Shown here: one piece after another, positions 1-64,000 of the stretch | Layout: each line of letters starts with the position of its first letter | Position numbering within the stretch: the stretch's first letter is position 1 | Assembly (NCBI GenBank): GCA_965203055.1 | Contig: OZ241863.1 | Span: 1,056,001-1,120,000 of the forward strand | Length of the DNA: 64,000 bases | DNA from: Spirochaetia bacterium | Lineage (GTDB): Bacteria; Spirochaetota; Spirochaetia; SZUA-6; Bin103 | Direction: 5' to 3' | Notes under the pieces: generated by a model | Database searches by the model: none | What the model was told of the DNA's origin: nothing | Seen by the model: only the letters and a program-made list of their open reading frames with translations | Made by a program: the position numbers and the translations under genes

Positions 1-2345
1 ATCGAAGCCGACAGGCGTGCGCCGCGCGCCACCTTGCCTTCCCGCTCCGTCTGAATCGGCCACGAGGCAGTTACGACGAAGCCGGCCCGGACCAGCGCCG
101 CCACCAGCGTTTCCCAAGCCTCCGGCTGCTTGTTGGCGAACACCACCACCAGTCGTCCCTCGTCCCGCAGGGCGTCATTACAATGCCGAAGGGCGCGCAG
201 CATACCGTCCTCGTAGACCTTCCTCGACTGAGCGCCGTCGGCAGCGAACCTGCCGGGTTGGTCGACCAACTCTCCGTCATTCGCGGCCCGATCCCACTTC
301 GGGCCGAGCGGATCGGAGAACGCCGCGTTGGTTTCCGGCGAGAGCCCGGACAACGCGCGCCGCAACCAGACGTGGAAGAAGTCCATCAGGTCGGAATAGG
401 GAATGGCGTCGTAGTAGGGCGGGTCGGTGCAGATCAGGTCGAAGCGTTCCCCGGCCGGCGCGGCAGCCGATCGGAGTGCGACGTGCGGCGTAGGCGCGCC
501 GGCGGCGGCGGCGCCGGCGTGTTCAAGCACCTCGGCGACCCACTCCACCGCCTGAACGAATCCGCCGCTGGTGTCCGCCAGCGGACAGGACTCGGCGTAA
601 TCCCACACCATAGGCAACGCAAACCGCGCAAAAGCGTGACCTATCTTGTCAGCGTTGGTTTGCCACGTCGCCAGAGCGCTGCCGCGATCGGCCAGCCGGC
701 TGACCACCGGCGCAAGACATGCTTGCAGCGCTTCCCGCCACGTCTCCGGGTAGCAGGCCATGTCGCCGGCGCAACGGCGCATCTCACGGATGAACGCTCC
801 CAACGCCAGGAGCTGCCGATTCGTGAAACACCGCCGCCACGTATCGAATCCGTAGCGCGGGAGGCCGGAAGCGCCGCGCGAGTTGGGAGACGGCCGCTCG
901 GGACTGATCGGCTCGTCGGGAAGTCCGAACGGAATCTCTTCATAGAGGCTGACGAGTTCTTCCTCGGTGACTCGCGCGGCGCGAAGCTCGAGGTCGGTCG
1001 GCAGGCGGTACTCCTTGCCGCGCTGGCCCTCCACGATGACGGCGGTCATACGCTCGCCGAGACGGCCGGCGCGGCCCTCGGTGCGAATGTCTCCGGTCGT
1101 CGCGATCACGCCGCAGCGGGGGCAGGTCGCGCCGCTGGCGCTCATCGTACCGGCTCCCAGTTCGCGGTCGTGCTCGCGCTTCTGCGCCGCGCTGCCGCTG
1201 CCTTCGGGAACGTCCTGCTTGACGTCGAACGTCACGCCGGTGTCGGAGTTCCCGGACTCCAGGGTAAGGAGCACCCGCTTTCTCGGCTTCTTGCACAGCC
1301 AGCGTGTCTTGAGCAGGGGGACCTCCGCCCGGCAGCCGCTGCAGCGCACGGTGCGCGCCCACAAGTACGCCACCGGCGGCTTCGCAATCCAGCGCGGGTT
1401 GGCCTCGTCTTCCAGATAGCGGTCATCGAACTCGGCGTTGAGCGAAGCGGTCGCTACGGCCCCCTGATCGTCCGGCTGCAGCAACCGCGCCGGGCGGGCT
1501 TGCCAGGGCGCTTCCGGGGGGCGATTGCTCCGCCGGCCTTTGCGCCGTACCGGCTCGAACTCGGCGTAGATCGGATAGCGGGCCGCCAGGTCGCGGCGCG
1601 CGCGCGCCAGGACCCGCTGTCCCCAGGCGCGCAGGTGCCACGCGAACTCCGCATCGCAGGACGGCGCGTCCATCTCGAAATCGAACGCCGGGTCGTGACC
1701 GTGTCCTAGCCGCGCGAGTCCCTCGCGCAGCGCGTCCTTGCGGGTAATCCCTTGGGATTTCAGGAACGCCTCGGCGAAGGCCCGTTCGCGCAACGCGAAT
1801 TCGGGAAGCGCCCGCGATTGTCCCGCCAGTCGCTGCGGGTAGTGCAGCGTGCAGCGCAGGATGAACCACGCCACCGGGTTGAGATCGGCCGCTACCGCTT
1901 CGCACCCGAGCCGCATCGCCTCCAGCGGAATCGCCCCGCCGCCCGCAAAGGGGTCGAGTACCCGCGGCGCCCGGCCGCCATAGGCCGCCCGAATCTCGTT
2001 CCGGAATCGCGCCAGCTCCTGCCGCCCGTCGTAGGTGCTCTCGCGGCCCCAGTGCAGAATCCCGCCGCGGGTCGCCTCCTGCGTCCCCGTCCCGGCGGCG
2101 TCAGGAACCTTCTCCACCCGCCCCGCCATGCGATCCAGCAGCTCCCGCCGCTCCTCCGAGCTTCCGGGATCGGGCAGCAGCGCCGCCAGCAACGCCGCCC
2201 GGCTCGCCGCCAGCGGCCGCCGCGCCGGCCAGATGTGCAGCGTCGAAATATGCCCGTGCCGCACGTTCTTCTCATGCACCGAATCCAGCGAAACCTGATT
2301 CAACGGAAACGCGTGTTCAATGATCCTGCTATCGGCACTCGCCAT
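1..2345 (-). CDS. DUF1156-family adenine DNA methyltransferase with Zn ribbon (3' end runs off the window)
   Basis: Absent from the ORF track because there is no stop in the window. Manual translation from ATG 2345 gives MASADSRIIEHAFPLNQVSLDSVHEKNVRHGHISTLHIWPARRPLAASRA (DUF1156 N-terminus), motif I VLDPFAGGGAIPLEA, CxxC pairs, and motif IV ICTDPPYYD near 410-430. The frame is the same at both ends. Confidence 0.9.
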   Translation of the reverse strand, partial: MASADSRIIEHAFPLNQVSLDSVHEKNVRHGHISTLHIWPARRPLAASRAALLAALLPDPGSSEERRELLDRMAGRVEKVPDAAGTGTQEATRGGILHWGRESTYDGRQELARFRNEIRAAYGGRAPRVLDPFAGGGAIPLEAMRLGCEAVAADLNPVAWFILRCTLHYPQRLAGQSRALPEFALRERAFAEAFLKSQGITRKDALREGLARLGHGHDPAFDFEMDAPSCDAEFAWHLRAWGQRVLARARRDLAARYPIYAEFEPVRRKGRRSNRPPEAPWQARPARLLQPDDQGAVATASLNAEFDDRYLEDEANPRWIAKPPVAYLWARTVRCSGCRAEVPLLKTRWLCKKPRKRVLLTLESGNSDTGVTFDVKQDVPEGSGSAAQKREHDRELGAGTMSASGATCPRCGVIATTGDIRTEGRAGRLGERMTAVIVEGQRGKEYRLPTDLELRAARVTEEELVSLYEEIPFGLPDEPISPERPSPNSRGASGLPRYGFDTWRRCFTNRQLLALGAFIREMRRCAGDMACYPETWREALQACLAPVVSRLADRGSALATWQTNADKIGHAFARFALPMVWDYAESCPLADTSGGFVQAVEWVAEVLEHAGAAAAGAPTPHVALRSAAAPAGERFDLICTDPPYYDAIPYSDLMDFFHVWLRRALSGLSPETNAAFSDPLGPKWDRAANDGELVDQPGRFAADGAQSRKVYEDGMLRALRHCNDALRDEGRLVVVFANKQPEAWETLVAALVRAGFVVTASWPIQTEREGKVARGARLSAS

Positions 2346-2348
2346 GTT

Positions 2349-2876
2349 TCAATGTTTCATCTTGACCGACTCAGAATTATCTTCAGAAGCTGTTTCAACT
2401 ACCGCAGATACTTGAATAACCGGATCTCGTACCTTAACCAGACTCTCGGAGTCATCCATAGGCTCACCGGCACGGACGTGGGTAAAGTGTGGATCCGGCG
2501 AGCGTGACTCGATACGCCTCAATGTTTCATATTTTGTGATCCACTGAGGTGGCATCAGGGCGCGAGTAAGGGAGCCCATGTCACGGACTATCGTGTTGAC
2601 TCCTCCAACGTTGGCTTTTCGTTCCAGAGTTGACGCCACCGAGAGATGATCTTGTACATCGATAACAGTCACAGTTCTCTTAGGGGCGAGACGTACATAT
2701 CCAAGTACGCCATGTGTGTCAGGATCAGATATGGTATAGGAGCCATGGTCATCATCACCCGGATCGAATATGTGAAACTTCATACCGCGAACTACTCCGT
2801 CCTTAGCTCCAACGTTTATTACGAGGTGTCGTGAATTGAGTACTCTCGCAACTTTTCCATGAATAAGGTCATCCAT
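2349..2876 (-). CDS. Hypothetical protein, beta-barrel/FlgT-C-like (GKVARVLNSRHLVINVGAKDGVVRGMKFHIF), lower GC
   Basis: ORF 2349..2924. ATG 2876 overlaps the upstream stop and follows AAGGAG. The stop lies 3 nt before the DUF1156 start. Confidence 0.7.
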   Translation of the reverse strand: MDDLIHGKVARVLNSRHLVINVGAKDGVVRGMKFHIFDPGDDDHGSYTISDPDTHGVLGYVRLAPKRTVTVIDVQDHLSVASTLERKANVGGVNTIVRDMGSLTRALMPPQWITKYETLRRIESRSPDPHFTHVRAGEPMDDSESLVKVRDPVIQVSAVVETASEDNSESVKMKH

Positions 2877-3375
2877 TTCTCGCTCCTTGAGCATCTTCCA
2901 AATCGATGCTTCCCCGCAGTTCATCTACGTCGTGCGGAACAATGTCGCGCCAGTCTTCAATAGCATCATCCGCTGTCGAAAGTTGCTCAACGACGAACGC
3001 TTCGATTTGTGAAAGTGCTACCCGATGATCGTCGCCTTCTGATTCTTGAGCTTCGGCAACAACACTAGCAACCCTGGAGACACTATTGTACAAAGACACT
3101 AAACGACGGAAAGCTGATCGTGCATGTGGTCTTATAATTTCTCGTGCTGCTGTCTGCGCTGACATCCGCCCAAAGACAAGTGAAGCCAATACCCCGGTTA
3201 TCCAGGGAAGTGCCTGAAGATACACACCTTCAACCTGGGTCAGTCGTCGTGTGGTCGCGGTATATACGAAGTACACCGCTCCTGCAATCGACATCACCAA
3301 CAGAAAAATCGACAATATCAACTGGTACGGATCTGGCAATTTCTTGCCTAAATTGACCTTGTTCTTTCTTCTCAT
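2869..3375 (-). CDS. Hypothetical membrane protein, two N-terminal TM helices plus a helical domain (168 aa), lower GC
   Basis: C-terminal part of ORF 2869..4245. ATG 3375 overlaps the helicase TGA (ATGA). Hydrophobic segments are LILSIFLLVMSIAGAVYFVY and YLQALPWITGVLASLVFG. Confidence 0.75.
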   Translation of the reverse strand: MRRKNKVNLGKKLPDPYQLILSIFLLVMSIAGAVYFVYTATTRRLTQVEGVYLQALPWITGVLASLVFGRMSAQTAAREIIRPHARSAFRRLVSLYNSVSRVASVVAEAQESEGDDHRVALSQIEAFVVEQLSTADDAIEDWRDIVPHDVDELRGSIDLEDAQGARNG

Positions 3376-6300
3376 AGAAGATTGCGCCCTTCCTCGGTGG
3401 TCTCCGCGGCTTCCAGCAAGGACGCGGCGGAGATAGTATAGCTCTCCGAGCTGCGGCTGCGGGCTAGCAGTTTGGCGAACGGGTTGCGCACCCGCAAGAG
3501 CTGCGGCGCGGGGGTGGCGCAGTTGAACACTACGTAGAGCCAATAGCGATCTTCCAGATGGGCCGCCTGCTTCCACTCGTTGGGCTCTACCTCGATGGCG
3601 CCGCGGCCGGACCGACCCTTGACCTCGATGTTGCGCACCGCGCCGCCGCGCTGCGTGGCCAGCAGGTCGAAGCCGGGCCAGTCGGGCAGTCCGGCCACGC
3701 GCGCCAGCGGCGGCTTGGAGACGTCCTGCACCTCGGCGCCGCGCTCGCGCTCCCACGCGACCGCGATGCGCACCGCGAGTTCTTCGATGGTCGCGTCGTA
3801 GCGCTCGCGGTCGGCGGAGTCCACCGCGGGCACGACCAGGGCATGCGCGAGGAAGCGCACGGCGCCGGGAACGACCCGCTCGGGGCCGGCGTCGAGCTGG
3901 TCCAGGGCGCGGTTGCGGTCCGCGCTCAGCGCGCGCTGCTCCTGCCGGATTTCGGCCAATTCGCCCGCGGCCGCGGCTTCGCCGGCGCCGTTCGCGGCGA
4001 GCTGGACGCGGCGGGCGGCCAGCGCCGCGGCGCGCAGGTCGAAGCCGGCGCCGGCGCGGCGCCGGCGGTCGGGCAGTTCGGCGCGCAACGCGGCGCGGCG
4101 TTCTTCGGCCAGCGGCGCCACTACCTGGTGCTCGGCGTAGCGCGCGGCCGCGGCGCGCAGGTCGAGCCCGCGTCCGGCCAGCGGCACGGCGCCCGGGGCG
4201 ACCGCGGGAGCGCCGCGCAGCAGCAGGAGCTGCTCGCCGTCGCACTCCACCGGCACCCCGTCCTCGCCCTGGCGCAGCGCTACCAGCCGGCGTTCCAGCG
4301 TGCGGCGTTCGCCGCGCGCGTTCGGGGCCGGCGCAAACAGCCCGGCGGCGTCTCGATCGGCCGGCTCATCGGGTTCTCGCTCCACCGAGATCTTCGCCAG
4401 GTGGAGCAGGTAGGGGGCAGGTGCGCGCGGATCGCTGAACACGGCGCCGCGCAGGGCGTCGCCGGCGAAGGCGCCGGTGACCTGCGCGGCCAGCGCGTCG
4501 AATACCGGCTCGCCGGGGTGCAGCCAGATGCAGGGAGTGTCGTCCTCGGGGCGGCGCGTGCGCAGGCGTGCGCGCGCCGCGTCGGGGTAGCCTTCGAGCG
4601 CCGGCAGCAGGCCGTCGAGCGCGCCGGGTCGGCCCGGCGCCAGTGAGAAGCAGCCCTCCGGGTCGCCGCGGATCTCCAGATCGAGCAGCGGCGCGCTCTT
4701 CTCGATGAAGCGGCGCACGTAGCCGGGGAGGAGTTGCAGGTAATCCTCGCGCGCGAGCTCGCTACGCAGCGCGTCCAGGTGCCCGGCGACGTCACCGGGC
4801 GGACCGTAGACCGCCCGCTCGCGCGCATCGACCGCGCGTACCCGTGCGCCGGTCGTCAGGGTCTCCACACGTTCCCGGACGTGCTGCGCGCCGGCCTCGG
4901 TCAACGCCGCGCCGAGGTACTCGCGTAGCGAGGCGTTCTCGAACAGCCGCCCGATCACGTCGAACACCTTGTCCGAGCGCAACTCGGTGCGAATCGCTTC
5001 GAGTTTCTCCAGCAACACCTGCAGCACGCGGCCCTCGCGGGTGGCGCCGGCCACGAGGTTGACGATGCGCACGTCATGCCGCTGGCCGTAGCGGTGGATG
5101 CGCCCCATGCGCTGTTCCAGGCGCGCCGGATTCCAGGGGATGTCGTAGTTCGCCATCAGCCGGCAGAACTGCAGGTTGATGCCCTCGCCGGCGGCGTCGG
5201 TGGCGACCAGGTAGCGGGCGCCGTCCGCGCGGCGGAAGTGTTCGACTTGCGACTCCCGCTCCTGCCACCCCAGGCCGCCGTGAATCCATGCCACCTGATC
5301 GGAGAAGCCCAGTCCCTCCAGGCGGCGCACCAGATATTCCAGCGTGTCGCGATGTTCGGTGAAGAGCAGCCACTTCTCGCCGGCGTAGCGCGCGTCTTCG
5401 AGCACTTCACGCAACTTCTCGAACTTCGATTCTTCACCCGCCGCGCACAGTGCGCGCGCCCGGTCGCGCAGGTCCTTGAGGAGCTCGATCTCCCGCTGCA
5501 GCTCGGCGTCCGTGACCGCCGCCAGCGCGCCGAGCACCGCGTCTTCGTAGTCCTCGTTGCGTTCACCCGCGGCATCGTCGCGCGCGTCCTCGTCCGCCCC
5601 GTGGGTGTCGTAGAAGTCGTCTCGACAGCGCCGGTCGAGATCGCTCTGGCGGCGGCGCAGGTCGGCGGCGCGCAGCTTGCCGGACCGCAGGTCGGCCGCG
5701 GTCTGCTCCAACTTCACGATGCGCCGCTCGAACGAACGCAGCAGCGCCCAGGTGGAACTGGCCAGCCGCCGCTGAAACACGCTCAGCGCGAGCTGCACCG
5801 CGGGGCGGTTGTCCAGGCTGCGGCCGTAGACCCGGCGCAGGTAATCGGTGGTCGCGTCGTACAGCGCCTGTTCGCCGGTCGGCCCGCCGGTCAGGTCGTA
5901 ACTGAAGGTATCGCAGGCGCGCGTGCGATAGAGCGGTCGCCCGTCCAGGCTGACCATCTCCTCCTTGGTGCGGCGGATGAAGTGGCGGGCGCGCGCGGCC
6001 GGCGGACAGCGCTTGAGCGCGGCGCCGGTGGCGAATGCCTGCGGATCGAGCAGCCGCCACAGGTGGTGGTAGGGTTCGTCTCGCCCCATGTGCGGCGTGG
6101 CGGTGAGCAGCAGGAGATGATGCGCCGCCCATGGCAGGCCGGCGAAGCGGCCGCCGGGCGGGGCGCCGCCGCCGGCCAGCGCCTCCGCCAGCGCATAGCG
6201 CTGCGTCCGGCGGATGCGGCCGCGGTCGTTGGTCACGCTCAGCTTGTGGGCTTCGTCGAACACCACGAGATCGTACCCCGCGGCGCACTCCCGCAGCGCC

Positions 6301-6971
6301 GCAAACGCGGTTGCGCCGCGCAGGGTGTCCACCGACACGATGGCGAGATCGCCGGCAGGCGCGGCGAACGGGTTGCCGGCCCGCAGCTCCTGGCCGGTGA
6401 CGATGCGGAAGCGGAGGCGGAACAGGGTGCGCAATTCGCGCTCCCAGTTGCCCACCAGCCCGGCCGGCGGCACGATCAGGACCCGCCGGAGGCGGGCGCG
6501 AGAGAGCATTTCGCGCACGTACAGGCCGGTCATGATGGTCTTGCCGGCGCCGGCGTCGTCGGCGAGCAGGAAGCGCAACGGCTCCTGCGGCAACATCCGG
6601 TCGTACACGGCGATGCGCTGATGCGGCAGCGGGTCGATGCGCGCGGTTTCGCTGGCGAAGGCCGGGTTGAACTGGTGGCCGTGGGCGAGGCGCAACGCCT
6701 CGGCGACCGCCGACACGGCGGCGGGGTTGCCGGCGAAGTCGAGGGCCGGCGCCGCCGCCGGAGCCGCGCCCGGCGGCCCGCGGCGCGCGTCCTGCTCGGC
6801 CAGCGCCTCCTCCAGCTCCCGCAGCCGCTGCAGCGCCAACCGCTGCGGCTGCGACTGGCCCGTTTCCCAACGGTGCACCGTCAGCAGAGAAACGCCGACC
6901 CGCGCGGCGAAGCCGGCCTGCGTCAGTTCCATGCGCCGGCGCGTACGCCGCACGCGCCGGGCGTCCGTCAT
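3372..6971 (-). CDS. XRE-HTH + SNF2-family helicase + DUF3883 (PD-(D/E)xK-like) fusion protein
   Basis: HTH LTQAGFAARVGVSLLTVHRWETG; Walker A LADDAGAGKT; DEAH; TATP; EQRMGRIHRYGQ; C-terminal GFDLL...IEVKGR. ATG 6971 preferred because it fits a leaderless promoter; TTG 6980 is the alternative. Confidence 0.9.
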   Translation of the reverse strand: MTDARRVRRTRRRMELTQAGFAARVGVSLLTVHRWETGQSQPQRLALQRLRELEEALAEQDARRGPPGAAPAAAPALDFAGNPAAVSAVAEALRLAHGHQFNPAFASETARIDPLPHQRIAVYDRMLPQEPLRFLLADDAGAGKTIMTGLYVREMLSRARLRRVLIVPPAGLVGNWERELRTLFRLRFRIVTGQELRAGNPFAAPAGDLAIVSVDTLRGATAFAALRECAAGYDLVVFDEAHKLSVTNDRGRIRRTQRYALAEALAGGGAPPGGRFAGLPWAAHHLLLLTATPHMGRDEPYHHLWRLLDPQAFATGAALKRCPPAARARHFIRRTKEEMVSLDGRPLYRTRACDTFSYDLTGGPTGEQALYDATTDYLRRVYGRSLDNRPAVQLALSVFQRRLASSTWALLRSFERRIVKLEQTAADLRSGKLRAADLRRRQSDLDRRCRDDFYDTHGADEDARDDAAGERNEDYEDAVLGALAAVTDAELQREIELLKDLRDRARALCAAGEESKFEKLREVLEDARYAGEKWLLFTEHRDTLEYLVRRLEGLGFSDQVAWIHGGLGWQERESQVEHFRRADGARYLVATDAAGEGINLQFCRLMANYDIPWNPARLEQRMGRIHRYGQRHDVRIVNLVAGATREGRVLQVLLEKLEAIRTELRSDKVFDVIGRLFENASLREYLGAALTEAGAQHVRERVETLTTGARVRAVDARERAVYGPPGDVAGHLDALRSELAREDYLQLLPGYVRRFIEKSAPLLDLEIRGDPEGCFSLAPGRPGALDGLLPALEGYPDAARARLRTRRPEDDTPCIWLHPGEPVFDALAAQVTGAFAGDALRGAVFSDPRAPAPYLLHLAKISVEREPDEPADRDAAGLFAPAPNARGERRTLERRLVALRQGEDGVPVECDGEQLLLLRGAPAVAPGAVPLAGRGLDLRAAAARYAEHQVVAPLAEERRAALRAELPDRRRRAGAGFDLRAAALAARRVQLAANGAGEAAAAGELAEIRQEQRALSADRNRALDQLDAGPERVVPGAVRFLAHALVVPAVDSADRERYDATIEELAVRIAVAWERERGAEVQDVSKPPLARVAGLPDWPGFDLLATQRGGAVRNIEVKGRSGRGAIEVEPNEWKQAAHLEDRYWLYVVFNCATPAPQLLRVRNPFAKLLARSRSSESYTISAASLLEAAETTEEGRNLL

Positions 6972-6978
6972 CCCGTCC

Positions 6979-7025
6979 AATGTAGCGGCTGCTGCAGCTC
7001 CTGTCCAACGGCTATCAAACGATAA
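6979..7025 (-). promoter_or_regulatory. Putative sigma70 promoter for the helicase operon, with a nearby short inverted repeat
   Basis: TGGACA (7007-7002), 17 nt, TACATT (6984-6979), then ATG 7 nt later. TATC-AAAC-GATA inverted repeat at 7013-7024. Confidence 0.45.
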
Positions 7026-7099
7026 TTTTGCTGCGCCGGCTCAGACGGCAGGGGTTGAAGTACTCGATCGCGCGGCTTTCGCAGCACCAGGAGATCGCG

Positions 7100-7619
7100 C
7101 CGTTCTTCGAGCATGTTGATCCGGCCGCGCAGCGCCGCCGGCGGGTCGAACAGGATGGCGGTCGTATCGATGTCGCCGGCGTAGACGTCGCGGTTCACGG
7201 CGAAACTGGTGGTGCCCCATTGGTAGGGAATCGAGTGCCGGCGGGCCGGGGTCGTAGGGAACGTCCAGCCACCGCGCCTCGATATTGCCGACGTTGGTCA
7301 GCTCGCCCGGCGCGATCTCGTCCAGCATTCCCTCGTCGGCCATGACGCGCACCAGGTAGTCGCTGGGGACCGCCACGTCGTAGAGGCCGAGCCGGCCCGC
7401 CCGGAGTGTCGCCAGCAGCTCCGCGTTGGACTCGTAGACGTCCATGGTCACCTCGATCCCGGTCTCGGCGGAGAACTTGGCCAGGAGCTCCTGCGGCATG
7501 TAGTCGAACCAGTGGTAGATCGCCAGGTAGCCGGCGGCCGGTCCCTCCTCGTCCGCCGACAGAGGAGCGCAAGGCGCCAGCGCCAGCGCGACGACCGCAA
7601 CCGCGGCAGTGCGTTTCAC
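7100..7619 (-). pseudogene. PotD/PotF-like polyamine ABC substrate-binding protein, frameshifted and truncated
   Basis: Signal peptide, then IYHWFDYMPQELLAKFSAETGIEVTMDVYESN and YDVAVPSDY. A +1 shift near 7244 restores PYDPG-RRHSIPYQWGTTSFAVN...RINML, after which similarity ends at about half the normal length. Confidence 0.8.
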
Positions 7620-7636
7620 GATTCCACGCCCAGCCC

Positions 7637-8032
7637 TCAGATAGGAGCCACGCGGATGCGCAGCCCGGGTGTGCGGACCAAGCGACGGTCGCCTGTAATG
7701 AGCACCGCCCCCAGCGTTTCCGTCAGGGCGACGTACACTGCATCGTAGGCACTCAGGTTGTCGCGGAGTTGCCAGATGCGGTCCAGGAACGGCTCATGCG
7801 CGTATCGTTCGATATCCAGAGCGCGCCAATAAGCGAGCGCTAGCGCGCCACGCGCGCGGCTCAGCAGTCTTCGGCGGACGTAACGGCGAAGTACGTGCGC
7901 GATCTCCAAGTCGATGAGGTGAGGTACGTGAATGCTGACCTCAGGGCTCGCTACGCGTTTCGCGAGGCGTTTACCAGCGTCAGTATTCAGCAGCAATTCG
8001 ACCGCGCCGGAGGCGTCCAGGACCAGCGGCAA
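7637..8032 (-). CDS. vapC: VapC-family PIN toxin
   Basis: LVLDASGAVELL...HLIDLEI...NLSAYDAVYVAL...LITGDRRL PIN motifs; 131 aa. Confidence 0.9.
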   Translation of the reverse strand: MPLVLDASGAVELLLNTDAGKRLAKRVASPEVSIHVPHLIDLEIAHVLRRYVRRRLLSRARGALALAYWRALDIERYAHEPFLDRIWQLRDNLSAYDAVYVALTETLGAVLITGDRRLVRTPGLRIRVAPI

Positions 8033-8035
8033 GGG

Positions 8036-8290
8036 CTATCGACTGCGCCCGAGCAGTTCGCCGCGGAGGTCGCGTTCTGCGCGGAGTACGTCGGCTGGCG
8101 ACGGGTCGAGGGTCACCTCCGGCTGCTGCTGGATGGCGGCGAGCAGTTCCCGGCGGCTCGGCCGCTCAAGCGCCCGCTCGATTGTCGACATCACGTACTG
8201 CGACATGGAGACCCCTTCCATCGCCGCTCGCGCCTTCAGACGGCGATGCGTGTCTTCCGGGACGTTGCGAATCTGGATCATAATCGACAT
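8036..8290 (-). CDS. FitA-like ribbon-helix-helix antitoxin
   Basis: MIQIRNVPEDTHRRLKARAAMEGVSMSQYV; directly upstream of the PIN toxin. Confidence 0.85.
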   Translation of the reverse strand: MSIMIQIRNVPEDTHRRLKARAAMEGVSMSQYVMSTIERALERPSRRELLAAIQQQPEVTLDPSPADVLRAERDLRGELLGRSR

Positions 8291-8296
8291 GTGATC

Positions 8297-8326
8297 AGTA
8301 TGGATAACATGAAATGTTCATGTCAA
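8297..8326 (-). promoter_or_regulatory. Leaderless sigma70 promoter with operator palindrome for the TA operon
   Basis: TTGACA (8326-8321), 18 nt, CATACT (8302-8297), ATG 6 nt later. Inverted repeat ACATGAA-ATG-TTCATGT at 8307-8323. Confidence 0.7.
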
Positions 8327-8419
8327 CTCAGGCGGATCCGACCAGGCGTCTGCCTAGCGAATCCCGGCAGAGGCTCCGACCGGAACCAGGCACATCTGCA
8401 TGGCATCCTCCGGTGGCGG

Positions 8420-9466
8420 CTACGGCGTTGCCGTGGTTTCGCTCGGATCGCCCGCGCCGAACGGATTGATGGCCCGCACCTGCACTTGGTAGAGCGCGCC
8501 GGCGGTCAGGCCGGGCAGCGTGTGGCCGGTCGTCAGGTGGGTGCTGCCGTCGATGGTACGCCACGCCCGCCAGTCGCGGTCTGCGGGATGGCGCAGCCTG
8601 ATCTGGTAGCCGGTGATGGTGGCATCGGCGGGAAGGTCCCAGCCGAGGATGATGCTCCCGGTTTCTCCCTCCGCGGTCAGGCCGGCCGGAGGCCCCGGGC
8701 AGCGGCTGCCCGCCGCATCCGCAGCGCACGTCACGACGATGTCCATGTCGAGCGGTTCGGGCAGGAGCAGCAGGTCCAGCAACGGGACCTCGAATACCAC
8801 CGCGTTGCCCTCCACGCGGCCGCCGCGCTGCGAAACCAGCTCGCCGTCGGCGGTGACGCGGACGGTGACCAGGGCCGCGGCGAGCGCCTCCGGGCCGGTC
8901 GGCCCCAGGATGAAGCTCATCAACTCCAAGTAGTCTTCCCGCGTACGTTGCGTGTTATCCTGCGGTCCCAGGGAGCGGATGACCGGGTCTTCGAGCAGCG
9001 GGAACACCTCGGCGAACAGTCCGTAGTTTGCCAGATCGAGGTAGAGGCGCACGCGGAGGGCGCCGTCCTCGACCTCCTCGAAGGTGACGAGGCCGATGGC
9101 GTTCGCCGCGGCGGCCGGCAGGACCTCGCGCGCGTCCCGGAAGGCAAACTCGATTTCCACGCGGTGCCTTTCGGGCGCTTCGACCCGGTAGACGGTCACC
9201 CCGGGGCGCTTCATGAGACGGTTGTGAATCGGCTCCAGGTTGATGATGCCGTCTCCCCGCAGCTCGGCGCCGGGGAGCTCGGCGAGGTCGCGCACGAGGG
9301 CGACCATCTCGGTCGAGTAGTCGATGGCCACCGTGGTCTCGCCCGAGCCGTCGCCGCGCAGGTGGAGCTGCTGCGTGACGGTGCACGCGCCGAGCGCCCA
9401 GATCGCGGCCAGCGTCAGAACGAGTGCGAGGTGCCCGCTCCGGCTGCGGGGATGCGCACGGGTCAC
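8420..9466 (-). CDS. Lipoprotein with C-terminal fibronectin type III domain
   Basis: Lipobox ALGAC; N-domain QQLHLRGDGSGE; FN3 PGPPAGLTA...ILGW...ITGYQIR...GLTAGALYQVQVRAIN. Confidence 0.75.
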   Translation of the reverse strand: MTRAHPRSRSGHLALVLTLAAIWALGACTVTQQLHLRGDGSGETTVAIDYSTEMVALVRDLAELPGAELRGDGIINLEPIHNRLMKRPGVTVYRVEAPERHRVEIEFAFRDAREVLPAAAANAIGLVTFEEVEDGALRVRLYLDLANYGLFAEVFPLLEDPVIRSLGPQDNTQRTREDYLELMSFILGPTGPEALAAALVTVRVTADGELVSQRGGRVEGNAVVFEVPLLDLLLLPEPLDMDIVVTCAADAAGSRCPGPPAGLTAEGETGSIILGWDLPADATITGYQIRLRHPADRDWRAWRTIDGSTHLTTGHTLPGLTAGALYQVQVRAINPFGAGDPSETTATP

Positions 9467-9608
9467 GAATGCCGCGGCGAGCCGCCCGGCGGTCGGCGAG
9501 CAAACGTCAGGTGTTCAGCCAGTGCGGCCATCGCGGCGCAGTGTAGCGCATCCGCCGACTGGCCGGCATCAGATTGGGAGGTCGATCGACCGACCCGACA
9601 ATACTTTG

Positions 9609-9637
9609 TTGACATACCTTTCTGGAGATATGATGAT
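9609..9637 (+). promoter_or_regulatory. Possible sigma70 promoter, pointing antisense through the tRNA-like element
   Basis: Perfect TTGACA at 9609-9614 in an AT-rich patch. -10 candidates are GATGAT (17-nt spacer) or TATGAT (14-nt spacer). Confidence 0.45.
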
Positions 9638-9658
9638 TATGGACGTGACGCGCATCAT

Positions 9659-9732
9659 TGGAGGCTGGGGGGATCGAACCCCTGACAAACGGGAGTGACA
9701 GTGCCGCGGCCGGACCACCGGCATCAGCCCCC
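9659..9732 (-). tRNA. Atypical tRNA-like element, anticodon GTC (Asp), Ala-type acceptor stem; possibly pseudo
   Basis: Reverse complement is GGGGGCTG AT GCC-GGTGGTCC-GGC CG CGGCA-CTGTCAC-TCCCG TTTGTCA GGGG-TTCGATC-CCCC CAGCCTCC A. Canonical T-loop, D-loop GG and anticodon loop. It has a C:C mismatch in the anticodon stem, no U8/A14 and no encoded CCA. Confidence 0.6.
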
Positions 9733-9775
9733 ATTTGGGCCACTGAAGGACAAATAAGGTGGCAGTCGTCACGTG

Positions 9776-9812
9776 AAAGGCCACCGGGTTACACCCGGTG
9801 GCCTTTCGTTTA
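9776..9812 (+). terminator. Intrinsic terminator hairpin, possibly bidirectional
   Basis: GAAAGGCCACCGGG-TTACA-CCCGGTGGCCTTTC followed by GTTTAT. Confidence 0.75.
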
Positions 9813-10101
9813 TCGGGCGCAACTACGCGGCGGGCCGCCTGACTACCGTCACACCGCCAGCGGCAGCGCCGGCGAGGGAGCGCAGCCGTGCGCCGCGCAG
9901 TTTCCGCTTCGCCCCTGGCCGCTATCCCCAGGGCATTCGGCTTTACTCCGCGCCGCGGTTTCAGTAGGTTGTGAGCATACCAAGCAATAGCCCGGTTTCT
10001 CTTGCCGCTGTCCGTGGATCGGCCGCGCGTAGTGATTTGGCTGCGTGCCGTCGAGCACCGGCGACGGCGGCGTGTTCGGCGCTCGCGGAGGTTACACGAA
10101 C

Positions 10102-11082
10102 GTGATCACGGTGGAGGGGGTCTCCAAGCGCTACGGCCAGCATCTCGCCGTCGACGACATCAGCTTCAGGGTGGACGACGGCGAGATCGTCGGCTTTCTC
10201 GGCCCCAACGGGGCCGGCAAGTCGACTACCATGAACATCATCACCGGCTACCTGTCGGCCACCTCGGGCCAGGTGGCGGTGGACGGTTACGACGTGCTGG
10301 AGGAGCCGAACGAAGTGAAGCGGCGCGTCGGCTACCTGCCGGAACTGCCGCCGCTCTACCTCGACATGACGGTGCGCGAGTACCTGCGCTTCGTGGCGCG
10401 GCTGAAGAAGGCGGACCGCAGCGCGCCGCCTGCCCGCCGGGAACGCATCCTGGAGCTGGCCGGGATCGCCCACGTGCGCGACCGGCTGATCAAGAACCTG
10501 TCCAAGGGCTACCGGCAGCGGGTGGGCCTGGCGCAGGCGCTGGTCGGCAACCCCAAGGTGCTGATTCTCGATGAGCCGACCATCGGCCTCGACCCGCATC
10601 AGATCATCGAGATTCGCAATCTGATCCGCGAGCTGGGCCACGAGCACACCATCATCCTCAGCTCGCACATCCTGCCGGAGGTGAGCGCGGTGTGCGACCG
10701 CGTGATCATCATCAACCGCGGCCGGCTGGTGGCCTCCGACACCACCGCCAACCTGGGCAAGCGCCTGCACGACAGCAACCAGTTCCGGCTGCGCGTGGCC
10801 GGCGGCGAAGCGGAGGCGCTGGCCGCTCTGCGGGGAGTGGACGGCGTCCACGAGGTGAGCGCGCAGGGCAGCGTGGAGCAGGGCACCGTCGATCTGCGCG
10901 TTGAGACCGCGGCCGGCGCCGACCCGCGGCGCGCCATCTTCCACGCCCTGAGCAAGGCCGATCTGCCGATCTACCTGATGACCGCCATGGACTACACCCT
11001 GGAGGAGATCTTCCTGCAGCTCACGACCGAAGACGCCGCGGCGCAAGCCAACGCCGGCCAGGATGCGGGGGAGGCCGGCTGA
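10102..11082 (+). CDS. ABC transporter ATP-binding protein (GldA-like)
   Basis: GPNGAGKST, LSKGYRQR, ILDEPT; GTG start after GGAGG. Confidence 0.92.
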   Translation: MITVEGVSKRYGQHLAVDDISFRVDDGEIVGFLGPNGAGKSTTMNIITGYLSATSGQVAVDGYDVLEEPNEVKRRVGYLPELPPLYLDMTVREYLRFVARLKKADRSAPPARRERILELAGIAHVRDRLIKNLSKGYRQRVGLAQALVGNPKVLILDEPTIGLDPHQIIEIRNLIRELGHEHTIILSSHILPEVSAVCDRVIIINRGRLVASDTTANLGKRLHDSNQFRLRVAGGEAEALAALRGVDGVHEVSAQGSVEQGTVDLRVETAAGADPRRAIFHALSKADLPIYLMTAMDYTLEEIFLQLTTEDAAAQANAGQDAGEAG

Positions 11083-11945
11083 TGCTCGCCGTACTGCTGC
11101 GCGAGCTGCGCGCCTACTACTTCTCGCCGATCGGCTACATCTTCATGGGCTTCTTCCTGCTGCTGGCGGGGTTCTTCTTCGCCACCGACAACGTGCTGCG
11201 CTCCAACCCGCAGTTCCAGGGCGTGCTGAGCTCCATCATCTTCGTGTTCCTGGTGATCGTGCCGATTCTCACCATGCGCCTGTTCGCCGACGAGAAGCGC
11301 CAGCGCACCGACCAGCTCCTGATGACCGTGCCGGTGAGCGTGACCGGCATCGTGCTGGGCAAGTACTTCGCCGCGGTGGCCGTGTTCCTGTTCACGCTGC
11401 TGATCACCATCCTCTACCCGGTGACCATGAGCTTCTTCGGGCGCCTGCCGGGGTGGGAGATTCTGGGCGGCTACGTCGGCTTCTTCCTGCTCGGCTGCAC
11501 CTTCATCGCGGTGGGGATGCTGATGTCGTCGCTCACCGACAATCAGGTGATTGCCGCGGTCTCCACCTTTGCCGCGCTGCTGCTGATGTGGATCATCGAC
11601 TTCGTCCAGAACGGGGTTCCGGCCGGCACCGCGCCGGGCATCGTGTTCGCCTCCGCGCTGGGGGCGCTGCTGGCGCTGTGGGTCTATCTGGCCACCCGCA
11701 ACCTGGTGATCACCGCGCTGATGGCGGTCGTCGCCGCGGCGGTCATCGTCCTGGTGGCCCTCACCGTGACCGGGTTCTTCGAGACCTTCATCATCGATTT
11801 CCTGGCGTGGTTCTCCCTTACCAGTCGGTTCCAGCGCTTCATGGGCGGGGTCCTGGCGCTGAGCCCGATCGTCTACTACCTCTCCTTCTCGGCCGCGCTG
11901 GTATTTCTGACCGTGCGCGTGATCGAGCGCACCAGGTGGACCTGA
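11082..11945 (+). CDS. ABC-2 permease (GldF-like)
   Basis: RELRAYYFSPIGY, TMRLFADEK, GIVLGKY; multiple TM segments; TGATG coupling. Confidence 0.9.
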   Translation: MLAVLLRELRAYYFSPIGYIFMGFFLLLAGFFFATDNVLRSNPQFQGVLSSIIFVFLVIVPILTMRLFADEKRQRTDQLLMTVPVSVTGIVLGKYFAAVAVFLFTLLITILYPVTMSFFGRLPGWEILGGYVGFFLLGCTFIAVGMLMSSLTDNQVIAAVSTFAALLLMWIIDFVQNGVPAGTAPGIVFASALGALLALWVYLATRNLVITALMAVVAAAVIVLVALTVTGFFETFIIDFLAWFSLTSRFQRFMGGVLALSPIVYYLSFSAALVFLTVRVIERTRWT

Positions 11946-11946
11946 C

Positions 11947-13392
11947 ATGAGCGACGTGAGCGACGGTTTCCTGCGCGCCCAGGTGCGCCGCCTGCGCGAG
12001 AGCAAGCAGGTGCGCTACGGCGGCTACGCCCTGTTGACCTCCCTCGGGGTGGTGGCCGCCCTGGTGCTGGTCAATCTGCTCGTCGACCAGTTCGCGCTGG
12101 AGGTGGACCTGACCGAGAATCGGCTGTTCACCCTGTCGGACCAGACCTTCCGGGTGCTGGACGACCTGACCTCCGACGTCACGGTCTACCAGATCGCCAC
12201 CACCGGCCGCGAGAATCAGTTGATCGACTCGGTGCTGGAGCGGTACGCGCGGCGCAGTCAACACGTCAAGCTGGCCACCCTCGACCCGGAGCGCAACCCC
12301 GGACTGGCCGGCAAGTATGAGGAGGAGGGGCAGGTGCGGCCCGGCGGCCTGATCGTCGACGGCGGCGACCGCTTCCGCCTGATCAGCCAGTTCGACATAT
12401 TCAACGTCAACATGCAGACCCGGCAGGCCAACTCCCTCTCCCTGGAGCAGGAGCTGACCGCGGCGCTGCTGTACGTCACCACCGGTGATCTGCCCACCGT
12501 CTACGTGCTGGAAGGCCACGGCGAGAGGTCGCTGTTCCAGCTCGGCCTCCCCGGTCTCAGCGTCCGCGACCTGCTGGAGAACGAGAACTACGAGGTGGAG
12601 AGTCTGGACCTGGTGTCGCGCGACGAGATTCCGGCGGATGCCGACGTGCTGCTGATTCTGGAGCCGGAGCAGGATCTGACCGGCGCCGAGCTGCGGCGGC
12701 TGGATAGCTGGCTGCGCGGCGGCGGCCGCGCCGTGTTCGCGCTGCAGGGAGCGCGCCGCGCCGCGCTGCCCAACCTGGCCGAGCTGCTCGCCGGCTTCGG
12801 GGTCGAAGTCACCGCCGGCATCGTGGTGGAGGAGTCGGGCCGCCACACGCCCGACAGCCCCGCGTTCCTGGTGCCGGAGATGAGCGGCCACGAAATCGTG
12901 TCGCCGATGCGTTCCGCGCGGCTGTTCACGGTGCTGCCGGCGGCCAGCCCCATCAAGACCCTGGAAACCAGGCGCCGCACCCTCACGGTGGAGTCGTTTC
13001 TCGATACCTCGGAGGGTTCGTTTCTGCGCACCGACTTCGACATCAACTCCGTGGAGCAGCAGGAAGGGGAGCCCAACGGACCGTTCTCGGTGGGCGCGGC
13101 AATCACCGACAACGACCTCGACGGCTACGTGAAGTCGCGTCTGGTAGTGTTCTCGTCGGTGCTGTTCCTGACGCAGCCCTACCAAGCCAACTACGACATG
13201 CTGCTCAACAGCCTGAGCTGGGCGCGCAGCCGCGAGGAGTCGATCTCCATCCGCGCCAAGTCGTTGCGCACCTTCCCGCTGCGCATCACCCGGCTGGCCG
13301 CGCTGATCATCTCCGGCGTCGCCGTGCTGATCATACCGCTGGCCGTGTTCGGCGGCGGCCTGGCGGTGTGGCTGCGGCGGCGCCACCTGTAG
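11947..13392 (+). CDS. GldG-like ABC-associated auxiliary protein
   Basis: N-terminal TM, DLTENRLFTLS, VYVLEGHGE, C-terminal TM ending WLRRRHL. Confidence 0.85.
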   Translation: MSDVSDGFLRAQVRRLRESKQVRYGGYALLTSLGVVAALVLVNLLVDQFALEVDLTENRLFTLSDQTFRVLDDLTSDVTVYQIATTGRENQLIDSVLERYARRSQHVKLATLDPERNPGLAGKYEEEGQVRPGGLIVDGGDRFRLISQFDIFNVNMQTRQANSLSLEQELTAALLYVTTGDLPTVYVLEGHGERSLFQLGLPGLSVRDLLENENYEVESLDLVSRDEIPADADVLLILEPEQDLTGAELRRLDSWLRGGGRAVFALQGARRAALPNLAELLAGFGVEVTAGIVVEESGRHTPDSPAFLVPEMSGHEIVSPMRSARLFTVLPAASPIKTLETRRRTLTVESFLDTSEGSFLRTDFDINSVEQQEGEPNGPFSVGAAITDNDLDGYVKSRLVVFSSVLFLTQPYQANYDMLLNSLSWARSREESISIRAKSLRTFPLRITRLAALIISGVAVLIIPLAVFGGGLAVWLRRRHL

Positions 13393-13403
13393 CGGAGGGA
13401 CCG

Positions 13404-14855
13404 ATGGCGAGTGACCGCGCGGGCCAGGCCCGGGCGCGGCGCCGCGGCGGGCGGCGCCTGCTCATGCTGGCGGCGATCGTACTCGGCGTGGCCGCCCTGG
13501 CGGCGCTGCTGATCGTGGCGCAGCGGCGCCCGCCGCCGGTGCCCGAAGCCGACCCGACGCCGCCCAAGCCGGAGATTTCGCGGGTCGACATCGACCGCAT
13601 CACGGCGGTGTCGTTGACCGGGCCGGGCCGCGAGCAGCCGTTCAGCATGCGGCGTACGGAGTCCGGCTGGGAAATCGCCGGCGCCGGGCGCGAGATTCCG
13701 ATCAAGGAATCGCGGATCGACGACGTCCTGTACAGCTTCGGCAGTCTGTACGCGGAACGGGTGATCGAGGAGGAGGCCGCCGACCTGGCCCAGTACGGGC
13801 TGGATCCGCCGGCCGTGGTGGCGGTGGCCGCGCTGGATGACGAATCCACCATCGAGGTGCATCTCGGCGACCGCACGCCGGCGGGCAATACCTGGTATCT
13901 GGGCCTGCCGGGCAGGCGCATCGTCTACTCCGTGTGGGTCAACCACGGCAACCACTACTACTACACGCTGGACGACCTGCGCGGCGACGAGCTGCCGGCG
14001 ATCAACTCCGAGGCGCTCAGCTATCTGCGGCTGCGGGGGCCGGAAGCGCCGACGATCGAGGTGGTGGAAACCAACCCGGTGGACGTGCGCTTCGCCAACC
14101 TGCTTACCCGGTTGGCGGTGGTGCAGCCCTACGCCGCCCCGCGCGCCATCGACAGCGAGAAGTTTACCGAGGTGCAGTCGCTGCTGGCCGGACCGCGCAT
14201 CGACCGCATCGTGAGCGACGATCCGGCGGCGGCCCAGGAGTACGGGCTGGCGCCGCCGCGTCTGGAGCTGCTGGCGCGCGACGCCGAGGGCGCGGTGTTC
14301 GAGTTGCTGGCCGGCGCCGAGACCGACGACGAGGTGTTCTTCCAGGTGCCGGGGCGCGTCACGGTGTATGCCATGAAGCGGTCGCGCGCCGGCATCCTCG
14401 ACCTGCAGCCGTTCGAGCTGGTGGACAAGTTCGTGCTGATCCTCAACATCGAGTCGGTGGACGCCATCGAGATCGAGCATCCCGGGGGCGGCAGCCGCCT
14501 CGCCATCGAGCGCACCGGCGCCGGGGACGAGCTGGTGGAGACGTTCGCCATCGACGGCGCCGCGGTCGAGGACAAGCCGTTCCGCGAGTTGTATCAGCTC
14601 ATCATCGGGTTGCTGGCCGACGCCGAGCTGCCCGCCGCCGGCCAGGCGGCGATGCTGGAGGCGGCGCCGGAGGTGCGCATCACCTACCTGATGAACTCGC
14701 CGCCCGACTCGCGGCAGGCCGTCGCGCTGGTGCCCTACGACCGCCAGTTCTTCGCCGCGGTGCGCGGCGGGGCCGCGGAGTTCATGGTCTCCCGCGCTCA
14801 GGTCGCGCGCCTGCTCGACGGCCTCGCCGGCCACACCGCCGCCGCCGGCAGTTGA
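13404..14855 (+). CDS. DUF4340 domain-containing membrane-anchored protein
   Basis: N-terminal TM; repeated YGLDPP/YGLAPP motifs; typical fourth gene of Gld-like operons; GGAGGG RBS. Confidence 0.8.
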   Translation: MASDRAGQARARRRGGRRLLMLAAIVLGVAALAALLIVAQRRPPPVPEADPTPPKPEISRVDIDRITAVSLTGPGREQPFSMRRTESGWEIAGAGREIPIKESRIDDVLYSFGSLYAERVIEEEAADLAQYGLDPPAVVAVAALDDESTIEVHLGDRTPAGNTWYLGLPGRRIVYSVWVNHGNHYYYTLDDLRGDELPAINSEALSYLRLRGPEAPTIEVVETNPVDVRFANLLTRLAVVQPYAAPRAIDSEKFTEVQSLLAGPRIDRIVSDDPAAAQEYGLAPPRLELLARDAEGAVFELLAGAETDDEVFFQVPGRVTVYAMKRSRAGILDLQPFELVDKFVLILNIESVDAIEIEHPGGGSRLAIERTGAGDELVETFAIDGAAVEDKPFRELYQLIIGLLADAELPAAGQAAMLEAAPEVRITYLMNSPPDSRQAVALVPYDRQFFAAVRGGAAEFMVSRAQVARLLDGLAGHTAAAGS

Positions 14856-15091
14856 CCGCCGGCGCCGGCCCGGCAAGATACCGACGTGGAACGCCGGTTT
14901 CGCGGACGCGCGCCGCCACCGGTAACAGATTTCAGGGGACGCCGGCGCGGTTGGGTAAAATGTATCCAGCTTGCAGCCGGTTCTGGCGCCGCGGGTCGTT
15001 TCGACCCATTGGCCCGCCCCGCGGCCGCGCCGAACAGCTCTGGGAAAGCCCGGGAAACGTCCTGCAGGGGCCGGAATCGCCGCCGCGGCAG

Positions 15092-15108
15092 TTGGCACGG
15101 TTCCTGCT
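15092..15108 (+). promoter_or_regulatory. Sigma54 (-24/-12) promoter for hsp20
   Basis: TTGGCACGGTTCCTGCT versus consensus TGGCAC-N5-TTGCW; 38 nt upstream of the ATG. Confidence 0.65.
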
Positions 15109-15146
15109 TACAGGTTGGTGACACACCAACTCATAGGAGGAAGGAC

Positions 15147-15581
15147 ATGAGAAGCCTCGTTACCTATCGTCCCTACCGCCCCTCGCTGGAGAACGTCGAC
15201 CGCTGGTTCGACACCCTGTTTCAGGACTGGAACCGCCCTGCATTCGCCACCGCCGCGCCCCGCGTGGACGTGCGCGAGGAAGCGGACGGCTACCACCTGG
15301 AAGCGGAGCTGCCGGGTCTGACCGAGCAGGACTTCACCGTCAACGTGGAGCACGACCTGCTCACCATCGCCTCGCAGCGCGCGCAGGAGAGCGAGCGCGA
15401 GGAGCATGGCTACGTGATCCGCGAGCGGCGCGCCGGCGCCTTCAAGCGCTCGTTCGCGCTGCCGCAGGATGCCGACGCCGACGGGATCAGCGCCCGCTTT
15501 CGGGATGGGCTGCTGACCGTGACCGTCCCCAAGACGGCCAAGGCGCAGCGCAAGCAGATCACCGTGCAGAGCGGCGCCTGA
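15147..15581 (+). CDS. Hsp20/alpha-crystallin small heat-shock protein
   Basis: PRVDVRE...AELPG...ERRAGAFKRSFALP...ARFRDGLLTVTVPK; AGGAGG RBS. Confidence 0.93.
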   Translation: MRSLVTYRPYRPSLENVDRWFDTLFQDWNRPAFATAAPRVDVREEADGYHLEAELPGLTEQDFTVNVEHDLLTIASQRAQESEREEHGYVIRERRAGAFKRSFALPQDADADGISARFRDGLLTVTVPKTAKAQRKQITVQSGA

Positions 15582-15603
15582 CGCGCCGCCCCTCGACTCC
15601 GAC

Positions 15604-15635
15604 CAACGAGCCCCGCCTCCGCGCGGGGCTCGTTG
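15604..15635. terminator. Hairpin between convergent genes (bidirectional terminator)
   Basis: CAACGAGCCCCGC-CTCCGC-GCGGGGCTCGTTG. Confidence 0.65.
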
Positions 15636-15688
15636 CATTGGCCCGCCGCCGGCCGAAGCCCAACCTGCGGGCGCGCGCGAGCAGTTTC

Positions 15689-16663
15689 TCAGTACGGCGG
15701 GCGGCCTTTCCCTGATACCCGGTCGAGGAGCTCGGCTCCGCTTTCGCACTCGATGATCCAGACGCCGGCTTGCGCCAAGCGGTCCGCATCGGCGGTCTGC
15801 TCCAGGAGCGCTGCCAGCCGTTGCGCCGTGTCGTGGTCGAACTTCCGCGCCGCCTGCCGGCGCAACAGCGCGCGTTCCTCCTCCAGGCCGCGCTCGTATC
15901 CCCGGCGCCGCTGCGACCGCAGCAGCGGATCGTGATCCGGCCCGGTGCCCTCCCGCTCGCCGAGCGCCGTCCCAACCCGCTCCAGCACCGCGCTGGTCTG
16001 CGCCGACAGCGCCGGTTCGTTCAGCGCCTCGTGAATCTCCTCCGCCGTCCACCCCGGAAACGCGCGGCTCTCCGGCGCCGTCCGGTACGCGCCGGCCTCC
16101 AGCAGGTGGATCGTCAGCCCCGGCCGCCGGCTCCGCGGGCGGCTCGGCGCGGCCTCGTCCGGCACCTCCACCCATACCTCCGGGAACCCCCACGACTCGT
16201 ACAGCGCCAGCTTGCCGCGCCGCACGTCGGTGGTGTGGTCCACCTCCAGCACTACGTCGGGATAGTCGTCGACGCCGATTACCATCGCCGACGGTCCCGG
16301 CAGGCGGGCGCTGCCCGGATGCAGGTAGACCGACTCGTCCGCCTGCATGATGCTGCGCGGCCCGTCGTGCTGGCGCAGGTCCATCGAGCCGTAGCTTTCG
16401 ATGGGAGCGCCGCGCACCGCGGCGATTCGTTCGGTGAGCCGGGTCAGGCGGCCGGACGGCCGTTCGTGATAGGGGCTGGTCGGTTCGCAGATCCAGGCGG
16501 TTTCGGTAGCGCCGTCCCAGTACTCCAGCCGCCGTTCGCTGCGGTCGAGCTCGTCTGCCGGCAGGTGGACCGGCGTGCAGCCGGGGAACTCCGGCGCCGG
16601 CGGCGCGGCCTCCGCGCCGGGGCGCGACCCCGTGGCGGTCTTGGAACTCTTGGTGGTTGCCAT
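15689..16663 (-). CDS. Uma2-family PD-(D/E)xK endonuclease-like protein with Rpn/DUF4351-like C-terminal tail
   Basis: RLEYWD, HE, MQADESVY, PDVVLEVD, LYESWGFPEVW; tail LLRRQAARKF...WIIECESGAELL. Confidence 0.8.
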   Translation of the reverse strand: MATTKSSKTATGSRPGAEAAPPAPEFPGCTPVHLPADELDRSERRLEYWDGATETAWICEPTSPYHERPSGRLTRLTERIAAVRGAPIESYGSMDLRQHDGPRSIMQADESVYLHPGSARLPGPSAMVIGVDDYPDVVLEVDHTTDVRRGKLALYESWGFPEVWVEVPDEAAPSRPRSRRPGLTIHLLEAGAYRTAPESRAFPGWTAEEIHEALNEPALSAQTSAVLERVGTALGEREGTGPDHDPLLRSQRRRGYERGLEEERALLRRQAARKFDHDTAQRLAALLEQTADADRLAQAGVWIIECESGAELLDRVSGKGRPPY

Positions 16664-16747
16664 GGCGCCACGGTACGCGGACCGCCCCGGTCGCGCAACC
16701 GCGCACCACCGGGCCACCTGGCGACCCGACGCCGCCAGCGGTCCGTC

Positions 16748-17425
16748 CTATTGCGGGGGTGAGATGCCGAGTTCGGCTTCGCTTTGGCGGAGGTAGAGGG
16801 GGGTCACGTCGGCGGCCGGGGTGGGGGTGCCGCGGAGGGTCAGCTCCAGCAGGCTGCGCGGCGCCGGGGCGGGGAGCTCCGCGTCCACCAGCCAGCGGCT
16901 TTCCAGTTCGCCGCCAAGTCCGGCGGCGAACTGGGCGGCGGCCGGGCCGGTCAGGAGCACCGCCTCGTCCGGCGCCGCGGCGGCCTGCAGCGCGGCGGCC
17001 AGCTCGGCCGGCCGCCGGTCCAGGTAGGGACCGACGCGGCGGCCCTCCCGGTAGCAGGCGGCGTAGAAGCGACGCTTGCGGGCGTCGATCAATGGCACCA
17101 CCAGCCCCGGCGCGCGGCGCCGGGAGTAGGCCAGGGCGTCCAGGCCGCTGATTCCCACCAGCTTCGCGCGGCCCCCCGCGGCCATGCCCTTGGCGGTAGC
17201 GAGGCCGATGCGCACCCCGGTGAACGAACCGGGCCCGATGCCGACGCCGATCAGGGCGGTCTCCGAGGCCTTGAGGCCGAGCTGCGCGGTGACGCGGGCG
17301 ATGCAGGGCGCAAGCTGCGCCGCGTGCTGCAGCCCGCAGTGAGCATAGTGAGCGGCCCACGAGTCGCCGTCCGCGGCGGCCACCACCAGCGTTTCGGTGG
17401 CGGTGTCGAAGACCAGAGCGTTCAA
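16748..17425 (-). CDS. tsaB: tRNA t6A biosynthesis protein TsaB
   Basis: FDTAT, GIGPGSFTGVRIG, IDARK, PLYLRQSEAE. Confidence 0.92.
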   Translation of the reverse strand: MNALVFDTATETLVVAAADGDSWAAHYAHCGLQHAAQLAPCIARVTAQLGLKASETALIGVGIGPGSFTGVRIGLATAKGMAAGGRAKLVGISGLDALAYSRRRAPGLVVPLIDARKRRFYAACYREGRRVGPYLDRRPAELAAALQAAAAPDEAVLLTGPAAAQFAAGLGGELESRWLVDAELPAPAPRSLLELTLRGTPTPAADVTPLYLRQSEAELGISPPQ

Positions 17426-17895
17426 GCGTGCTCCCCGTCGGGCTCGGTAATCTCCACCTGCCGGCCCAGGTCATCGGTAATGTCGAGGCGCACCTGGATC
17501 GTATCCTCCGGCAGCGCGCCGCCGGCGCGTTCCGCCCACTCCACCAGCGCTACCCCCGAACCATGGATGAAGTCGTCCAGCGCCAGCGACGCCAGCTCGG
17601 CGGCGGAGTCCACCCGGTACAGGTCTATGTGGTAGAACGTGACCGGCCCGCCGGCGTGTCCTCCCTCATATTCCAGTACCAACTGGTAGGTGGGGCTGGT
17701 GACCGCCTCGGTAATCCCCAGCCCCTGCGCCACCCCCTTGGCGAACGTCGTCTTGCCGGCGCCCAGCGTCCCCCGGAGCGCGATCACCGCGCCGCGGCGG
17801 GCGGCCAGCCGCCGCTGCAGCCGTCCGGCGAGCCGCGCCCCGGCCGCCACGGTGTCGGCCGCGGTGCGGCACGTCAGCCGCGTCACCCGCGCCAC
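17422..17895 (-). CDS. tsaE: tRNA t6A biosynthesis ATPase TsaE
   Basis: GTLGAGKTTF, VTSPTY, HIDLYR, LVEWAE. Confidence 0.93.
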   Translation of the reverse strand: MARVTRLTCRTAADTVAAGARLAGRLQRRLAARRGAVIALRGTLGAGKTTFAKGVAQGLGITEAVTSPTYQLVLEYEGGHAGGPVTFYHIDLYRVDSAAELASLALDDFIHGSGVALVEWAERAGGALPEDTIQVRLDITDDLGRQVEITEPDGEHA

Positions 17896-17899
17896 GCCG

Positions 17900-18997
17900 C
17901 TACCAGCTTGGCGCCGGCCCGCGCGCCGCCGGCAGCGCGGCGCGAAACTCGTCGACGAAACCGTACAGGCCGCGCAACTGGCGACGTGAGATGCCGGTGA
18001 GCTGCACCTGCATCATGCCGCCGCCGGAACGCCGCGGGCTGCGTACCACCTTGCCGTACAGCGGAATGCGCGCGGCGCGGCCGGCCTCCACTTCCACCTT
18101 CACCAGGCTGCCGGCGCGCAGCGGGGCGGCGCTGTGGATCGTGGCCCGCCCCGCGACCAGCGCCACCAGCGCGCCGCGGCTGCGCTGCTCGTCGAGCAGT
18201 ACCGGGTGCCGGCGCGGCTCGCCGTCGCCGGCGGTGAGCCGCGCCAGCACCCGCGTTACCAGGCAGCTCCGCGGCGGGCGGCGGCGGCGCCAGGCCGCCG
18301 GCGCCGCGGCGCGGCCGAGGAGCAAGGCCTGCCGGCCGCCGACCCAGCCGTAGCCCAGTACGGTGGTAAACAGGGGTGCGCCTTCCTCCGCGCCGGCCGC
18401 TTCCGGCGCCGCCCGCACGGTTACCAGCGCCCCGCGCCGCCAGCGCGATTCGCCGCCGGTTTCACCGCCGGGGACCCGGCAGGCGAGCTCGTCGCGCAGG
18501 CTGGCGATCACTTCCGACTCGCAACTGCCGGCCAGCGCCGGGGTCATCACGATCCTGGTCCCCGCGCTGAGCGATGAGGATGATTCGATCGCGGCGTCGC
18601 TACGCGCCTCGATCCGCGCCTTGATCGACAGCAGCACCGCCAAGCGGCCGACGTGGCGGGCGCGCAGCGCCGCGGGCAGCGCCGCGCGCCCGCGCAGCAA
18701 CACCCCGTCCAGCAGCGCGCGGTCGCGGAACAGGCCGGCGTCCTGCCGGTGGTGGCCGGTACCGACCAGGCTCTGCAACACCCTGACTTCGCGCTCGGTC
18801 AACCGGCAACTGCGTCCCCCGCGCCGCACCACGCGGGCGGTGCCTGCGCCGAGCTGAATGCCGGAGCGCCGGTCGTGGGCGGCGAGCGCCACCAGCACGG
18901 CGATCAGCGCGCCGAACGCCGCCGCGGCCACCCAGACCAGCGCCGGATCGTCCAGCGTGAGGGCCGCGTTCAGCATCTCCCGGGTCCGCAGCAGCAT
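17900..18997 (-). CDS. Hypothetical membrane-anchored protein, degenerate PilZ/flagellar-brake-like
   Basis: N-terminal TM; C-terminal beta-rich segment GSLVKVEV...LYGKVVR; in operon with tsaE. Confidence 0.55.
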   Translation of the reverse strand: MLLRTREMLNAALTLDDPALVWVAAAAFGALIAVLVALAAHDRRSGIQLGAGTARVVRRGGRSCRLTEREVRVLQSLVGTGHHRQDAGLFRDRALLDGVLLRGRAALPAALRARHVGRLAVLLSIKARIEARSDAAIESSSSLSAGTRIVMTPALAGSCESEVIASLRDELACRVPGGETGGESRWRRGALVTVRAAPEAAGAEEGAPLFTTVLGYGWVGGRQALLLGRAAAPAAWRRRRPPRSCLVTRVLARLTAGDGEPRRHPVLLDEQRSRGALVALVAGRATIHSAAPLRAGSLVKVEVEAGRAARIPLYGKVVRSPRRSGGGMMQVQLTGISRRQLRGLYGFVDEFRAALPAARGPAPSW

Positions 18998-19012
18998 CGA
19001 CAGGTCCGCCCG

Positions 19013-20155
19013 TCAGGCCTCGCGCCCGGCCCCAAGCCGGCGCAGGTACTTGGCAGCCAGCGGATCCTTCGGATCCAACTCGCGGATGGTTTCGAAGTAG
19101 CGCCGCGCCTCCTCCAGCAAGCCGCGCTTCATCGCCAGGATGCCCATGTTGGAGATGATCTTGGTGTTCTCCGGGTCGAGTTGCAACGCCGCCTTCAGGT
19201 TGCGCTCGGCGGCCGCGTAGGCGCGCAACTCCAGGTTGCAGATGGCCAGCTCGTTGTGGGTGTCCGCCAGGCCGGATTGATCCGCGGCCGGCGCCTGCGC
19301 CAGTACCGTCTCGAAGGCGCGCTTGGCGGCCGCGTAGGAGCCGGTCCGGCGCAGTGCCCACCCGCGCAGGAAGTGCGCCTGCCATACCTCGGGGTGCGCC
19401 GCCAGAAAGGTGTCGATGGTGCGCAGCCCTTCCTGTTCGGCGCCGTCGCGCACCAGTTCGTAGGCGCGGCGAAAGTTCTCCTCCTCCAGACCGTCCGCCG
19501 CCATCTGCCGCAGGAGGCGTTCCGTCTCGCTCCGGCGCTCCGGGTCGGAGCCGTGCCTGAGGTACCCCTGCAGGTGCGGCCGGGCGTCGCCGAAGCGCCG
19601 TTGGGTGAGGTAGAAGTGGGCCAGGTTGAGATGGGCGTTGGCGTGCCGCGGCGCCAGCTCCAGCGCCCGCCGGTAGGCGCGCTCCGCGCTCTGCCGCAGC
19701 CGCGCCGCGGCCTCCGGCTCGGCGCCGCGTTCGCTGGCGGCGGCATGTTCCTCGTAGGCGAATGCCAGGTTGAGCGCAGTGTCCACGTCCTCGGGATTCA
19801 ACCCGGTCAAGGCCAGGAACAACTCTTCGGCAAGGGTGAAGTCTCCGTTGTGGGCCTTGATGATCCCCGCTTCGGTAAGCTCCTCCTTGACGGCGGGTTT
19901 GGCGGCCCGGATGAAGCGGCGGTAGTAGGCCGCGTCGCGGTGCTGCGGCTGGTAGGCCAGAATCTTCAGCATCGCGGCTATGGTGGCGTCCCAGGTCAGG
20001 TCGTCGGGAGTCACCGCCGCGGCTTCCGGCGCCAATTCGATGGGGAGCGCTACCTCGGGGTCTACCTTGAACTCTGCCAACCGGTAGTCGAAGTCGTCGG
20101 GCAGGGAGATGTAGGCCAATCGCGCCAGCGGATCATGCGCGCCGTCGTGCGCCAT
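19013..20155 (-). CDS. Tetratricopeptide repeat protein
   Basis: C-terminal 380 aa of ORF 19013..21340; TPR-like helices AYRRALELAPRHANAHLNLA and NLKAALQLDPENTKIISNMG. Confidence 0.85.
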   Translation of the reverse strand: MAHDGAHDPLARLAYISLPDDFDYRLAEFKVDPEVALPIELAPEAAAVTPDDLTWDATIAAMLKILAYQPQHRDAAYYRRFIRAAKPAVKEELTEAGIIKAHNGDFTLAEELFLALTGLNPEDVDTALNLAFAYEEHAAASERGAEPEAAARLRQSAERAYRRALELAPRHANAHLNLAHFYLTQRRFGDARPHLQGYLRHGSDPERRSETERLLRQMAADGLEEENFRRAYELVRDGAEQEGLRTIDTFLAAHPEVWQAHFLRGWALRRTGSYAAAKRAFETVLAQAPAADQSGLADTHNELAICNLELRAYAAAERNLKAALQLDPENTKIISNMGILAMKRGLLEEARRYFETIRELDPKDPLAAKYLRRLGAGREA

Positions 20156-20239
20156 ACCCGCTAAGATACTACCGCTGCCGCAGGTGCGCCACCACCCACC
20201 ACCCCGGGCTGCTTGCCGGGAGGCCGGCAGCCGCGTAGG

Positions 20240-21256
20240 ATGCGGCCGGCCGCTGCGCGGCGCGGGAAGAGGGTGTACTCGGCAGTCGGAATTGGCTATG
20301 CGATCGTGGATTTCATCGCCCACGTGCCGGCGGCGCACGTGTCGCGTCTGGGGGCGCAGCCGGGCACCATGCGGCTGGTCGATCAGCGCCGCAGCCGGGC
20401 GTTGCGCCGGCCGCTGGCCGCGGCGCGCATCGTGCCCGGCGGGAGCTGCGCCAACACGATGCGCGGGCTGGGCTGGCTCCGCGCCGTTCTGGGCGGCACG
20501 CTGCAGCCCCCCCTGTTTGCGGGAGTGGTAGGCCGGGACGAGGAGGGAGGGGAGTATGGCCGCGCCCTGCGGCAGGCGGGGGTGGTCCCGGCCCTGCAGC
20601 GCCGCGCCGGCGCCACCGCCACCTCCACGGTGCTGGTCACCCCCGACGGCGAACGCACCATGTTTACCTGTCTCGCCGTGTGCCCGCAGTTCGCGCCGCC
20701 GGCGGTACCGGCGCCGGCGTGGGCTGCGGCGCGCGCCTGCTACGCTACCGGCTTCCTGTGCGACGCGGCCCCCAGTCTCGCGGCCCTGCGCGGGTGCGCG
20801 GCCGCGGCGGTCCGGCGCGGCGTGCCGGTGGTGTTCGACCTCGCCGATCGGCTGGTGGTCGAACGCCATCACGGCACCCTGCGCGACTGGCTGCCGGGCA
20901 CGGTAACGGTGCTCATCGGCAACCGCGAGGAGCTGCGCGTGTTGACCGGCTGCGGCGCCGACGAGACCGCGCTCGCGGCCGCCGGCGAGATCGCCTCCAT
21001 CGTCGTGCTGAAGGCGGGCGCGGGGGGCGCGCTGGTATGGGAGCGCGGCCGCGTCCGGGCGGTACCGACCGCGCCGGTCGCGGCCGTCGACACCACCGGC
21101 GCCGGCGATGCGTTCGCCGCCGGCTTCCTGTTCCGCTGGCTGGCCGGCGGCGCGCCCGCCGCCGCCGCGGCGATGGGCAACCTGCTGGCGGGAGCGGTGG
21201 TCGGCGTGGAGGGCTGCGACTACGCGCGCCTGGACCCCGCCGCAGTGCGCGTCTGA
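20240..21256 (+). CDS. PfkB-family carbohydrate/adenosine kinase
   Basis: GGSCANT, DGERTM, DTTGAGDAFAAG; GTG 20273 is an alternative start. Confidence 0.88.
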   Translation: MRPAAARRGKRVYSAVGIGYAIVDFIAHVPAAHVSRLGAQPGTMRLVDQRRSRALRRPLAAARIVPGGSCANTMRGLGWLRAVLGGTLQPPLFAGVVGRDEEGGEYGRALRQAGVVPALQRRAGATATSTVLVTPDGERTMFTCLAVCPQFAPPAVPAPAWAAARACYATGFLCDAAPSLAALRGCAAAAVRRGVPVVFDLADRLVVERHHGTLRDWLPGTVTVLIGNREELRVLTGCGADETALAAAGEIASIVVLKAGAGGALVWERGRVRAVPTAPVAAVDTTGAGDAFAAGFLFRWLAGGAPAAAAAMGNLLAGAVVGVEGCDYARLDPAAVRV

Positions 21257-21263
21257 ACGGCGG

Positions 21264-21608
21264 TCAGTTCGGCGCCGGCGCGCGGCCCTGCTCCGCCGGC
21301 TCCGGGCCGGACGCGGGCACGGAATCAAGCGCGCGGTCAATCTGGGCGATCATCCGCGTGGTGATTTCGCCGGCCTGACGGGCGTCCTCGGCGGCCGCGC
21401 CATTGGCGACCCGTTCCTTGAACAACTCGTCGACCACGTTGAGCGCTACCACGATCGAGACCTTCAGCGGGTCGGTGACCACGTTCCTGGCGACGGTCTC
21501 ATCGATGCGCTTGCGCAAGTAGGCAACCACGTCATCGAAGTATGCCTGCTCCTCGTCGCTGCGGATGGTGAATGAGGCGCCGAGTAGTTCGATCCTGGTC
21601 AGAGCCAT
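21264..21608 (-). CDS. zapA: Cell division protein ZapA
   Basis: IELLGASFTIRSDE...LKVSIVVALNVVDELF; follows zapB. Confidence 0.85.
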   Translation of the reverse strand: MALTRIELLGASFTIRSDEEQAYFDDVVAYLRKRIDETVARNVVTDPLKVSIVVALNVVDELFKERVANGAAAEDARQAGEITTRMIAQIDRALDSVPASGPEPAEQGRAPAPN

Positions 21609-21644
21609 TGCCTTGCCATTGCGGCGCTCGGTGGGAGCCGAGCG

Positions 21645-22202
21645 TCAGAATATGTCGAGCTCCGCACCCTCTCGATTCGGCGGCGGCTGCTCGCCGGCGT
21701 CCGCCTCGGTCGCGGCATCGGCCTCGGTCGCGGCGTCCCCTTCGGTTGCGGCCTCCGCTTCGGTCGCAGCGTCCGTCTCGGCCACCGCTTCCGTCTCGGT
21801 CGCGGCTTCCGCCTCGGCCTCCGGCGCCGCGGCCGATTCGTCAGCTCCGGCGATGACGGTCTGCGCCGCAGCCGGCTCCGGTTCGGCAGCGTCATCGGCC
21901 GCCGCCGGCGTGTCCTGCGGCGCGTCCGGCTGCTCCCCTTCGAATTCGTCCAACTGGTGCAGCATGCGGTTGAGGGGCTCTTCGATCTCCGCCTGGTTGG
22001 TGCGGAATTGGCGCAACTTCTCCTCGGTCGCGCTACGGGCGCGTTCGGACTCCTGGAGCTTGCGGTCAGACTCCTCGAGGCTGGCGTTGGCGGCCTGCAA
22101 CTCGGTGGTCAGGGAAGCGTTCTCGTCCCGCAACTCGGCCAGCATCCGCAGCACGCGCTCGATCCTGGTCTCCAGTCGGTGGACTTGTTCGACGCTGATC
22201 AT
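21645..22202 (-). CDS. zapB: Cell division protein ZapB-like coiled coil with acidic repeat tail
   Basis: [35 protein letters not shown] overlap with rplT; tail ends ELDIF. Confidence 0.75.
21700..21825. repeat. Imperfect 18-bp tandem repeats encoding A-A-T-E-x-x units
   Basis: [39 protein letters not shown]. Confidence 0.7.
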
Positions 22203-22579
22203 GACGCGGCGGCCTCCTCCAGCTGAGCGCGCACGGCGCCGCGCGCGCTCTCCACCAAGAGCGAGAACGCCGCCGGATCCTGGATCGCCAGGTTGGAGAG
22301 TGCCTTTCGGTCCAGGGTTATCTGCGCCAGTGACAAGCCGTGCATGAACTCCGAATAGCGCGTGCCCTGCGCCCGGCAGGCCGCGGAGATACGCGCGATC
22401 CACAGTGACCGGAAGTCGCGCTTGCGCCGCCGCCGGTCGCGATAGGAGTAGGCGAGGGCCTTCGCCACCGCATCCTTGGCCGGTCGGAACAGCTTGCTGC
22501 GGCGTCCCCAGTAACCCTTGGCGGACTTGAGAATCTTGCGCCGGCGGGCGTGACGCCGCCCGCTCCCGGCTCTCGGCAT
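22199..22579 (-). CDS. rplT: 50S ribosomal protein L20
   Basis: [17 protein letters not shown]...[19 protein letters not shown]. Confidence 0.98.
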
Positions 22580-22601
22580 GATTCGACCTCCTCAGAAAAA
22601 C

Positions 22602-22799
22602 CTAGGCGTACGGGATGAGCTGCCGGGCGCGTTTCTCCTCGGCCGAGCTCAGCGTCGCCCCCTGCCGCAGCTTGCGCTTACGTTTGCGGCTCTTCTTGGT
22701 GAGGATATGCCGCAGTCCCTGCTTCTTGTACTTGACTTTGCCGCCGGCGGTCAAGGAATACCGCTTCGCGGCGCTCTTACGTGTCTTGATCTTTGGCAC
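22602..22799 (-). CDS. rpmI: 50S ribosomal protein L35
   Basis: [14 protein letters not shown]...RHILTKKS. Confidence 0.98.
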
Positions 22800-23385
22800 G
22801 GGTTGTCTCTCGTCTTGGCTGATTCGCAGCCTGCGCCGCGTCGCGCGCGGCGGCCTTGGCCGCCGCCTTGGCGGCCGGGCCGGGGCTCAGAAACATCGAC
22901 ATGAAGCGCCCTTCCATCTGCGGCCTCCGCTCCAGCACCGCGGCATCGACCAGGATTTCCAGAATCCGGCCCAGGACGTCCCGCCCGATCTCGGTGTGGG
23001 CCAGCTCCCGGCCGCGGAAACGGATGGTAACCTTGACCTTGTTGCCCTCCTCGAGGAACTGGCGCACCTGCCGCGCCTTGAACTGCAGGTCGTGGGACTC
23101 GATCTTGGGCTGCATGCGAATCTCCTTGAGCTTGCCAAGCTTCTGCTTGCGCTTCGACTCCTTGATTCGCTTCTCCTGCTCGAACTTGTACTTGCCGTAG
23201 TCGAGGATCTTGCACACCGGGGGCCGCGCCATCGGCGAGACCTCAACCAGATCCAAGCCGTTATCGCGCGCCAGCATCATGGCCTGCTCGGTGCTCACCA
23301 CCCCTGCCTGCCTGCCGTCGGCGCTGATGAGCCGCACTTCGTGCACGCGGATCATGTCGTTTATTCTGAGTCTGCGTTCGGCCAA
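22777..23385 (-). CDS. infC: Translation initiation factor IF-3
   Basis: RINDMIR...LDLVEVSP...[15 protein letters not shown]...FRGRE; TTG start after GAGGAGG. Confidence 0.97.
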
Positions 23386-23540
23386 TCGACCTCCTCATTG
23401 ACGCCGGCGCGGCTGCCCGAGGCGCGCCGGCGTCAGAATATCATCCTGTTGCGGCCCCGGCGCCGGGGCGCCGATCTTGCTCCCGGCAGCCCGCCGGTCC
23501 ACCTGTCAGGCCGGAGTATAGCAAGCCGCCGGCAAACGGG

Positions 23541-24206
23541 TCAAAGCACGCGCCCGCCGCCCCCGCCGCCCGCGTCAGCCCCGCGGCCCACCCGCCCGGC
23601 GGCGCTGGACAACACGAACAATACTTCCGCGGCGAGCCAGTTGGCCAGCCGCCGGCTGATGGTGCGCCGCCGCCCGATGTCGATCTCCTTGAGAATGGAG
23701 ACTCCCTCGGCGCCGCAGTAGTCGATGAAGTCCTTGCGCGTGCACAGGTGGATGTTGGGCGTGTCGTACCAGGAGTAGGGCAGGTCGCGCGTGACCGGCA
23801 TGCGGCCGGTCACCAGCAACTGCAGGCGCACCCGGTAGTAGCCGAAGTTCGGGAAGGACACGATGGCGCGCTTGCCGACGCGCAGCATCTCGGCCAGCAG
23901 CAACATCGGCCGCTGGATCACCTGCAGCGTCTGGTTCAGGATCACGTAGTCGTAGCTGCCGGAGGCATAGTCGCGCAGCCCCTCGTCCAGATCCCCCTGA
24001 AATACCGAGATTCCCTTGGAAATGCTCTCGATGATCATCGATTCGCGCAGCTCCACGCCGCGCCCGCGCACCTGCTTGGCCGCGATCAGGCGCGCCAGCA
24101 GCGCACCGTCGCCGCAGCCGAGGTCGAGCACGCTGCTGCCCGGCTCCACCAGGTTGACGATCTCGTCGTAGTCGACGTGAGGCCGATCGGAAGCAACCGC
24201 GGGCAT
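23541..24206 (-). CDS. metW: Methionine biosynthesis protein MetW
   Basis: VLDLGCGDG, VILNQTLQ, IVSFPNFG, WYDTPNIH; follows metX. Confidence 0.93.
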   Translation of the reverse strand: MPAVASDRPHVDYDEIVNLVEPGSSVLDLGCGDGALLARLIAAKQVRGRGVELRESMIIESISKGISVFQGDLDEGLRDYASGSYDYVILNQTLQVIQRPMLLLAEMLRVGKRAIVSFPNFGYYRVRLQLLVTGRMPVTRDLPYSWYDTPNIHLCTRKDFIDYCGAEGVSILKEIDIGRRRTISRRLANWLAAEVLFVLSSAAGRVGRGADAGGGGGGRVL

Positions 24207-24211
24207 CGCCG

Positions 24212-25417
24212 TCAGGCGTCGACGCTCGCCAGGAAGGAGCGGATGATGCGCGTCTGGCGCTCGGTCTCGATGAGGAACGAGTCGTGGCCGTGGGGACTGT
24301 CGATCTCCACGTACGACACGTCGTTGCCGGCCTGCATCAGGGCGCTGACGATGCTCTTCGACTGGGCCGAAGGGTAGAGCCAGTCGGAGGTGAAGGAGAC
24401 CAGCAGGAACTTGGCCCGGCTGGACGCGAAAGCCGCCGTCAAGCCGCCGTCACGGCCGTTCAGGTCGTAGTAGTCCATCGCCTTGGTGATGTACAGGTAG
24501 GCGTTGGCGTCGAACTCCTCGGCGAAGCGGGTGCCCTTGTAGTCGAGGTAGCTCTCCACTTCGAACTCATGGGAGAAGTCGTACTCGAACCGGTCTCGTT
24601 CCTGCAGCTTGCGGCCGAAGCGGCGTCCGAGCGACTCGTCCGACAGATAGGTCAGGTGCCCCACCATGCGCGCGGTAGCCAGGCCGCGGCGCGGCTGATC
24701 GCGCCCGTAGTAGTCGCCGGCGTGCCAGGCGGGATCGGTGGTAATCGCATTGCGCCCGATGGCGTGAAAGGCGATGCCCTGGGCCGAGATGGTGGCCGTC
24801 GAGGCAAGCACGATCGCCGATCGTACCAGGTCCGGAAAGCGCACCGACCACTCCAGCGCCTGCATCCCGCCCATGGAGCCGCCGGCCACGCAGTAGAGCT
24901 GCGGCAGGTCCAGGCAGCGCACCACCTCGCGCTGCGCCTGCACCATGTCGCCGATGGTTACCACCGGGAAGTTGAGCCCGTAGGGCTTGCCGGTGGAGGG
25001 ATCGACGGAGGCCGGGCCGGTACTGCCGTGACAGCCGCCGATGAAGTTGGTGCACACCACGAAGTAGCGCTCGGTATCGAACGCCTTGCCGGGGCCGATC
25101 ATCGGGTCCCACCAGCCGGGCCGGCGGTCGGACGGCGTATGGTAGCCGGCGGCGTGGTGGCTGCCGGAGGTGGCGTGAAACACCAGTACCGCGTTGCTGC
25201 GCGCGGCGTTCAACTCGCCGTAGGTCTCGTAGCGGATGGTGACCGGACCGAGCCGGCGGCCGCTCTCCAGCACCAGTTCCTCGGGCGGAGCGGCGAAGGT
25301 GTGGTCGTGCGGTTGCACCAGGCCTACCGAACCTGACTCCTGCCACGGCGCGGCCGCCGCCGGCGCCGCCGCGGAATGGCGCGCCGCTGCGGACCTGGGT
25401 CTCGAAATGCTGCTCAT
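24212..25417 (-). CDS. metX: Homoserine O-acetyltransferase
   Basis: YETYGELN, GWWDPMIGPG, GGSMGGMQALEW, SDWLYP, HGHDSFL. Confidence 0.95.
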   Translation of the reverse strand: MSSISRPRSAAARHSAAAPAAAAPWQESGSVGLVQPHDHTFAAPPEELVLESGRRLGPVTIRYETYGELNAARSNAVLVFHATSGSHHAAGYHTPSDRRPGWWDPMIGPGKAFDTERYFVVCTNFIGGCHGSTGPASVDPSTGKPYGLNFPVVTIGDMVQAQREVVRCLDLPQLYCVAGGSMGGMQALEWSVRFPDLVRSAIVLASTATISAQGIAFHAIGRNAITTDPAWHAGDYYGRDQPRRGLATARMVGHLTYLSDESLGRRFGRKLQERDRFEYDFSHEFEVESYLDYKGTRFAEEFDANAYLYITKAMDYYDLNGRDGGLTAAFASSRAKFLLVSFTSDWLYPSAQSKSIVSALMQAGNDVSYVEIDSPHGHDSFLIETERQTRIIRSFLASVDA

Positions 25418-25481
25418 GGTGCCGGGTAAGACATGGTGCCGGAACGCGGGCTGCCGCTTCCAACGACTGAGAGGTGCGGGT

Positions 25482-25511
25482 ATTGTACGGCCACCGTTCC
25501 GCCTCTGTCAA
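25482..25511 (-). promoter_or_regulatory. Sigma70 promoter for metXW
   Basis: TTGACA (25511-25506), 18 nt, TACAAT (25487-25482). Confidence 0.7.
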
Positions 25512-25556
25512 ACCGGCCGGGGGCGGACGACAGGCAATACGACATGGTGGGAGAAC

Positions 25557-26585
25557 TTGGCAGCCGAAGAATCGAGGAGGCGCTGGAGCGCTACACGGAG
25601 CAGCAGCAGGAATGGACGGCTCGGGCGCTGGTTGAGCATCGCCGGATCGGCGGCCTTGATTACCGCCTGCGCCTCGGGGGCCGCGGTGCGGCCATCGCCT
25701 ACCGCGGTGGGACCGGCGCCCGCCGACGCCCAACTGGTGGTGACCTTGCGGCAGCCGCTGGCCGGCGAGGTGATGTCCCGACTGGGCGCCGCCGGCTCGT
25801 TGCCGAAGCTGTTCGCCGAGCGCGCGGACGAGCTTGGCGCAATGACGGAGCGGATCGTGCTCAGCGTGCTCCCGGAGGGGCGCGGCGCGGTGCTGGCGCT
25901 GGTGCCGCGCGAGACCTATCCGGCGGAGCTGATCGGCTGGCAGCTGAACGTGAGTGACCTGCAGTTCTTCAGCGGCGGCGCCAGCGGCGTGCGCCGCTAC
26001 TGGAGCAACCCGCAGACCGGCTTCGGCATTCTGGTGTTCTCCAACCTCATCTACAGTTTCTGGCTTCCTCCGTACGAAGCGGCGGCCGGCGCCGCGGCGA
26101 GCGGTCCGGCGCCGGCGGTGCTCGAGCTGATCCGCGCCGCGCGGCGCGGTTCCGGCGTGCCGCTCCATCCGCTTGCGGCGCCGCTCAGCGAGGCGCACCT
26201 GTTTGCCTACCTGCAGGACGTCGCCGGCTTTGCGGCGCAGTTGTATCCGGCGACCCCCGGCACGGCGCGCGCCATGCGCCGGCTGCAGGCCGAGGCGGCG
26301 TGGGCGGCCGGGGAACCGGCGGGTCTCGAACCGGACGATCCGCTGCTGCTGCGCGCGGGAGTGGCGCTGCAGACCGACGACCCCGCTCCCTACATTGCGC
26401 TCACCCGGCTGCTGCTGGTGACGCTGCTGGCGCAGTTCGACCTGCTCGACGCCGCCGCGCTGCGCGGGGTGCAGGTTGGCGAGGGGGCGCCGGGCAGCAT
26501 TGCGGTTACCGGCCTGCGCCTGCCGCGCGCCATCCTGGGGGAGCTGATGAGCGCGGCGCGGCGAGGTGCGGATGAAGCCCCCTGA
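25557..26585 (+). CDS. Hypothetical lipoprotein
   Basis: Lipobox-like ALITAC after a basic N-region; start uncertain (TTG 25557 after GGGAG); overlaps the hisH start. Confidence 0.6.
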   Translation: MAAEESRRRWSATRSSSRNGRLGRWLSIAGSAALITACASGAAVRPSPTAVGPAPADAQLVVTLRQPLAGEVMSRLGAAGSLPKLFAERADELGAMTERIVLSVLPEGRGAVLALVPRETYPAELIGWQLNVSDLQFFSGGASGVRRYWSNPQTGFGILVFSNLIYSFWLPPYEAAAGAAASGPAPAVLELIRAARRGSGVPLHPLAAPLSEAHLFAYLQDVAGFAAQLYPATPGTARAMRRLQAEAAWAAGEPAGLEPDDPLLLRAGVALQTDDPAPYIALTRLLLVTLLAQFDLLDAAALRGVQVGEGAPGSIAVTGLRLPRAILGELMSAARRGADEAP

Positions 26586-27195
26586 CGAAGTGGTGATCGT
26601 CGATTACGAGGCCGGCAACTTGCGCAGCGTGGAGCTGGCGGTTGCCCACCTCGGCGCCGCGCCGGTCGCCAGCGCCGACCCGGAGCGGGTTCGCCGCGCG
26701 CGGCGGGTGATCTTTCCGGGAGTGGGCGGCGCGGATGCGGCGATGGCGGTGTTGCGCCGCCGCGGGCTCGACGCCGCCCTGCGCGAGGTGCATCGCGCGG
26801 GCCGCCCGATGTTGGGCATCTGCGTGGGCTGCCAGGTGATCTTCGACTCCTCCGAGGAGGGGCCGACCGATTGTCTCGGACTGGTGGCCGGGCGGGTGAC
26901 CAGGATGCGGCCGGCCGCGGGGCGCAAGGTGCCGCACATGGGCTGGAACGTGGTGCGCCAACGGCAGCGCCACCCGGTGGTCGCCGGCATTGCCGACGGC
27001 GCCCGGTTCTACTTCGTGCACTCCTACTGCGCCCGGCCGGAGCAGCCGGATGCCACGGTGGGGACCACCCGGTATGGCGGCGAATTCGCCGCCATCGTCG
27101 CTGCCGGCAACCTGGTGGCCACCCAGTTCCACGCCGAGAAGTCGGGCCGCTGGGGACTGCGGCTGCTGGCCAACTTCCTCTCCTGGACCCCGTGA
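26572..27195 (+). CDS. hisH: Imidazole glycerol phosphate synthase glutaminase subunit
   Basis: [39 protein letters not shown]. Confidence 0.96.
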
Positions 27196-27971
27196 TGGCC
27201 GCGGAGTTGGCGAAGCGCGTCATCGTGTGTCTGGACGTGCGCGACGGCAAGACCACCAAGGGGGTGCGGTTCCTCGACAACCGGGTGGTGGGCGACCCGG
27301 TGGCCATGGCGCGGCAGTACTACCGGGACGGCGTGGACGAGTTGGTGTTCTACGACATCACCGCTTCCGCGGAGCGGCGCGGCATCATGCTCGACGTGGT
27401 GCGCCGGGTGGCGGAGCAGATCTTCATTCCGTTCGCCGTGGGCGGCGGCATCAGGTCGGTGGCCGACATGCGCGCCGTGCTGCTGGCCGGCGCCGAGAAG
27501 GTGTCGGTCAACTCGCAGGCGGTGCGTAATCCGGCGATCATCAGCGAAGGGGCGGCCGCGTTCGGCACGCAGTGCATCGTGCTGGGGCTGGACGCCAAGC
27601 GGGATCCCGCCATGCCCAGCGGCTACCGCGTGATGATCGACGGCCTGCGCCGCTCCACCGAGCTGGATGCCCTGGAGTGGGCGCTGCGGGCGCAGGAGCT
27701 GGGAGCGGGTGAGGTGGTGCTCAACGCCATCGACACCGACGGCGTGCAGGCCGGTTACGAGCTGCCGGCGACGCGCCTGCTGGCCGACGCCCTGACCATT
27801 CCGGTAGTGGCGTCCGGCGGGGCCGGCACGCCGGACCACCTGTACGAGGTGCTGCGGGAGGGCCGCGCGCACGCCGCGCTGGTCGCCTCCATGGTGCACT
27901 TCGGCACCTGGACCGTGCGCGAGATCAAGCGCAGCCTCGCCCGGCGCGGCATCTGCATCCGCGAAGAGTGA
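27195..27971 (+). CDS. hisF: Imidazole glycerol phosphate synthase cyclase subunit
   Basis: [35 protein letters not shown]. Confidence 0.96.
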
Positions 27972-28044
27972 AACGGCCGGAGCGGCGGAGCGTTGCCTTT
28001 CGCCGCCGGCGTGACTATAGTAGAGGCACTTCAAAGAGGTATGA

Positions 28045-28395
28045 ATGCCCACCTACGACTATGAGTGCTCGAACGGCCATCAGTTCGAATGCCTGCAGTC
28101 GATCACCGCTGAGCCCCTGTCCGAGTGCATCACCTGCGGGGCATCGGTCCGCCGGCTGATCGGCGGCGGCACCGGGATCATCTTCAAGGGATCGGGATTC
28201 TACGTAACCGATTCCAAGAACGGCAAGCGCGCCGACAAGCCCGCCAAGCAGGAGGGGGCCGGCGGCGACAGCGCAGCCGCCAAGGACGGTTCCCCGAAGG
28301 AGGGCGCCAAAGACGGCGCCAAGCAGACCGCGGAGTCCTCGAAGGAGCGCGGCAACAAGGCGGCCAAATCGGCCGCGGCGGCCAAGGCTACTTAA
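28045..28395 (+). CDS. FmdB-family zinc-ribbon protein
   Basis: MPTYDYEC...H.FE...C..CG...IIFKGSGFYVTD; TTGCCT-17-TATAGT upstream at 27993-28021. Confidence 0.9.
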   Translation: MPTYDYECSNGHQFECLQSITAEPLSECITCGASVRRLIGGGTGIIFKGSGFYVTDSKNGKRADKPAKQEGAGGDSAAAKDGSPKEGAKDGAKQTAESSKERGNKAAKSAAAAKAT

Positions 28396-29561
28396 GGCAA
28401 CCCTTCGAAGCGCGTGGCCTGCGCCGCGGCCGCGGCTTCGGCCACCAGCGGCGTCATGGCCAGGCGGTCGTAGGAGGCGCGGAGCTGCGCCACCTTGGGA
28501 TTGATCACCGGGTGGCGCGGGGCGAACAGCGTGCAGCAGTCGGGGTAGGGCAGCGTCGAGATGGCGAAGGTGTCGATCTCGCGCGCCAGCGCGATGATCG
28601 CTTCCTTGGACTGGCCGATCAGGGGCCGCAACACCGGGAGGGAGGCGTAGCTGCCGGTGAGGTGCAGGCTTGGCACGGTCTGGCTGGCGACTTGGCCGAG
28701 GCTCTCGCCGGTGATCAGGCAGCCGTGGCCGCGCTCGCCGGCGATCAGGTCGGCGACCTGCATCATGGCGCAGCGCATCAGCAGCGTGACTTCCGCCGCC
28801 GGCGCCGCTTCCTTGATGCGCACCTGCAGTGGGGTGAACGGCACCACGCGCAGGATCAGGCGCGGCAGGAAGCGGCTCAGCGCGCGCGCCAGGGAGTGCA
28901 CCTTCTCCTCCGCCTCGGTGGAGGTGAACGGGTAGGAGTGGAAGTAGACCGCGTCCACCGCCAACCCCCGGCCGCCCATCAGATAGCCGGCCACCGGCGA
29001 GTCGATGCCGCCCGACAACAACAACAGCCCGCGCCCGGAGGCGCCCACCGGCAGCCCGCCCAGGCCGCGGCGCTGCTCCGCGTAGACGTAGATCCGGTCG
29101 CGTACCTCGACGTTGACGGTAACCTCCGGCCGGCGCACGTCCACCGCTGCCTGCGGCATCCGCTTGCGCAGCAGGTCGCCGAGCAGGCAGGCGATGTCGT
29201 AAGAGGTAAGGGAGAAGCTCTTGTCTTCGCGGCGCGCCTCCACCTTGAAGCTGCGCGGCGGCGCACCGGCGGCGAGCTCGGCGGCGACGGCGTCCGCCGC
29301 CTGCGGGAATGCCGTCTCGCTCTTGGAAAATCGCCGCACGCGCGCGAAGGAGACCACGCCGAAGGTGGCGGCCAGGGTCTGTTCGGCCGCGGCGGCCAGG
29401 CGGTCGTCCACGGTGAGGAACATCCGTCCCCAGATACGGCGCGCGCGCGCCGCCTCCGGCGGCAGCCGCGCCGCGATGTTGCGCAGCAGGCGGCGTTCGA
29501 ACGCTACCCGATTGGCTCCCTTGAGCGAGATCTCCCCGTACTTGATCAGGAACTCGGTCAC
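28392..29561 (-). CDS. thiI: tRNA 4-thiouridine synthase ThiI
   Basis: IKYGEISLKGANR, THUMP domain, LLSGGIDSPVA, TGESLGQVASQT, DCCTLF. Confidence 0.95.
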   Translation of the reverse strand: MTEFLIKYGEISLKGANRVAFERRLLRNIAARLPPEAARARRIWGRMFLTVDDRLAAAAEQTLAATFGVVSFARVRRFSKSETAFPQAADAVAAELAAGAPPRSFKVEARREDKSFSLTSYDIACLLGDLLRKRMPQAAVDVRRPEVTVNVEVRDRIYVYAEQRRGLGGLPVGASGRGLLLLSGGIDSPVAGYLMGGRGLAVDAVYFHSYPFTSTEAEEKVHSLARALSRFLPRLILRVVPFTPLQVRIKEAAPAAEVTLLMRCAMMQVADLIAGERGHGCLITGESLGQVASQTVPSLHLTGSYASLPVLRPLIGQSKEAIIALAREIDTFAISTLPYPDCCTLFAPRHPVINPKVAQLRASYDRLAMTPLVAEAAAAAQATRFEGLP

Positions 29562-30739
29562 CCGGCCACCGCCCGGAGCGGCGGCAACTCGCGTTGCAGC
29601 ACCTCCAGCAGGCGGGCTATGTCCGCCTCGGTGGTGGTCCATCCGACCGACACCCGAAACGCGCCGGCCGCCAACTCCGGGCGTACGCCCATGGCGCGCA
29701 GCACCGGCGAGATCGCGCTGCCGCTGGAGGCGCAGGCCGAGCCGCGCGACACGTAGACGCCGCGGTCGCTGAGCACCCGCACCAGCACCTCCGCCGGCAC
29801 CCCGGGCGCCGCCAGGCAGGTGACGTAGGGCGAGTAGCGCTCCTGCTGCCGGCGGCGCTGCGCCGGCAGCAGGAGCAGCCCCAGCCGCTCGGCGCCGGCG
29901 ATCAGTTGCTCGTGCAGGGCGCGCGCGCGGCGCAGATGGCGCTCGGCCGCGGGCGCCAGGGCCGCCGCCTGGCGGGCGAACGCGGTGAAGCCGGCGACGT
30001 TTTCGGTGCCCGGGCGGCGCCCGCCCTCCTGCCCGCCGCCGCGGCCCAGCGGCTCGAACGGCGTGGCGGCGCGCAGCCACAGGGCGCCGACCCCGACCGG
30101 CCCGCCCAGCTTGTGGGCGCTGAACGCGGCGCTGTCCGCGGCGGTCAACGGCAGCCGCAGGCCGCGGCACAGCGCCTGCACCGCGTCGGTGTGGAAGTGG
30201 ATGCGGCGCCCGCGGCGGCGGGCATGGCCGCGCACCAGCTCCAGCGCCTGCGCCAGCGGCTGGATGGCGCCGGTTTCGTTGTTCACCGCGATGACCGCCA
30301 CCAGCCGGGTGGCGTCGTCCAGGCAGGCGGCGAGATGGTCCAGATCGATGATGCCGTCGCCGCCGACGCGCGCCTCGGCCACCGGCAAGCCGATGCGCGC
30401 CAACTGCCGCGCCGGCTCCGCCACCGCGGCGTGCTCCACCGCGGAGTGGACGATGCCGCGCCGAACCGCCGCCGGGGCGCCGAGCCGCGCCTGCGCGAGC
30501 GGCGAGTAGAGCACCAGGTGATCGGCCTCGGTAGCGCCGCCGGTGGCCACGATCTCCTCCGGCGGGCAGTCGAGCACTGCGGCGAGCTGCGCCCGCGCGG
30601 CGCCGAGCGCCTGCCGCTGGCGGCGCCCGCAGGCGTGCGCGGAAGAGGGGTTGCCGAGCCGGTAATCGGCCGCGGCCGGGGGCTGCGGCGGCGCCGAGGC
30701 CGCCCAGTCGAGATAGGTCGCGGTGGCCGCCATCGTCAT
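29558..30739 (-). CDS. Cysteine desulfurase (IscS/NifS-like), ThiI partner
   Basis: YLDWAAS, GNPSSAH, VNNETG, HTDAVQA, SAHKLGGP, SRGSAC. Confidence 0.92.
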   Translation of the reverse strand: MTMAATATYLDWAASAPPQPPAAADYRLGNPSSAHACGRRQRQALGAARAQLAAVLDCPPEEIVATGGATEADHLVLYSPLAQARLGAPAAVRRGIVHSAVEHAAVAEPARQLARIGLPVAEARVGGDGIIDLDHLAACLDDATRLVAVIAVNNETGAIQPLAQALELVRGHARRRGRRIHFHTDAVQALCRGLRLPLTAADSAAFSAHKLGGPVGVGALWLRAATPFEPLGRGGGQEGGRRPGTENVAGFTAFARQAAALAPAAERHLRRARALHEQLIAGAERLGLLLLPAQRRRQQERYSPYVTCLAAPGVPAEVLVRVLSDRGVYVSRGSACASSGSAISPVLRAMGVRPELAAGAFRVSVGWTTTEADIARLLEVLQRELPPLRAVAG

Positions 30740-32298
30740 CCGAACAGTTTTTCCCGGTTATCGATGATCCTGATGACGAAGTTGAGCACGAGGACAGCGA
30801 ACGTGACCACCGTGGTTGCTTCGGCGATCACCTCGGTGGTGACGCTCCAGCCGTGCTTCTCGGCGAGGATCGTGGAGCCCGCTTCCGGCCGGGTGCGCAG
30901 GTCGCCCCGGCTGCGCCGGTGGTCCACGTCGATCACCGTGAAGCTGGCCGCGCCGTCATCGGTCAGCCCGCCGGCGCTGCGCAGGTAGTCGCCGATGGTC
31001 TGGCCCGGGACGTGGGGCACGGCGCGCGGCGTGACCACCTCGCCGCCCAGGTAGACGTTGGCGTCGCGCAGCGGCACGTGGAGCTGGTCGCCCGCCTCCA
31101 GCGGCAGGTCGAGGCCGGGGTCGCGCGTCTCCCACAGCCGGCCCGCGTCGACCGGCAGCCGCGCGCCGCTGGCGGCGCGCAGCACCGTGCTCCGTTCCGG
31201 GCGCGCCAGCGGCGTGGGGCCGCCCACCTGGTCCAGCACCTGCAACACCGTCAGTCCGCTGCGGAACGGGATCAACAACGCGAGCTGCCCGGCCGGCAGC
31301 TCCACCGGCCCCTCGCCGGTGACCGGCTGGCCGAACAGCGCGCCCCGGACCATCACGTTGCGGCGCGGGCCGGCCGCCGCCGACACCGTTACCCGATCGC
31401 CCGCCGCCAGCCGGAAGGCGGCGCGTTCGGCGGCGGTGAGACGCAGCGCTTCCGGGACGCCGTCGCGGGCGCGGATCACCGCCACCGAGGTGGCGCCGGC
31501 GCCGGCCACGACGCCGCCGGCAAAGCCGATCAGGTCGTCGATCCCTTCGCCGGCCAGCAGCTCGAAGGCGCCGGGAAACGCTACCAGGCCATCGATCGCC
31601 ACCACCCGTTCGGCGCGCGGTATCCATATCCGATCGCCGGGCGCCAGCGGCGGGTTGGCGGCCAGCTCGCCGCGCGAGGAGAAGCGCGTCAGGTCGAGCC
31701 CCGTCACCGCGCCGCCGCGGGTCAGTTCGACGCGCCGCAGACTGGCTCCCTCCTGCGGCCCGCCGGCCGCGGTGATCAGGTCGGAGACGCGCGACAGCGG
31801 GGTCAACGTGTAGATCCCGGGGTTGGCGACTCCGCCGAAGATCACCACGTCGAACAGCGCCGGCTCGCGCAGCGCGAAGCTGGCGAACCGCACCGTCCCC
31901 AGCCCCTTGAGGCGCCGCAGCACCTCGCGCCGCACGTCGTTGAACAGCCGGCCCTCGACGGCGATCGTCCCCACGTAGGGGATCTCCAGCTCATAGTTGT
32001 CCTGCAGCACCAGGGGGTAGGTCTCGACCCGCTGGGAGCCCACCTGGACCTGCAGCTCGTAGGTGTCGCCGACCGTCATGCGGTAGCGGGTGTCGCTGAG
32101 GATGCGCTGGCGCAACGTGCGCGCGTCTCCGCTGATGGCGCCCAGCGGCATCTGCTGGCGGAATTGCGCTTCGCCGCCGGCGCCCGCGGCGGCGTCCTGG
32201 TTCTGGCCGGCGAGCGGGAGCGCGGCCGCCAGCAGCGCCGCGGCGGCCGCGGCCAGGCGCCGCGCCACGGCGGCCGGCGGATGGCGGGTCGGGGACAT
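30736..32298 (-). CDS. Polysaccharide export protein with SLBB domains
   Basis: Signal peptide; Y.MTVGD, IPYVGTI, repeated GGVANPG/AAGG SLBB units. Confidence 0.82.
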   Translation of the reverse strand: MSPTRHPPAAVARRLAAAAAALLAAALPLAGQNQDAAAGAGGEAQFRQQMPLGAISGDARTLRQRILSDTRYRMTVGDTYELQVQVGSQRVETYPLVLQDNYELEIPYVGTIAVEGRLFNDVRREVLRRLKGLGTVRFASFALREPALFDVVIFGGVANPGIYTLTPLSRVSDLITAAGGPQEGASLRRVELTRGGAVTGLDLTRFSSRGELAANPPLAPGDRIWIPRAERVVAIDGLVAFPGAFELLAGEGIDDLIGFAGGVVAGAGATSVAVIRARDGVPEALRLTAAERAAFRLAAGDRVTVSAAAGPRRNVMVRGALFGQPVTGEGPVELPAGQLALLIPFRSGLTVLQVLDQVGGPTPLARPERSTVLRAASGARLPVDAGRLWETRDPGLDLPLEAGDQLHVPLRDANVYLGGEVVTPRAVPHVPGQTIGDYLRSAGGLTDDGAASFTVIDVDHRRSRGDLRTRPEAGSTILAEKHGWSVTTEVIAEATTVVTFAVLVLNFVIRIIDNREKLFG

Positions 32299-32387
32299 CG
32301 GGCGTGATCCTACTTGCTAGCGGCGCCCTCCGGCAACGGATCTACCGGCCGCCACCGGCCGCCGCTCCCGCGGCAGGGCCGGCGCGC

Positions 32388-33503
32388 TCAGCGGTTCCGC
32401 GTCGGGTCCGCGGCGTCGCGCAAACCATCGCCTACGAAGTTGAAGCAGAGGATGGTAAGGAACACGAACAGGCCCGGGATCAGCAGCCAGGGAGACAGCG
32501 CCAAGCTGCGGATGTTCTGCGCCTGTTGCAGGAGCACGCCCCAACTGACCACCGGAGCGCGCAGTCCGACGCCGATGAAGCTGAGCGCGGTCTCGCCCAG
32601 GATCATGCCTGGTATCGCGAGGGTGAGGTGGACGATGAGGAAGCTCATGAAGCCCGGCAGCAGATGGCGCGTGATGGTGCGCAACTCGGTAGCGCCGGCG
32701 ATCCTCGCCGCCAGCACGTAGTCCTCCACCCGGATCTGCAGCAGCTTGCCGCGCACTACCCGCGCCAGCCCGGTCCACCCCACTACGGAGAGAATGATGG
32801 TGATCATGAAGTAGTTTGCGCGCGGATCCCACGCGCTGGGCACCGCCGCGGCCAGCGCCATCCACACCGGGATCGTGGGCAGCGCGCCGAGGAACTCGAT
32901 CAGACGCTGGATCAGGGTGTCCGGCGGACCTCCCAGGTAGCCCGACAGCCCGCCGAGCAGGCAGCCGATCACGAAGCTGAGCGCCACGCCTACGAGCCCG
33001 ATCGACAGCGAGACCCGGGCCCCGGCCAGCGTGCGCGAGAACAGGTCGCGGCCCAGCCGGTCGGTCCCGAACAGGAACAGCGTGCCCGGTTCGTCCACGC
33101 TCACGAAGCGCAGCGTGGAGCGAAACAGCCCCAGCAGGCGGTAGGGGGCGCCCGGCCTGAAGAAGCGGAGCGGATAGAGGGTCGCGCCATCCTCGACGTA
33201 GCTCCGGCGGTAGGTCTCGGGGTCGCGCGCAATCTCCAGTCCGTAGACGAAGGGCCGCCGCAGCCTGCCGTCGTGGAACAGCCGGATCCGCTGCGGCGCC
33301 GCCAGCGAATGGTCCGGGAAGCGCCGCAGCGTGTCGTAGGTGGAGAAGAAGCCGGTGAACAGGAAGCCGACCAGGTAGAACAGCAGCAGCACGCTGCCAC
33401 CGGCGAGCGCCAACCTGTGCTTGAAGAAGTTGCGCCGCAGCAGCGTCCAACTGGAGGCCGCGTAGTAGCGCTCCTCGTCCCGGGTCCGGCGCCGCCGGAT
33501 CAC
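32388..33503 (-). CDS. Peptide/oligosaccharide ABC permease (OppC-like)
   Basis: FGTDRLGRDLFSR, EDYVLAARIAGA, SWGVLL, DGLRDAADP; GTGA overlap. Confidence 0.92.
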   Translation of the reverse strand: MIRRRRTRDEERYYAASSWTLLRRNFFKHRLALAGGSVLLLFYLVGFLFTGFFSTYDTLRRFPDHSLAAPQRIRLFHDGRLRRPFVYGLEIARDPETYRRSYVEDGATLYPLRFFRPGAPYRLLGLFRSTLRFVSVDEPGTLFLFGTDRLGRDLFSRTLAGARVSLSIGLVGVALSFVIGCLLGGLSGYLGGPPDTLIQRLIEFLGALPTIPVWMALAAAVPSAWDPRANYFMITIILSVVGWTGLARVVRGKLLQIRVEDYVLAARIAGATELRTITRHLLPGFMSFLIVHLTLAIPGMILGETALSFIGVGLRAPVVSWGVLLQQAQNIRSLALSPWLLIPGLFVFLTILCFNFVGDGLRDAADPTRNR

Positions 33504-34498
33504 GCGGTCGGCTCCCGCCCGAACCGAATGCGGGGATCGACCGCCACCAGCAACAGGTCCGATATCAGGAAGCCGATCACGGCGAGGGCGCCCAACAGCA
33601 TCACCAAGCTGCCGGCGAGGTACATGTCCTGCGACAGCTGCGCCTCCAGCAGCAGCGGCCCGACGGTCGGCAGTCCGACCACGATGGCGGTGAGCACGTC
33701 CGCCGAGATCAGATCGCGCAGCAGGCCCCCGGCGGAGCTCACCAGCGGGTTGATCGCGATGCGCAGCGGATACTTGAACAGCAGCCGGCCCTCGTCCAGC
33801 CCCTTGGCGCGCCCGGTCAGCACGTACTGCCGGCGCAGCTCGTCGAGCAGCGCCGCGCGCATCACGCGAATCACCCCGGCCGTCCCCGCGGTGCCGACCA
33901 CGATCAACGGAATCGACAGATGCTTGAGGAGGTCGAGGAGCTTGGCCGGGCTCCACGGCCCGAATTCGAACTCGGGCGAGAACAGACCGCCGACGCTCCA
34001 GCCGAGGTACCTGTAGGCCACGAACATCAGGACCAGCGCGAGCAGGAAGTTCGGCATCGCCAGGCCGATGAATCCGAACACGGTGAAGGCGTAGTCGGTA
34101 AACGAGTATTGATGCGTCGCGGAGTAGATGCCGATCGGTATGGCCAGCGCGTAGACCAGCAGCAGCGTCAGCGTCGTAAGGGTGAGCGTGAGCGCCAGGC
34201 GCCGGCCGATCAGTTGCGTGACCGGCTGGTTGTGGGCCAGTGAATCGCCCAGGTCGCCGCGCGCCAGGTTGCGCATCCAGAGGCCGTAGCGGTTGAGGAA
34301 CGGGAGCTTCAGGCCGTAGCGTTCCTCCAGCGTCCTGATCTCCTCCAGGTCCACCTGCACGCCGGCGGTGCGGAGTCGCTGAATCAGATGGTCGAGGTAG
34401 TTCCCCGGCGGCAGCTCGATGAGCGCGAAGCTGAAGAAGGAGAGCGCGAGCAACAGCGCCGCCATGTACAGCACCCGCCTGATGACATAGCTCAGCAT
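33500..34498 (-). CDS. Peptide/oligosaccharide ABC permease (OppB-like)
   Basis: MLSYVIRR, RGDLGDSL, YVLTGRAKGL, VDPRIR. Confidence 0.92.
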   Translation of the reverse strand: MLSYVIRRVLYMAALLLALSFFSFALIELPPGNYLDHLIQRLRTAGVQVDLEEIRTLEERYGLKLPFLNRYGLWMRNLARGDLGDSLAHNQPVTQLIGRRLALTLTLTTLTLLLVYALAIPIGIYSATHQYSFTDYAFTVFGFIGLAMPNFLLALVLMFVAYRYLGWSVGGLFSPEFEFGPWSPAKLLDLLKHLSIPLIVVGTAGTAGVIRVMRAALLDELRRQYVLTGRAKGLDEGRLLFKYPLRIAINPLVSSAGGLLRDLISADVLTAIVVGLPTVGPLLLEAQLSQDMYLAGSLVMLLGALAVIGFLISDLLLVAVDPRIRFGREPTA

Positions 34499-34527
34499 CT
34501 CCTGAGGGCCGGCGCCTCCGCCGCGCG

Positions 34528-36522
34528 TTACTCCCTGATGAACAGCTTGTCAGCCGAAGTAAGCAGATCTCCCGGCCAGATCGCCTCCGGTTTGTAGAAC
34601 GTCGGGTAGTTGGCGAGGCGGTTCTTGTAGATGCCCAGGGTAGGCAGAACCCCCACCGACCCGATCAGGAACAGGTGCTCGGCGTGGAGGTCGAATACCT
34701 TCTGGAATGCCTCCACGTACTCCGGGGATCCGTAGGCGCTGGTGCCCCAGGCGAGGACGGCGTCGTCCATCTCCCGCACCACCGGCGGCGGTTCTTCGCC
34801 CGGAATCTTGCCGTCGGCGAAGTCGTCCAGGGTCTTGGCGCCGCTCGCCAGGTCGCGCTCGGCCCTGATGTACGTGCCCCACTGGACGGCGTAGAAGCCG
34901 GAGTCGTACTCGGTCGCCTTGGCGGCGTCGGTGTACTCGCGGAACTCGGCCGAGCTGATGGTGTTGGTCAAGATGTTGTCGGTCCCGGCGTTGTGGCGCT
35001 GAAACAGATCGCCGCGGAACCGGATCTCGGTCTTCAGACCGACTGCCTCGAAGTGTTCCTTGTACAGCTCCAGCACCGGTACGTCGCCCTCGTTGTTGTG
35101 CTCCAGGAGCTGCAGGAACGGCGCGCCGTCCGGCTTGACGCGGAATCCGTCGCGGTCGCGCTCGGTCAACCCGATCTCGTCCAGCAGCGCGGCCGCCCGC
35201 TCGGGGTCGTGTTGCGCGTAGGCCTGCTCCCACTCCGGCTTGAACCAGGAACTGGTCGAGACGATCGTGGCCGAGCGCGGGGTGCCGACGCCGAAGAACA
35301 CCAGCTCGTTGATCTCGGCGCGGTTCAACGCCAGCGACAGCGCCCGGCGGAAGCGCACGTCGCGGTAGATCTGGCGGGTGAACGGATCCTCGTGGAACTG
35401 ATTGGGAATCAGCACGCTCGCGCCCACCACCGGCGCCGGGATCTGCACCACCCGATACTCCCCGGCGGCCTCGTTCTCCTTGTACAGGGTGAAGTTGTCG
35501 AAGCGGGTGCCAAGCACAGCGAAGTCCGCCTCGCCGGAGATGATCTTGAGGTGGTAGGTCTCCGGTTCGACGATCTGGGCCTGGATGTGATCCACGTACG
35601 GCAGTTGGTTGCCCGCCGCGTCCACCTTCCAGTAGTAGGGGTTGCGCTCGTAGCGCTTGCCGGTGTCGGTGCGCTCGGTGAGGATCCAGGGATGGTGCGT
35701 GGGCTGCTCCAGGTCCTGCTGCGGGGCCCAGAAGAAGTGATGGTTGAACGCTTCGTCCCAGCTCTCGAACCCCTCCTCCCTGGCCACCGCGTCAGCCTCC
35801 GGGTTGTGGTTGATATGCCACTTCTTCAGGTAATGGAAGGGGTGAAACGCCTGCCATCCGCCGCCGGGCGGGCTGGCATGCTTGGCGAGCAGCGCGGGGT
35901 AGGGCTCGTCGGTTTCGAAGCGCACGGTGTAGTCGTCGATCTTGATCGCGCGCTTGATCTGCGGAATCCAGTTCCAGGTGGTGACCTTGTCGTTCCAGTG
36001 CGCGTCTTCATACATGAACACGAAGTCGTCGGCGGTCAGCGGGTGGCCGTCCGACCACTTGACGCCCTCGCGCAGGTAGAAGGTGACGCTCATCGCGTCT
36101 TCGGCCAGTTCGGCGCGCCGCACCAGCAGCGGCTCCAACGCGTTGGTGTCGGGGTTGGCGCGTATCACGTAGCCGCCGATCTCCGTCTCGTAGCCGAGGT
36201 CGGCCCACGGGTTGATGCTGGTGTGGAACACCGTGAGGGTGCCGCCGTAGGCGCCGATCTCGTCGCCGGCGGCGAAGTAGACCAGCGCGGGTTCCAGCGG
36301 CAGGCGCTCGTCGACCGGCGGCAGCTCGCCGGCGGCCACCATCGCGGCCAGCATCGGCGCCTCGTTGTAGCGCCCCATCGTCATGTCGGCCTCGGTCTCG
36401 GCCGCAGCGCTCTCTTCGCCCTGGCCGCCCGCGGCCACGGCTGCCAACGCCGGCAGCAGCCACAGCATACCGGCACCCATGATTGTCATTGTCCGAATTG
36501 TCATTGTCCGACCACTCCGCAT
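34528..36522 (-). CDS. ABC substrate-binding protein, family 5
   Basis: EAPMLAAMVAAGELPPVDERLP, KWSDGHPLTADD, NPYYWKVD.AGNQLPY; exact start uncertain. Confidence 0.92.
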   Translation of the reverse strand: MRSGRTMTIRTMTIMGAGMLWLLPALAAVAAGGQGEESAAAETEADMTMGRYNEAPMLAAMVAAGELPPVDERLPLEPALVYFAAGDEIGAYGGTLTVFHTSINPWADLGYETEIGGYVIRANPDTNALEPLLVRRAELAEDAMSVTFYLREGVKWSDGHPLTADDFVFMYEDAHWNDKVTTWNWIPQIKRAIKIDDYTVRFETDEPYPALLAKHASPPGGGWQAFHPFHYLKKWHINHNPEADAVAREEGFESWDEAFNHHFFWAPQQDLEQPTHHPWILTERTDTGKRYERNPYYWKVDAAGNQLPYVDHIQAQIVEPETYHLKIISGEADFAVLGTRFDNFTLYKENEAAGEYRVVQIPAPVVGASVLIPNQFHEDPFTRQIYRDVRFRRALSLALNRAEINELVFFGVGTPRSATIVSTSSWFKPEWEQAYAQHDPERAAALLDEIGLTERDRDGFRVKPDGAPFLQLLEHNNEGDVPVLELYKEHFEAVGLKTEIRFRGDLFQRHNAGTDNILTNTISSAEFREYTDAAKATEYDSGFYAVQWGTYIRAERDLASGAKTLDDFADGKIPGEEPPPVVREMDDAVLAWGTSAYGSPEYVEAFQKVFDLHAEHLFLIGSVGVLPTLGIYKNRLANYPTFYKPEAIWPGDLLTSADKLFIRE

Positions 36523-36667
36523 CGCGGATACCCCCTGATCGCCTGAAGGCGCCTGAAGACGGGCCGCGGCCGCGTGTCTGCGCCGCCGCGGCGTCCCCTC
36601 GGATCACCTGCTTGCGATGACTATAGCGCCATGCGGGGGCGGCCGCAACTCGCTACAATAGGCAACC

Positions 36668-37663
36668 GTGACAGCCAACCCGCACCCCGACGCCGCCCGC
36701 CAGATGGCCGCGGCCTGCTCCGACCTGCTGGAGAGCCTGGACGGCGCGCAACGCGCGCGCGCCTGCTATCCCTACCTCGACGGCGAACGCCTGTTCTGGT
36801 ACTACCCGCCGTTGAACCGCCACGGACTGCCGCTGCTGGCCATGAGCGATGAGCAACAGCGGCTGGCGAAGCGGATCCTGGAGGCGGGGCTCTCCGAGAG
36901 CGGGTACGAGCAGGCGTGCGCGATCATCGACCACGAGCTGATCCTCGGCGAGCAGGAACGCGCCGCGGGACAGGTGCACTGGGCGCGCGACCCCGGGCGC
37001 TACTACTTCACCATCTTCGGCGACCCGCGCGGCGCCGACCCGTGGGGATGGCGCGCGGAGGGGCACCACCTGTCGCTCCACTTCAGCGTGTGGGGGCAGC
37101 GGGTAATCTCCACCACGCCGTTCTTCTTCGGCGCCAACCCGGCGGAAGTGCGCCACGGCCCCCGGCGCGGCCTGCGCATCCTGGCGCGGCGCGAAGACCT
37201 GGCCTTCGAGCTGATGGAGAGCCTCGACCGCGGCCAGCAGGCGAAGGCGATCATCTACGATCGGGCGCCGTATGACATTCTGACCTACAACAGCACCCGG
37301 GCGGTGCTGCCGCGTGAGGAGGGGCTGCCGGCGCAGCGCCTCGACGCCGCCCAGCAGGCGTTGCTCACCGCCCTGGTGGAGACCTACGTCGCGCAGGTGC
37401 GCAGCGACCTCGCCCGCCACAAGCTGGAGCATCTGCGGCGCGCCGGGATCGGGCATCTGCATCTGGCCTGGGCCGGCCCGGTGGCGCGCCGGGCCGGGGC
37501 CGGGGCAGGGCACTACTACCGCATCCACGGCGGCAACTTCCTGGTGGAGTTCGACAACTGCCAGGATCAGGCCAACCACGTGCACTCGGTGTGGCGCGAC
37601 CTGGAGAACGACTTCGCGCAGGACGTGCTGCGCGACCACCTGCTGCTGTACCACGCCCACTGA
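36668..37663 (+). CDS. DUF3500 domain-containing protein
   Basis: YYFTIFGDP, WGWRAEGHHLSL, TPFFFGANP, YYRIHG, ANHVHSVWRD. Confidence 0.85.
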   Translation: MTANPHPDAARQMAAACSDLLESLDGAQRARACYPYLDGERLFWYYPPLNRHGLPLLAMSDEQQRLAKRILEAGLSESGYEQACAIIDHELILGEQERAAGQVHWARDPGRYYFTIFGDPRGADPWGWRAEGHHLSLHFSVWGQRVISTTPFFFGANPAEVRHGPRRGLRILARREDLAFELMESLDRGQQAKAIIYDRAPYDILTYNSTRAVLPREEGLPAQRLDAAQQALLTALVETYVAQVRSDLARHKLEHLRRAGIGHLHLAWAGPVARRAGAGAGHYYRIHGGNFLVEFDNCQDQANHVHSVWRDLENDFAQDVLRDHLLLYHAH

Positions 37664-37696
37664 CCGGCGGCGCCGGCGCCGCGCTCGGCGCCGCGC

Positions 37697-38491
37697 TCAG
37701 CGGCGGCCGGCCGGCGGCGGGAGGCGCTGCCGCGGATCCTGGCGGTAGAATGCCCGGAGCTGGTCGTAGACGCCGGGGAACTGGCCGTGGAGCGCGCGCG
37801 GCTGCTCGAAGAACAGCTCGCTGGTGACGGCGAAGAACTCGGCCGGGCTTTCGGCGGCGTAGAAATCGACCGCGCCGCCGCGCCCGCGGCGTTCGTCGGC
37901 GCAGAGCCGCTCGTAGGCTTGGCCAAGCTCGCGCTGCCAGGCGCCCGGATCCATGCCGCGGTGCAGGGCCGGGCGGCCGTTCATGGCGCCGTCGAGCAGG
38001 TCCAGCTTGTGCGCGGCCTCGTGAATCACCACGTTGCAGCCGTCCCCCCAGCCCGACTCCTCGACGTCGCTCCACGACAGTACGATCGGTCCCTCGTCCC
38101 ACGCCTCGCCGGCCAGTTCCTCTTCCCACTCGCGTACCACCCCGCCGGCCTCGGTCTCCTCCAGATGCGCGGTGAATTCGCGCGGCACCAGCACGACGGT
38201 GTGCCAGCCGCGATACCAGTCGAAGCCCAGCCCGAGGATCGGCAGGCAGGCCTGGGCCGCTACCACCAGCCGGCAGGCCTCCGCGTCCTCTTTCAGGCCG
38301 CGCAGCTCGAACCGCTTGCGGCGCAGGAAGCGCCCGGCCAGCGCCTGCAGGCGGGCGTCCTCCGCGGGAGTGAGCCCGGCCAGAATCGGATGCTGCTCGC
38401 GGACCCAGCGCCACTGCGCCGCGGGCACCGCCGGGCGGCGCGGGCGCAGCCGGCGCCAGGGCCAGCGCCGCGGTGGTCGGGGCGCCGTCAC
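37697..38491 (-). CDS. MtfA-like M90 zinc metallopeptidase
   Basis: VAAQACLPIL, GEAW, NVVIHEAAHKLD, EFFAVTSELFF. Confidence 0.9.
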   Translation of the reverse strand: MTAPRPPRRWPWRRLRPRRPAVPAAQWRWVREQHPILAGLTPAEDARLQALAGRFLRRKRFELRGLKEDAEACRLVVAAQACLPILGLGFDWYRGWHTVVLVPREFTAHLEETEAGGVVREWEEELAGEAWDEGPIVLSWSDVEESGWGDGCNVVIHEAAHKLDLLDGAMNGRPALHRGMDPGAWQRELGQAYERLCADERRGRGGAVDFYAAESPAEFFAVTSELFFEQPRALHGQFPGVYDQLRAFYRQDPRQRLPPPAGRR

Positions 38492-38501
38492 CGGCTGCGC
38501 C

Positions 38502-39431
38502 TCACCGCGCGCCGCGGCGCAGCGCGTAGCGGCGTTCGGCGTAGGCGGCGTCCTCCACCCACAGGCGGCGCGCCGCGGCCTGCATGCGGCCGCGTACCAG
38601 GCGCGCGGCGCGCCGCGCCAGCCGGAATCCGAACCGGTCGGACCAGGCCAGGGTCGCTTCGATGATGGCGCAGATTCCGGGCCGTACCGGCGTGGCGTGG
38701 GTCTCCACCACCGAGCCGGCGCCTTCGCCGTCGATGATGGTCATCACGATGGTGCGCGCGTCGGGGCAGTGGAAGCGCGCGTCCACCTCCACCCCCAGGC
38801 GCCGGGCGGCGCGGAACAGCACCCGCACCGTGATGCTGTCCGGCTGCTGCTCGATCACCTGCAGGCGGCCGAAGGAGTGGGCGTGAAAGTGGGTGCCGTG
38901 CCACGGATCGAGGCGGTTGGCGAGCACGTCTTGCGGTTCGCAGCGCGCCTCCATGCGGATCACCGCGTCGAGGAAGCTGGCGGGGCGGGCGCAGAGGTAG
39001 GGCGCCGGCGACGGCGCCTCGCCGGCGAGCCGCACCCAGAGCAGCACGCCGTCGTCGTGACTCGGCAGCGGGCGCCAGCCGCGGTGGCCGGCCGGCCCCA
39101 GCGCCAGGCCGTGCCACGGGCACACCACGCAGCCGTCGCGCAGCGCGCCGTCGGCCAGCGACGCCCCCAGATGGGGACAGGCGTTGGGGGCCACCAGGAG
39201 GCCCTCGGCGCCGCGCCACACCACCAGCTCGCGGCCGTCGATCCAGTAGCGGCGCGGGCGGTCGCCGATGGCGCGCGCCGCGTCGATCACGTGCCAGCCG
39301 CCGGACGGAAGCTGCAGGGCGCGGCGCAGCGCCTGTCCGATCCAGCGCGGATCGGACTGCTGCCAGTCCGGCTGCCGGGACTGCGCCGGCGCGCGGCGCG
39401 CCGGCGGGCGCCCGAAGCGGAAGCCGTTCAC
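38502..39431 (-). CDS. Rieske [2Fe-2S] DUF5914-like protein (CrtV-like partner in aromatic carotenoid clusters)
   Basis: ACPHLGA...CPWHG; ANRLDPWHG; RRLWVEDAAYAERRY. Confidence 0.8.
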   Translation of the reverse strand: MNGFRFGRPPARRAPAQSRQPDWQQSDPRWIGQALRRALQLPSGGWHVIDAARAIGDRPRRYWIDGRELVVWRGAEGLLVAPNACPHLGASLADGALRDGCVVCPWHGLALGPAGHRGWRPLPSHDDGVLLWVRLAGEAPSPAPYLCARPASFLDAVIRMEARCEPQDVLANRLDPWHGTHFHAHSFGRLQVIEQQPDSITVRVLFRAARRLGVEVDARFHCPDARTIVMTIIDGEGAGSVVETHATPVRPGICAIIEATLAWSDRFGFRLARRAARLVRGRMQAAARRLWVEDAAYAERRYALRRGAR

Positions 39432-41605
39432 GCGGCGCTCGCCGGCAGCAGGCCGCGCCGGCGGCCCGCGGCCACCGGTTCCGGCGCCAGCCCCCAGCGC
39501 TGCAGGATGGCGTTGGCGGCGGTGATCCCGGCGGTGGCCGCGCGCTCCATCAGCGCCGCGGGCTGCGCCAGGCGCACGAAGTCGCCGGCCAGATACACGC
39601 CGGGGTGGGGGGTAGCGACTCCCGGCCGCTCGGCGTAGGAGCCGGGGGCGAACGCCGGGCAGTCGCGGCGCAGGAGGAACACGTCGTCCAGCGCCTGCGC
39701 GGCGCGGGTTTCGGGGTAGAGTCGGTGCAGGCCGCGCAGCATCATGCTCTTGAGCTGCGCTTCGGGCGCGGCCTCGGGTACCGCGTAGGCGTGCAGCTCC
39801 ACCACCGAGCCGCCATGGGCCTCGGCCCAGGCGCGGCTCTCATCCTCGAACAGGTGGAACAGGGAGATGTTGTCGAGCAGCGGAACCCCGGCGGTGCCGG
39901 CAAACGGCGCGCGCCCGGCGGCGGTGGGGCGGTCCAGCCACAGGCGCCACACCGCGAACGGCAGCGTTACCTCAAGGCGGTCGAGGCGGGCCGCCCACGG
40001 TCCGGCGGCGAACGGGGTGTCGGGGAGCAGGCGCTGCAGCCCGGGCACGTCCATGGCCAGCACCAGGGCGTCCCCGGCGACCCGATTACCGGGGCCGGCG
40101 GTGACTTCCCAGCGCTCGTGCGCGCGCCGCACGGCGCGCGCCGCGGCGCCGGTCCGCACGCCGGCCCCGAGGCTCTCCAGATAGCGCTTCATCGGTTGCC
40201 AGAGCGCGGTCGAGAAGGGCGCGTTGACGACGTCGAAGAGCAGTCCCTCGGAGTTGCCCATGAAGTAGAAGTGGAACATCATGAGCAGTTCGGCGGCCGA
40301 CATCCCGCTCTCCGGGTTGAAGAAGGAGTGCGCGAACACGTCGAACAGCATGCGCCGCGCCGGCGGCGGAAAGCGCAGCGAATCGAGGTAGGCGGCGGCG
40401 GAGCGGGCGTCGTGCCGGCGGTAGGTGTGGAACTGGTCGAAGGCCAGCATCGCCAGCGCCTGCCGCAGGTCGACCCGGCGCAGCGCCGGCAGGGTCAGTT
40501 CGGGGGTGCGCCGGGTCAGGGCGATGAAGTTCCACGGCGCCCGCCGCGGGAGCCCGGCGAAGGACCGGCGGGCGCCGTCCGGGCCGAGGATCGGATAGTC
40601 CGGCAGGGGAGTCAGCACGCCGAGATCGGGCGAAACGCGCCGCAGCAGGCGGCGCAGGTTGTGATACTGGCGGAAGAACGCGTGGAAGCCGCGCGCCATC
40701 CGCACCGTCTCGCCGGTGGCCAGCGCGCGCGGAAAGGCGCCGGCGCGGCCGCCGAGGAACGGTTCCCGTTCCAGCAGGGTGGTGGCAACGCCGCGCTCGG
40801 CCAGGACCGCGGCCGCGGCCACCCCGGCGATGCCGCCGCCGACCACCACCGCGCTGCGGGCGGGGATTCGCCCCGCGCCGGCGCGGGGCGGGCGCGGCTG
40901 CGGGCGGGCCGGCCGCTGCGCCAGGAAGGAATGCACGATGCCGCGCCGCCAGCCGCCCATCGGCATGGTGCGCACCGCGCCGAAGCCGGCCGCGCGCAGC
41001 CGCCGCTCGAAGGCGGCCACGCTGTCGAAGGCCAGCACGCTGCGGCGCAGGTAGCTGAACAGGCCGGCGTCGCCGGCGAGGAGGCGCGCCAGCGGGGTGA
41101 CGATCAGGGTGGTCACGGCGCGCCACGCCGCGCGCGCCCGGCGCGAGCCGGCGACCGAGTACTCGTGGAAGCAGACCGGCGCTCCCGGCGCCAGCAGGCC
41201 TCGCACCGCGGCCAGACAGGCGCCGCGGGCCGCGACGTTGCGGATGCCGTAGGCCATCAGGATGCCGTCGAACTCCCCCTCCACCCCCGCGCCGCGCGGA
41301 TCCGTCGCGTCGCCGTGCAGGAACGTGACGCCGGCCAGCTCGGGCCGGAAGCGCGCCACCTGCAGCATGTCGGCGGCGGCGTCGAGGCCCACCAGGGTAG
41401 CGTGCGGGTAGACCGCGCGCAGCGCCAGCGTCGACTGGCCGGTGCCGCAGCACAGGTCGAGGATGCGCGCCTCCGGCGCCAGGCGCAGGCGCCGGGCGCT
41501 CAGCAGCAGGTCGCGCCGGTAGCCGGGATTGAGCGCCGTCAGCCGGTCGTAGGCGCCGGCCACGCGGTTGAAGCGGGCGGCCAGCTCGGCCGCGCGGCCG
41601 GTCAC
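39428..41605 (-). CDS. crtU: In-frame fusion of UbiE-like SAM methyltransferase (CrtT-like) and isorenieratene synthase/phi-ring desaturase CrtU
   Basis: N-half LDLCCGTG...MAYGIRN...FHEYSV; C-half VVGGGIAG, RGFHAFFRQYHNL, HSFFNP, FHFYF, ALMERAATAG; no stop between the halves; GTGA overlap with crtB. Confidence 0.8.
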   Translation of the reverse strand: MTGRAAELAARFNRVAGAYDRLTALNPGYRRDLLLSARRLRLAPEARILDLCCGTGQSTLALRAVYPHATLVGLDAAADMLQVARFRPELAGVTFLHGDATDPRGAGVEGEFDGILMAYGIRNVAARGACLAAVRGLLAPGAPVCFHEYSVAGSRRARAAWRAVTTLIVTPLARLLAGDAGLFSYLRRSVLAFDSVAAFERRLRAAGFGAVRTMPMGGWRRGIVHSFLAQRPARPQPRPPRAGAGRIPARSAVVVGGGIAGVAAAAVLAERGVATTLLEREPFLGGRAGAFPRALATGETVRMARGFHAFFRQYHNLRRLLRRVSPDLGVLTPLPDYPILGPDGARRSFAGLPRRAPWNFIALTRRTPELTLPALRRVDLRQALAMLAFDQFHTYRRHDARSAAAYLDSLRFPPPARRMLFDVFAHSFFNPESGMSAAELLMMFHFYFMGNSEGLLFDVVNAPFSTALWQPMKRYLESLGAGVRTGAAARAVRRAHERWEVTAGPGNRVAGDALVLAMDVPGLQRLLPDTPFAAGPWAARLDRLEVTLPFAVWRLWLDRPTAAGRAPFAGTAGVPLLDNISLFHLFEDESRAWAEAHGGSVVELHAYAVPEAAPEAQLKSMMLRGLHRLYPETRAAQALDDVFLLRRDCPAFAPGSYAERPGVATPHPGVYLAGDFVRLAQPAALMERAATAGITAANAILQRWGLAPEPVAAGRRRGLLPASAA

Positions 41606-42566
41606 GGCAGCTCCAGTTCGGCGAAGCGCAGCAGCCGCCGGGGCGGGCGGAACCGCCCGCGCCCGGCGCGCACGCGCGCCGGCGCCTCCCGCGCGCCGGC
41701 CCAGGCGGCCGCGGCCGCGGCGCGCAGCTTGCCGGCGAGGGGCACCACCGCGCGCCCGGCGGTGACGTCGCAGCCGGCCGCCCGAATCCGGCCGCCGATG
41801 GCGGCGTAGATGCCGCGCGCGGAGCGGATCGCCAGCGCCGCCCGCCACGGCAACGCCGGGAACCCCTCCTCCGCGGAGCCGTAGAACCGCGCCGCCAGCT
41901 CCAGCAGCCGGGCGACCACCGGGCGCAGGGGGTCACGCGCGGCCGGCGGGAACGGACCGCCGAGCAGCGCCGGCAAGTGCCCGAGATGCGCCGCCTGCAG
42001 CAGGGTGCGCGGCAGGTAGAGCCGCCCCAGGTCCCAGTCCTCCACCACGTCGCGGCAGATGTTGGTGAGCTGCATCGCCATGCCGAGCCGCGCCGCGGCG
42101 TGCAGCGCGGCATCGCGGCGCAGGCCCATCACCTGCGCCATCATCAGGCCGACGGTGCCGGCGACCCGGTAGCAGTAGTGCAGCAGGGTGTGTTCGTCGT
42201 CATAGGTCGGGCGCTCCAGGTCCATCCGCATCCCGGCCAGCAGCTCGCGCGGATAGTGCCACGGCAGGCCGGTGGCGCGGGCCACCCTGCCGAAGGCGTC
42301 GAGCGCGGCATCGCCGGTGGCGGCGCCCGCGGCCAGCCGCTCCAGCTCGCGTTGCAGGGCGGCCAGGGCGGCCGGGCGCGCGGCCGGCGGGCTGCGGTCG
42401 ATCGCGTCGTCAGCCCGCCGGCACCACGCGTACACCACCAGCGCGCCGTTCCGGCAATGGCGCGGCAGGAGGCGCGCGGCCAGCGCGAAGCTCTTCGAGC
42501 CGGCGGCGATGCGGCGCCGGCAGTCGGCCGCCACCGCCGGCGGGACGGCGCGGGACGCGGCGCGGC

Positions 42567-42570
<4 letters not shown>
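41602..42570 (-). CDS. crtB: Phytoene synthase
   Basis: GSKSFALAARLL, YAWCRRADDAID, YCYRVAGTVGLMM, MQLTNICRDVVED, GRLYLP. Confidence 0.95.
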
Positions 42571-44122
<1,552 letters not shown>

Positions 44123-44126
<4 letters not shown>

Positions 44127-45337
44127 CGGGCGCCCCCGGCCGCTTCGTCCGCGGCGCGGGCGGCGCTTGCCGGGCGCGGCGGCGGAGGCCGGCGCCAGGC
44201 GCGCCAGGCGCGCAGCGACAGGCCGCGCGGCGGGCGCCCGCCGAGGATGCGGAGCTGGTCGCCGCAGCCGAGGCGCAGGCGGTAGAAGCGCCGGATGGTG
44301 GCCTCGGGCAGGCGGTAGAAGCGGCTGAAGACGGCGCGCCGCGCAGCGCCCTGGTAGCCCTGGAACAGCAACCGGTTGAGCAGGCAGCAAAAGCGCTGCC
44401 GCCGCCGCAGCCGGCGCCGCGCGCCGGCCGCGGCGGCGGCGAGGGCCGCCGGCGGGTGGGCCGCCACCAGCTCCGCCAACTCCGCGGCCAGCGGCAGCGA
44501 GTAGCCGGTAGCGGGATGGAACCAGCCGCCGCGGTAGCCGCCGGGCAGCACGCCGGCGGCGGGCGGCGGCAGGGGCGGCGGGCGCAGGGGCATCGGCAAC
44601 ACTCCGCGTTCGGTGCGGTGGACCTGCTCGGCGCGCCAGCCGCGGCGCTGCAGCCAGGCGGCGATGCCGAGGCGCCGCTGCTCCTCGTCGAGGTCCGGCC
44701 CGTCGGAGAAGGTGGTGTCCTCCAACAGGGCGCGGCGCGGCCCGAGCGGCAGCACGTACATGAAGCGGAACCCGTCATGTTGGGGCACGGTGGCGTCCAT
44801 CACGATGGGCCGGGTCAGGCCGTGCGGCGCGCGCAGGGTGAGCTCCTGGCCGTAGAACTTCTGATAGCCGCAGTCGCTTCCGGGCGGGTGCCCGCCGCGC
44901 GCGTCGATCACCATGCGGGCGCGCAGCCGGCGCCCGCCGGCCAGGTGCAGCGTGGCCGCGCTCAGGCGCTCGACCGCGGTTCGCTCGCACAGCAGCGCGC
45001 CGCCGCGGGCGGCCAGCAGCGCGCGCACCGCGCGCCGCAGGCGCAGGCTGGAGATCATGTAGTAGGGAGTGTCCAGGCGCCGCCGGTAGCCGGGAAAGCG
45101 CACCTCGTAGGAGCTCCAGCTCCGGGTCACGAACGGCGCCACCCGCCGCTGCATGGCCGGCGACAGATCCCCGCCGAAGAAGCACCAGGTGTGGTTGCCG
45201 CCGATCGCCCCGCGCTCCACCAGGGCGACGCGCCGCCAGGCGGGCGCCGGCCGCGGCGCCCCGACCGGCTGCAGCGCGGCCACGATGAGCGCGTTCTGCA
45301 GCCCGCCGCCGCACAGCGCCAGGTCGACCGCGGTCAT
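44123..45337 (-). CDS. crtY: Lycopene beta-cyclase
   Basis: GGGLQN, GGNHTWCF, YQKFYG, IVMDATVPQ, FHPATGYSLP, FYRLPE. Confidence 0.93.
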
Positions 45338-45475
45338 GGCCGGCGCGCCGGCACGGCGCCGATCGCCTGGCGCAGGAACTGTTCCACCGCGCGGCGGTCG
45401 CGGCGCGCGCAGGAATCGGCCGCGGCCGGCGCCGGCGGGCTGACGGTCGTCGGCAACCGCGTCACTCAGCCGGCG

Positions 45476-46750
45476 TCAGCGATGCAGGGCATACACGCGG
45501 TAGCCGTCCTCGCGGATTCGCTCCAGGTAGAAGGAGTCGGGTGGAATCCCTCCCACCGCGTCGCGGCTCAGCGCCGCGTAGCCGTCCCCGGCGCGGTCGC
45601 CGGCCACCCAGCGATCGTAGTCGTCCGAGCGCGCGTCCTGGGTGTGGTTGAGGGCGGAGTCCATGTCCCAGCGGCGAATGATCTCCGGCGCGCGCGGCGC
45701 CACCCGCCCCCCCAGGGCTACCGCGGTGTTGCCCGATCCGTACGACAGCAGCAGCAGGCGCTCGCCGACCATCCGCTCGCCGCGCTGCTGGCAGCGCCGG
45801 TTCAGCAGCGAGGCCAGCCCGAGGAACATGGAACCGGAATAGAGGTTGCCGACGATCGCCGCGGGGGCGATCGAGGCCTCGAAGTCGCGCTGCGCCAGGT
45901 AGCGCTGCAGGCTGGCGCCGGACAGCCCCAGGTAGCGGGTTACCAGCGCGCTCATCATCTCCAGGGGGAGATCGTGGTACGGGGCGTGGAAGGCGAACAG
46001 ATCGGTCTGTTGCAGCGTCTCCGCCGGCGTCTGGCGGGTACGCCGGCAGTGATCGAGGAACGCGTCCTCGATCGTCTCCTTGTAGCAATTTACGGAAAAG
46101 GCGCCGCGCACCCGCGGGGTCGCGGCCCCGACCGGGCGAAAGAAATCATCGACGTCCCGCGAGGCGTAGCCGGCGCCGGCCAGTTCCAGTTCCACCAGAC
46201 CGCAGCCGCGCTCGGCGATCATCGCCACGGCGCCGGCGCCCTGGGTGATCTCGGCGCTGGTGCCGGCGTCGTAGCGCGCCACGTCGGTGCAGATGACCAG
46301 ACCGCGGTCGTCGCTGCCGTTGCTCAGGGAGAGCAGCGCGTTGACGCCGAGCAGCGAGTAGGTGCCGCCGGCGCAGGCGTGCTGCGTCTGGAAGGTGGCG
46401 ATCGCTTCCGGGATCGGGAATCCGGCGGCGCGCAGCATGCCGCCGACGTGGGCCGCGATCGGCTTGGCCATGTCGGTGGCCGATTCGGTGCCCACGGCGA
46501 TGTAGCGCAGGCTGGCGATGGCGCTGTGGTTCATGCGCGACAGGAGTTGCATCGCCGCTTGCGCCGCCATGGTGACCGCGTCCTCCCAGAAGTTGGGGAA
46601 GCGCACCGAGATCTGCCCGGTCTTGTGGATGGCGCGGTCCAGGATGCGCTTGATGGTGGGGTTGGAGAGCGAGTAACGCTCCAGCAGACGGCTCAACCGC
46701 ATCAGCAGCTTGGGGATGTAGACGGCCATGTCGCCGATACCAGTAGTCAT
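45476..46750 (-). CDS. mvaS: Hydroxymethylglutaryl-CoA synthase (mevalonate pathway)
   Basis: EDAVTMAA, VGTES, HACAGGT (catalytic Cys), EITQGAGAVA, FHAPY, GNLYSGS, SYGSG; GGAGG RBS. Confidence 0.88.
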   Translation of the reverse strand: MTTGIGDMAVYIPKLLMRLSRLLERYSLSNPTIKRILDRAIHKTGQISVRFPNFWEDAVTMAAQAAMQLLSRMNHSAIASLRYIAVGTESATDMAKPIAAHVGGMLRAAGFPIPEAIATFQTQHACAGGTYSLLGVNALLSLSNGSDDRGLVICTDVARYDAGTSAEITQGAGAVAMIAERGCGLVELELAGAGYASRDVDDFFRPVGAATPRVRGAFSVNCYKETIEDAFLDHCRRTRQTPAETLQQTDLFAFHAPYHDLPLEMMSALVTRYLGLSGASLQRYLAQRDFEASIAPAAIVGNLYSGSMFLGLASLLNRRCQQRGERMVGERLLLLSYGSGNTAVALGGRVAPRAPEIIRRWDMDSALNHTQDARSDDYDRWVAGDRAGDGYAALSRDAVGGIPPDSFYLERIREDGYRVYALHR

Positions 46751-46919
46751 GTTCGCATCCTCCAGGTGCGCCGGCTCCGCTGCGAGGTTGTCGCCGGAAG
46801 CCGCATGCCGAGCCGGGCGCAGGCCCGCCAAGGTCCGCAACCGCCCGCCTGCCGCGCCGTTGGTCAGCGCGGCGTGCGGGCGCATCCTACTAGGAAGCTC
46901 GCGCGCTGTGGAGCGATCG

Positions 46920-46941
46920 TCAAGTATTGGGGTATACTTGA
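46920..46941. promoter_or_regulatory. Operator-like palindrome in the divergent promoter region of the carotenoid operon
   Basis: TCAAGTAT-TGGGGT-ATACTTGA, a perfect 8-bp inverted repeat in an AT-rich patch. Confidence 0.55.
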
Positions 46942-47086
46942 TTGGGTCATCCGGGAACTCCGTGGCAGGGTCGAAGACGGGCCGGCGCCGCCAGGGAACG
47001 AGATTAGCGGAGTTTGCGGAGACTGGGAAGGCGGCGGCCATGGGCTTGATTCGTCGGGGCAGGGCAGCGGCAAGCGGGGGAGCGGG

Positions 47087-47992
47087 ATGAGAATCGTGCT
47101 GACCGGGGGTACCGGCCTGATCGGAACCCATCTGGTGCGGGAGCTGGGCGTCGGCGGCGCGGCGCACGAGCTGGTGGTGCTGACCCGTGATCCGGGACGG
47201 GCGCCGGCGGGGGTCCGGGCGGTCGCCTGGCAGCCGCTGCAGGGGCCGCCGCCGGCGGAGGCGCTGCGCGGCGCCGACGCCGTGATCCACCTGGCGGGGG
47301 AACCGATCGCCGCCGGGCGCTGGAACGCCGCGCGGCGGGCGCGCATCGAGGCCAGCCGCTGGACCGGCACCGCCAATCTGGTGCGCGGGCTGGCGGCGGC
47401 CGAGCCGCGGCCTGGGGTGCTGCTGGCCGGCTCCGCGGTGGGCTACTACGGCGACCGCGGCGACGAACCGCTGGCGGAGGACGCGGCGCCCGGTTCCGGC
47501 TACCTGGCGGCGGTGACCGAGCGCTGGGAACGGGAGGCGGCGGGCGCGGAGAAGCTGGGAGTCCGCGTCGTGTACCTGCGCACCGGGGTGGTGCTGGCGC
47601 GCGAAGGCGGCGCGTTGCCGCGCATGGCCGCGCCGTTCCGCGCCGGCGCCGGCGGCCGCCTGGGCAGCGGCCGCCAATGGATGCCGTGGGCGCACGTCGC
47701 CGACGTGGTCGGCCTGATCGGTCTGTCGCTCGCCGCCGACCGCCTGCGCGGTCCGCTCAACCTGGTGGCTCCCGGCGCGGCGACCAACGCCGAACTGACC
47801 CGCGCGCTGGCGCGGACGCTGCGGCGGCCGGCGTTCATGGTGGTGCCGCGGTTCGTCTTGCGGCTGCTGTTCGGGGCGATGAGCGACACCCTGCTGGCGT
47901 CGCAACGGGTCGTTCCCGCGGCGGCCGAGCAGGCCGGCTACCGGTTCTGCTACCCGCGGCTGGAGGAAGCGCTGGCCGACCTGCTGGGCTGA
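47087..47992 (+). CDS. TIGR01777/YfcH-like NAD-dependent epimerase
   Basis: TGGTGLIG, IHLAGEPI, SAVGYYG, RTGVVL, GSGRQWMPW. Confidence 0.9.
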   Translation: MRIVLTGGTGLIGTHLVRELGVGGAAHELVVLTRDPGRAPAGVRAVAWQPLQGPPPAEALRGADAVIHLAGEPIAAGRWNAARRARIEASRWTGTANLVRGLAAAEPRPGVLLAGSAVGYYGDRGDEPLAEDAAPGSGYLAAVTERWEREAAGAEKLGVRVVYLRTGVVLAREGGALPRMAAPFRAGAGGRLGSGRQWMPWAHVADVVGLIGLSLAADRLRGPLNLVAPGAATNAELTRALARTLRRPAFMVVPRFVLRLLFGAMSDTLLASQRVVPAAAEQAGYRFCYPRLEEALADLLG

Positions 47993-48004
47993 CCGGACTG
48001 CCGG

Positions 48005-48083
48005 CGCCGGAGCGCCCGGAGCGAGTCCGTCAGTCCACCGCCGGCGACTTGGTCAGTTGGCGTATCGCCCGCTTGGCGGCGGC
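48005..48083. repeat. Internally deleted duplicate of the SDR gene 3' region
   Basis: 48005-48033 matches 49798-49826 (1 mismatch) and 48031-48083 matches 50061-50113 (3 mismatches), joined at CAG. Confidence 0.85.
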
Positions 48084-49672
48084 CCCGCCGGCGCCTGATC
48101 GGCTCTCTGAACCAGAAGCTGCTTGCCCGCCAGGGTTTGGCGCGCCCAATGCAGGTTCTGGTATTGATCGTTGCCGCTCTCCACCAGATTGGCCCTGCCG
48201 GTCGCGCGGGTATTGCCAGCGCCGGTGGGCGGCCTCGAAAAGGATACCCTCGGGGCAGACGTATAGCCGCTCCCGCCGTCGGTGACCCTCACTGACGTAA
48301 CCCAGGATTGAATCACCGCGGTGCCGGCGGCCGTGGTGCCGCCGCTTGGCGCCGCCGAAAAGGTCACGGTCGGGGCCCCCGAGGTATAGCCGCTCCCTCC
48401 GTCCGTGATCGTCACCGACGCTACGCCGTAGCGCATTTCCACGGTACCGGTTGCCGCGGTGCCGTCGTGCGGCGCTTGAAACCATATGGTTGGGGTGGCG
48501 GTGTAACCACTCCCCGGGTTGTCGATCGTCACCGACGCTACGCCGCTTTGCACCACCGCGGTGCCTCGTGCCGTCTGAGATTGGATCGGCGCGGCCGAAA
48601 ACGCTATGAGTGGGACACCAGTGTAGCCGCTCCCGTGGGCCGTCATCGTCACGTCCACTACTCTGCCGTTTAGCAGTATCGCGGTGGCGGCCGCGCCGCT
48701 GCCCCCTCCGCCAATAAACGACACGGAAGGGGCGGACGTGTAGCCGCTCCCGGGGTTCGTGATCGTGATTGACTTTACGCCGGTTTGCAGCACCGTCGTG
48801 CCTTGCGCGCCGGTGTTCCCGTATGGCAGGATGGCCCACGCCGCTGCTTGCGGAAAATGCACCGCAGGGGCGTCAACGACAAGCTGGCCCGGGTTGCCGG
48901 GCGAGGGCCACCTGTAGCCGCTCCCGGGGTTCGTAATTGTCAAGGAATGGACTGTGCCTTTCCCCACCGCGGCGCCGGTCGCCGTGGTGCCCGACGGCGG
49001 TGGCCCAAGCGTCACGGTGGGAACCGCCGTGTAGCCACTCCCCTCGGTCGTAATCGTCACCGAATCGACGCTGGAGCCCTTTACCGCGGTGCCGTATGCC
49101 CTGGTGCCGCGGCCCCCCGGCGGCCCCGCAAAGCTCACGGTCGGGTCCGCCGCGTAGCCGCTCCCCGGGCTCGTGATCGTTACCGACTCAACCGTGTCGC
49201 CGACGACCACCTGATCCGGGGCGGTGAGCACCAGCGCCACTGCGCCTGCCCGGACCTCGGCGGCAACCGTCCACTCCGCGCCGGTGAGGTCGTTCTCGAA
49301 GACCGGCGCGGTCGCCTTGCTCGTGAACGGCAGCTCGTGGCCGCCGATCGACACGGTCACCTTCTCGCCCTCGGCGCCGGTGATCCCGTCCCAGGCAAAC
49401 GGCGCGGAACGGCTGGACACGGCGCCCGTCAGGTCCGTTTCATCGTCACCAAAGTCAGCCGCGCCGATCGTCCAGTTGTTCTCTGCCGGCGCTGCCGGCG
49501 GCGGAGCCGGGGCGGTCGGTGTCCCGTCGCCGCCGCCGGTCCCTCCGTTTCCTGCGCCCGCACCGCCGGGGCCGGTAGTTGCCGGCGGCCGTGCCGCTTG
49601 CGGGCACGCCAGCAGGACGATGCCGGCGACCATCAACAGCGATACCAGCGATACCAGCGATGCTCTACCCAA
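48053..49672 (-). CDS. Surface lipoprotein with eight V-x-x-V-T-I-T-x-x-G-S-G-Y repeats
   Basis: TTG 49672 after GGAGGAG; lipobox VLLAC; Gly/Pro linker; eight GSGY units of about 40 aa. Confidence 0.8.
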   Translation of the reverse strand: MGRASLVSLVSLLMVAGIVLLACPQAARPPATTGPGGAGAGNGGTGGGDGTPTAPAPPPAAPAENNWTIGAADFGDDETDLTGAVSSRSAPFAWDGITGAEGEKVTVSIGGHELPFTSKATAPVFENDLTGAEWTVAAEVRAGAVALVLTAPDQVVVGDTVESVTITSPGSGYAADPTVSFAGPPGGRGTRAYGTAVKGSSVDSVTITTEGSGYTAVPTVTLGPPPSGTTATGAAVGKGTVHSLTITNPGSGYRWPSPGNPGQLVVDAPAVHFPQAAAWAILPYGNTGAQGTTVLQTGVKSITITNPGSGYTSAPSVSFIGGGGSGAAATAILLNGRVVDVTMTAHGSGYTGVPLIAFSAAPIQSQTARGTAVVQSGVASVTIDNPGSGYTATPTIWFQAPHDGTAATGTVEMRYGVASVTITDGGSGYTSGAPTVTFSAAPSGGTTAAGTAVIQSWVTSVRVTDGGSGYTSAPRVSFSRPPTGAGNTRATGRANLVESGNDQYQNLHWARQTLAGKQLLVQRADQAPAGPPPSGRYAN

Positions 49673-49822
49673 AGCTTCTCCTCCGTGGCGTGTCCGCCGT
49701 CGATCGCGCCGGCCGCTGCCGGCGGTTCGCCGACGTGCCGGGCCGCGGGCATGGTAGCACGCGCTCCCCAACGCTGACCACCTCGGACTGCGGGAAACGC
49801 CGGAACGCCCGGAGCGAGTCCG

Positions 49823-50614
49823 TCAGAAGGAGCTCAGCCAGCCGCCGTCCACGTACAGGATCTGGCCGGTGACGTAATCGGCGGCCGGCGCGGCGAAAAA
49901 CACCGCCGCGGCGCCGATGTCGGCCGGCGCGCCCCAGGCGCCGAGCGGCGCGCGGCGGCGCACCCAGGCGTCGAACTCCGCATCCTCCCACAGCGGGCGG
50001 GTCAGGTCGGTCTTGACGTAGCCGGGGCCGATGGCGTTCACGTTGATGCGGTACTTGGCCCAGTCCACCGCCAGCGACTTGGTCAGTTGGCGTATCGCCC
50101 CCTTGGTGGCGGCGTAGGGGGCGTTGTCGGCGCGCACCTGCTCGCTCATCAGCGAGGCGATGTTGATGATCTTGGCGGCCGGCGCAGCCGGCGCGGCGCG
50201 CTCCGCCTGCGCGATGCGGTCGCGCCCGAACGCCTGGCACAGGCGGAACACCGCGGTGAGGTTGAGGCCCACCACGAAGTCCCAGTCGGCGGGGGAGATG
50301 CGTTCGGCCGGCGCGCGCCGGGTGTGGCCGGCGTTGTTCACCAGAATGTCCACCGGCCCGCCGGCGCGCACCTGCCGGTACAGATCTTCGATGCCGTCCA
50401 GGTCGGTCAGATCGCAGGGGTATTCCTCCGCCTGGCCGCCGCGCGCGGTGATCTGCGCGCGCGCCGCGGCCAGCGAGTCGCGGTCGCGGCTGACCAGCGC
50501 CACCGCGGCGCCGGCATCGGCCAGCGCCAGCGCCACCCCCAGACCGATGCCGCGGCTGCCCCCCGTCACCAGCGCCCGCCGCCCGGCGAGCGAGAACGGA
50601 TTCGCTGCCGTCAT
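49823..50614 (-). CDS. SDR oxidoreductase (KduD/gluconate 5-dehydrogenase-like)
   Basis: VTGGSRGIG, LVNNAG, YAATK, NAIGPGY, GQILYVDGGW. Confidence 0.9.
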   Translation of the reverse strand: MTAANPFSLAGRRALVTGGSRGIGLGVALALADAGAAVALVSRDRDSLAAARAQITARGGQAEEYPCDLTDLDGIEDLYRQVRAGGPVDILVNNAGHTRRAPAERISPADWDFVVGLNLTAVFRLCQAFGRDRIAQAERAAPAAPAAKIINIASLMSEQVRADNAPYAATKGAIRQLTKSLAVDWAKYRINVNAIGPGYVKTDLTRPLWEDAEFDAWVRRRAPLGAWGAPADIGAAAVFFAAPAADYVTGQILYVDGGWLSSF

Positions 50615-50872
50615 TGGCGGTCGCCCCCGTGCCGGCGGCCCCCGTTCAGCCGCCGGAACTGCGCCGCCATCGCTTGCCCCCTCATCGCCGTCCTCCCTGG
50701 TCCGGCACCCGCTACGCTGCCGGCTCCCCCCGGAGCCAACCAGCAAACGACCGCTTCCGTCAACGCCGCCTGCCGCGGGGCGCATTTCCAAAATGTGTGT
50801 AGGTAAGCGACAGGCCGCTTGGCGGCCAAGCCCCAGTCCCAGTGGCAGATGACGTTTCTCGGCGATCTTGAA

Positions 50873-52237
50873 TCACTGGTCTACCGGCGCCTGACGATCC
50901 TCGCCGGGGCGCCCGAATCGGGCGCCGGCGTGGCGGTAGCGATGATGGGCGGCGCACAGCAGGCGGAGATTGTTCGGCTCGGCGGCGCCGCCGAGGGCAT
51001 ACGGCACGACGTGATCGATCTGCAGCAGGTGTTGGGAGCCGCAGCGGCGCCCGCTGGTGCGGTCCACGTAGCGGCAGCGGCCCCGGTCGCGCCGCCACAC
51101 CTCGCGCTTGACCGCCGCCGGGATGGCGCGGCCGGTCGCGCTGCCCGTCTTCGCTGCCGAAGTCCGGGTCCGCAGCGGCGCAGCCGGCTGCGCGCACGCC
51201 GCAGCCGGCCGGTCGAGGCGCAGTGTCTTCGTCTTCGGCGCCGAAGTGGTGTCGGTCGCCGGCTTCGTCGCCGAAGTGACCGAGCGGTCAGCGGCTTCGT
51301 CTCCCGGCTCCGCCGGCGCCTGAGCCGATACCTTCGCCGCCGAAGGAGCGGCGCTGTCCGCGCCGGCCTCCTGCTTCGCTACCGGGGCGGCGCCGCAAGC
51401 CGAGGCCGCCTGCGTCTTCGCCGCCGAAGTTTGCTCGGCGCCTTTGGCCGGCGCGGCGCGCCGCCCGCGCGGCGGCCGGGCCGGGTCGTGGCGGTCGAGT
51501 CCTTCCCGCACCAGCCGCCCCATGAGCTGCCCCAACGTCATGTGCGGGTCGACGTGGGCCAGGAGGCCCTTGAGCCGCTCCAGGCCACGCCGGCACTCAT
51601 CGTCGATCACCGCCTTGAGTTCCCAGCGCCCTCCGCCCAGGGGCCGCACCCGATCCGCCGACGCCGCCAGCTCCGGGTCCACCTCGGCCAGCATCTGCAT
51701 CACCTCCCGGCTGCTCTTGCCGGACGCCTGCTCCACCAGCTCCCGCCGCGCCTCCGAGTCCAGCACCGGCACCGGGTCCAGCACCGGCGCCGGCTTCCGC
51801 TCCGGCGCCGAGCCCTCCTGCGACTGAGCGGCAGCCCCGCACCCGGCCCCGCCCGGCGCGCTACGCGCCGCCCGCTCCTTCCTGCGCTCCTGCCGGTCGA
51901 AGGCATGCTGCAACTGCGCGGCCGCGTTCAGCGTCATCGAGCCATCCTGCAGGCGCTCGCGCACGCCGTCGACGTCAGCGCAGAGGCGCATCGCCTTGAT
52001 GCGCCGCCACGCTGCGGCGTCGCTGTAACCCAGTTCGCGCACCGCGTAATCGAACAGGCTCGAGAACCCGCGCCGCAGGTACAGGCGGCGCTTCTGAATC
52101 TCGCGCAGGTGGTCGATCACGACCACTTCGAGATGGTGTTCGATGCCGGACAGTACCTTGGTCCGCTCTAGCAGGCGGTCGTCTGAGAGGGCGGAAACGG
52201 TAGTGGTGACGGCCCCGTCGGAAGCATGATTGTTCAT
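50873..52237 (-). CDS. HNH endonuclease with helical N-domain and low-complexity repeat linker
   Basis: RGFSSLFDYAVRELGYS N-domain; C-terminal RRDRGRCRY...CGS...QIDHVVPYALGG...NLRLLCAAHH. Confidence 0.9.
   Translation of the reverse strand: MNNHASDGAVTTTVSALSDDRLLERTKVLSGIEHHLEVVVIDHLREIQKRRLYLRRGFSSLFDYAVRELGYSDAAAWRRIKAMRLCADVDGVRERLQDGSMTLNAAAQLQHAFDRQERRKERAARSAPGGAGCGAAAQSQEGSAPERKPAPVLDPVPVLDSEARRELVEQASGKSSREVMQMLAEVDPELAASADRVRPLGGGRWELKAVIDDECRRGLERLKGLLAHVDPHMTLGQLMGRLVREGLDRHDPARPPRGRRAAPAKGAEQTSAAKTQAASACGAAPVAKQEAGADSAAPSAAKVSAQAPAEPGDEAADRSVTSATKPATDTTSAPKTKTLRLDRPAAACAQPAAPLRTRTSAAKTGSATGRAIPAAVKREVWRRDRGRCRYVDRTSGRRCGSQHLLQIDHVVPYALGGAAEPNNLRLLCAAHHRYRHAGARFGRPGEDRQAPVDQ
51149..51430. 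repeat. Five dispersed palindromic 14-15 bp repeats CTTCG-N4-CGAAG inside the HNH gene
   Basis: Copies start at 51149, 51233, 51263, 51332 and 51416; each encodes T/P-S-A-x-K. Confidence 0.8.
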
Positions 52238-52243
52238 GACATA

Positions 52244-52272
52244 AGTATAATCATGGAAACTACTTGAGTCAA
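52244..52272 (-). promoter_or_regulatory. Near-consensus leaderless sigma70 promoter for the HNH gene
   Basis: TTGACT (52272-52267), 17 nt, TATACT (52249-52244), ATG 6 nt downstream. Confidence 0.75.
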
Positions 52273-52399
52273 GTTATTCGGCCCGGAAGATGGCACCTGC
52301 GGCGTGACTCGGCGGCGCATTCCAAGCGGCTAGACGTTCCGTCAGATGCTACTGCCGAGAATGTGCCGGCGTCGACAGGGCGCGATCTGCCGGGTCCCG

Positions 52400-52554
52400 A
52401 GGGGCCGGCTTCGGTGCCGGCGCGGGCGGCGTTGAGGGCAAGCAGGCGGGCGAGCACTTCGTCGTGGGACTCCGGCGCGGTCCATGGCGGCGTGCAGCGC
52501 GGCGCGGTACTCGTAGTACGCCCTTCCGGCGGCTTCGAGGGCGGGATCGGTCAC
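52400..52554 (-). pseudogene. Collapsed remnant of a type IIG/MmeI-like restriction-methyltransferase C-terminus
   Basis: DPALEAAGRAYYEYRAAL | HAAMDRA | (frameshift) HDEVLARLLALNAARA: three motifs I recall as well separated in such enzymes. Confidence 0.6.
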
Positions 52555-52617
52555 AAATTGGAAGTGCGCCGCGCCGCGCGCGCACCGCCGGCAGCCCGCA
52601 TGCTATGCTGGCAGGAG

Positions 52618-52743
52618 ATGCTCGAAACGTTGTTCCCGCGGCGCGCGGCGAACGAATTTCACGGCGCTCCGCTCGCCGGCTGGGCGCTGGCGGCCATGAC
52701 GTTGATCATGCTGGTGTTGGCGCTACGCGAGCGGAAGGTCTGA
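52618..52743 (+). pseudogene. 41-aa hydrophobic mini-ORF, probable internally deleted membrane-protein gene
   Basis: AGGAG RBS; MLETLFPRRAANEFHGAPLAGWALAAMTLIMLVLALRERKV; stop 2 nt before the DUF499 start. Confidence 0.45.
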
Positions 52744-52745
52744 GC

Positions 52746-55700
52746 ATGGCGACCCCGACGATCTTCGAGACTTGCCGGCCGCGCGCCGACGTCCTCGCCG
52801 GCAGCGTCGCCGAGGCGGACTTCGCCGCCGACCTGGCCGAGGTGGTCACCGGCCGGGGCAGCGCGCAGTACCGCGATCCGGTCCGGTTCTTCGCCAACAC
52901 CTATCCGACGCGCGGGCTCAAGGCCCTGCTCGCCAACGTCTGCCGGCGGCTGAGCGGCGCCGGCGGCGAGGCGGCGGCGATCTTCCGCCTCGACACCTCC
53001 TACGGCGGCGGCAAGACCCACGCGCTGATCGCCCTGGCGCACGCGGTGCGCGGGCGGGCGGCCGGCGCCGACCTGAGCGAGTTCGTCGCGCCGGCGCTGC
53101 TGCCGGCGGGCGCGGTGCGGGTGGCGGCGTTCGACGGCGAGAACGCCGATCCCGCAAACGGGCGCGCGCTGGGCGACGGGGTGCTGGCGCACACGCCGTG
53201 GGGCGAGCTCGCGTACGCGCTGGCCGGCCGGCAGGGCTACGAGCGGGTGAGCCGCAGCGACCGGGAGGGGGCGGCTCCCGGCGCGGAGACGCTGCGCGAG
53301 CTGTTCGGCGGCGCGCCGGCCCTGATCCTGCTCGACGAGCTGTCGGTATACCTGCGCAAGGTGCAGCGTCTGCCCGGCGCCGGCGACCAGTTGACCGCGT
53401 TTCTCACCTCGCTGTTCAAGGCGGTCGAAGGAGCGCCCAACGCGGCCCTGGTCTACACCCTGGCGATCGGCAAGGATGGGCGCGCGACCGACGCCTACGG
53501 CGCGGAGAACCGCTTCATCGGCGACCGCATGGCGGAGGCGGAGAGCGTGTCGGCGCGCAAGGCCACGCTGCTCGATCCCACGGCCGAGGACGAGACAGTC
53601 CAAGTGCTGCGGCGGCGCCTGTTCGAGAGGATCGACGAAGCGGGGGCGGAGGCGGCGATCGACGCCTACCGCGAGCAGTGGGCGCTGCACGGCGGCGCGC
53701 TGCCCGCGGACGCCGCCCGCCCGGAGACCGCGCAGACCTTCGCCGCGAGCTATCCGCTGCATCCCGAGGTGCTGGCCACCCTCACCGGCAAGACCGCCAC
53801 GCTGAGCAACTTCCAGCGCGTGCGCGGCATGCTGCGGCTGCTGGCGCGCACCATCGCGCAGCTCTGGCAGGCGCGGCCCTCGGACGCCGCCGCCATCCAC
53901 CTGCACCACGTCGACCTGGGTCATGAGCCGATCCGCCAGGAGATCGTCATCCGCCTGGGGCAGTCAGCCTACCTGCCGGCGATCGCCAACGACATCGCCG
54001 CCGGCGGGGGCGAGGGCGGCACAGCGCTGGCGCAGCAGATCGACGCCGCCCGGCACGGCGGCCTGCCGCCCTACGGGGCCTACGTCGCGCGCACCATCTT
54101 CATGCACACGCTGGCGTTCAACGATCCTCTCAAGGGGCTGTCGCCGGAGCGGCTGCGCTACTCCCTGCTCGGCCCGGCTACCGACGTCGGCTTCATCGAC
54201 GAGGCGCGCCGCCGGTTCGTGGCCGATTCGGCCTATCTCGACGACCGTCCGGGCGCGCCGCTGCGGTTCCTGGCGGAGGCCAATCTGAGCCTGATCATCC
54301 GCCGCGAAGAACAGCACGTGGACGCCGGCGATGCCCGCGCGGATCTGAACGACCGCATCAAGCGGGTGTTTTCGGGGGACGCGTTCGAGCTGGTGCCGTT
54401 TCCGGGCGGGCCGTTCGACGTGCCGGACGACGTTGGCGACGGGCGCCCGCGGCTGATCGTGCCGGCCTATGACGGGGTGGCGGTCGGCGACAGCGTCGGC
54501 GCGGCGCCGGAGCTGATCGCGCGCATCTACGCCCGCAAGGGGGCGGAGGGTTCGGCGCTGCGCATGCTGCGCAACCACCTGGTGTTCGCGGTGGCGGACG
54601 CGGAGCGCAAGGCGGAGATGCAGCGCGCCGCGGTCCGGCGGCTGGCCCTGCAGGCGCTGTTGCGCCCGGAACGGCTGGCGGAGCTGGCCGAGCATCAGCA
54701 GGCCACGGTGCGCGAGCAGGCGGCGCGGTCGGAGCAGGAGTTGGCGATCGCCATCCAGCAGTGCTACCGCCACCTGTTCTATCCGTCGCGCAACCGCGTG
54801 GGCGCCGCCGACGTCGATCTGGCGCACACCGCGATCGAGCTGCCGGCGGCGTCGGACCAGCCGGGCGCCGGCCAGCAGCAGGTGGTTCGCGCGTTGCGCG
54901 AATTGGCCAAGCTGCGACTGGCCGAGGATGAACCCGACTCGCCGGCCTACGTGCGCGACCGCACGCCGCTCAAGCGGCCAGATCACGACCCTGGCGCTGC
55001 GCGACGAGTTCCGCCGCGATCCGGCGCTGCCGATCCTGAGCGGCGACGACATCTTTCTGCGCGGCATTCGGCGCGGGGTGGAGCGCGGCGACTACGTCTA
55101 CCGGCGCGGCGAGCTGCTCTACGGCCCGGACGACCCGCCGGCCGACCTGCTGATCGACGAACGGGCGCTGGTGCTGACCGTGGCCTACGCCCGCACCAAG
55201 GGCATCTGGCCCCGCCCGGCGCAGGGGGCCGCGGCCGGCGATGGCCAGGTGGGCGGGGCCGGGCCGACCGAAGGGTCCCGCAGCAACGGCGGCGGACCGG
55301 ATGAGGTGCGTCAGCCGCCGGACGGGGGATTGCCGCCGGAGAGCCCCGGACCGGGCGAGTTCACCGCCGAGGGCGTGCTGCGGGAAGCGCTGACGCGGCT
55401 GTGGGAGCAGGCGCGCGCCGGGGGCGCGGCGCGGGTCTCGAAGTTGACGATCCGCATGTTCGAGGCCGGCGACGGCTTCCGGCTGCTCGGCGCGGTGGGC
55501 GCGGTGACCGGCGCGGACAAGGAGGTGACCATGGCCGGCGGCTACGAGACCCGCGACGGCGGTTCCTTCATATTGGAGTTCAACGGTCCGGTGGCGGACG
55601 CGCAGCCGGTGCGCGAATTCCTCGAACCGCAGTTGCGGGACTGCGCCTCGCGCACGCTGGAGGTGTCGTTTCGGATCACCTTCGCCGCCGGCCTGCCGCT

Positions 55701-55797
55701 GGCGGGCGACGCCGCGGAGCGGCTCGCCGAACGGCTGGCGCGGTTCGCCGGCGGGGCGGCGTACGTGGCGGCGACCGCCGCGGCGCAGGCCTCGTGA
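52746..55797 (+). pseudogene. DUF499-family AAA+ ATPase, one frameshift near 54975 (true lesion or sequencing error)
   Basis: CRPRADVL, DFAADL, FFANTYPT, LDTSYGGGKTH, HTPWGELA, LILLDEL, SYPLHP, FQRVRGMLR. Frame changes at CTC AAG C GGC CAG ATC ACG (TPLK/GQITT) and continues in ORF 54928..55797. Confidence 0.85.
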
Positions 55798-56285
55798 TGG
55801 CGCGCGCGGAGCGGGAGATTCGCATCGAGCCGGCCGCGTCGGCGCCGCGCTACGAGCTGCGGGTGCGCCGGCATCGGCCCGGCGCCGCCGAATACGCGGT
55901 CTGGCAGTTGCCGGCGCCGGCCACGCCGCAGGTGAAGCGGGCGCAGCGCGTCGCCCGCCTGCAAGGCGCCAACCTCGACCTGATCGAACACCGCGTGCTG
56001 CGCCGGCTGGCGCGAGCCGGCGTCCGCCTCGGCCCGCGCGCCGGCGCCGCGGACCGCGGCTATCCGCTGCCGGAGGAGGCGGCGCTGCTGCTGGGGCTGC
56101 TGTTCCGCGCCTTGGCGCCGATGCGCAACCGCGATAACATGCGCATGGTGACCGCGGGCATCGAGGCGATGGAGCCTGAGGAAGCCGCGTACTGGGCGGG
56201 CATGGCGATCCACCGCCGCCGCCCCCGCCGCGTGCTGAAGGCCCTCCGCATCCTCCTCACCGATTGCAATGCCGGACGTACCTGA
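55797..56285 (+). CDS. Small DUF499-associated protein (positional analogue of DUF3780), 162 aa
   Basis: TGATG coupling to DUF499; LGLLFRALAPMR...GIEAMEPEEAAYW...RVLKALRILL. Confidence 0.75.
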   Translation: MARAEREIRIEPAASAPRYELRVRRHRPGAAEYAVWQLPAPATPQVKRAQRVARLQGANLDLIEHRVLRRLARAGVRLGPRAGAADRGYPLPEEAALLLGLLFRALAPMRNRDNMRMVTAGIEAMEPEEAAYWAGMAIHRRRPRRVLKALRILLTDCNAGRT

Positions 56286-56742
56286 AATTCGCCTTCGTCT
56301 GTCGATCTGGCGACCTGCATCGCTCGATCGTACGTACCTGCATGCCCAGGATGGCGGGTCGGGATCGGACCGGTATTCGCCGCTCGACGAGACAGGCCTC
56401 CTGGAGCAGATATACTCATGGGACTCCGGCTGGTATGACATCTCGGGATCTTCCGAGTCGGACGTGACCGATCTGATCAAAAGCCGCTTGCTGCGCCCGT
56501 TCGGCCAGCACGAGCCTCCGGCCAAACGCGGCGTGCGCCGGTTCCGCCGCGCGTTGTCCGATCTGCTTGAGGATTCCAAGGTACGCGCCGGGACTTTCTG
56601 GTCGGACTGCCCGGACACGGTGCCCACGGGTAGCGGGGACCTGAATCTGCGCGCCAACGTCACTCTTGGCGTGCTCCGACACTTTCTGTGGGTCGCCGGC
56701 GTCTACGCCGACGTCCCGGATGCCTCGGTCCTGCTCCAATGA
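56269..56742 (+). CDS. Hypothetical protein (157 aa), first gene of lower-GC cassette
   Basis: Overlaps both neighbours; normal globular composition; no family recognised. Confidence 0.7.
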   Translation: MPDVPEIRLRLSIWRPASLDRTYLHAQDGGSGSDRYSPLDETGLLEQIYSWDSGWYDISGSSESDVTDLIKSRLLRPFGQHEPPAKRGVRRFRRALSDLLEDSKVRAGTFWSDCPDTVPTGSGDLNLRANVTLGVLRHFLWVAGVYADVPDASVLLQ

Positions 56743-58811
56743 ATGAGTACGTACTGCGATCCGTTACCGGTGCCGAGAAGGCTATGGCTGACCTCTTTGC
56801 CGCTTGCGCCATGTCCGGCGGCGAACACCTGCGGCTCGAAGTTCGTGAAGATAAGTGCTTTCGACCCGACGTCTGGGTGTCGGTCGGCACCGTATCCTTG
56901 CATCCCGAATTGCCGGCTGCATCACAGGATGAGGAGGACGGGAACACCTTGCTGGAGCGGGCACTCCGATACGGCTTCTTCAACTGGGAGCTTCCAAAAG
57001 AGGACTGGCTGAAGAGTAAGCTGACAGAGGCGTTGGCGATTGAGGAACCGGCCAGAGAAAGTGCCCGGACCGTGAAGGACATTGACAGAGTAACCAGAGG
57101 CTTGGCCCACGCAGCCATCCGCTGCGGCGTGGCGCACCCCGCCTTCGACGCGATGACCCTTTCGAAGATGCCGTTTCGCAGGAACGTCGGGATAGTAATG
57201 GATACGACGGCCGTGCTGCAGGGGGGACTCGACTTTGCCGCACGCCATTTGACACCAGCCGCCCGGCTGCGCGTTCCGGCGATCGTGCAGATGGAGATAC
57301 TGAATTTCGTCGACCGCTACTTCAGCCAGCGACGCAGAGGGAAGCCTATCTCCACCATGTTGGTGGACCACATGTTGAGTCAAGCCGGACAACGCGCCCT
57401 CATCAGGCTGGGACTGGCTCATCGGGTGGAACGGCCGCGGCTCGGGGCCGAACCGCTGCGCGGCATCGTTCAGCCCGATTCCGACGCCGAAGACAAGAGC
57501 CTGGGCCTGCAGGTGGTACAGAGGAGCTTCGCCGACCGTCTCATTCTGGAGACCGCGGTGCAACGACGCAATGACGCCGCCCCCGACCATCCCGTCACAT
57601 TGATGACAGCCGATCAGGGCCTTACGCGGATGGCGCTGGCTGAAGGGATAGAACCACTCTTCTTCGATGCGAACGCGGCGTCGGCGCTACTCGGCTCCAC
57701 CCTGAGCGGCGTCACGTTCAAGCCATTCATGACCGACGGTCTTCGTACCTACCCCGTTTCCTTGTGCGCCATTCTTTGGGAACTGGCCGTGACGTTCGGC
57801 GCCGCCCGTCTGATCGGCATCGATTCCGATGACTCATTCGAAGCTGTTGCGATCGGCGAGGGATGTTCATGGCAGCCCTACCACTCTCGTGACGATCTTC
57901 TTTGGACGAGATCGGTACCGAAGTCTGCTGCCGCGAAGCCTTCGCCGAAGATCAAGGCTGCCCCTGACTCTACTGAGTCGGACTCGGCCGGTGCAGCCAC
58001 CTTGTCGACCACACCGAGTCCGCGGAGCCGTACCTTGTCTGGCGCCTACGGCTTCAGCCCCGGTTCCATGATCGATCTCATGGTGGCTCTAAATGGTGCC
58101 GCCCTTTCTGACGCAGCGGGAATGGAGGTGGCGCACGTCAATAAAAGGAACTCGTACGAACAGTATCGGAGATTCCTGTACGCAGGAGGATTCGCCGTCA
58201 AGAGCGGTGCGGAAATGGAGAAGACGGACCGCCTCTCCTCCTTGATCGGCAGTATGATCGCCGGTGCATTCGATGAGATGCGGGTGCTGCTTTCCCTCGT
58301 GCCATCTTTCAAGCGCTTTCTGACCAACGTGGAGGTAGGGAGTCCTTTGACGCAAGGCGATTCGAAAATTAACGCGACCTCCTTTCGTTCCTATTGTGCC
58401 TTGGCAGAGATGTGTTGCGCGGGCGTGCGCTTCGTCGACGCGGGAATCTATCCCACACCGGAGAATCCGACGCCGGAGCATTTCTCACGTCCGGCCCTCG
58501 CGGCTTACGATACGGTACGGCGGGGAGAAGATTACGCCCTGACGGGCGCTTGGCTGGATGAGATGACCAAGCGCTTTGGCATACACCCGGTGCGCGCGCG
58601 GCAGCGCTTGGCGGAGGCTCATCAGAGTGGACATATCCGCCGTTACGTGGAAGGATCGACTCCGGAAACCAGATACGGGAACAGGAATCTCCATGTACTC
58701 AGCTTCGACGGCGGGGTTCCCAAAGTGCGCAATGTCAATCTCTATCACGGAGACTTCCTGATGCCAGGCCGAGCCGCCGTCAGTATCAGGCTGTCGAAGG
58801 GGGAGCGATGA
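56739..58811 (+). CDS. Large (690 aa) PIN-domain protein with uncharacterised flanking domains
   Basis: PIN-like acidic motifs GIVMDTTAVL, VPAIVQMEI, SFADRLILE, LMTADQGLTRMALAEGI; ATGA overlaps at both ends. Confidence 0.72.
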   Translation: MNEYVLRSVTGAEKAMADLFAACAMSGGEHLRLEVREDKCFRPDVWVSVGTVSLHPELPAASQDEEDGNTLLERALRYGFFNWELPKEDWLKSKLTEALAIEEPARESARTVKDIDRVTRGLAHAAIRCGVAHPAFDAMTLSKMPFRRNVGIVMDTTAVLQGGLDFAARHLTPAARLRVPAIVQMEILNFVDRYFSQRRRGKPISTMLVDHMLSQAGQRALIRLGLAHRVERPRLGAEPLRGIVQPDSDAEDKSLGLQVVQRSFADRLILETAVQRRNDAAPDHPVTLMTADQGLTRMALAEGIEPLFFDANAASALLGSTLSGVTFKPFMTDGLRTYPVSLCAILWELAVTFGAARLIGIDSDDSFEAVAIGEGCSWQPYHSRDDLLWTRSVPKSAAAKPSPKIKAAPDSTESDSAGAATLSTTPSPRSRTLSGAYGFSPGSMIDLMVALNGAALSDAAGMEVAHVNKRNSYEQYRRFLYAGGFAVKSGAEMEKTDRLSSLIGSMIAGAFDEMRVLLSLVPSFKRFLTNVEVGSPLTQGDSKINATSFRSYCALAEMCCAGVRFVDAGIYPTPENPTPEHFSRPALAAYDTVRRGEDYALTGAWLDEMTKRFGIHPVRARQRLAEAHQSGHIRRYVEGSTPETRYGNRNLHVLSFDGGVPKVRNVNLYHGDFLMPGRAAVSIRLSKGER

Positions 58812-59953
58812 GCCTTCGTGAACGGATGAAGCGCACGGATTCGGGCCGACAGCTGACTCTGTATCGAGAGTATGGCGTGATCGGTAATCCCTTTCCCTCA
58901 GCAGGGCAACCGTCGGGCCATCCGAGATTGGAAGATGCGATCGACGACAAGGTAGTAGATCGTTTCCGGCAGTTCGAGGACGGAAGCCATGCCTCGCAGG
59001 TGATCACGATCGAGGGAACGCAGGGCGTCGGCAAGACGAACTTGCTCAACTACTATGAATATCAGTTCCGCGATTACTATCGGGATAGCAACGCACACTA
59101 TATCATCAGATACTACCCGGATCCGGAGCCGTCCTTCGATTCGGTGCTGAGAAAGATTTTCCAGAGCTTCGACCGTGGCCACTTCGAGAACATCGGCAGG
59201 AAGCTCGCACAGGGCAAGGAAGCCGTGAGAAACAGTGCCAAGGAACGTGCTCTACACCATGACGTGAGGATCGTTCTCAACAGTTTGGAGGGAGCGGGCG
59301 ATAGTAACGATAACGAACGGATAGCCGAGTGCGCTCAACTGGCTCTGGATTGGTTCCTGGGCTTGCGCGTCCTGAAGCGGCACCGCGAAGTACTCGGCGT
59401 GAGCTTCAGGCTGGATACGGTCGAATCGCGTACGCAGGCTCTGCGTGACATCATCTATGTCAGCGAACGGTTGGATATCCTGCAGGGTGTTTTCCTGTTG
59501 CTGGACGAGCTCGAGAAACAGGACTACTCGCTCAGCAAGACCCCGGTGCTCCGCTTCCTCCTCTCCATACGGGCGTTGATCGACGCCTTGCCGGAGCGGC
59601 TGTTCCTGATGCTGGCGATGACTCCTCAGGCCCGCACGCGCTACTTCGCGATGCTTCCCGCATTGGCAGGCCGTCTGCAGGACAGAATACCGTTGTCGCC
59701 TATCAAAGACCGGACCGAGGCCCGCCGACTGTTCGATTTCTACTTGAGACGAGGGCGCGAGGCGGCGAGATCGAACCCACGCGTGCAAGGCGAGGGGCAG
59801 GGAGCCGTCGACCTGTTGGGAGCCGACGATCTGAATGAAATGTTCCGCATATGTAGGGAGGAGTCTGAGCAACGAGGAATCGAAGGCGTCACGCCTCGCG
59901 ACTTCCTGCATCGCCTGCACGGAGAGTGGGAGAGCCGGGTAACGGCCCGGTAA
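58808..59953 (+). CDS. AAA+/P-loop ATPase (NPF N-motif)
   Basis: YGVIGNPFP; Walker A GTQGVGKT; Walker B FLLLDELE; ALAGRL; TPRDFL. Confidence 0.85.
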   Translation: MSLRERMKRTDSGRQLTLYREYGVIGNPFPSAGQPSGHPRLEDAIDDKVVDRFRQFEDGSHASQVITIEGTQGVGKTNLLNYYEYQFRDYYRDSNAHYIIRYYPDPEPSFDSVLRKIFQSFDRGHFENIGRKLAQGKEAVRNSAKERALHHDVRIVLNSLEGAGDSNDNERIAECAQLALDWFLGLRVLKRHREVLGVSFRLDTVESRTQALRDIIYVSERLDILQGVFLLLDELEKQDYSLSKTPVLRFLLSIRALIDALPERLFLMLAMTPQARTRYFAMLPALAGRLQDRIPLSPIKDRTEARRLFDFYLRRGREAARSNPRVQGEGQGAVDLLGADDLNEMFRICREESEQRGIEGVTPRDFLHRLHGEWESRVTAR

Positions 59954-59961
59954 CGTACCGG

Positions 59962-60921
59962 ATGGCTGAACCGACCGTTGCCGCGGCGCCGCCGGCCGAG
60001 CCCAAGTTTCCCGGCTGCCGTCCGGTGCGCATTACGCGCCGAGTGATAGCCGAATGCGAGGTCCGCCTGGAGTACTGGGATGCCGCCACCGAGATCGCGA
60101 TGGTGTGCGAACAGAACAGCTACTACCACGAGTCCCCCATCCATCTCCTCACCACGCTGACCGGGAATATCGCCGCGGCGCGGAGCTTGCCAATTGGGGC
60201 GGCGGGGCGCACCGACCTGCGGTTGTGCAATGCCCGCGGCGAGTGGCAGCGCATCATGCAGGCCGACCAGATCCTGTTCCTGCGCCCTGCGCGGCCGCGG
60301 GGCGACGCAATCGAGGTGGGCGTGGACAAGCTGCCGGACGTGGTGCTGGAGGTGGACAATACTACCGACGTGCGCTGCGGCAAGCTGGGGTTGTACGACT
60401 CCTGGGGCTTTCCCGAGGTATGGGTCGAGGTGCCGGACCAGCCGGCGCCGAGCCGGCCGGCGGGGCTGCGCCCCGGCCTGACGATCTACGTGCGGGAGGG
60501 CGGCCGCCTGCGCCCCGCGGCGGTGAGCCGCGCGTTTCACGGCTGGACGGCGGCGGAGATACACCGCGGGTTGAACGAGTCCGAGATGTCCGAGGAGACG
60601 GCGGCGGCGCTGGACCGGGTCGGGCGCTTGCTGGGCGCCGCCGCGGGCACGCAGCCGTATGACGATCCGTTCCAGCGCCTGTTGCTCAGGCGCAGCCGCG
60701 CCGAGGGCTATGCGGAAGGCTATGCGGAAGGCTATGCCGAGGGCTATGCGGAAGGGCTCCTGGAGGAACGCGTCGATACCATAGAGGCTATGGTGCGCGC
60801 CGGCATGCCGTGGCCGGCATCGGCGACCGGAATAGACGAGGCCGGGCTGCGCGCCATCAAGCAGGGGCTCGCCTGCTTGGTCCGCCGCTCCCGAACCGAC
60901 CGAGGCGCCGCCGACGGCTGA
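59962..60921 (+). CDS. Uma2-family endonuclease-like protein (paralogue of 15689-16663)
   Basis: FPGCRPV, RLEYWD, MQADQILF, PDVVLEVD, LYDSWGFPEVW; (AEGY)4 repeat. Confidence 0.8.
   Translation: MAEPTVAAAPPAEPKFPGCRPVRITRRVIAECEVRLEYWDAATEIAMVCEQNSYYHESPIHLLTTLTGNIAAARSLPIGAAGRTDLRLCNARGEWQRIMQADQILFLRPARPRGDAIEVGVDKLPDVVLEVDNTTDVRCGKLGLYDSWGFPEVWVEVPDQPAPSRPAGLRPGLTIYVREGGRLRPAAVSRAFHGWTAAEIHRGLNESEMSEETAAALDRVGRLLGAAAGTQPYDDPFQRLLLRRSRAEGYAEGYAEGYAEGYAEGLLEERVDTIEAMVRAGMPWPASATGIDEAGLRAIKQGLACLVRRSRTDRGAADG
60700..60756. repeat. 12-bp tandem repeat encoding (AEGY)4-AEG
   Basis: GCCGAGGGCTAT / GCGGAAGGCTAT units. Confidence 0.85.
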
Positions 60922-61057
60922 AGGCACAGAATAACTCAAGCGGCGCCGCCCCTGCGCCGGCCCCGCTCCCCCGGAGCCGCCGACGGCTGCGTCCCTCGGC
61001 CAGCCGGACCCGCTGCCCGATGAAGATGTCTTTACGTCTGGCATTTTTCCGGGAATA

Positions 61058-62215
61058 ATGCCAGGCATGTTTGCACGGCTGCTGCGGCGCCCCGGATCGT
61101 CGTGCTTTCTGTTCGGCCCGCGCGGTACCGGGAAGTCGACGTGGATTGCGCGCCACTTCGCGGGCGCCCGGCTCTACGATCTGCTCAACACGACCGAGGC
61201 GCTGCGCCTGGCGCGCGAGCCGGCCACGCTGTTTCGGGAAGTGGAGGGACTGTCCGCCGGCGATTGGGTGGTGATCGATGAGGTCCAGCGCGTCCCGGAG
61301 CTGCTCAACGAGGTCCACCGCCTGATCGAGACGCGCCGGCTCCGGTTCGTCCTGTCGGGATCGAGCGCCCGCAAGCTGCGCCGCGGCGGCGCCAACCTGC
61401 TCGCCGGGCGGGCGGTGGTCCATCATCTGTTTCCGCTGGTGTCGGCGGAACGATCCTTTCAGGTCGACTTCGACGATGCGCTCCGCCACGGCGCCCTGCC
61501 GCTTGCGGTCACCGGCGACGATCCGGCCGCCTACCTGAGCGCCTATGCCGAGACCTATCTGCAGGAAGAGATCCGCGCCGAGGCGTTGACGCGGAGCGTC
61601 GGCAGCTTCAACCGCTTCCTGGAGATCGCGGCCCGGCAGAACGGACAGGTGACCAACGTCTCCTCCATCTCCCGCGATGCCGCGGTGAGCCGGTCCACGG
61701 TGCAAAACTACTTCGAGATCCTCATCGACACCCTGATCGGAAACTGGCTGCCCGCCTGGAAGCTCAAGCGCGCGACCAAGCAGGTCGCGCACCCCAAGTT
61801 CTACCTGTTCGATTGCGGGGTGGCGCGCGCGCTGTCCGGCCGGATCGCCTATCCGCCGTCCCCGGAGGAGCGCGGCGCTCTGCTGGAGACGGCGCTGCTG
61901 GGCGAGATCCGCGCGTACCTGGCGTACAACGGGCTGCGGTATCCGCTCCACTACTGGCGGACCCACGACGGAGTGGAGGTCGACCTGCTGTGCGAGAGCG
62001 GCGCCGGCTTCATCGCCGTGGAGATGAAAGCGTCGGCGCGGTGGGACGCGCGCTACAACCGCGGCCTCAACCGGCTCCGCGACGAGCTCGGCGCCGGCCG
62101 GGTCACCTGCTACGGCGTCTACGAAGGGGAGCGGCCGGCGACGTGGGGCAGCGTCCGGGTGCTGCCGGCGCCGGAGTTTCTGAAGCGACTCTGGAACGGG
62201 GAAGTACTGCGCTGA
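61058..62215 (+). CDS. AAA_14 ATPase with DUF4143 domain (COG1373)
   Basis: GPRGTGKST, IDEVQR, LSGSSARKL, PKFYLFDCGV, YWRT..G.EVDLL..EMK; ATG 61067 is an alternative start. Confidence 0.9.
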   Translation: MPGMFARLLRRPGSSCFLFGPRGTGKSTWIARHFAGARLYDLLNTTEALRLAREPATLFREVEGLSAGDWVVIDEVQRVPELLNEVHRLIETRRLRFVLSGSSARKLRRGGANLLAGRAVVHHLFPLVSAERSFQVDFDDALRHGALPLAVTGDDPAAYLSAYAETYLQEEIRAEALTRSVGSFNRFLEIAARQNGQVTNVSSISRDAAVSRSTVQNYFEILIDTLIGNWLPAWKLKRATKQVAHPKFYLFDCGVARALSGRIAYPPSPEERGALLETALLGEIRAYLAYNGLRYPLHYWRTHDGVEVDLLCESGAGFIAVEMKASARWDARYNRGLNRLRDELGAGRVTCYGVYEGERPATWGSVRVLPAPEFLKRLWNGEVLR

Positions 62216-62396
62216 GCCCGGTCACGGCCGCGGCCGCCGGTGCTGGCCGCGCCTCTCACTCCCGTCGGCTGCGCTGCTCGAACCAGATGCGCCGGCAGCG
62301 AGGCAAGCAAGCGGCGCCTGGTGGCCGCAGGTGGCCGCACCTGCTGAGGGCCGGTCCTTGTGTGCCGCTCGCATGTGGTATGATCGGCACCTGACC

Positions 62397-63371
62397 ATGC
62401 ACGATGCCGGCTACAAGCGGTTGTTCGCGCAGCCGCACACGGTTCAGGACCTGCTGCGCGGCTTCGCCGCCCGTGACTGGAGCGAGGCGCTCGACTTCTC
62501 GACCCTCACCCCGGTGCCGGCCAGCTTCGTCAGCCACCGCCTGCGCCAGCGCCACGGCGATCTGGTGTGGCGGGTCCGGTTCCACGATGAATGGCTGTAC
62601 CTCCTGGTGCTGCTGGAGTTCCAGTCCACCGTCGAGCCGGCCATGGCAACGCGGATGCTGACCTACACCGGCATGCTGTACGAGAAGCTGATCGACGACG
62701 GCGTGCTGCGCGAACATGGCAAGCTGCCGCCGGTGCTGCCGATCGTGATCTACAACGGCAGCCAGCCGTGGACGGCGGCCGAGGACGTGGCGGAGCTGAT
62801 CGCGTTCGGCGGGGAGGCGCTAGCGCGGTATCAGCCGTCGTTGCGCTACTATCTGCTTGACCAGGGGCGGCTGGGAGCGGACGATCTGCCGGGTCGCAAC
62901 CTGGTGTCGGCGCTGATCGCGCTGGAGACCAATCGCGCGGATGAGCGGGTGCCGGAGTTGCTGGCGGCGCTGTTCGAGCGGCTGCGGGAGTTGGAGACCC
63001 CAGAGTTGACGCAAGTGTACCGGGAATGGGTGAATCAGGTGCTGGTGCCGCGCAAGATGAAGGGCACGGTGCTGGAATCGTTGCCGGGATCGGAGGAGGT
63101 AGGGCCGATGTTGCAGGAGTTGGTAGCCGGATGGGTCGCGGAAGGCCGCGAGCAGGGTATCGAGCAGGGTATCGAGCAGGGCCGCGGCGAAGAACGAAGG
63201 CTGTTGTGCCGGCAGGCGGCACGGAAGTTCACGCCGGAAACGGCGCCGCGGTTGTCCGTCCTGCTGGAGCGCCTGACCGATCCGGAGAGCCTGTTGCAGG
63301 TCGGCGACTGGATCATCGAGTGCAAGACCGAGAGGGATCTGCTGGCCCGCGTGCAGGACGCGATTCCATAA
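62397..63371 (+). CDS. Rpn-family (Transposase_31, PD-(D/E)xK) nuclease
   Basis: MHDAGYKRLF, HGDLVWRV, LLEFQS, LPIVIYNG..PW, EGREQGIEQGIEQG. Confidence 0.9.
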   Translation: MHDAGYKRLFAQPHTVQDLLRGFAARDWSEALDFSTLTPVPASFVSHRLRQRHGDLVWRVRFHDEWLYLLVLLEFQSTVEPAMATRMLTYTGMLYEKLIDDGVLREHGKLPPVLPIVIYNGSQPWTAAEDVAELIAFGGEALARYQPSLRYYLLDQGRLGADDLPGRNLVSALIALETNRADERVPELLAALFERLRELETPELTQVYREWVNQVLVPRKMKGTVLESLPGSEEVGPMLQELVAGWVAEGREQGIEQGIEQGRGEERRLLCRQAARKFTPETAPRLSVLLERLTDPESLLQVGDWIIECKTERDLLARVQDAIP

Positions 63372-63413
63372 CCGACGCTGAGCTGGATGAACGCACGAAA
63401 ATCGCCGGCGGTG

Positions 63414-63626
63414 ATGGTGAACGTCATCCGGCCAAAGACGCAGCTCTCGCGCCGTTTCGTTGTTATCGCTCGTAACGGCGATCCGGTGGCGCGTCTTGTC
63501 GGCCTCGAGGGCACGCGGGGCACGCGCCGGTTCGGCGCGTTGCGGGATCGGATCGTCGTCGATGGCCGCTTCCCCGAACCGCTCCCGGAGAGCGAGCTGG
63601 CCCGCTGGGAGTCGTCGGCGAGCTGA
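63414..63626 (+). pseudogene. Degenerate Phd/YefM-family antitoxin with no adjacent toxin
   Basis: MVNV...KTQLSR/VVIARNGDPVARLV...FPEPLPESELARWE; the usual helix between LSR and VVIAR is missing. Confidence 0.6.
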
Positions 63627-64000
63627 TCGAAGAAATGGGACCGCAGTTGTTCGGCCCCCCGGCCCCGCCGCCGATTGAGACCTGTTGCCGCCCAGGGCGG
63701 CTACATGCTCTGAAATCCTGCCAATCGATTCCCAACTGCCGAACGGCCGCACGGATCGTTCCCGATTTCAGATCGCGTCCACCGTGGTCAGGAATGACCG
63801 TGGTTCTCCGGGACGCGGGATTGTACCACTTCCGATGAGAACCACTGCCTCGTCGTTGACGCTCGCTGCAACCGAGAAATCGCCAATTTCGGGCGACTTC
63901 ACGGTACGTGACTGGCCGCTATCACGGTTTCGAACCACACCGGGCCGTTTGCTTCGGTAATCCAGATGCTCCGCGGCAACAACCGGCCGTCCTCCTGGTA

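Follow-up and report, generated by a model that had tools for sequence, protein, structure and literature searches.

A tRNA-like element with an alanine-type acceptor stem and an aspartate anticodon, possibly a V-arm-less member of the allo-tRNA family, at the edge of a toxin–antitoxin and defence island in a spirochaete

A tRNA-like element on the minus strand of a 64-kb stretch of spirochaetal DNA (hereafter the window) combines the acceptor identity of an alanine tRNA with the anticodon of an aspartate tRNA (Table 1). On balance, we consider that it is probably a gene of the allo-tRNA family which has no V-arm and whose activity is uncertain or low. Within this reading, we give about the same odds to a silent relic and to a gene whose activity is low or conditional. 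The element was probably carried in together with the toxin–antitoxin and defence island that adjoins it. The allo-tRNA family itself has already been published; the V-arm-less form, as read from the sequence, appears to be what is new.

Allo-tRNAs still lack a known natural role and, to judge from titles and the opening lines of abstracts, the literature on them beyond the discovery paper and one review appears to be engineering or selenoprotein work. Here, 64 kb of genomic context are available: the element has a housekeeping operon on one side, a toxin–antitoxin/defence island on the other and candidate transcription signals around it, which makes the locus a concrete place for testing the expression, the charging and the toxin–antitoxin link of allo-tRNA-like genes. 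Activity of the V-arm-less form would mean that a class I tRNA with a pure Ala identity can be built on the 8/4, Sec-like frame, and that bacteria have, besides tRNA-ProX, another natural way of encoding mistranslation. As a relic, the element would instead be a record of how allo-tRNA genes decay, and of why standard tRNA finders miss them.

Table 1. Positions of the tRNA-like element, its parts and the neighbouring features in the window
Feature	Position	Strand	Remarks
tRNA-like element	9659..9732 (read 9732..9659)	minus	74-nt cloverleaf
Acceptor stem	9732-9725 with 9667-9660	minus	8 perfect pairs
A-U linker, 2 nt	9724-9723	minus	
D hairpin, 5 bp G+C with TGGT tetraloop	9722-9709 (loop 9717-9714)	minus	
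C, unpaired	9708	minus	
Anticodon arm	9707-9689	minus	six stem positions; loop 9701-9695
Variable loop, 6 unpaired nt	9688-9683	minus	
T arm, 4-bp GGGG/CCCC (9682-9679 / 9671-9668), loop TTCGATC	9682-9668	minus	
Discriminator A (A73)	9659	minus	
Sigma-70-like promoter, TTGACA-17 nt-GATGAT	9609..9637	plus	10/12 consensus matches
Perfect 15-bp hairpin, 3-nt loop, T-rich tail to about 9815	9775..9807	plus	unique in window
Putative lipoprotein, C-terminal fibronectin type III	8420..9466	minus	Pfam fn3 2.4e-12
RHH antitoxin, VapB-like	8036-8290	minus	FitA-like RHH 4.1e-12
PIN-domain toxin, VapC-like	7637-8032	minus	Pfam PIN 2.1e-10
Truncated PotD-like fragment	7041-7619	minus	NCBIfam PotD, profile positions 9-121 of 348
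HmaA-like SNF2 helicase, N-terminal HTH	3372-6980	minus	PADLOC HmaA 7.5e-157
HmaB-like DUF1156 methylase	3-2345, runs off window	minus	PADLOC HmaB 2.6e-96
GldA/GldF/GldG-like ABC operon, housekeeping-looking	10045..14855	plus	profile matches

The structure was first checked by reading the minus strand directly. A preliminary description of this DNA had reported an 8-bp acceptor stem with G3:U70 and A73, a 4-bp T stem GGGG/CCCC around TTCGATC, a GG in the D loop, an anticodon loop CT-GTC-AC, a C:C mismatch in the anticodon stem, and the absence of both U8/A14 and a long variable arm; each of these points agreed with the sequence. In the acceptor stem, pair 3 is G:U and pairs 1, 2 and 4 are G:C (G1:C72, G2:C71 and G4:C69), and with the discriminator A the whole AlaRS identity set is in place. 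The D stem has five pairs, or six if a U:C mismatch is counted, and the GG lies inside its tetraloop. The anticodon stem consists of five pairs, one of them G:U, and one C:C mismatch (30:40) directly above the loop-closing A:U pair, and the GTC anticodon occupies 9699-9697 of the loop CTGTCAC. Position 8 is a paired G instead of U8, and no CCA is encoded in the gene. Altogether, 21 of the 22 stem pairs are intact, as are the T loop, the D-loop GG, U33 and A37.

A canonical tRNA-Asp(GUC) shares the anticodon loop with the element and nothing else that defines it. The same CTGTCAC loop was found in a tRNA-Asp gene recovered in the genome scan described below (locus L007), and we take the loop of the element, including C38, to be identical to that of E. 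coli tRNA-Asp. In contrast to a canonical tRNA-Asp, the element has an 8/4 instead of a 7/5 branch, a Sec-type instead of a standard D arm and A73 instead of G73, it is without U8/A14, and it is not detected by a standard finder.

RNAfold predicted this cloverleaf as the MFE structure, except that the anticodon stem, whose six stacked positions include the C:C and the G:U, was open in its lower part. With the eighth acceptor pair closed, the evaluated energy was −31.7 instead of −28.4 kcal/mol, and because this pair is worth 3.3 kcal/mol, the 8/4 arrangement is preferred over a 7/5 arrangement with an A:C mismatch. In the ensemble, the acceptor stem formed with a probability of about 1.0 and the internal helices with probabilities of 0.08–0.23. 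The fold z-score of the element was −1.1 on the minus strand and −1.0 on the plus strand; as a test of strand these values do not discriminate, and they were rejected for that use. An energy obtained for the mirrored cloverleaf on the plus strand fell below the MFE of that strand and was discarded, since its non-canonical pairs had been mis-scored.

The loops and their spacing were far more telling than the folding energy. A search pattern that left every stem free and fixed no more than the linker, a few bases of the acceptor and the loops had one match in the window and none in 100 shuffled windows. When applied to 596 Gb of sequence (185,579 species genomes), the same pattern was found at 10 places, and ARAGORN called a gene at all 10: two tRNA-Sec, seven tRNAs and one tmRNA. 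The specificity of this loop and spacing pattern indicates that the element is derived from a tRNA rather than being a chance fold. One of the seven tRNA loci was given an odd four-base anticodon by ARAGORN. This gene (L008, 1671-1744 on the plus strand of an uncultured gammaproteobacterial contig) carries aagc, and its type was left undetermined by the program.

None of the 10 pattern matches in the 185,579 genomes, a collection that does not include the source genome, was a homologue of the element. This negative result is weak, because the pattern was strict, with the D stem fixed at 5 bp, and would also miss the published G3U70 allo-tRNAs (6 bp). A tblastx comparison of positions 1-22000 of the window with the 10 pattern loci gave no synteny, and a blastn search with 9600-9800 against plasmid and phage collections gave no match. 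Relatives of the host can nevertheless be recognised from the window proteins. IF3 is 94–99% identical in many uncultured relatives, on contigs of up to 7.8 Mb, and 75% identical in a Spirochaetaceae MAG, the nearest named one, and the fibronectin type III lipoprotein encoded immediately downstream of the element has homologues of 80–82% identity in relatives. To judge by matching lengths, one relative's contig of 17,618 nt appears to carry both an IF3 of 98% and a lipoprotein homologue of 81% identity, and synteny seems to be kept.

The preliminary description had proposed ARAGORN and Infernal as checks. ARAGORN at default settings reported no tRNA or tmRNA gene in the whole window and thus did not call the element. 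The Infernal-type check came out in two ways: nothing in the window reached an Rfam gathering score, yet at relaxed thresholds the element gave a sub-threshold match to tRNA-Sec (RF01852), with 27 bits against a cut-off of 47 and an E-value of 0.0039 for a 601-nt stretch. RF01852 was the top family of the tRNA clan and the best Rfam family overall. The alignment ran end to end (model positions 1-91), with the D arm of the element on the D arm of the model and the V-arm alone skipped. With its threshold lowered (-ps), ARAGORN did report the element, as tRNA-Asp(gtc) at 9658-9733. This call is a weak indicator at a chance-level rate, there being three such matches in the real window compared to 0.77 per shuffled window (30 shuffles). 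Lowering the threshold to 60% produced a meaningless permuted tmRNA and other spurious tRNAs, which were rejected.

The match to RF01852 raises the question of whether the element is a tRNA-Sec gene (selC) that decayed by loss of the V-arm and mutation of the anticodon. The true tRNA-Sec genes in the pattern scan (L001 and L010) share the plan of its 5' half, which would suit such an origin. We regard it as very improbable all the same, given that the score falls 20 bits short of the cut-off, that the branch is 8/4 and not 8/5 (13 bp), and that the anticodon is GTC and not UCA, in a loop which is exactly that of tRNA-Asp or of the GUC allo-tRNAs rather than a mutated UCA loop. In addition, no selA-, selB- or selD-like gene was present among the window proteins scanned.

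Even less credible is a relationship to tmRNA, whether as a tRNA-like domain or as an attachment site left over from the integration of the island into a tRNA or tmRNA gene. G3:U70 and A73 are common to tmRNA, the element does lie at the edge of an island, and its acceptor stem resembles what we take to be the acceptor stem of E. coli tmRNA plus one extra G:C pair. However, the element has a full anticodon arm, with neither a tag reading frame nor pseudoknots, and no tmRNA was reported by ARAGORN at default settings or by Rfam at its gathering score, the permuted call at the 60% threshold being meaningless. Neither half of the element recurs in the window, there were no relevant direct repeats in positions 1-20000, and no integrase was found among the window proteins scanned, which are a part of all its ORFs.

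The plan of the element is best filed as that of an allo-tRNA minus the V-arm, or as a derivative of that family. In allo-tRNAs (Mukai et al. 2017, PMC5389517), the acceptor branch is 8/4 or 9/3, the D stem is long as in tRNA-Sec and capped by a tetraloop, the anticodon stem is lengthened and the V-arm is long. They were first recovered as sub-threshold or false-positive matches to tRNA-Sec, and their anticodons, among which UAU, GCG and GUC predominate, are unrelated to their identity (PMC5389517). The element resembles them in its 12-bp branch split 8/4, the two-nucleotide linker, the long Sec-like D stem with its tetraloop, a GUC anticodon unrelated to the acceptor identity, the G3:U70 and A73 pair of determinants, the sub-threshold tRNA-Sec score and the presence of a toxin–antitoxin pair nearby. 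It differs from them in its variable region (6 nt compared to about 17–20 nt), in its D stem of 5 bp (6 with the U:C), in the C:C of its anticodon stem and in its host, a spirochaete lineage with 70% G+C DNA, whereas the published hosts are Clostridia, Proteobacteria and Acidobacteria, with most examples on short metagenome fragments (PMC5389517). The six stacked positions of its anticodon stem would exceed the canonical 5 bp if the C:C were counted; RNAfold opened the lower part of this stem.

The published sequences were compared with the element by eye. The supplement of PMC5389517 holds 731 allo-tRNA rows, and the comparison covered 72 of the 161 GUC rows of its first sheet as well as the three rows labelled 'G3U70' (374-376). 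Like the element, all three G3U70 rows begin with GGGG and have an acceptor stem of 8 bp, a T stem GGGG/CCCC and A73, while the AT linker and the TGGT D loop each appear in two of the three. The CTGTCAC anticodon loop and a T arm of the type GGGG-TTCGA-CCCC recur in many of the 72 compared GUC rows. A V-arm, of about 17–20 nt in the GUC rows, was present in every one of these 72 and in all three G3U70 rows. Together with the tRNA-Sec model, these tables bear out the structural reading of the preliminary description (Ala acceptor identity, Asp anticodon, 8/4 branch and an allo-like plan), as far as the rows compared extend. In the abundant group of G73 GUC rows from grassland soil, the third acceptor pair was read by eye as G:U even though these rows are typed 'major', so that the type label, on the rows seen, may understate how common G3:U70 is in the GUC group.

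Two other families show part of the same combination. The (8/4) tRNA-His of alpha-proteobacteria and their phages has the 8/4 branch and, in some members, A73 (PMC5389517), like the element, and differs from it in anticodon and identity. The tRNA-ProX of Streptomyces and Kitasatospora are natural dual-identity mistranslating tRNAs (PMC11415595). They resemble the element in joining the acceptor identity of one amino acid to the anticodon of another, but do so with a Pro identity in a canonical 7/5 frame, where the element is Ala-type and 8/4. No synthetase gene was found near the element among the window proteins scanned. The tRNA-ProX genes have a dedicated ProRS paralogue next door.

A mechanism can be proposed for the allo-tRNA-family reading. 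A transcript of the minus strand, if made, would be matured by RNase P and the CCA-adding enzyme. It would then be expected to be charged by AlaRS through G1–G4, G3:U70 and A73, since for this enzyme a minihelix of acceptor and T stem that carries G3:U70 is established as sufficient (PMC11415595, PMC5389517). SerRS would not charge it; Ser identity depends on the V-arm and G73, both of which are missing, and so this identity should be gone. The identity set of AspRS includes the GUC anticodon, C38 and G10. AspRS might therefore charge the element as well, which could make part of the pool harmless, a possibility that the preliminary description overlooked. Decoding of GAC and GAU would probably be weak, because the C:C beside the loop-closing pair opens the anticodon stem, and at most low-level Asp-to-Ala misreading would therefore be expected. 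An active copy would be costly, since GAC makes up 365 of the 459 Asp codons (80%) in 16 genes of the window.

A rival reading goes beyond this and takes the element to be expressed, alanylated, accepted by EF-Tu and used to read GAC and GAU as Ala, perhaps under stress or in connection with the toxin–antitoxin pair. Every Ala identity position of the acceptor stem is present and nearly all stems are intact. In E. coli, where G3:U70 allo-tRNAs decoded efficiently, Ala was the main residue that some of them inserted at an amber codon (PMC5389517). The absence of tertiary contacts between V-arm and D arm in tRNA-Sec (PMC7609411) suggests that loss of the V-arm may be tolerated, and tRNA-ProX is a natural bacterial precedent (PMC11415595). 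On the other hand, the C:C mismatch adjoins the anticodon loop, and none of six allo-tRNA(UAU) variants that were tested with destabilised stems was active (PMC5389517). An active mistranslator would also be toxic given the prevalence of GAC, and Ser-inserting allo-tRNAs killed E. coli on induction (PMC5389517). With no minus-strand promoter found and no homologue matched in the genome scan, we think such an active mistranslator unlikely. Of the candidate outcomes put forward in the preliminary description, which also include a decoy and a non-ribosomal Ala donor, we rate a decayed chimera no less likely than an active tRNA.

The transcription signals around the element point mainly to the other strand. 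The element lies inside a 580-bp non-coding gap (9467-10044), crossed by no ORF with coding-like GC3; an ORF that spans the element on the plus strand (9649-9987) was regarded as spurious, and no protein in the database corresponds to it. Between 9300 and 10200 the only consensus promoter is the plus-strand site of Table 1, which has a perfect −35 hexamer, lies in an AT-rich patch, and faces the hairpin across the antisense of the element with a predicted start near 9644; on the minus strand, this interval contains no consensus promoter for the element. No other promoter was found for the GldA/F/G-like ABC operon. With respect to the element, the hairpin is upstream when the minus strand is read and downstream when the plus strand is read, and on the plus strand it resembles an intrinsic terminator. 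The promoter scan itself seems informative in this genome: five consensus sites were found in the first 20 kb, where 1.2 are expected from shuffles, and two of the four other sites lie directly upstream of the VapB-like (8290) and helicase (6980) starts on the correct strand.

These signals would suit a plus-strand unit, either a stand-alone sRNA spanning about 9644-9815 (~170 nt) or a leader belonging to the gldA-like operon, in which the promoter drives transcription, the 15-bp hairpin ends or attenuates it, and the tRNA-like part is an antisense fossil. The T-rich tail is on the plus strand, and the 172-nt plus-strand RNA folds with a z-score of −4.2. However, the minus-strand region folds equally well (z = −4.1), the hairpin driving both values, and AT-rich patches favour promoter-like matches anyway. 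The strand assignment of the hairpin is further weakened by a 13-bp perfect hairpin at 15604-15635, between convergent Hsp20 and Uma2-family genes, which has no T tail, so that the tail says little about strand. The element itself argues for the minus strand. Its T loop, D-loop GG and U33/A37 make tRNA sense on that strand only, its two G:U pairs would be C:A on the plus strand, and the plus-strand mirror has 19 of 22 pairs, compared to 21 on the minus strand. A plus-strand Rfam family was the explanation that the preliminary description had allowed might overturn its reading, and none was matched beyond the hairpin, even at relaxed thresholds. We judge the plus-strand unit unlikely, if anything a little more so than an active mistranslator. 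An 8-nt inverted repeat flanking the element (9643-9650 / 9767-9774) was discounted, as ~0.7 such repeats are expected by chance in 301 nt.

The two strands could also work together. The locus might be an RNA toxin/antitoxin module of the abortive-infection type, in which an Ala-charged tRNA with an Asp anticodon is the toxin and a complementary plus-strand RNA the antisense antitoxin. The tRNA would be toxic through proteome-wide Asp-to-Ala misreading, the antisense RNA, running from the promoter at 9609-9637 to the terminator at 9775-9815, would hold it in check, and the module would travel with the VapBC and Hma genes. We give this idea little credence. In a milder version, the element would serve the PIN (VapC-like) nuclease next door as a decoy or a substitute substrate.

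For the V-arm-less allo-tRNA gene that we prefer, the evidence counted on the other side is thus the absence of the V-arm, the C:C mismatch, the silence of the finders, a z-score of only −1.1, the lack of a minus-strand promoter in the scanned interval, the promoter and terminator on the plus strand, and the lack of a matched homologue in the genome scan.

The surroundings of the element are consistent with an allo-tRNA. It sits at the junction of core genes, represented by the ABC operon, and an accessory island with a toxin–antitoxin pair. The VapBC-like type II pair (7637..8290) is 1.4 kb away on the same strand; the VapB-like protein also matches an NCBIfam VapB family (1.9e-5), below the cut-off. 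Allo-tRNA genes often occur near toxin–antitoxin systems, and some copies are inactive or pseudogenes (PMC5389517). The junction position and the toxin–antitoxin pair fit this published association. Between the pair and the element, the product of the lipoprotein gene begins with a signal sequence and a lipobox-like N-terminus.

Several minor features of the region were also observed. The PotD-like ORF next to the toxin gene encodes 192 aa, corresponding to the N-terminal third only of PotD/PotF polyamine-binding proteins, and appears to be the remnant of a gene at the edge of the island. Behind the plus-strand promoter, a GTG at 9645 begins a 17-codon frame that runs to 9698, antisense to the element. 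The minus-strand promoter sites at 8297-8326 and 6979-7007 end ~7 nt before the VapB-like start and at the helicase start, respectively, which suggests that mRNAs in this organism can be leaderless or nearly so. The hairpin between the Hsp20 and Uma2-family genes, lacking a T tail, likewise raises the idea that terminators here may do without a U tract.

Between the HmaB-like and HmaA-like genes, a stretch of about 1 kb (2346-3371) has 48% G+C, facing promoter-like sites at 3288-3316 (plus strand) and 3339-3312 (minus strand), and one small low-scoring ORF only (2646-2834); this stretch may have a foreign origin or may serve to regulate the defence system. A second defence-type locus (50873-55304) consists of an HmaC-like AAA+ ATPase/DUF499 protein (52464-55304, PADLOC E-value 9.3e-99) and an adjoining HNH-domain protein (50873-52237). 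It is ~45 kb from the HmaA- and HmaB-like genes, and the three Hma components are therefore found in two places. Finally, genes for a lycopene cyclase, a long HMG-CoA-synthase-like protein and a fused methyltransferase/amine-oxidase (phytoene-desaturase-like) protein at 44123-47905 and 39428-41848 suggest a carotenoid/isoprenoid cluster.

Follow-up and report, generated by a model that had tools for sequence, protein, structure and literature searches.

Analysis of a 64,000-nucleotide stretch of DNA from a Spirochaetia bacterium (the window) revealed a three-gene cassette that is a credible candidate for a new defence module. The cassette, referred to as the trio, encodes a small protein (p157), a predicted PIN nuclease of 690 amino acids (PIN690), and an ATPase of 381 amino acids (AAA381). 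On balance, the trio is probably an autonomous, horizontally mobile conflict module, most likely directed against phages or mobile elements, carried as a passenger by an Hma insertion hotspot with a frameshifted DUF499 gene. A more specific reading, in which the trio is an unnamed cross-phylum anti-phage system whose BrxD-type ORC/Cdc6 switch and tryptophan-rich subunit control the PIN nuclease, is plausible and is advanced tentatively.

The trio lies at the 3' end of a chain of five plus-strand genes, from DUF499 to AAA381, each overlapping the next in the list of open reading frames and in the sequence itself. Direct reading confirmed all four junctions of the chain described in the initial annotation: TGATG between DUF499 and DUF7680 (positions 55795-55799), an overlap of 17 nucleotides between DUF7680 and p157 (56269-56285), and ATGA both between p157 and PIN690 (56739-56742) and between PIN690 and AAA381 (58808-58811). 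The lower GC content noted there for the last three genes was also borne out. Measured over 500-nucleotide segments, it was 0.546-0.628 across 56500-59499 versus 0.716-0.762 across 52500-55999, in a genome with an overall GC content of 0.6875, and the trio genes were 6 to 14 points below their surroundings. A single 7.4-kb blastn match with 93% identity (52615..59987, plus strand) revealed the same five-gene block in a Spirochaetia MAG (L001), where both flanks of the block are unrelated to those of the window. Sliding identity between the two copies was 98-100% in DUF499 and DUF7680 versus 76-96% in the trio, the fall being located at about 56209-56290.

The host locus is an Hma locus (Type-2 BREX-related), and the trio is a passenger of it and not one of its components. 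The DUF499/HmaC AAA+ ATPase gene (52746..55797, plus strand) was identified by PADLOC (HmaC, E 6.7e-99) and Pfam (DUF499, E 2e-31). Its reading frame is broken in two (52746-55304 and 54928-55797) because two nucleotides (GC) present in its closest relative are missing at about 54973. The extra GC is present in contigs from two other metagenome runs, and the L001 copy is whole (1018 amino acids), so that the earlier remark on a "repaired" DUF499 was apt. DUF7680 (55797..56285, plus strand; Pfam PF24728, E 7.2e-42), the small partner of this DUF499 subtype, was located directly 3' of the DUF499 gene in all five genomes checked. The DUF1156 N6-methyltransferase HmaB (1128158-1131115; PADLOC E 3.5e-69) and the HKD/PLD-SNF2 helicase HmaA (1131118-1134330; PLDc_2 and SNF2 domains, PADLOC PLD_Helicase E 2e-59) are encoded on the same strand of the window's own genome (G000), 12 kb downstream of the trio and beyond the end of the window. 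The proposal that DUF499 and its small partner form half of a DUF499-DUF3780-DUF1156-helicase system thus held for the methylase and helicase and not for the partner: DUF3780 was absent among its Pfam matches at an E value of ≤0.01, and DUF7680 scored instead. HmaC, the small partner, HmaB, and the helicase span less than 26 kb on one strand, in the order frameshifted HmaC, DUF7680, trio, six further genes, HmaB, and HmaA, with nine passenger genes (the trio included) between the two halves. The position of the trio 3' of the frameshifted HmaC and DUF7680, with the matching methylase and helicase 12 kb downstream, identifies it as a passenger of the Hma locus. Pfam and PADLOC scans of the plus-strand genes past the trio identified a 331-amino-acid multi-copy protein (59926-60921), an AAA_14/DUF4143 ATPase (61058-62215), and a YhgA-like PD-(D/E)XK protein (62331-63371). 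PADLOC matches in this region (59926..63371) include PDC-S01 (E 9.9e-61), and the passenger array continues beyond the window up to HmaB/HmaA. The Type-2 DUF499-centred Hma system (PMC12839542; PMC11232893) has the same HmaC, small partner, HmaB, and PLD-SNF2 helicase. The present locus differs in having DUF7680 in place of DUF3780, a frameshifted HmaC, and nine interposed passengers. Hma loci are described as a hotspot for embedded defence systems (bioRxiv 10.1101/2024.01.29.577857; PMC11232893).

The location of the trio raises the question of whether it could be a non-autonomous accessory arm (a backup effector) of an Hma/BREX-related system that needs DUF499-DUF7680 or the DUF1156 methylase. 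In each of the four closest copies (window, L001, L002, and L003), the trio adjoins an Hma part that has the same orientation, and three kinds of junction occur: the trio follows DUF7680 in the window and L001, follows the helicase in L003, and overlaps the start of the methylase gene by ATGA in L002. In addition, AAA381 falls into the same broad ATPase clade as BrxC/BrxD. These four cases form one clade in the trio tree and are therefore not independent. Outside this Spirochaetota clade, tblastn detected neither the window's DUF499 nor its DUF7680 at any of 56 loci, and Pfam and PADLOC scans of the flanks of 16 of these loci revealed no Hma part within about 4.5 kb. In two genomes, megabases separate the DUF499-DUF7680 pair from the trio, and dS values of 0.13-0.29 for the trio versus 0.019 for DUF499 reveal a separate history. 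Moreover, DUF499 is frameshifted in the window and the trio is intact. The trio is not tied to DUF499, and a dependent accessory role is considered quite unlikely. The initial description of the trio as appended to a DUF499 operon is accurate for this locus, and tblastn gave no sign of such a linkage at the 56 others.

As an autonomous module, the trio recurs in many phyla. A pattern scan of 185,579 species genomes revealed it as a self-contained operon in 60 species-level genomes, and its cultivable carriers include members of Paraburkholderia, Nostoc, Acetobacter, and Sphingomonas. In the survey of homologue neighbourhoods that the initial annotation had recommended, the ATPase gene was positioned 3' of the PIN gene in 59 of the 60 loci (directly adjoining in 58), and p157 was detected directly 5' of the PIN gene in 55. 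Three of the five loci in which p157 was missed are cut by contig ends, and the other two have N-terminally truncated PIN genes. The PIN-to-ATPase junction was overlapping in 49 of 50 loci, and the gap between p157 and the PIN gene was ≤12 nucleotides in 40 of 40 loci, being -4 nucleotides in 19 of them. The dN/dS ratios of 0.32-0.55 against L001 and 0.17-0.39 against L002 and L003 indicate that the trio genes are real and under purifying selection. The GC content of the trio was below that of its flanks in 41 of 41 loci (mean difference, -0.063); together with the recurrence of the trio, this supports a conserved cassette of foreign composition, in keeping with the acquisition proposed earlier. 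The phyla are intermixed in the trio tree, and among 401 genomes sampled from the host phylum a single one carries the trio. These patterns speak for horizontal mobility.

Known defence genes were credibly identified within about 4.5 kb of the trio in 8 of the 18 loci scanned with Pfam and PADLOC (out of the 60), a raw count based on crude ORF calls and without background control; the other 10 had no such neighbour. The neighbours comprise Hma, a DISARM-type or IIG methylase, dGTPase, ShosTA, type I and type II restriction-modification systems, PD-T7-1, Tiamat, and TIR. Such company, together with the mobile-element genes close to 6 of the 18 loci, supports the conflict reading. These data bear on a role outside conflict, in which the trio would process RNA or DNA or would serve the replication or partition of an integrated element through an ORC/Cdc6-like initiator and a nuclease partner. 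The classical ORC/Cdc6-type ATPase is an initiator or loader bound to DNA. Counting against the defence reading, PIN domains also occur in proteins for housekeeping processing of RNA and in toxin-antitoxin pairs. The occurrence of the PIN690 C-terminal domain as a stand-alone protein on an IMG/VR contig (L070) also fits such a role. However, the spread of the trio is sparse and patchy, its GC content is low against the flanks everywhere examined, its neighbours are defence genes, and no replication, partition, or integrase gene was consistently linked to it in the loci scanned. A non-conflict role is therefore regarded as highly unlikely.

AAA381 (58808..59953, plus strand; Pfam AAA_22, E 1.4e-7) contains an N-terminal NPFP motif, a Walker A motif with G73-G75-K76-T77, and a Walker B motif with D233-E234. 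The NPFP, GVGKT, and LLLDELE motifs are invariant in 21 aligned homologues, in line with the NPF/Walker A/Walker B ATPase of 381 amino acids initially proposed. AAA381 itself matched AAA_22 only and did not reach Pfam BrxC_BrxD (PF10923). A profile search collected 596 representatives, and 45 of 56 distant full-length relatives matched PF10923 (best E 4.3e-20). Alignment of the AAA381 family with the BrxC_BrxD sister family by hhalign gave a probability of 100% (E 3.9e-57). Through these relatives, AAA381 is assigned to the BrxD/ORC-Cdc6 group of AAA+ ATPases. BrxD of Type-2 BREX (PF10923; PMC12839542) is likewise an AAA+ ATPase of the ORC/Cdc6 type that stands alone and has about 380-430 amino acids, and AAA381 aligns end to end with relatives matching this family. 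BrxD is described there as the partner of the BrxHI helicase in a six-gene Pgl/BREX locus, whereas the partners of AAA381 are PIN690 and p157. No helicase was consistently linked to the trio in the 18 loci scanned; the genes adjoining AAA381 are PIN690 and, downstream, unrelated genes.

PIN690 (56739..58811, plus strand), with 376 full-length homologues, is predicted to be a multi-domain PIN nuclease with an N-terminal domain (56739-57155), a PIN domain (57156-57743) followed first by a conserved stretch and next by a variable linker, and a C-terminal domain (58047-58808). The match of PIN690 itself to Pfam PIN_4 (E 0.0081, 16.9 bits) is below the 21.9-bit cut-off, so the assignment relies on relatives and on motif conservation. 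Of 52 family members, 38 matched PIN_4 (best E 1.3e-7). Across 78 sequences, no variation was seen at D155, T156, E186, D266, E271, T290, and D292, among which D155, E186, D266, and D292 are the acidic active-site positions. The PIN-like acidic motifs suspected earlier are consequently conserved, and PIN690 most probably belongs to the PIN domain superfamily with its acidic active-site residues kept. The proposed pairing of nuclease and ATPase also stands, as a PIN-type predicted nuclease adjoins a P-loop ATPase. PDB sequence searches returned no match for the PIN fold, and the N- and C-terminal domains had no match in Pfam or the PDB.

The first gene of the trio, p157 (56269..56742, plus strand), was followed with a homologue profile and encodes a small tryptophan-rich protein with the invariant residues W14, W51, P84, R87, W141, and P150. 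It had been described as an unknown of 157 amino acids, and no family match was obtained in Pfam (even at an E value of ≤1), PADLOC, NCBIfam, or PHROGs. A small gene that overlaps a downstream PIN gene is reminiscent of VapBC, in which the PIN active site has conserved acidic residues and the toxin is a single-domain protein of about 130 amino acids paired with an antitoxin carrying a DNA-binding domain. Accordingly, the trio could be an addiction module that stabilizes mobile elements and has no dedicated anti-phage role, with PIN690 as the toxin, p157 as the antitoxin, and the ATPase as a regulator. Such a function would fit p157 being the fastest-evolving member (mean pairwise identity, 0.39 versus 0.47 and 0.53 for the other two proteins) and the presence, in 6 of the 18 scanned loci, of integrase, relaxase, T4 coupling protein (T4CP), or transposase genes at distances of up to about 4.5 kb. 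Against it, PIN690, at five times the size of VapC, carries two additional conserved domains, p157 lacks a recognizable DNA-binding antitoxin domain, and a strictly conserved third gene for an AAA+ ATPase is not a known feature of VapBC. Furthermore, the trio was not found on any of 72,556 plasmids (PLSDB). This result and the lack of a copy among 50,697 phage genomes also weigh against the mobile conflict module favoured here. An addiction module is thus unlikely, and identity with VapBC was rejected on the size and extra domains of PIN690 and the lack of a Pfam domain in p157. PhoH2, in which a PIN_4 domain and a PhoH ATPase are fused, resembles the trio in combining a PIN_4-type domain with a P-loop ATPase, but PIN690 differs in size and domain make-up, and the ATPase of the trio is a separate AAA+ protein and not PhoH.

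In agreement with the initial annotation, no named system was matched in PADLOC-DB v2.0.0, NCBIfam (June 2026), or PHROGs, and the PDB gave no naming match. Many systems have been christened since PADLOC-DB v2.0.0 (2023), and the trio might already be named elsewhere, for example in newer DefenseFinder or PADLOC models or in a subscription-journal paper. This is very unlikely: trios from five diverse loci gave only weak ATPase matches in PADLOC (DpdH, PifA, and mad8; E 4.7e-5 at best), none of the three proteins is covered by an NCBIfam model, all homologues seen are annotated as "hypothetical protein," and the literature searched, with thin coverage of subscription journals, contained no paper on the trio. 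The nearest described systems are HEC-01 to HEC-03, which, in the report by Payne et al. (bioRxiv 10.1101/2024.01.29.577857), are likewise ATPase-plus-nuclease cassettes embedded in Hma in the same orientation, with TOPRIM, NERD, or PIN nucleases. HEC-03 also pairs an ATPase with a PIN protein, and the guilt-by-embedding logic of that report applies to the trio too. In contrast, the HEC ATPases are described as ABC-type and HEC-03B as a small VapC-like PIN protein, whereas the trio has a BrxD-like AAA+ ATPase of the ORC/Cdc6 clade, a 690-amino-acid PIN protein that includes two unannotated domains, and an obligatory small gene. Trios from five loci matched none of the HEC and PDC models in PADLOC-DB v2.0.0, and identity with HEC-03 was rejected. 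Menshen (NsnA/NsnB/NsnC; PMC12065111) also consists of three genes with an ATPase and a PIN-fold effector; its sensor is reported to be of the DUF262/ParB type, its ATPase to be an ABC protein, and its PIN to be catalytically inactive, and none of these features applies to the trio. It was rejected because PADLOC gave no Nsn match and the PIN acidic residues are present.

If the trio is a conflict module, translational coupling on a single message would yield its three proteins in a constant ratio, and these would then assemble into a complex. AAA381 would act as a nucleotide-dependent switch or sensor that gates PIN690, the putative effector, whose metal-dependent PIN active site would cut nucleic acid, most likely RNA. 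Our guess is that the N- and C-terminal domains of PIN690 and the fast-evolving p157 recognize the target or trigger or, alternatively, silence the nuclease until infection. A defence phenotype would make the trio a new ATPase-plus-nuclease architecture, in which an ORC/Cdc6-type AAA+ protein takes the place of an ABC ATPase, the PIN effector is of giant size, and a small subunit is obligatory. The BrxD branch of BREX ATPases, which is uncharacterised, would thereby gain a suggested role, and a first functional handle on BrxD-like ATPases would be provided, namely, the licensing of a nuclease. Repeated capture of the cassette by Hma/BREX-related loci would then be accounted for as the acquisition of a second line of defence. 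Three protein regions without a family (p157 and the two end domains of PIN690) are now reachable by experiment. Many candidates of this kind are already known, and the trio adds a further example of how productive the search among passengers of Hma loci can be.

Analysis of the window revealed a chain of five genes on the plus strand. The first encodes DUF499 (PADLOC HmaC, E 6.7e-99) and was read as an ORF at 52746-55304 that continues in another frame at 54928-55797. It is followed by a gene for a 162-aa DUF7680 protein (55797-56285; Pfam E 7.2e-42) and by a trio of genes encoding a 157-aa protein without a family match (p157; 56269-56742), a 690-aa PIN protein (PIN690; 56739-58811), and a 381-aa ATPase (AAA381; 58808-59953). 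The ORFs and junctions, read directly from the sequence (in order, TGATG, a 17-nt overlap, ATGA, and ATGA), agree with the five overlapping genes of the initial annotation, and the ATG of PIN690 at 56739 agrees with the N termini of all homologues. The last three genes are also less GC rich, as had been described, with a GC content of 0.55 to 0.63 compared to 0.72 to 0.76 in the two preceding genes and 0.6875 in the genome (500-nt windows). The surroundings of the block yielded neither boundary repeats nor an Rfam family, and no promoter or terminator there was convincing. The sequencing runs that contain the stretch are sponge and marine metagenomes, and no RNA runs were among those listed.

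To define the distribution of the PIN protein, 8000 candidates were scored against PIN690, and 376 relatives were recovered at E <= 0.001. Among the matches listed, nearly all have 550 to 730 aa and are named only "hypothetical protein." When one genome for each of 185,579 species was scanned by pattern, 60 loci were recovered, in Cyanobacteriota (many of them Nostoc), Pseudomonadota (including Paraburkholderia, Acetobacter, Sphingomonas, and Mesorhizobium), Acidobacteriota, Nitrospinota, Thermodesulfobacteriota, Spirochaetota, and one Thermoplasmata archaeon. Cultivable carriers among them include Paraburkholderia fungorum (L032), Nostoc punctiforme (L020), and Acetobacter orleanensis (L039). 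The survey of these neighborhoods bore out the trio as a conserved set. An AAA381 homologue lies downstream of the PIN gene in 59 of the 60 loci and directly adjacent in 58; it is located approximately 1.8 kb away in L052 and absent from L053. Profile searches placed a p157 homologue directly upstream of the PIN gene in 55 of 60 loci. In the other five, either a contig end cuts the locus (L049, L056, and L060) or the PIN gene is N-terminally truncated (L007 and L055). The PIN and ATPase genes overlap in 49 of 50 loci, and p157 and the PIN gene are separated by at most 12 nt in all 40 loci compared, 19 of which have a gap of -4 nt.

Over 41 complete trios, the pairwise identities of the three proteins covary (Spearman 0.66 to 0.73; Pearson 0.98 to 0.99, inflated by the Nostoc cluster). 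The fastest diverging is p157, with a mean pairwise identity of 0.39; the values of the PIN protein and the ATPase are 0.47 and 0.53, respectively. The dN/dS values of the trio genes, 0.32 to 0.55 against the nearest relative and 0.17 to 0.39 against the next two, indicate that all three are expressed proteins under purifying selection. The trio is a genuine module of three genes, unannotated and widely scattered.

PIN690 itself matches PIN_4 with an E value of 0.0081, under the curated cut-off; 38 of 52 family members match it, with a best E value of 1.3e-7. All of 78 sequences share residues D155-T156, E186, D266, E271, and T290-x-D292. The PIN-like acidic motifs noticed at first sight are thereby confirmed, and by sequence PIN690 bears a PIN signature. 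The protein further comprises a conserved N-terminal domain (residues ~1 to 139), a variable, low-complexity linker (~393 to 436), and a conserved C-terminal domain (437 to 690) with an EGSTPE motif. At E <= 1, the Pfam matches to PIN690, searched as N-terminal, middle, and C-terminal portions, and to p157 of several loci were sporadic and at the level of chance. Sequence and profile searches of the PDB, run with the entire proteins and with the PIN and C-terminal domains separately, gave no usable match. In the ESM Atlas, PIN690 retrieved only unnamed clusters of its own family and p157 retrieved nothing. The description of p157 as a protein of no known family held in Pfam, PADLOC, NCBIfam, and PHROGs; hhalign revealed no similarity between p157 and PIN690, and searching for p157 in fused form yielded nothing. 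Twelve matches to short versions of the PIN690 C-terminal domain were obtained, and these resemble split genes. A stand-alone version is present as a 313-aa ORF on a viral-labelled IMG/VR contig (L070:7854-8795; 29% identity, BLASTP E 5e-32); neither an ATPase nor a p157 homologue lies beside it, and it may be a decoy, an inhibitor, or an unrelated use of the domain.

AAA381 matches AAA_22 (E 1.4e-7), and its N-terminal NPFP, Walker A (G73, G75, K76, and T77), and Walker B (D233 and E234) motifs are invariant in homologues, as expected from its initial assignment as an NPF/Walker A/Walker B ATPase. An exhaustive profile search recovered 596 representatives at E <= 0.001, 84 of them at E <= 1e-30. 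Among the more distant full-length relatives, 45 of 56 match Pfam PF10923 (BrxC_BrxD; best E 4.3e-20), and the alignment of these relatives matched that of AAA381 end to end in hhalign (probability 100%, E 3.9e-57, 354 columns). In PMC12839542, BrxD is placed in the ORC/Cdc6 clade of AAA+ ATPases, with no known role. Two seeming fusions of the ATPase resemble artefacts of gene calling.

The initial annotation could not match the trio to a named system, and PADLOC-DB v2.0.0, NCBIfam 20.0, and PHROGs likewise lack models of all three proteins; the only exceptions are weak DpdH and PifA matches on the P-loop. No description of the trio was found in the full-text literature outside subscription journals and closed supplements. 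The trio may be likened to the ATPase-plus-nuclease cassettes HEC-01 to HEC-03, PARIS, and Septu, but is a member of none. The ATPase of the trio is of the ORC/Cdc6-type AAA+ class and not an ABC ATPase, and the trio has a third obligatory gene. Unlike Menshen NsnC, PIN690 is large and multidomain, with intact catalytic residues. The trio differs from VapBC in size, in lacking an antitoxin domain, and in its additional ATPase, and from BREX type 2 in lacking BrxHI and PglW/X/Y/Z. DS-3 and DS-5 of DefensePredictor are one- and two-gene PIN systems of other make-up (PMC13092281). Menshen, HEC-03, VapBC, PhoH2, DS-3, and DS-5 were ruled out as the identity of the trio on architecture.

The initial annotation assigned the DUF499 gene to a DUF499-DUF3780-DUF1156-helicase system. 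The methylase and the helicase were indeed found 12 kb past the trio on the same strand of the window's own genome, G000, as HmaB (DUF1156 methylase; 1128158-1131115) and HmaA (PLD-SNF2 helicase; 1131118-1134330), the latter 98.4% identical to HmaA of the closest relative, L001. The small partner is DUF7680 and not DUF3780. DUF7680 directly follows the DUF499 gene in all five genomes checked and is thus an apparent stand-in; it seems to replace DUF3780 in this Type-2-like variant. No mention of DUF7680 was found in the full-text literature within the scope searched for the trio.

Six further same-strand genes separate the trio from HmaB. They encode a multicopy 331-aa protein (59926-60921), an AAA_14/DUF4143 ATPase (PADLOC PDC-S01), two YhgA-like proteins, a 1327-aa HNH and double-PIN protein, and a 643-aa protein without a family. 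The 331-aa protein has no Pfam family and five paralogues in G000 (48 to 60% identity). Tandem EGYA repeats precede its C-terminal tail (~58 aa), further copies of which occur at >25 other places in G000, and the neighboring YhgA-like proteins may carry a similar tail. Directly before HmaB lies a low-GC insert (0.48 to 0.53; L072:2812-8814, corresponding to G000 1122111-1128113). Its 1327-aa protein carries an N-terminal HNH (PADLOC PDC-M68A-like), HTH_upst_double_PIN, and PIN-TPR-GreABC, and the 643-aa protein follows; this insert is probably another embedded candidate system.

Comparison of the window with L001 revealed a common block restricted to window 52615-59987 and L001:3887-11254, with unrelated flanks. 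At its left border, divergent from DUF499, is a minus-strand gene (50873-52237) whose 454-aa product has an HNH domain at the C terminus and no PADLOC match. Identity within the block is 98 to 100% for DUF499 and DUF7680 and 76 to 96% for the trio, with the break at the p157 start; the dS values are 0.019, 0.062, and 0.13 to 0.29, respectively. The lower identity and higher dS of the trio therefore indicate a separate history, and the switch at the p157 start suggests recombination exchanging one part of the block. The DUF499 frameshift results from a GC dinucleotide near 54973 (54960-54985) that is missing in the window; L001 has it, and so do contigs from two further metagenome runs. The loss may be genuine or may be an error of assembly, the latter being possible because, in the run that best covers the stretch, contigs end at 54955 and 54991, right at this site.

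Gene order is HmaB-HmaA-HmaC-DUF7680-trio in L001 and HmaC-DUF7680-...-HmaB-HmaA-trio in L003; in L002, the trio ATPase gene overlaps the HmaB start by ATGA, with no DUF499 nearby. These three trios and that of the window form one well-supported Spirochaetota clade in the PIN tree and therefore count as a single, rearranged lineage. A tblastn search of the remaining 56 loci with the DUF499 and DUF7680 proteins of the window found neither, and the 16 of them with flanks scanned by Pfam and PADLOC had no Hma part. The DUF499-DUF7680 pair is megabases away from the trio in two genomes.

G000 (4.56 Mb) contains 13 DUF1156 matches (~11 full-length methylases) and five DUF499-like genes, a repertoire of Hma/BREX-related loci that is unusually large. 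A second Hma-like locus occupies the left edge of the window (1-6980, minus strand), with a 1202-aa SNF2-type helicase ORF (3372-6980) and a DUF1156 methylase that runs off the window (N-terminal DUF1156 domain, 2148-2312); a DUF499-like gene lies nearby, just outside the window (G000 1052030-1053184). In L001, the opposite strand past the trio (11371-15298) encodes a GmrSD_N/DUF262 protein (PADLOC PDC-M55C) together with an ABC ATPase (PDC-M55A), a further candidate system in the same island.

Several features of context bear on a defence role. The GC content of the trio is below that of its flanks in 41 of 41 loci (mean difference, -0.063), phyla are intermixed in the PIN tree (drawn without 16 near-identical Nostoc-type rows), and among 401 genomes sampled in the phylum only that of the window has the ATPase. 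The flanks of 18 of the 60 loci were scanned over ~4.5 kb (133 crude ORFs); another two selected loci exceeded a size limit and were omitted. A credible known defence gene was found within this reach in 8 of the 18, a raw count without background control: Hma in L002 and L003; a DISARM-type or IIG methylase, a dGTPase, and PDC-M28C in L009; ShosTA and a type II R-M pair in L031; PD-T7-1 in L032; an SspA/DndA-like protein and PDC-M33A in L036; Tiamat TmtA and a TIR protein in L039; and a type I REase in L054. Three of the remaining loci gave only ambiguous matches and seven gave none. Integrase, relaxase, T4 coupling protein, resolvase, or transposase genes were present in 6 of the 18. The lack of any trio match in 72,556 plasmids and 50,697 phage genomes counts against defence.

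The initial interpretation is partly supported: the conserved, unannotated three-gene module and its candidacy for defence stand, and the ATPase-gated ribonuclease mechanism and abortive-infection phenotype are putative. In published work, genes embedded in Hma loci were found in about two thirds of these loci, and many of the genes defend (bioRxiv 10.1101/2024.01.29.577857; PMC11232893); BREX-related loci also recruit backup nucleases, PIN types included (PMC12839542). The position of the trio in the Hma locus is ordinary for such loci. The case for a defence role is circumstantial, and the trio is a good defence candidate.
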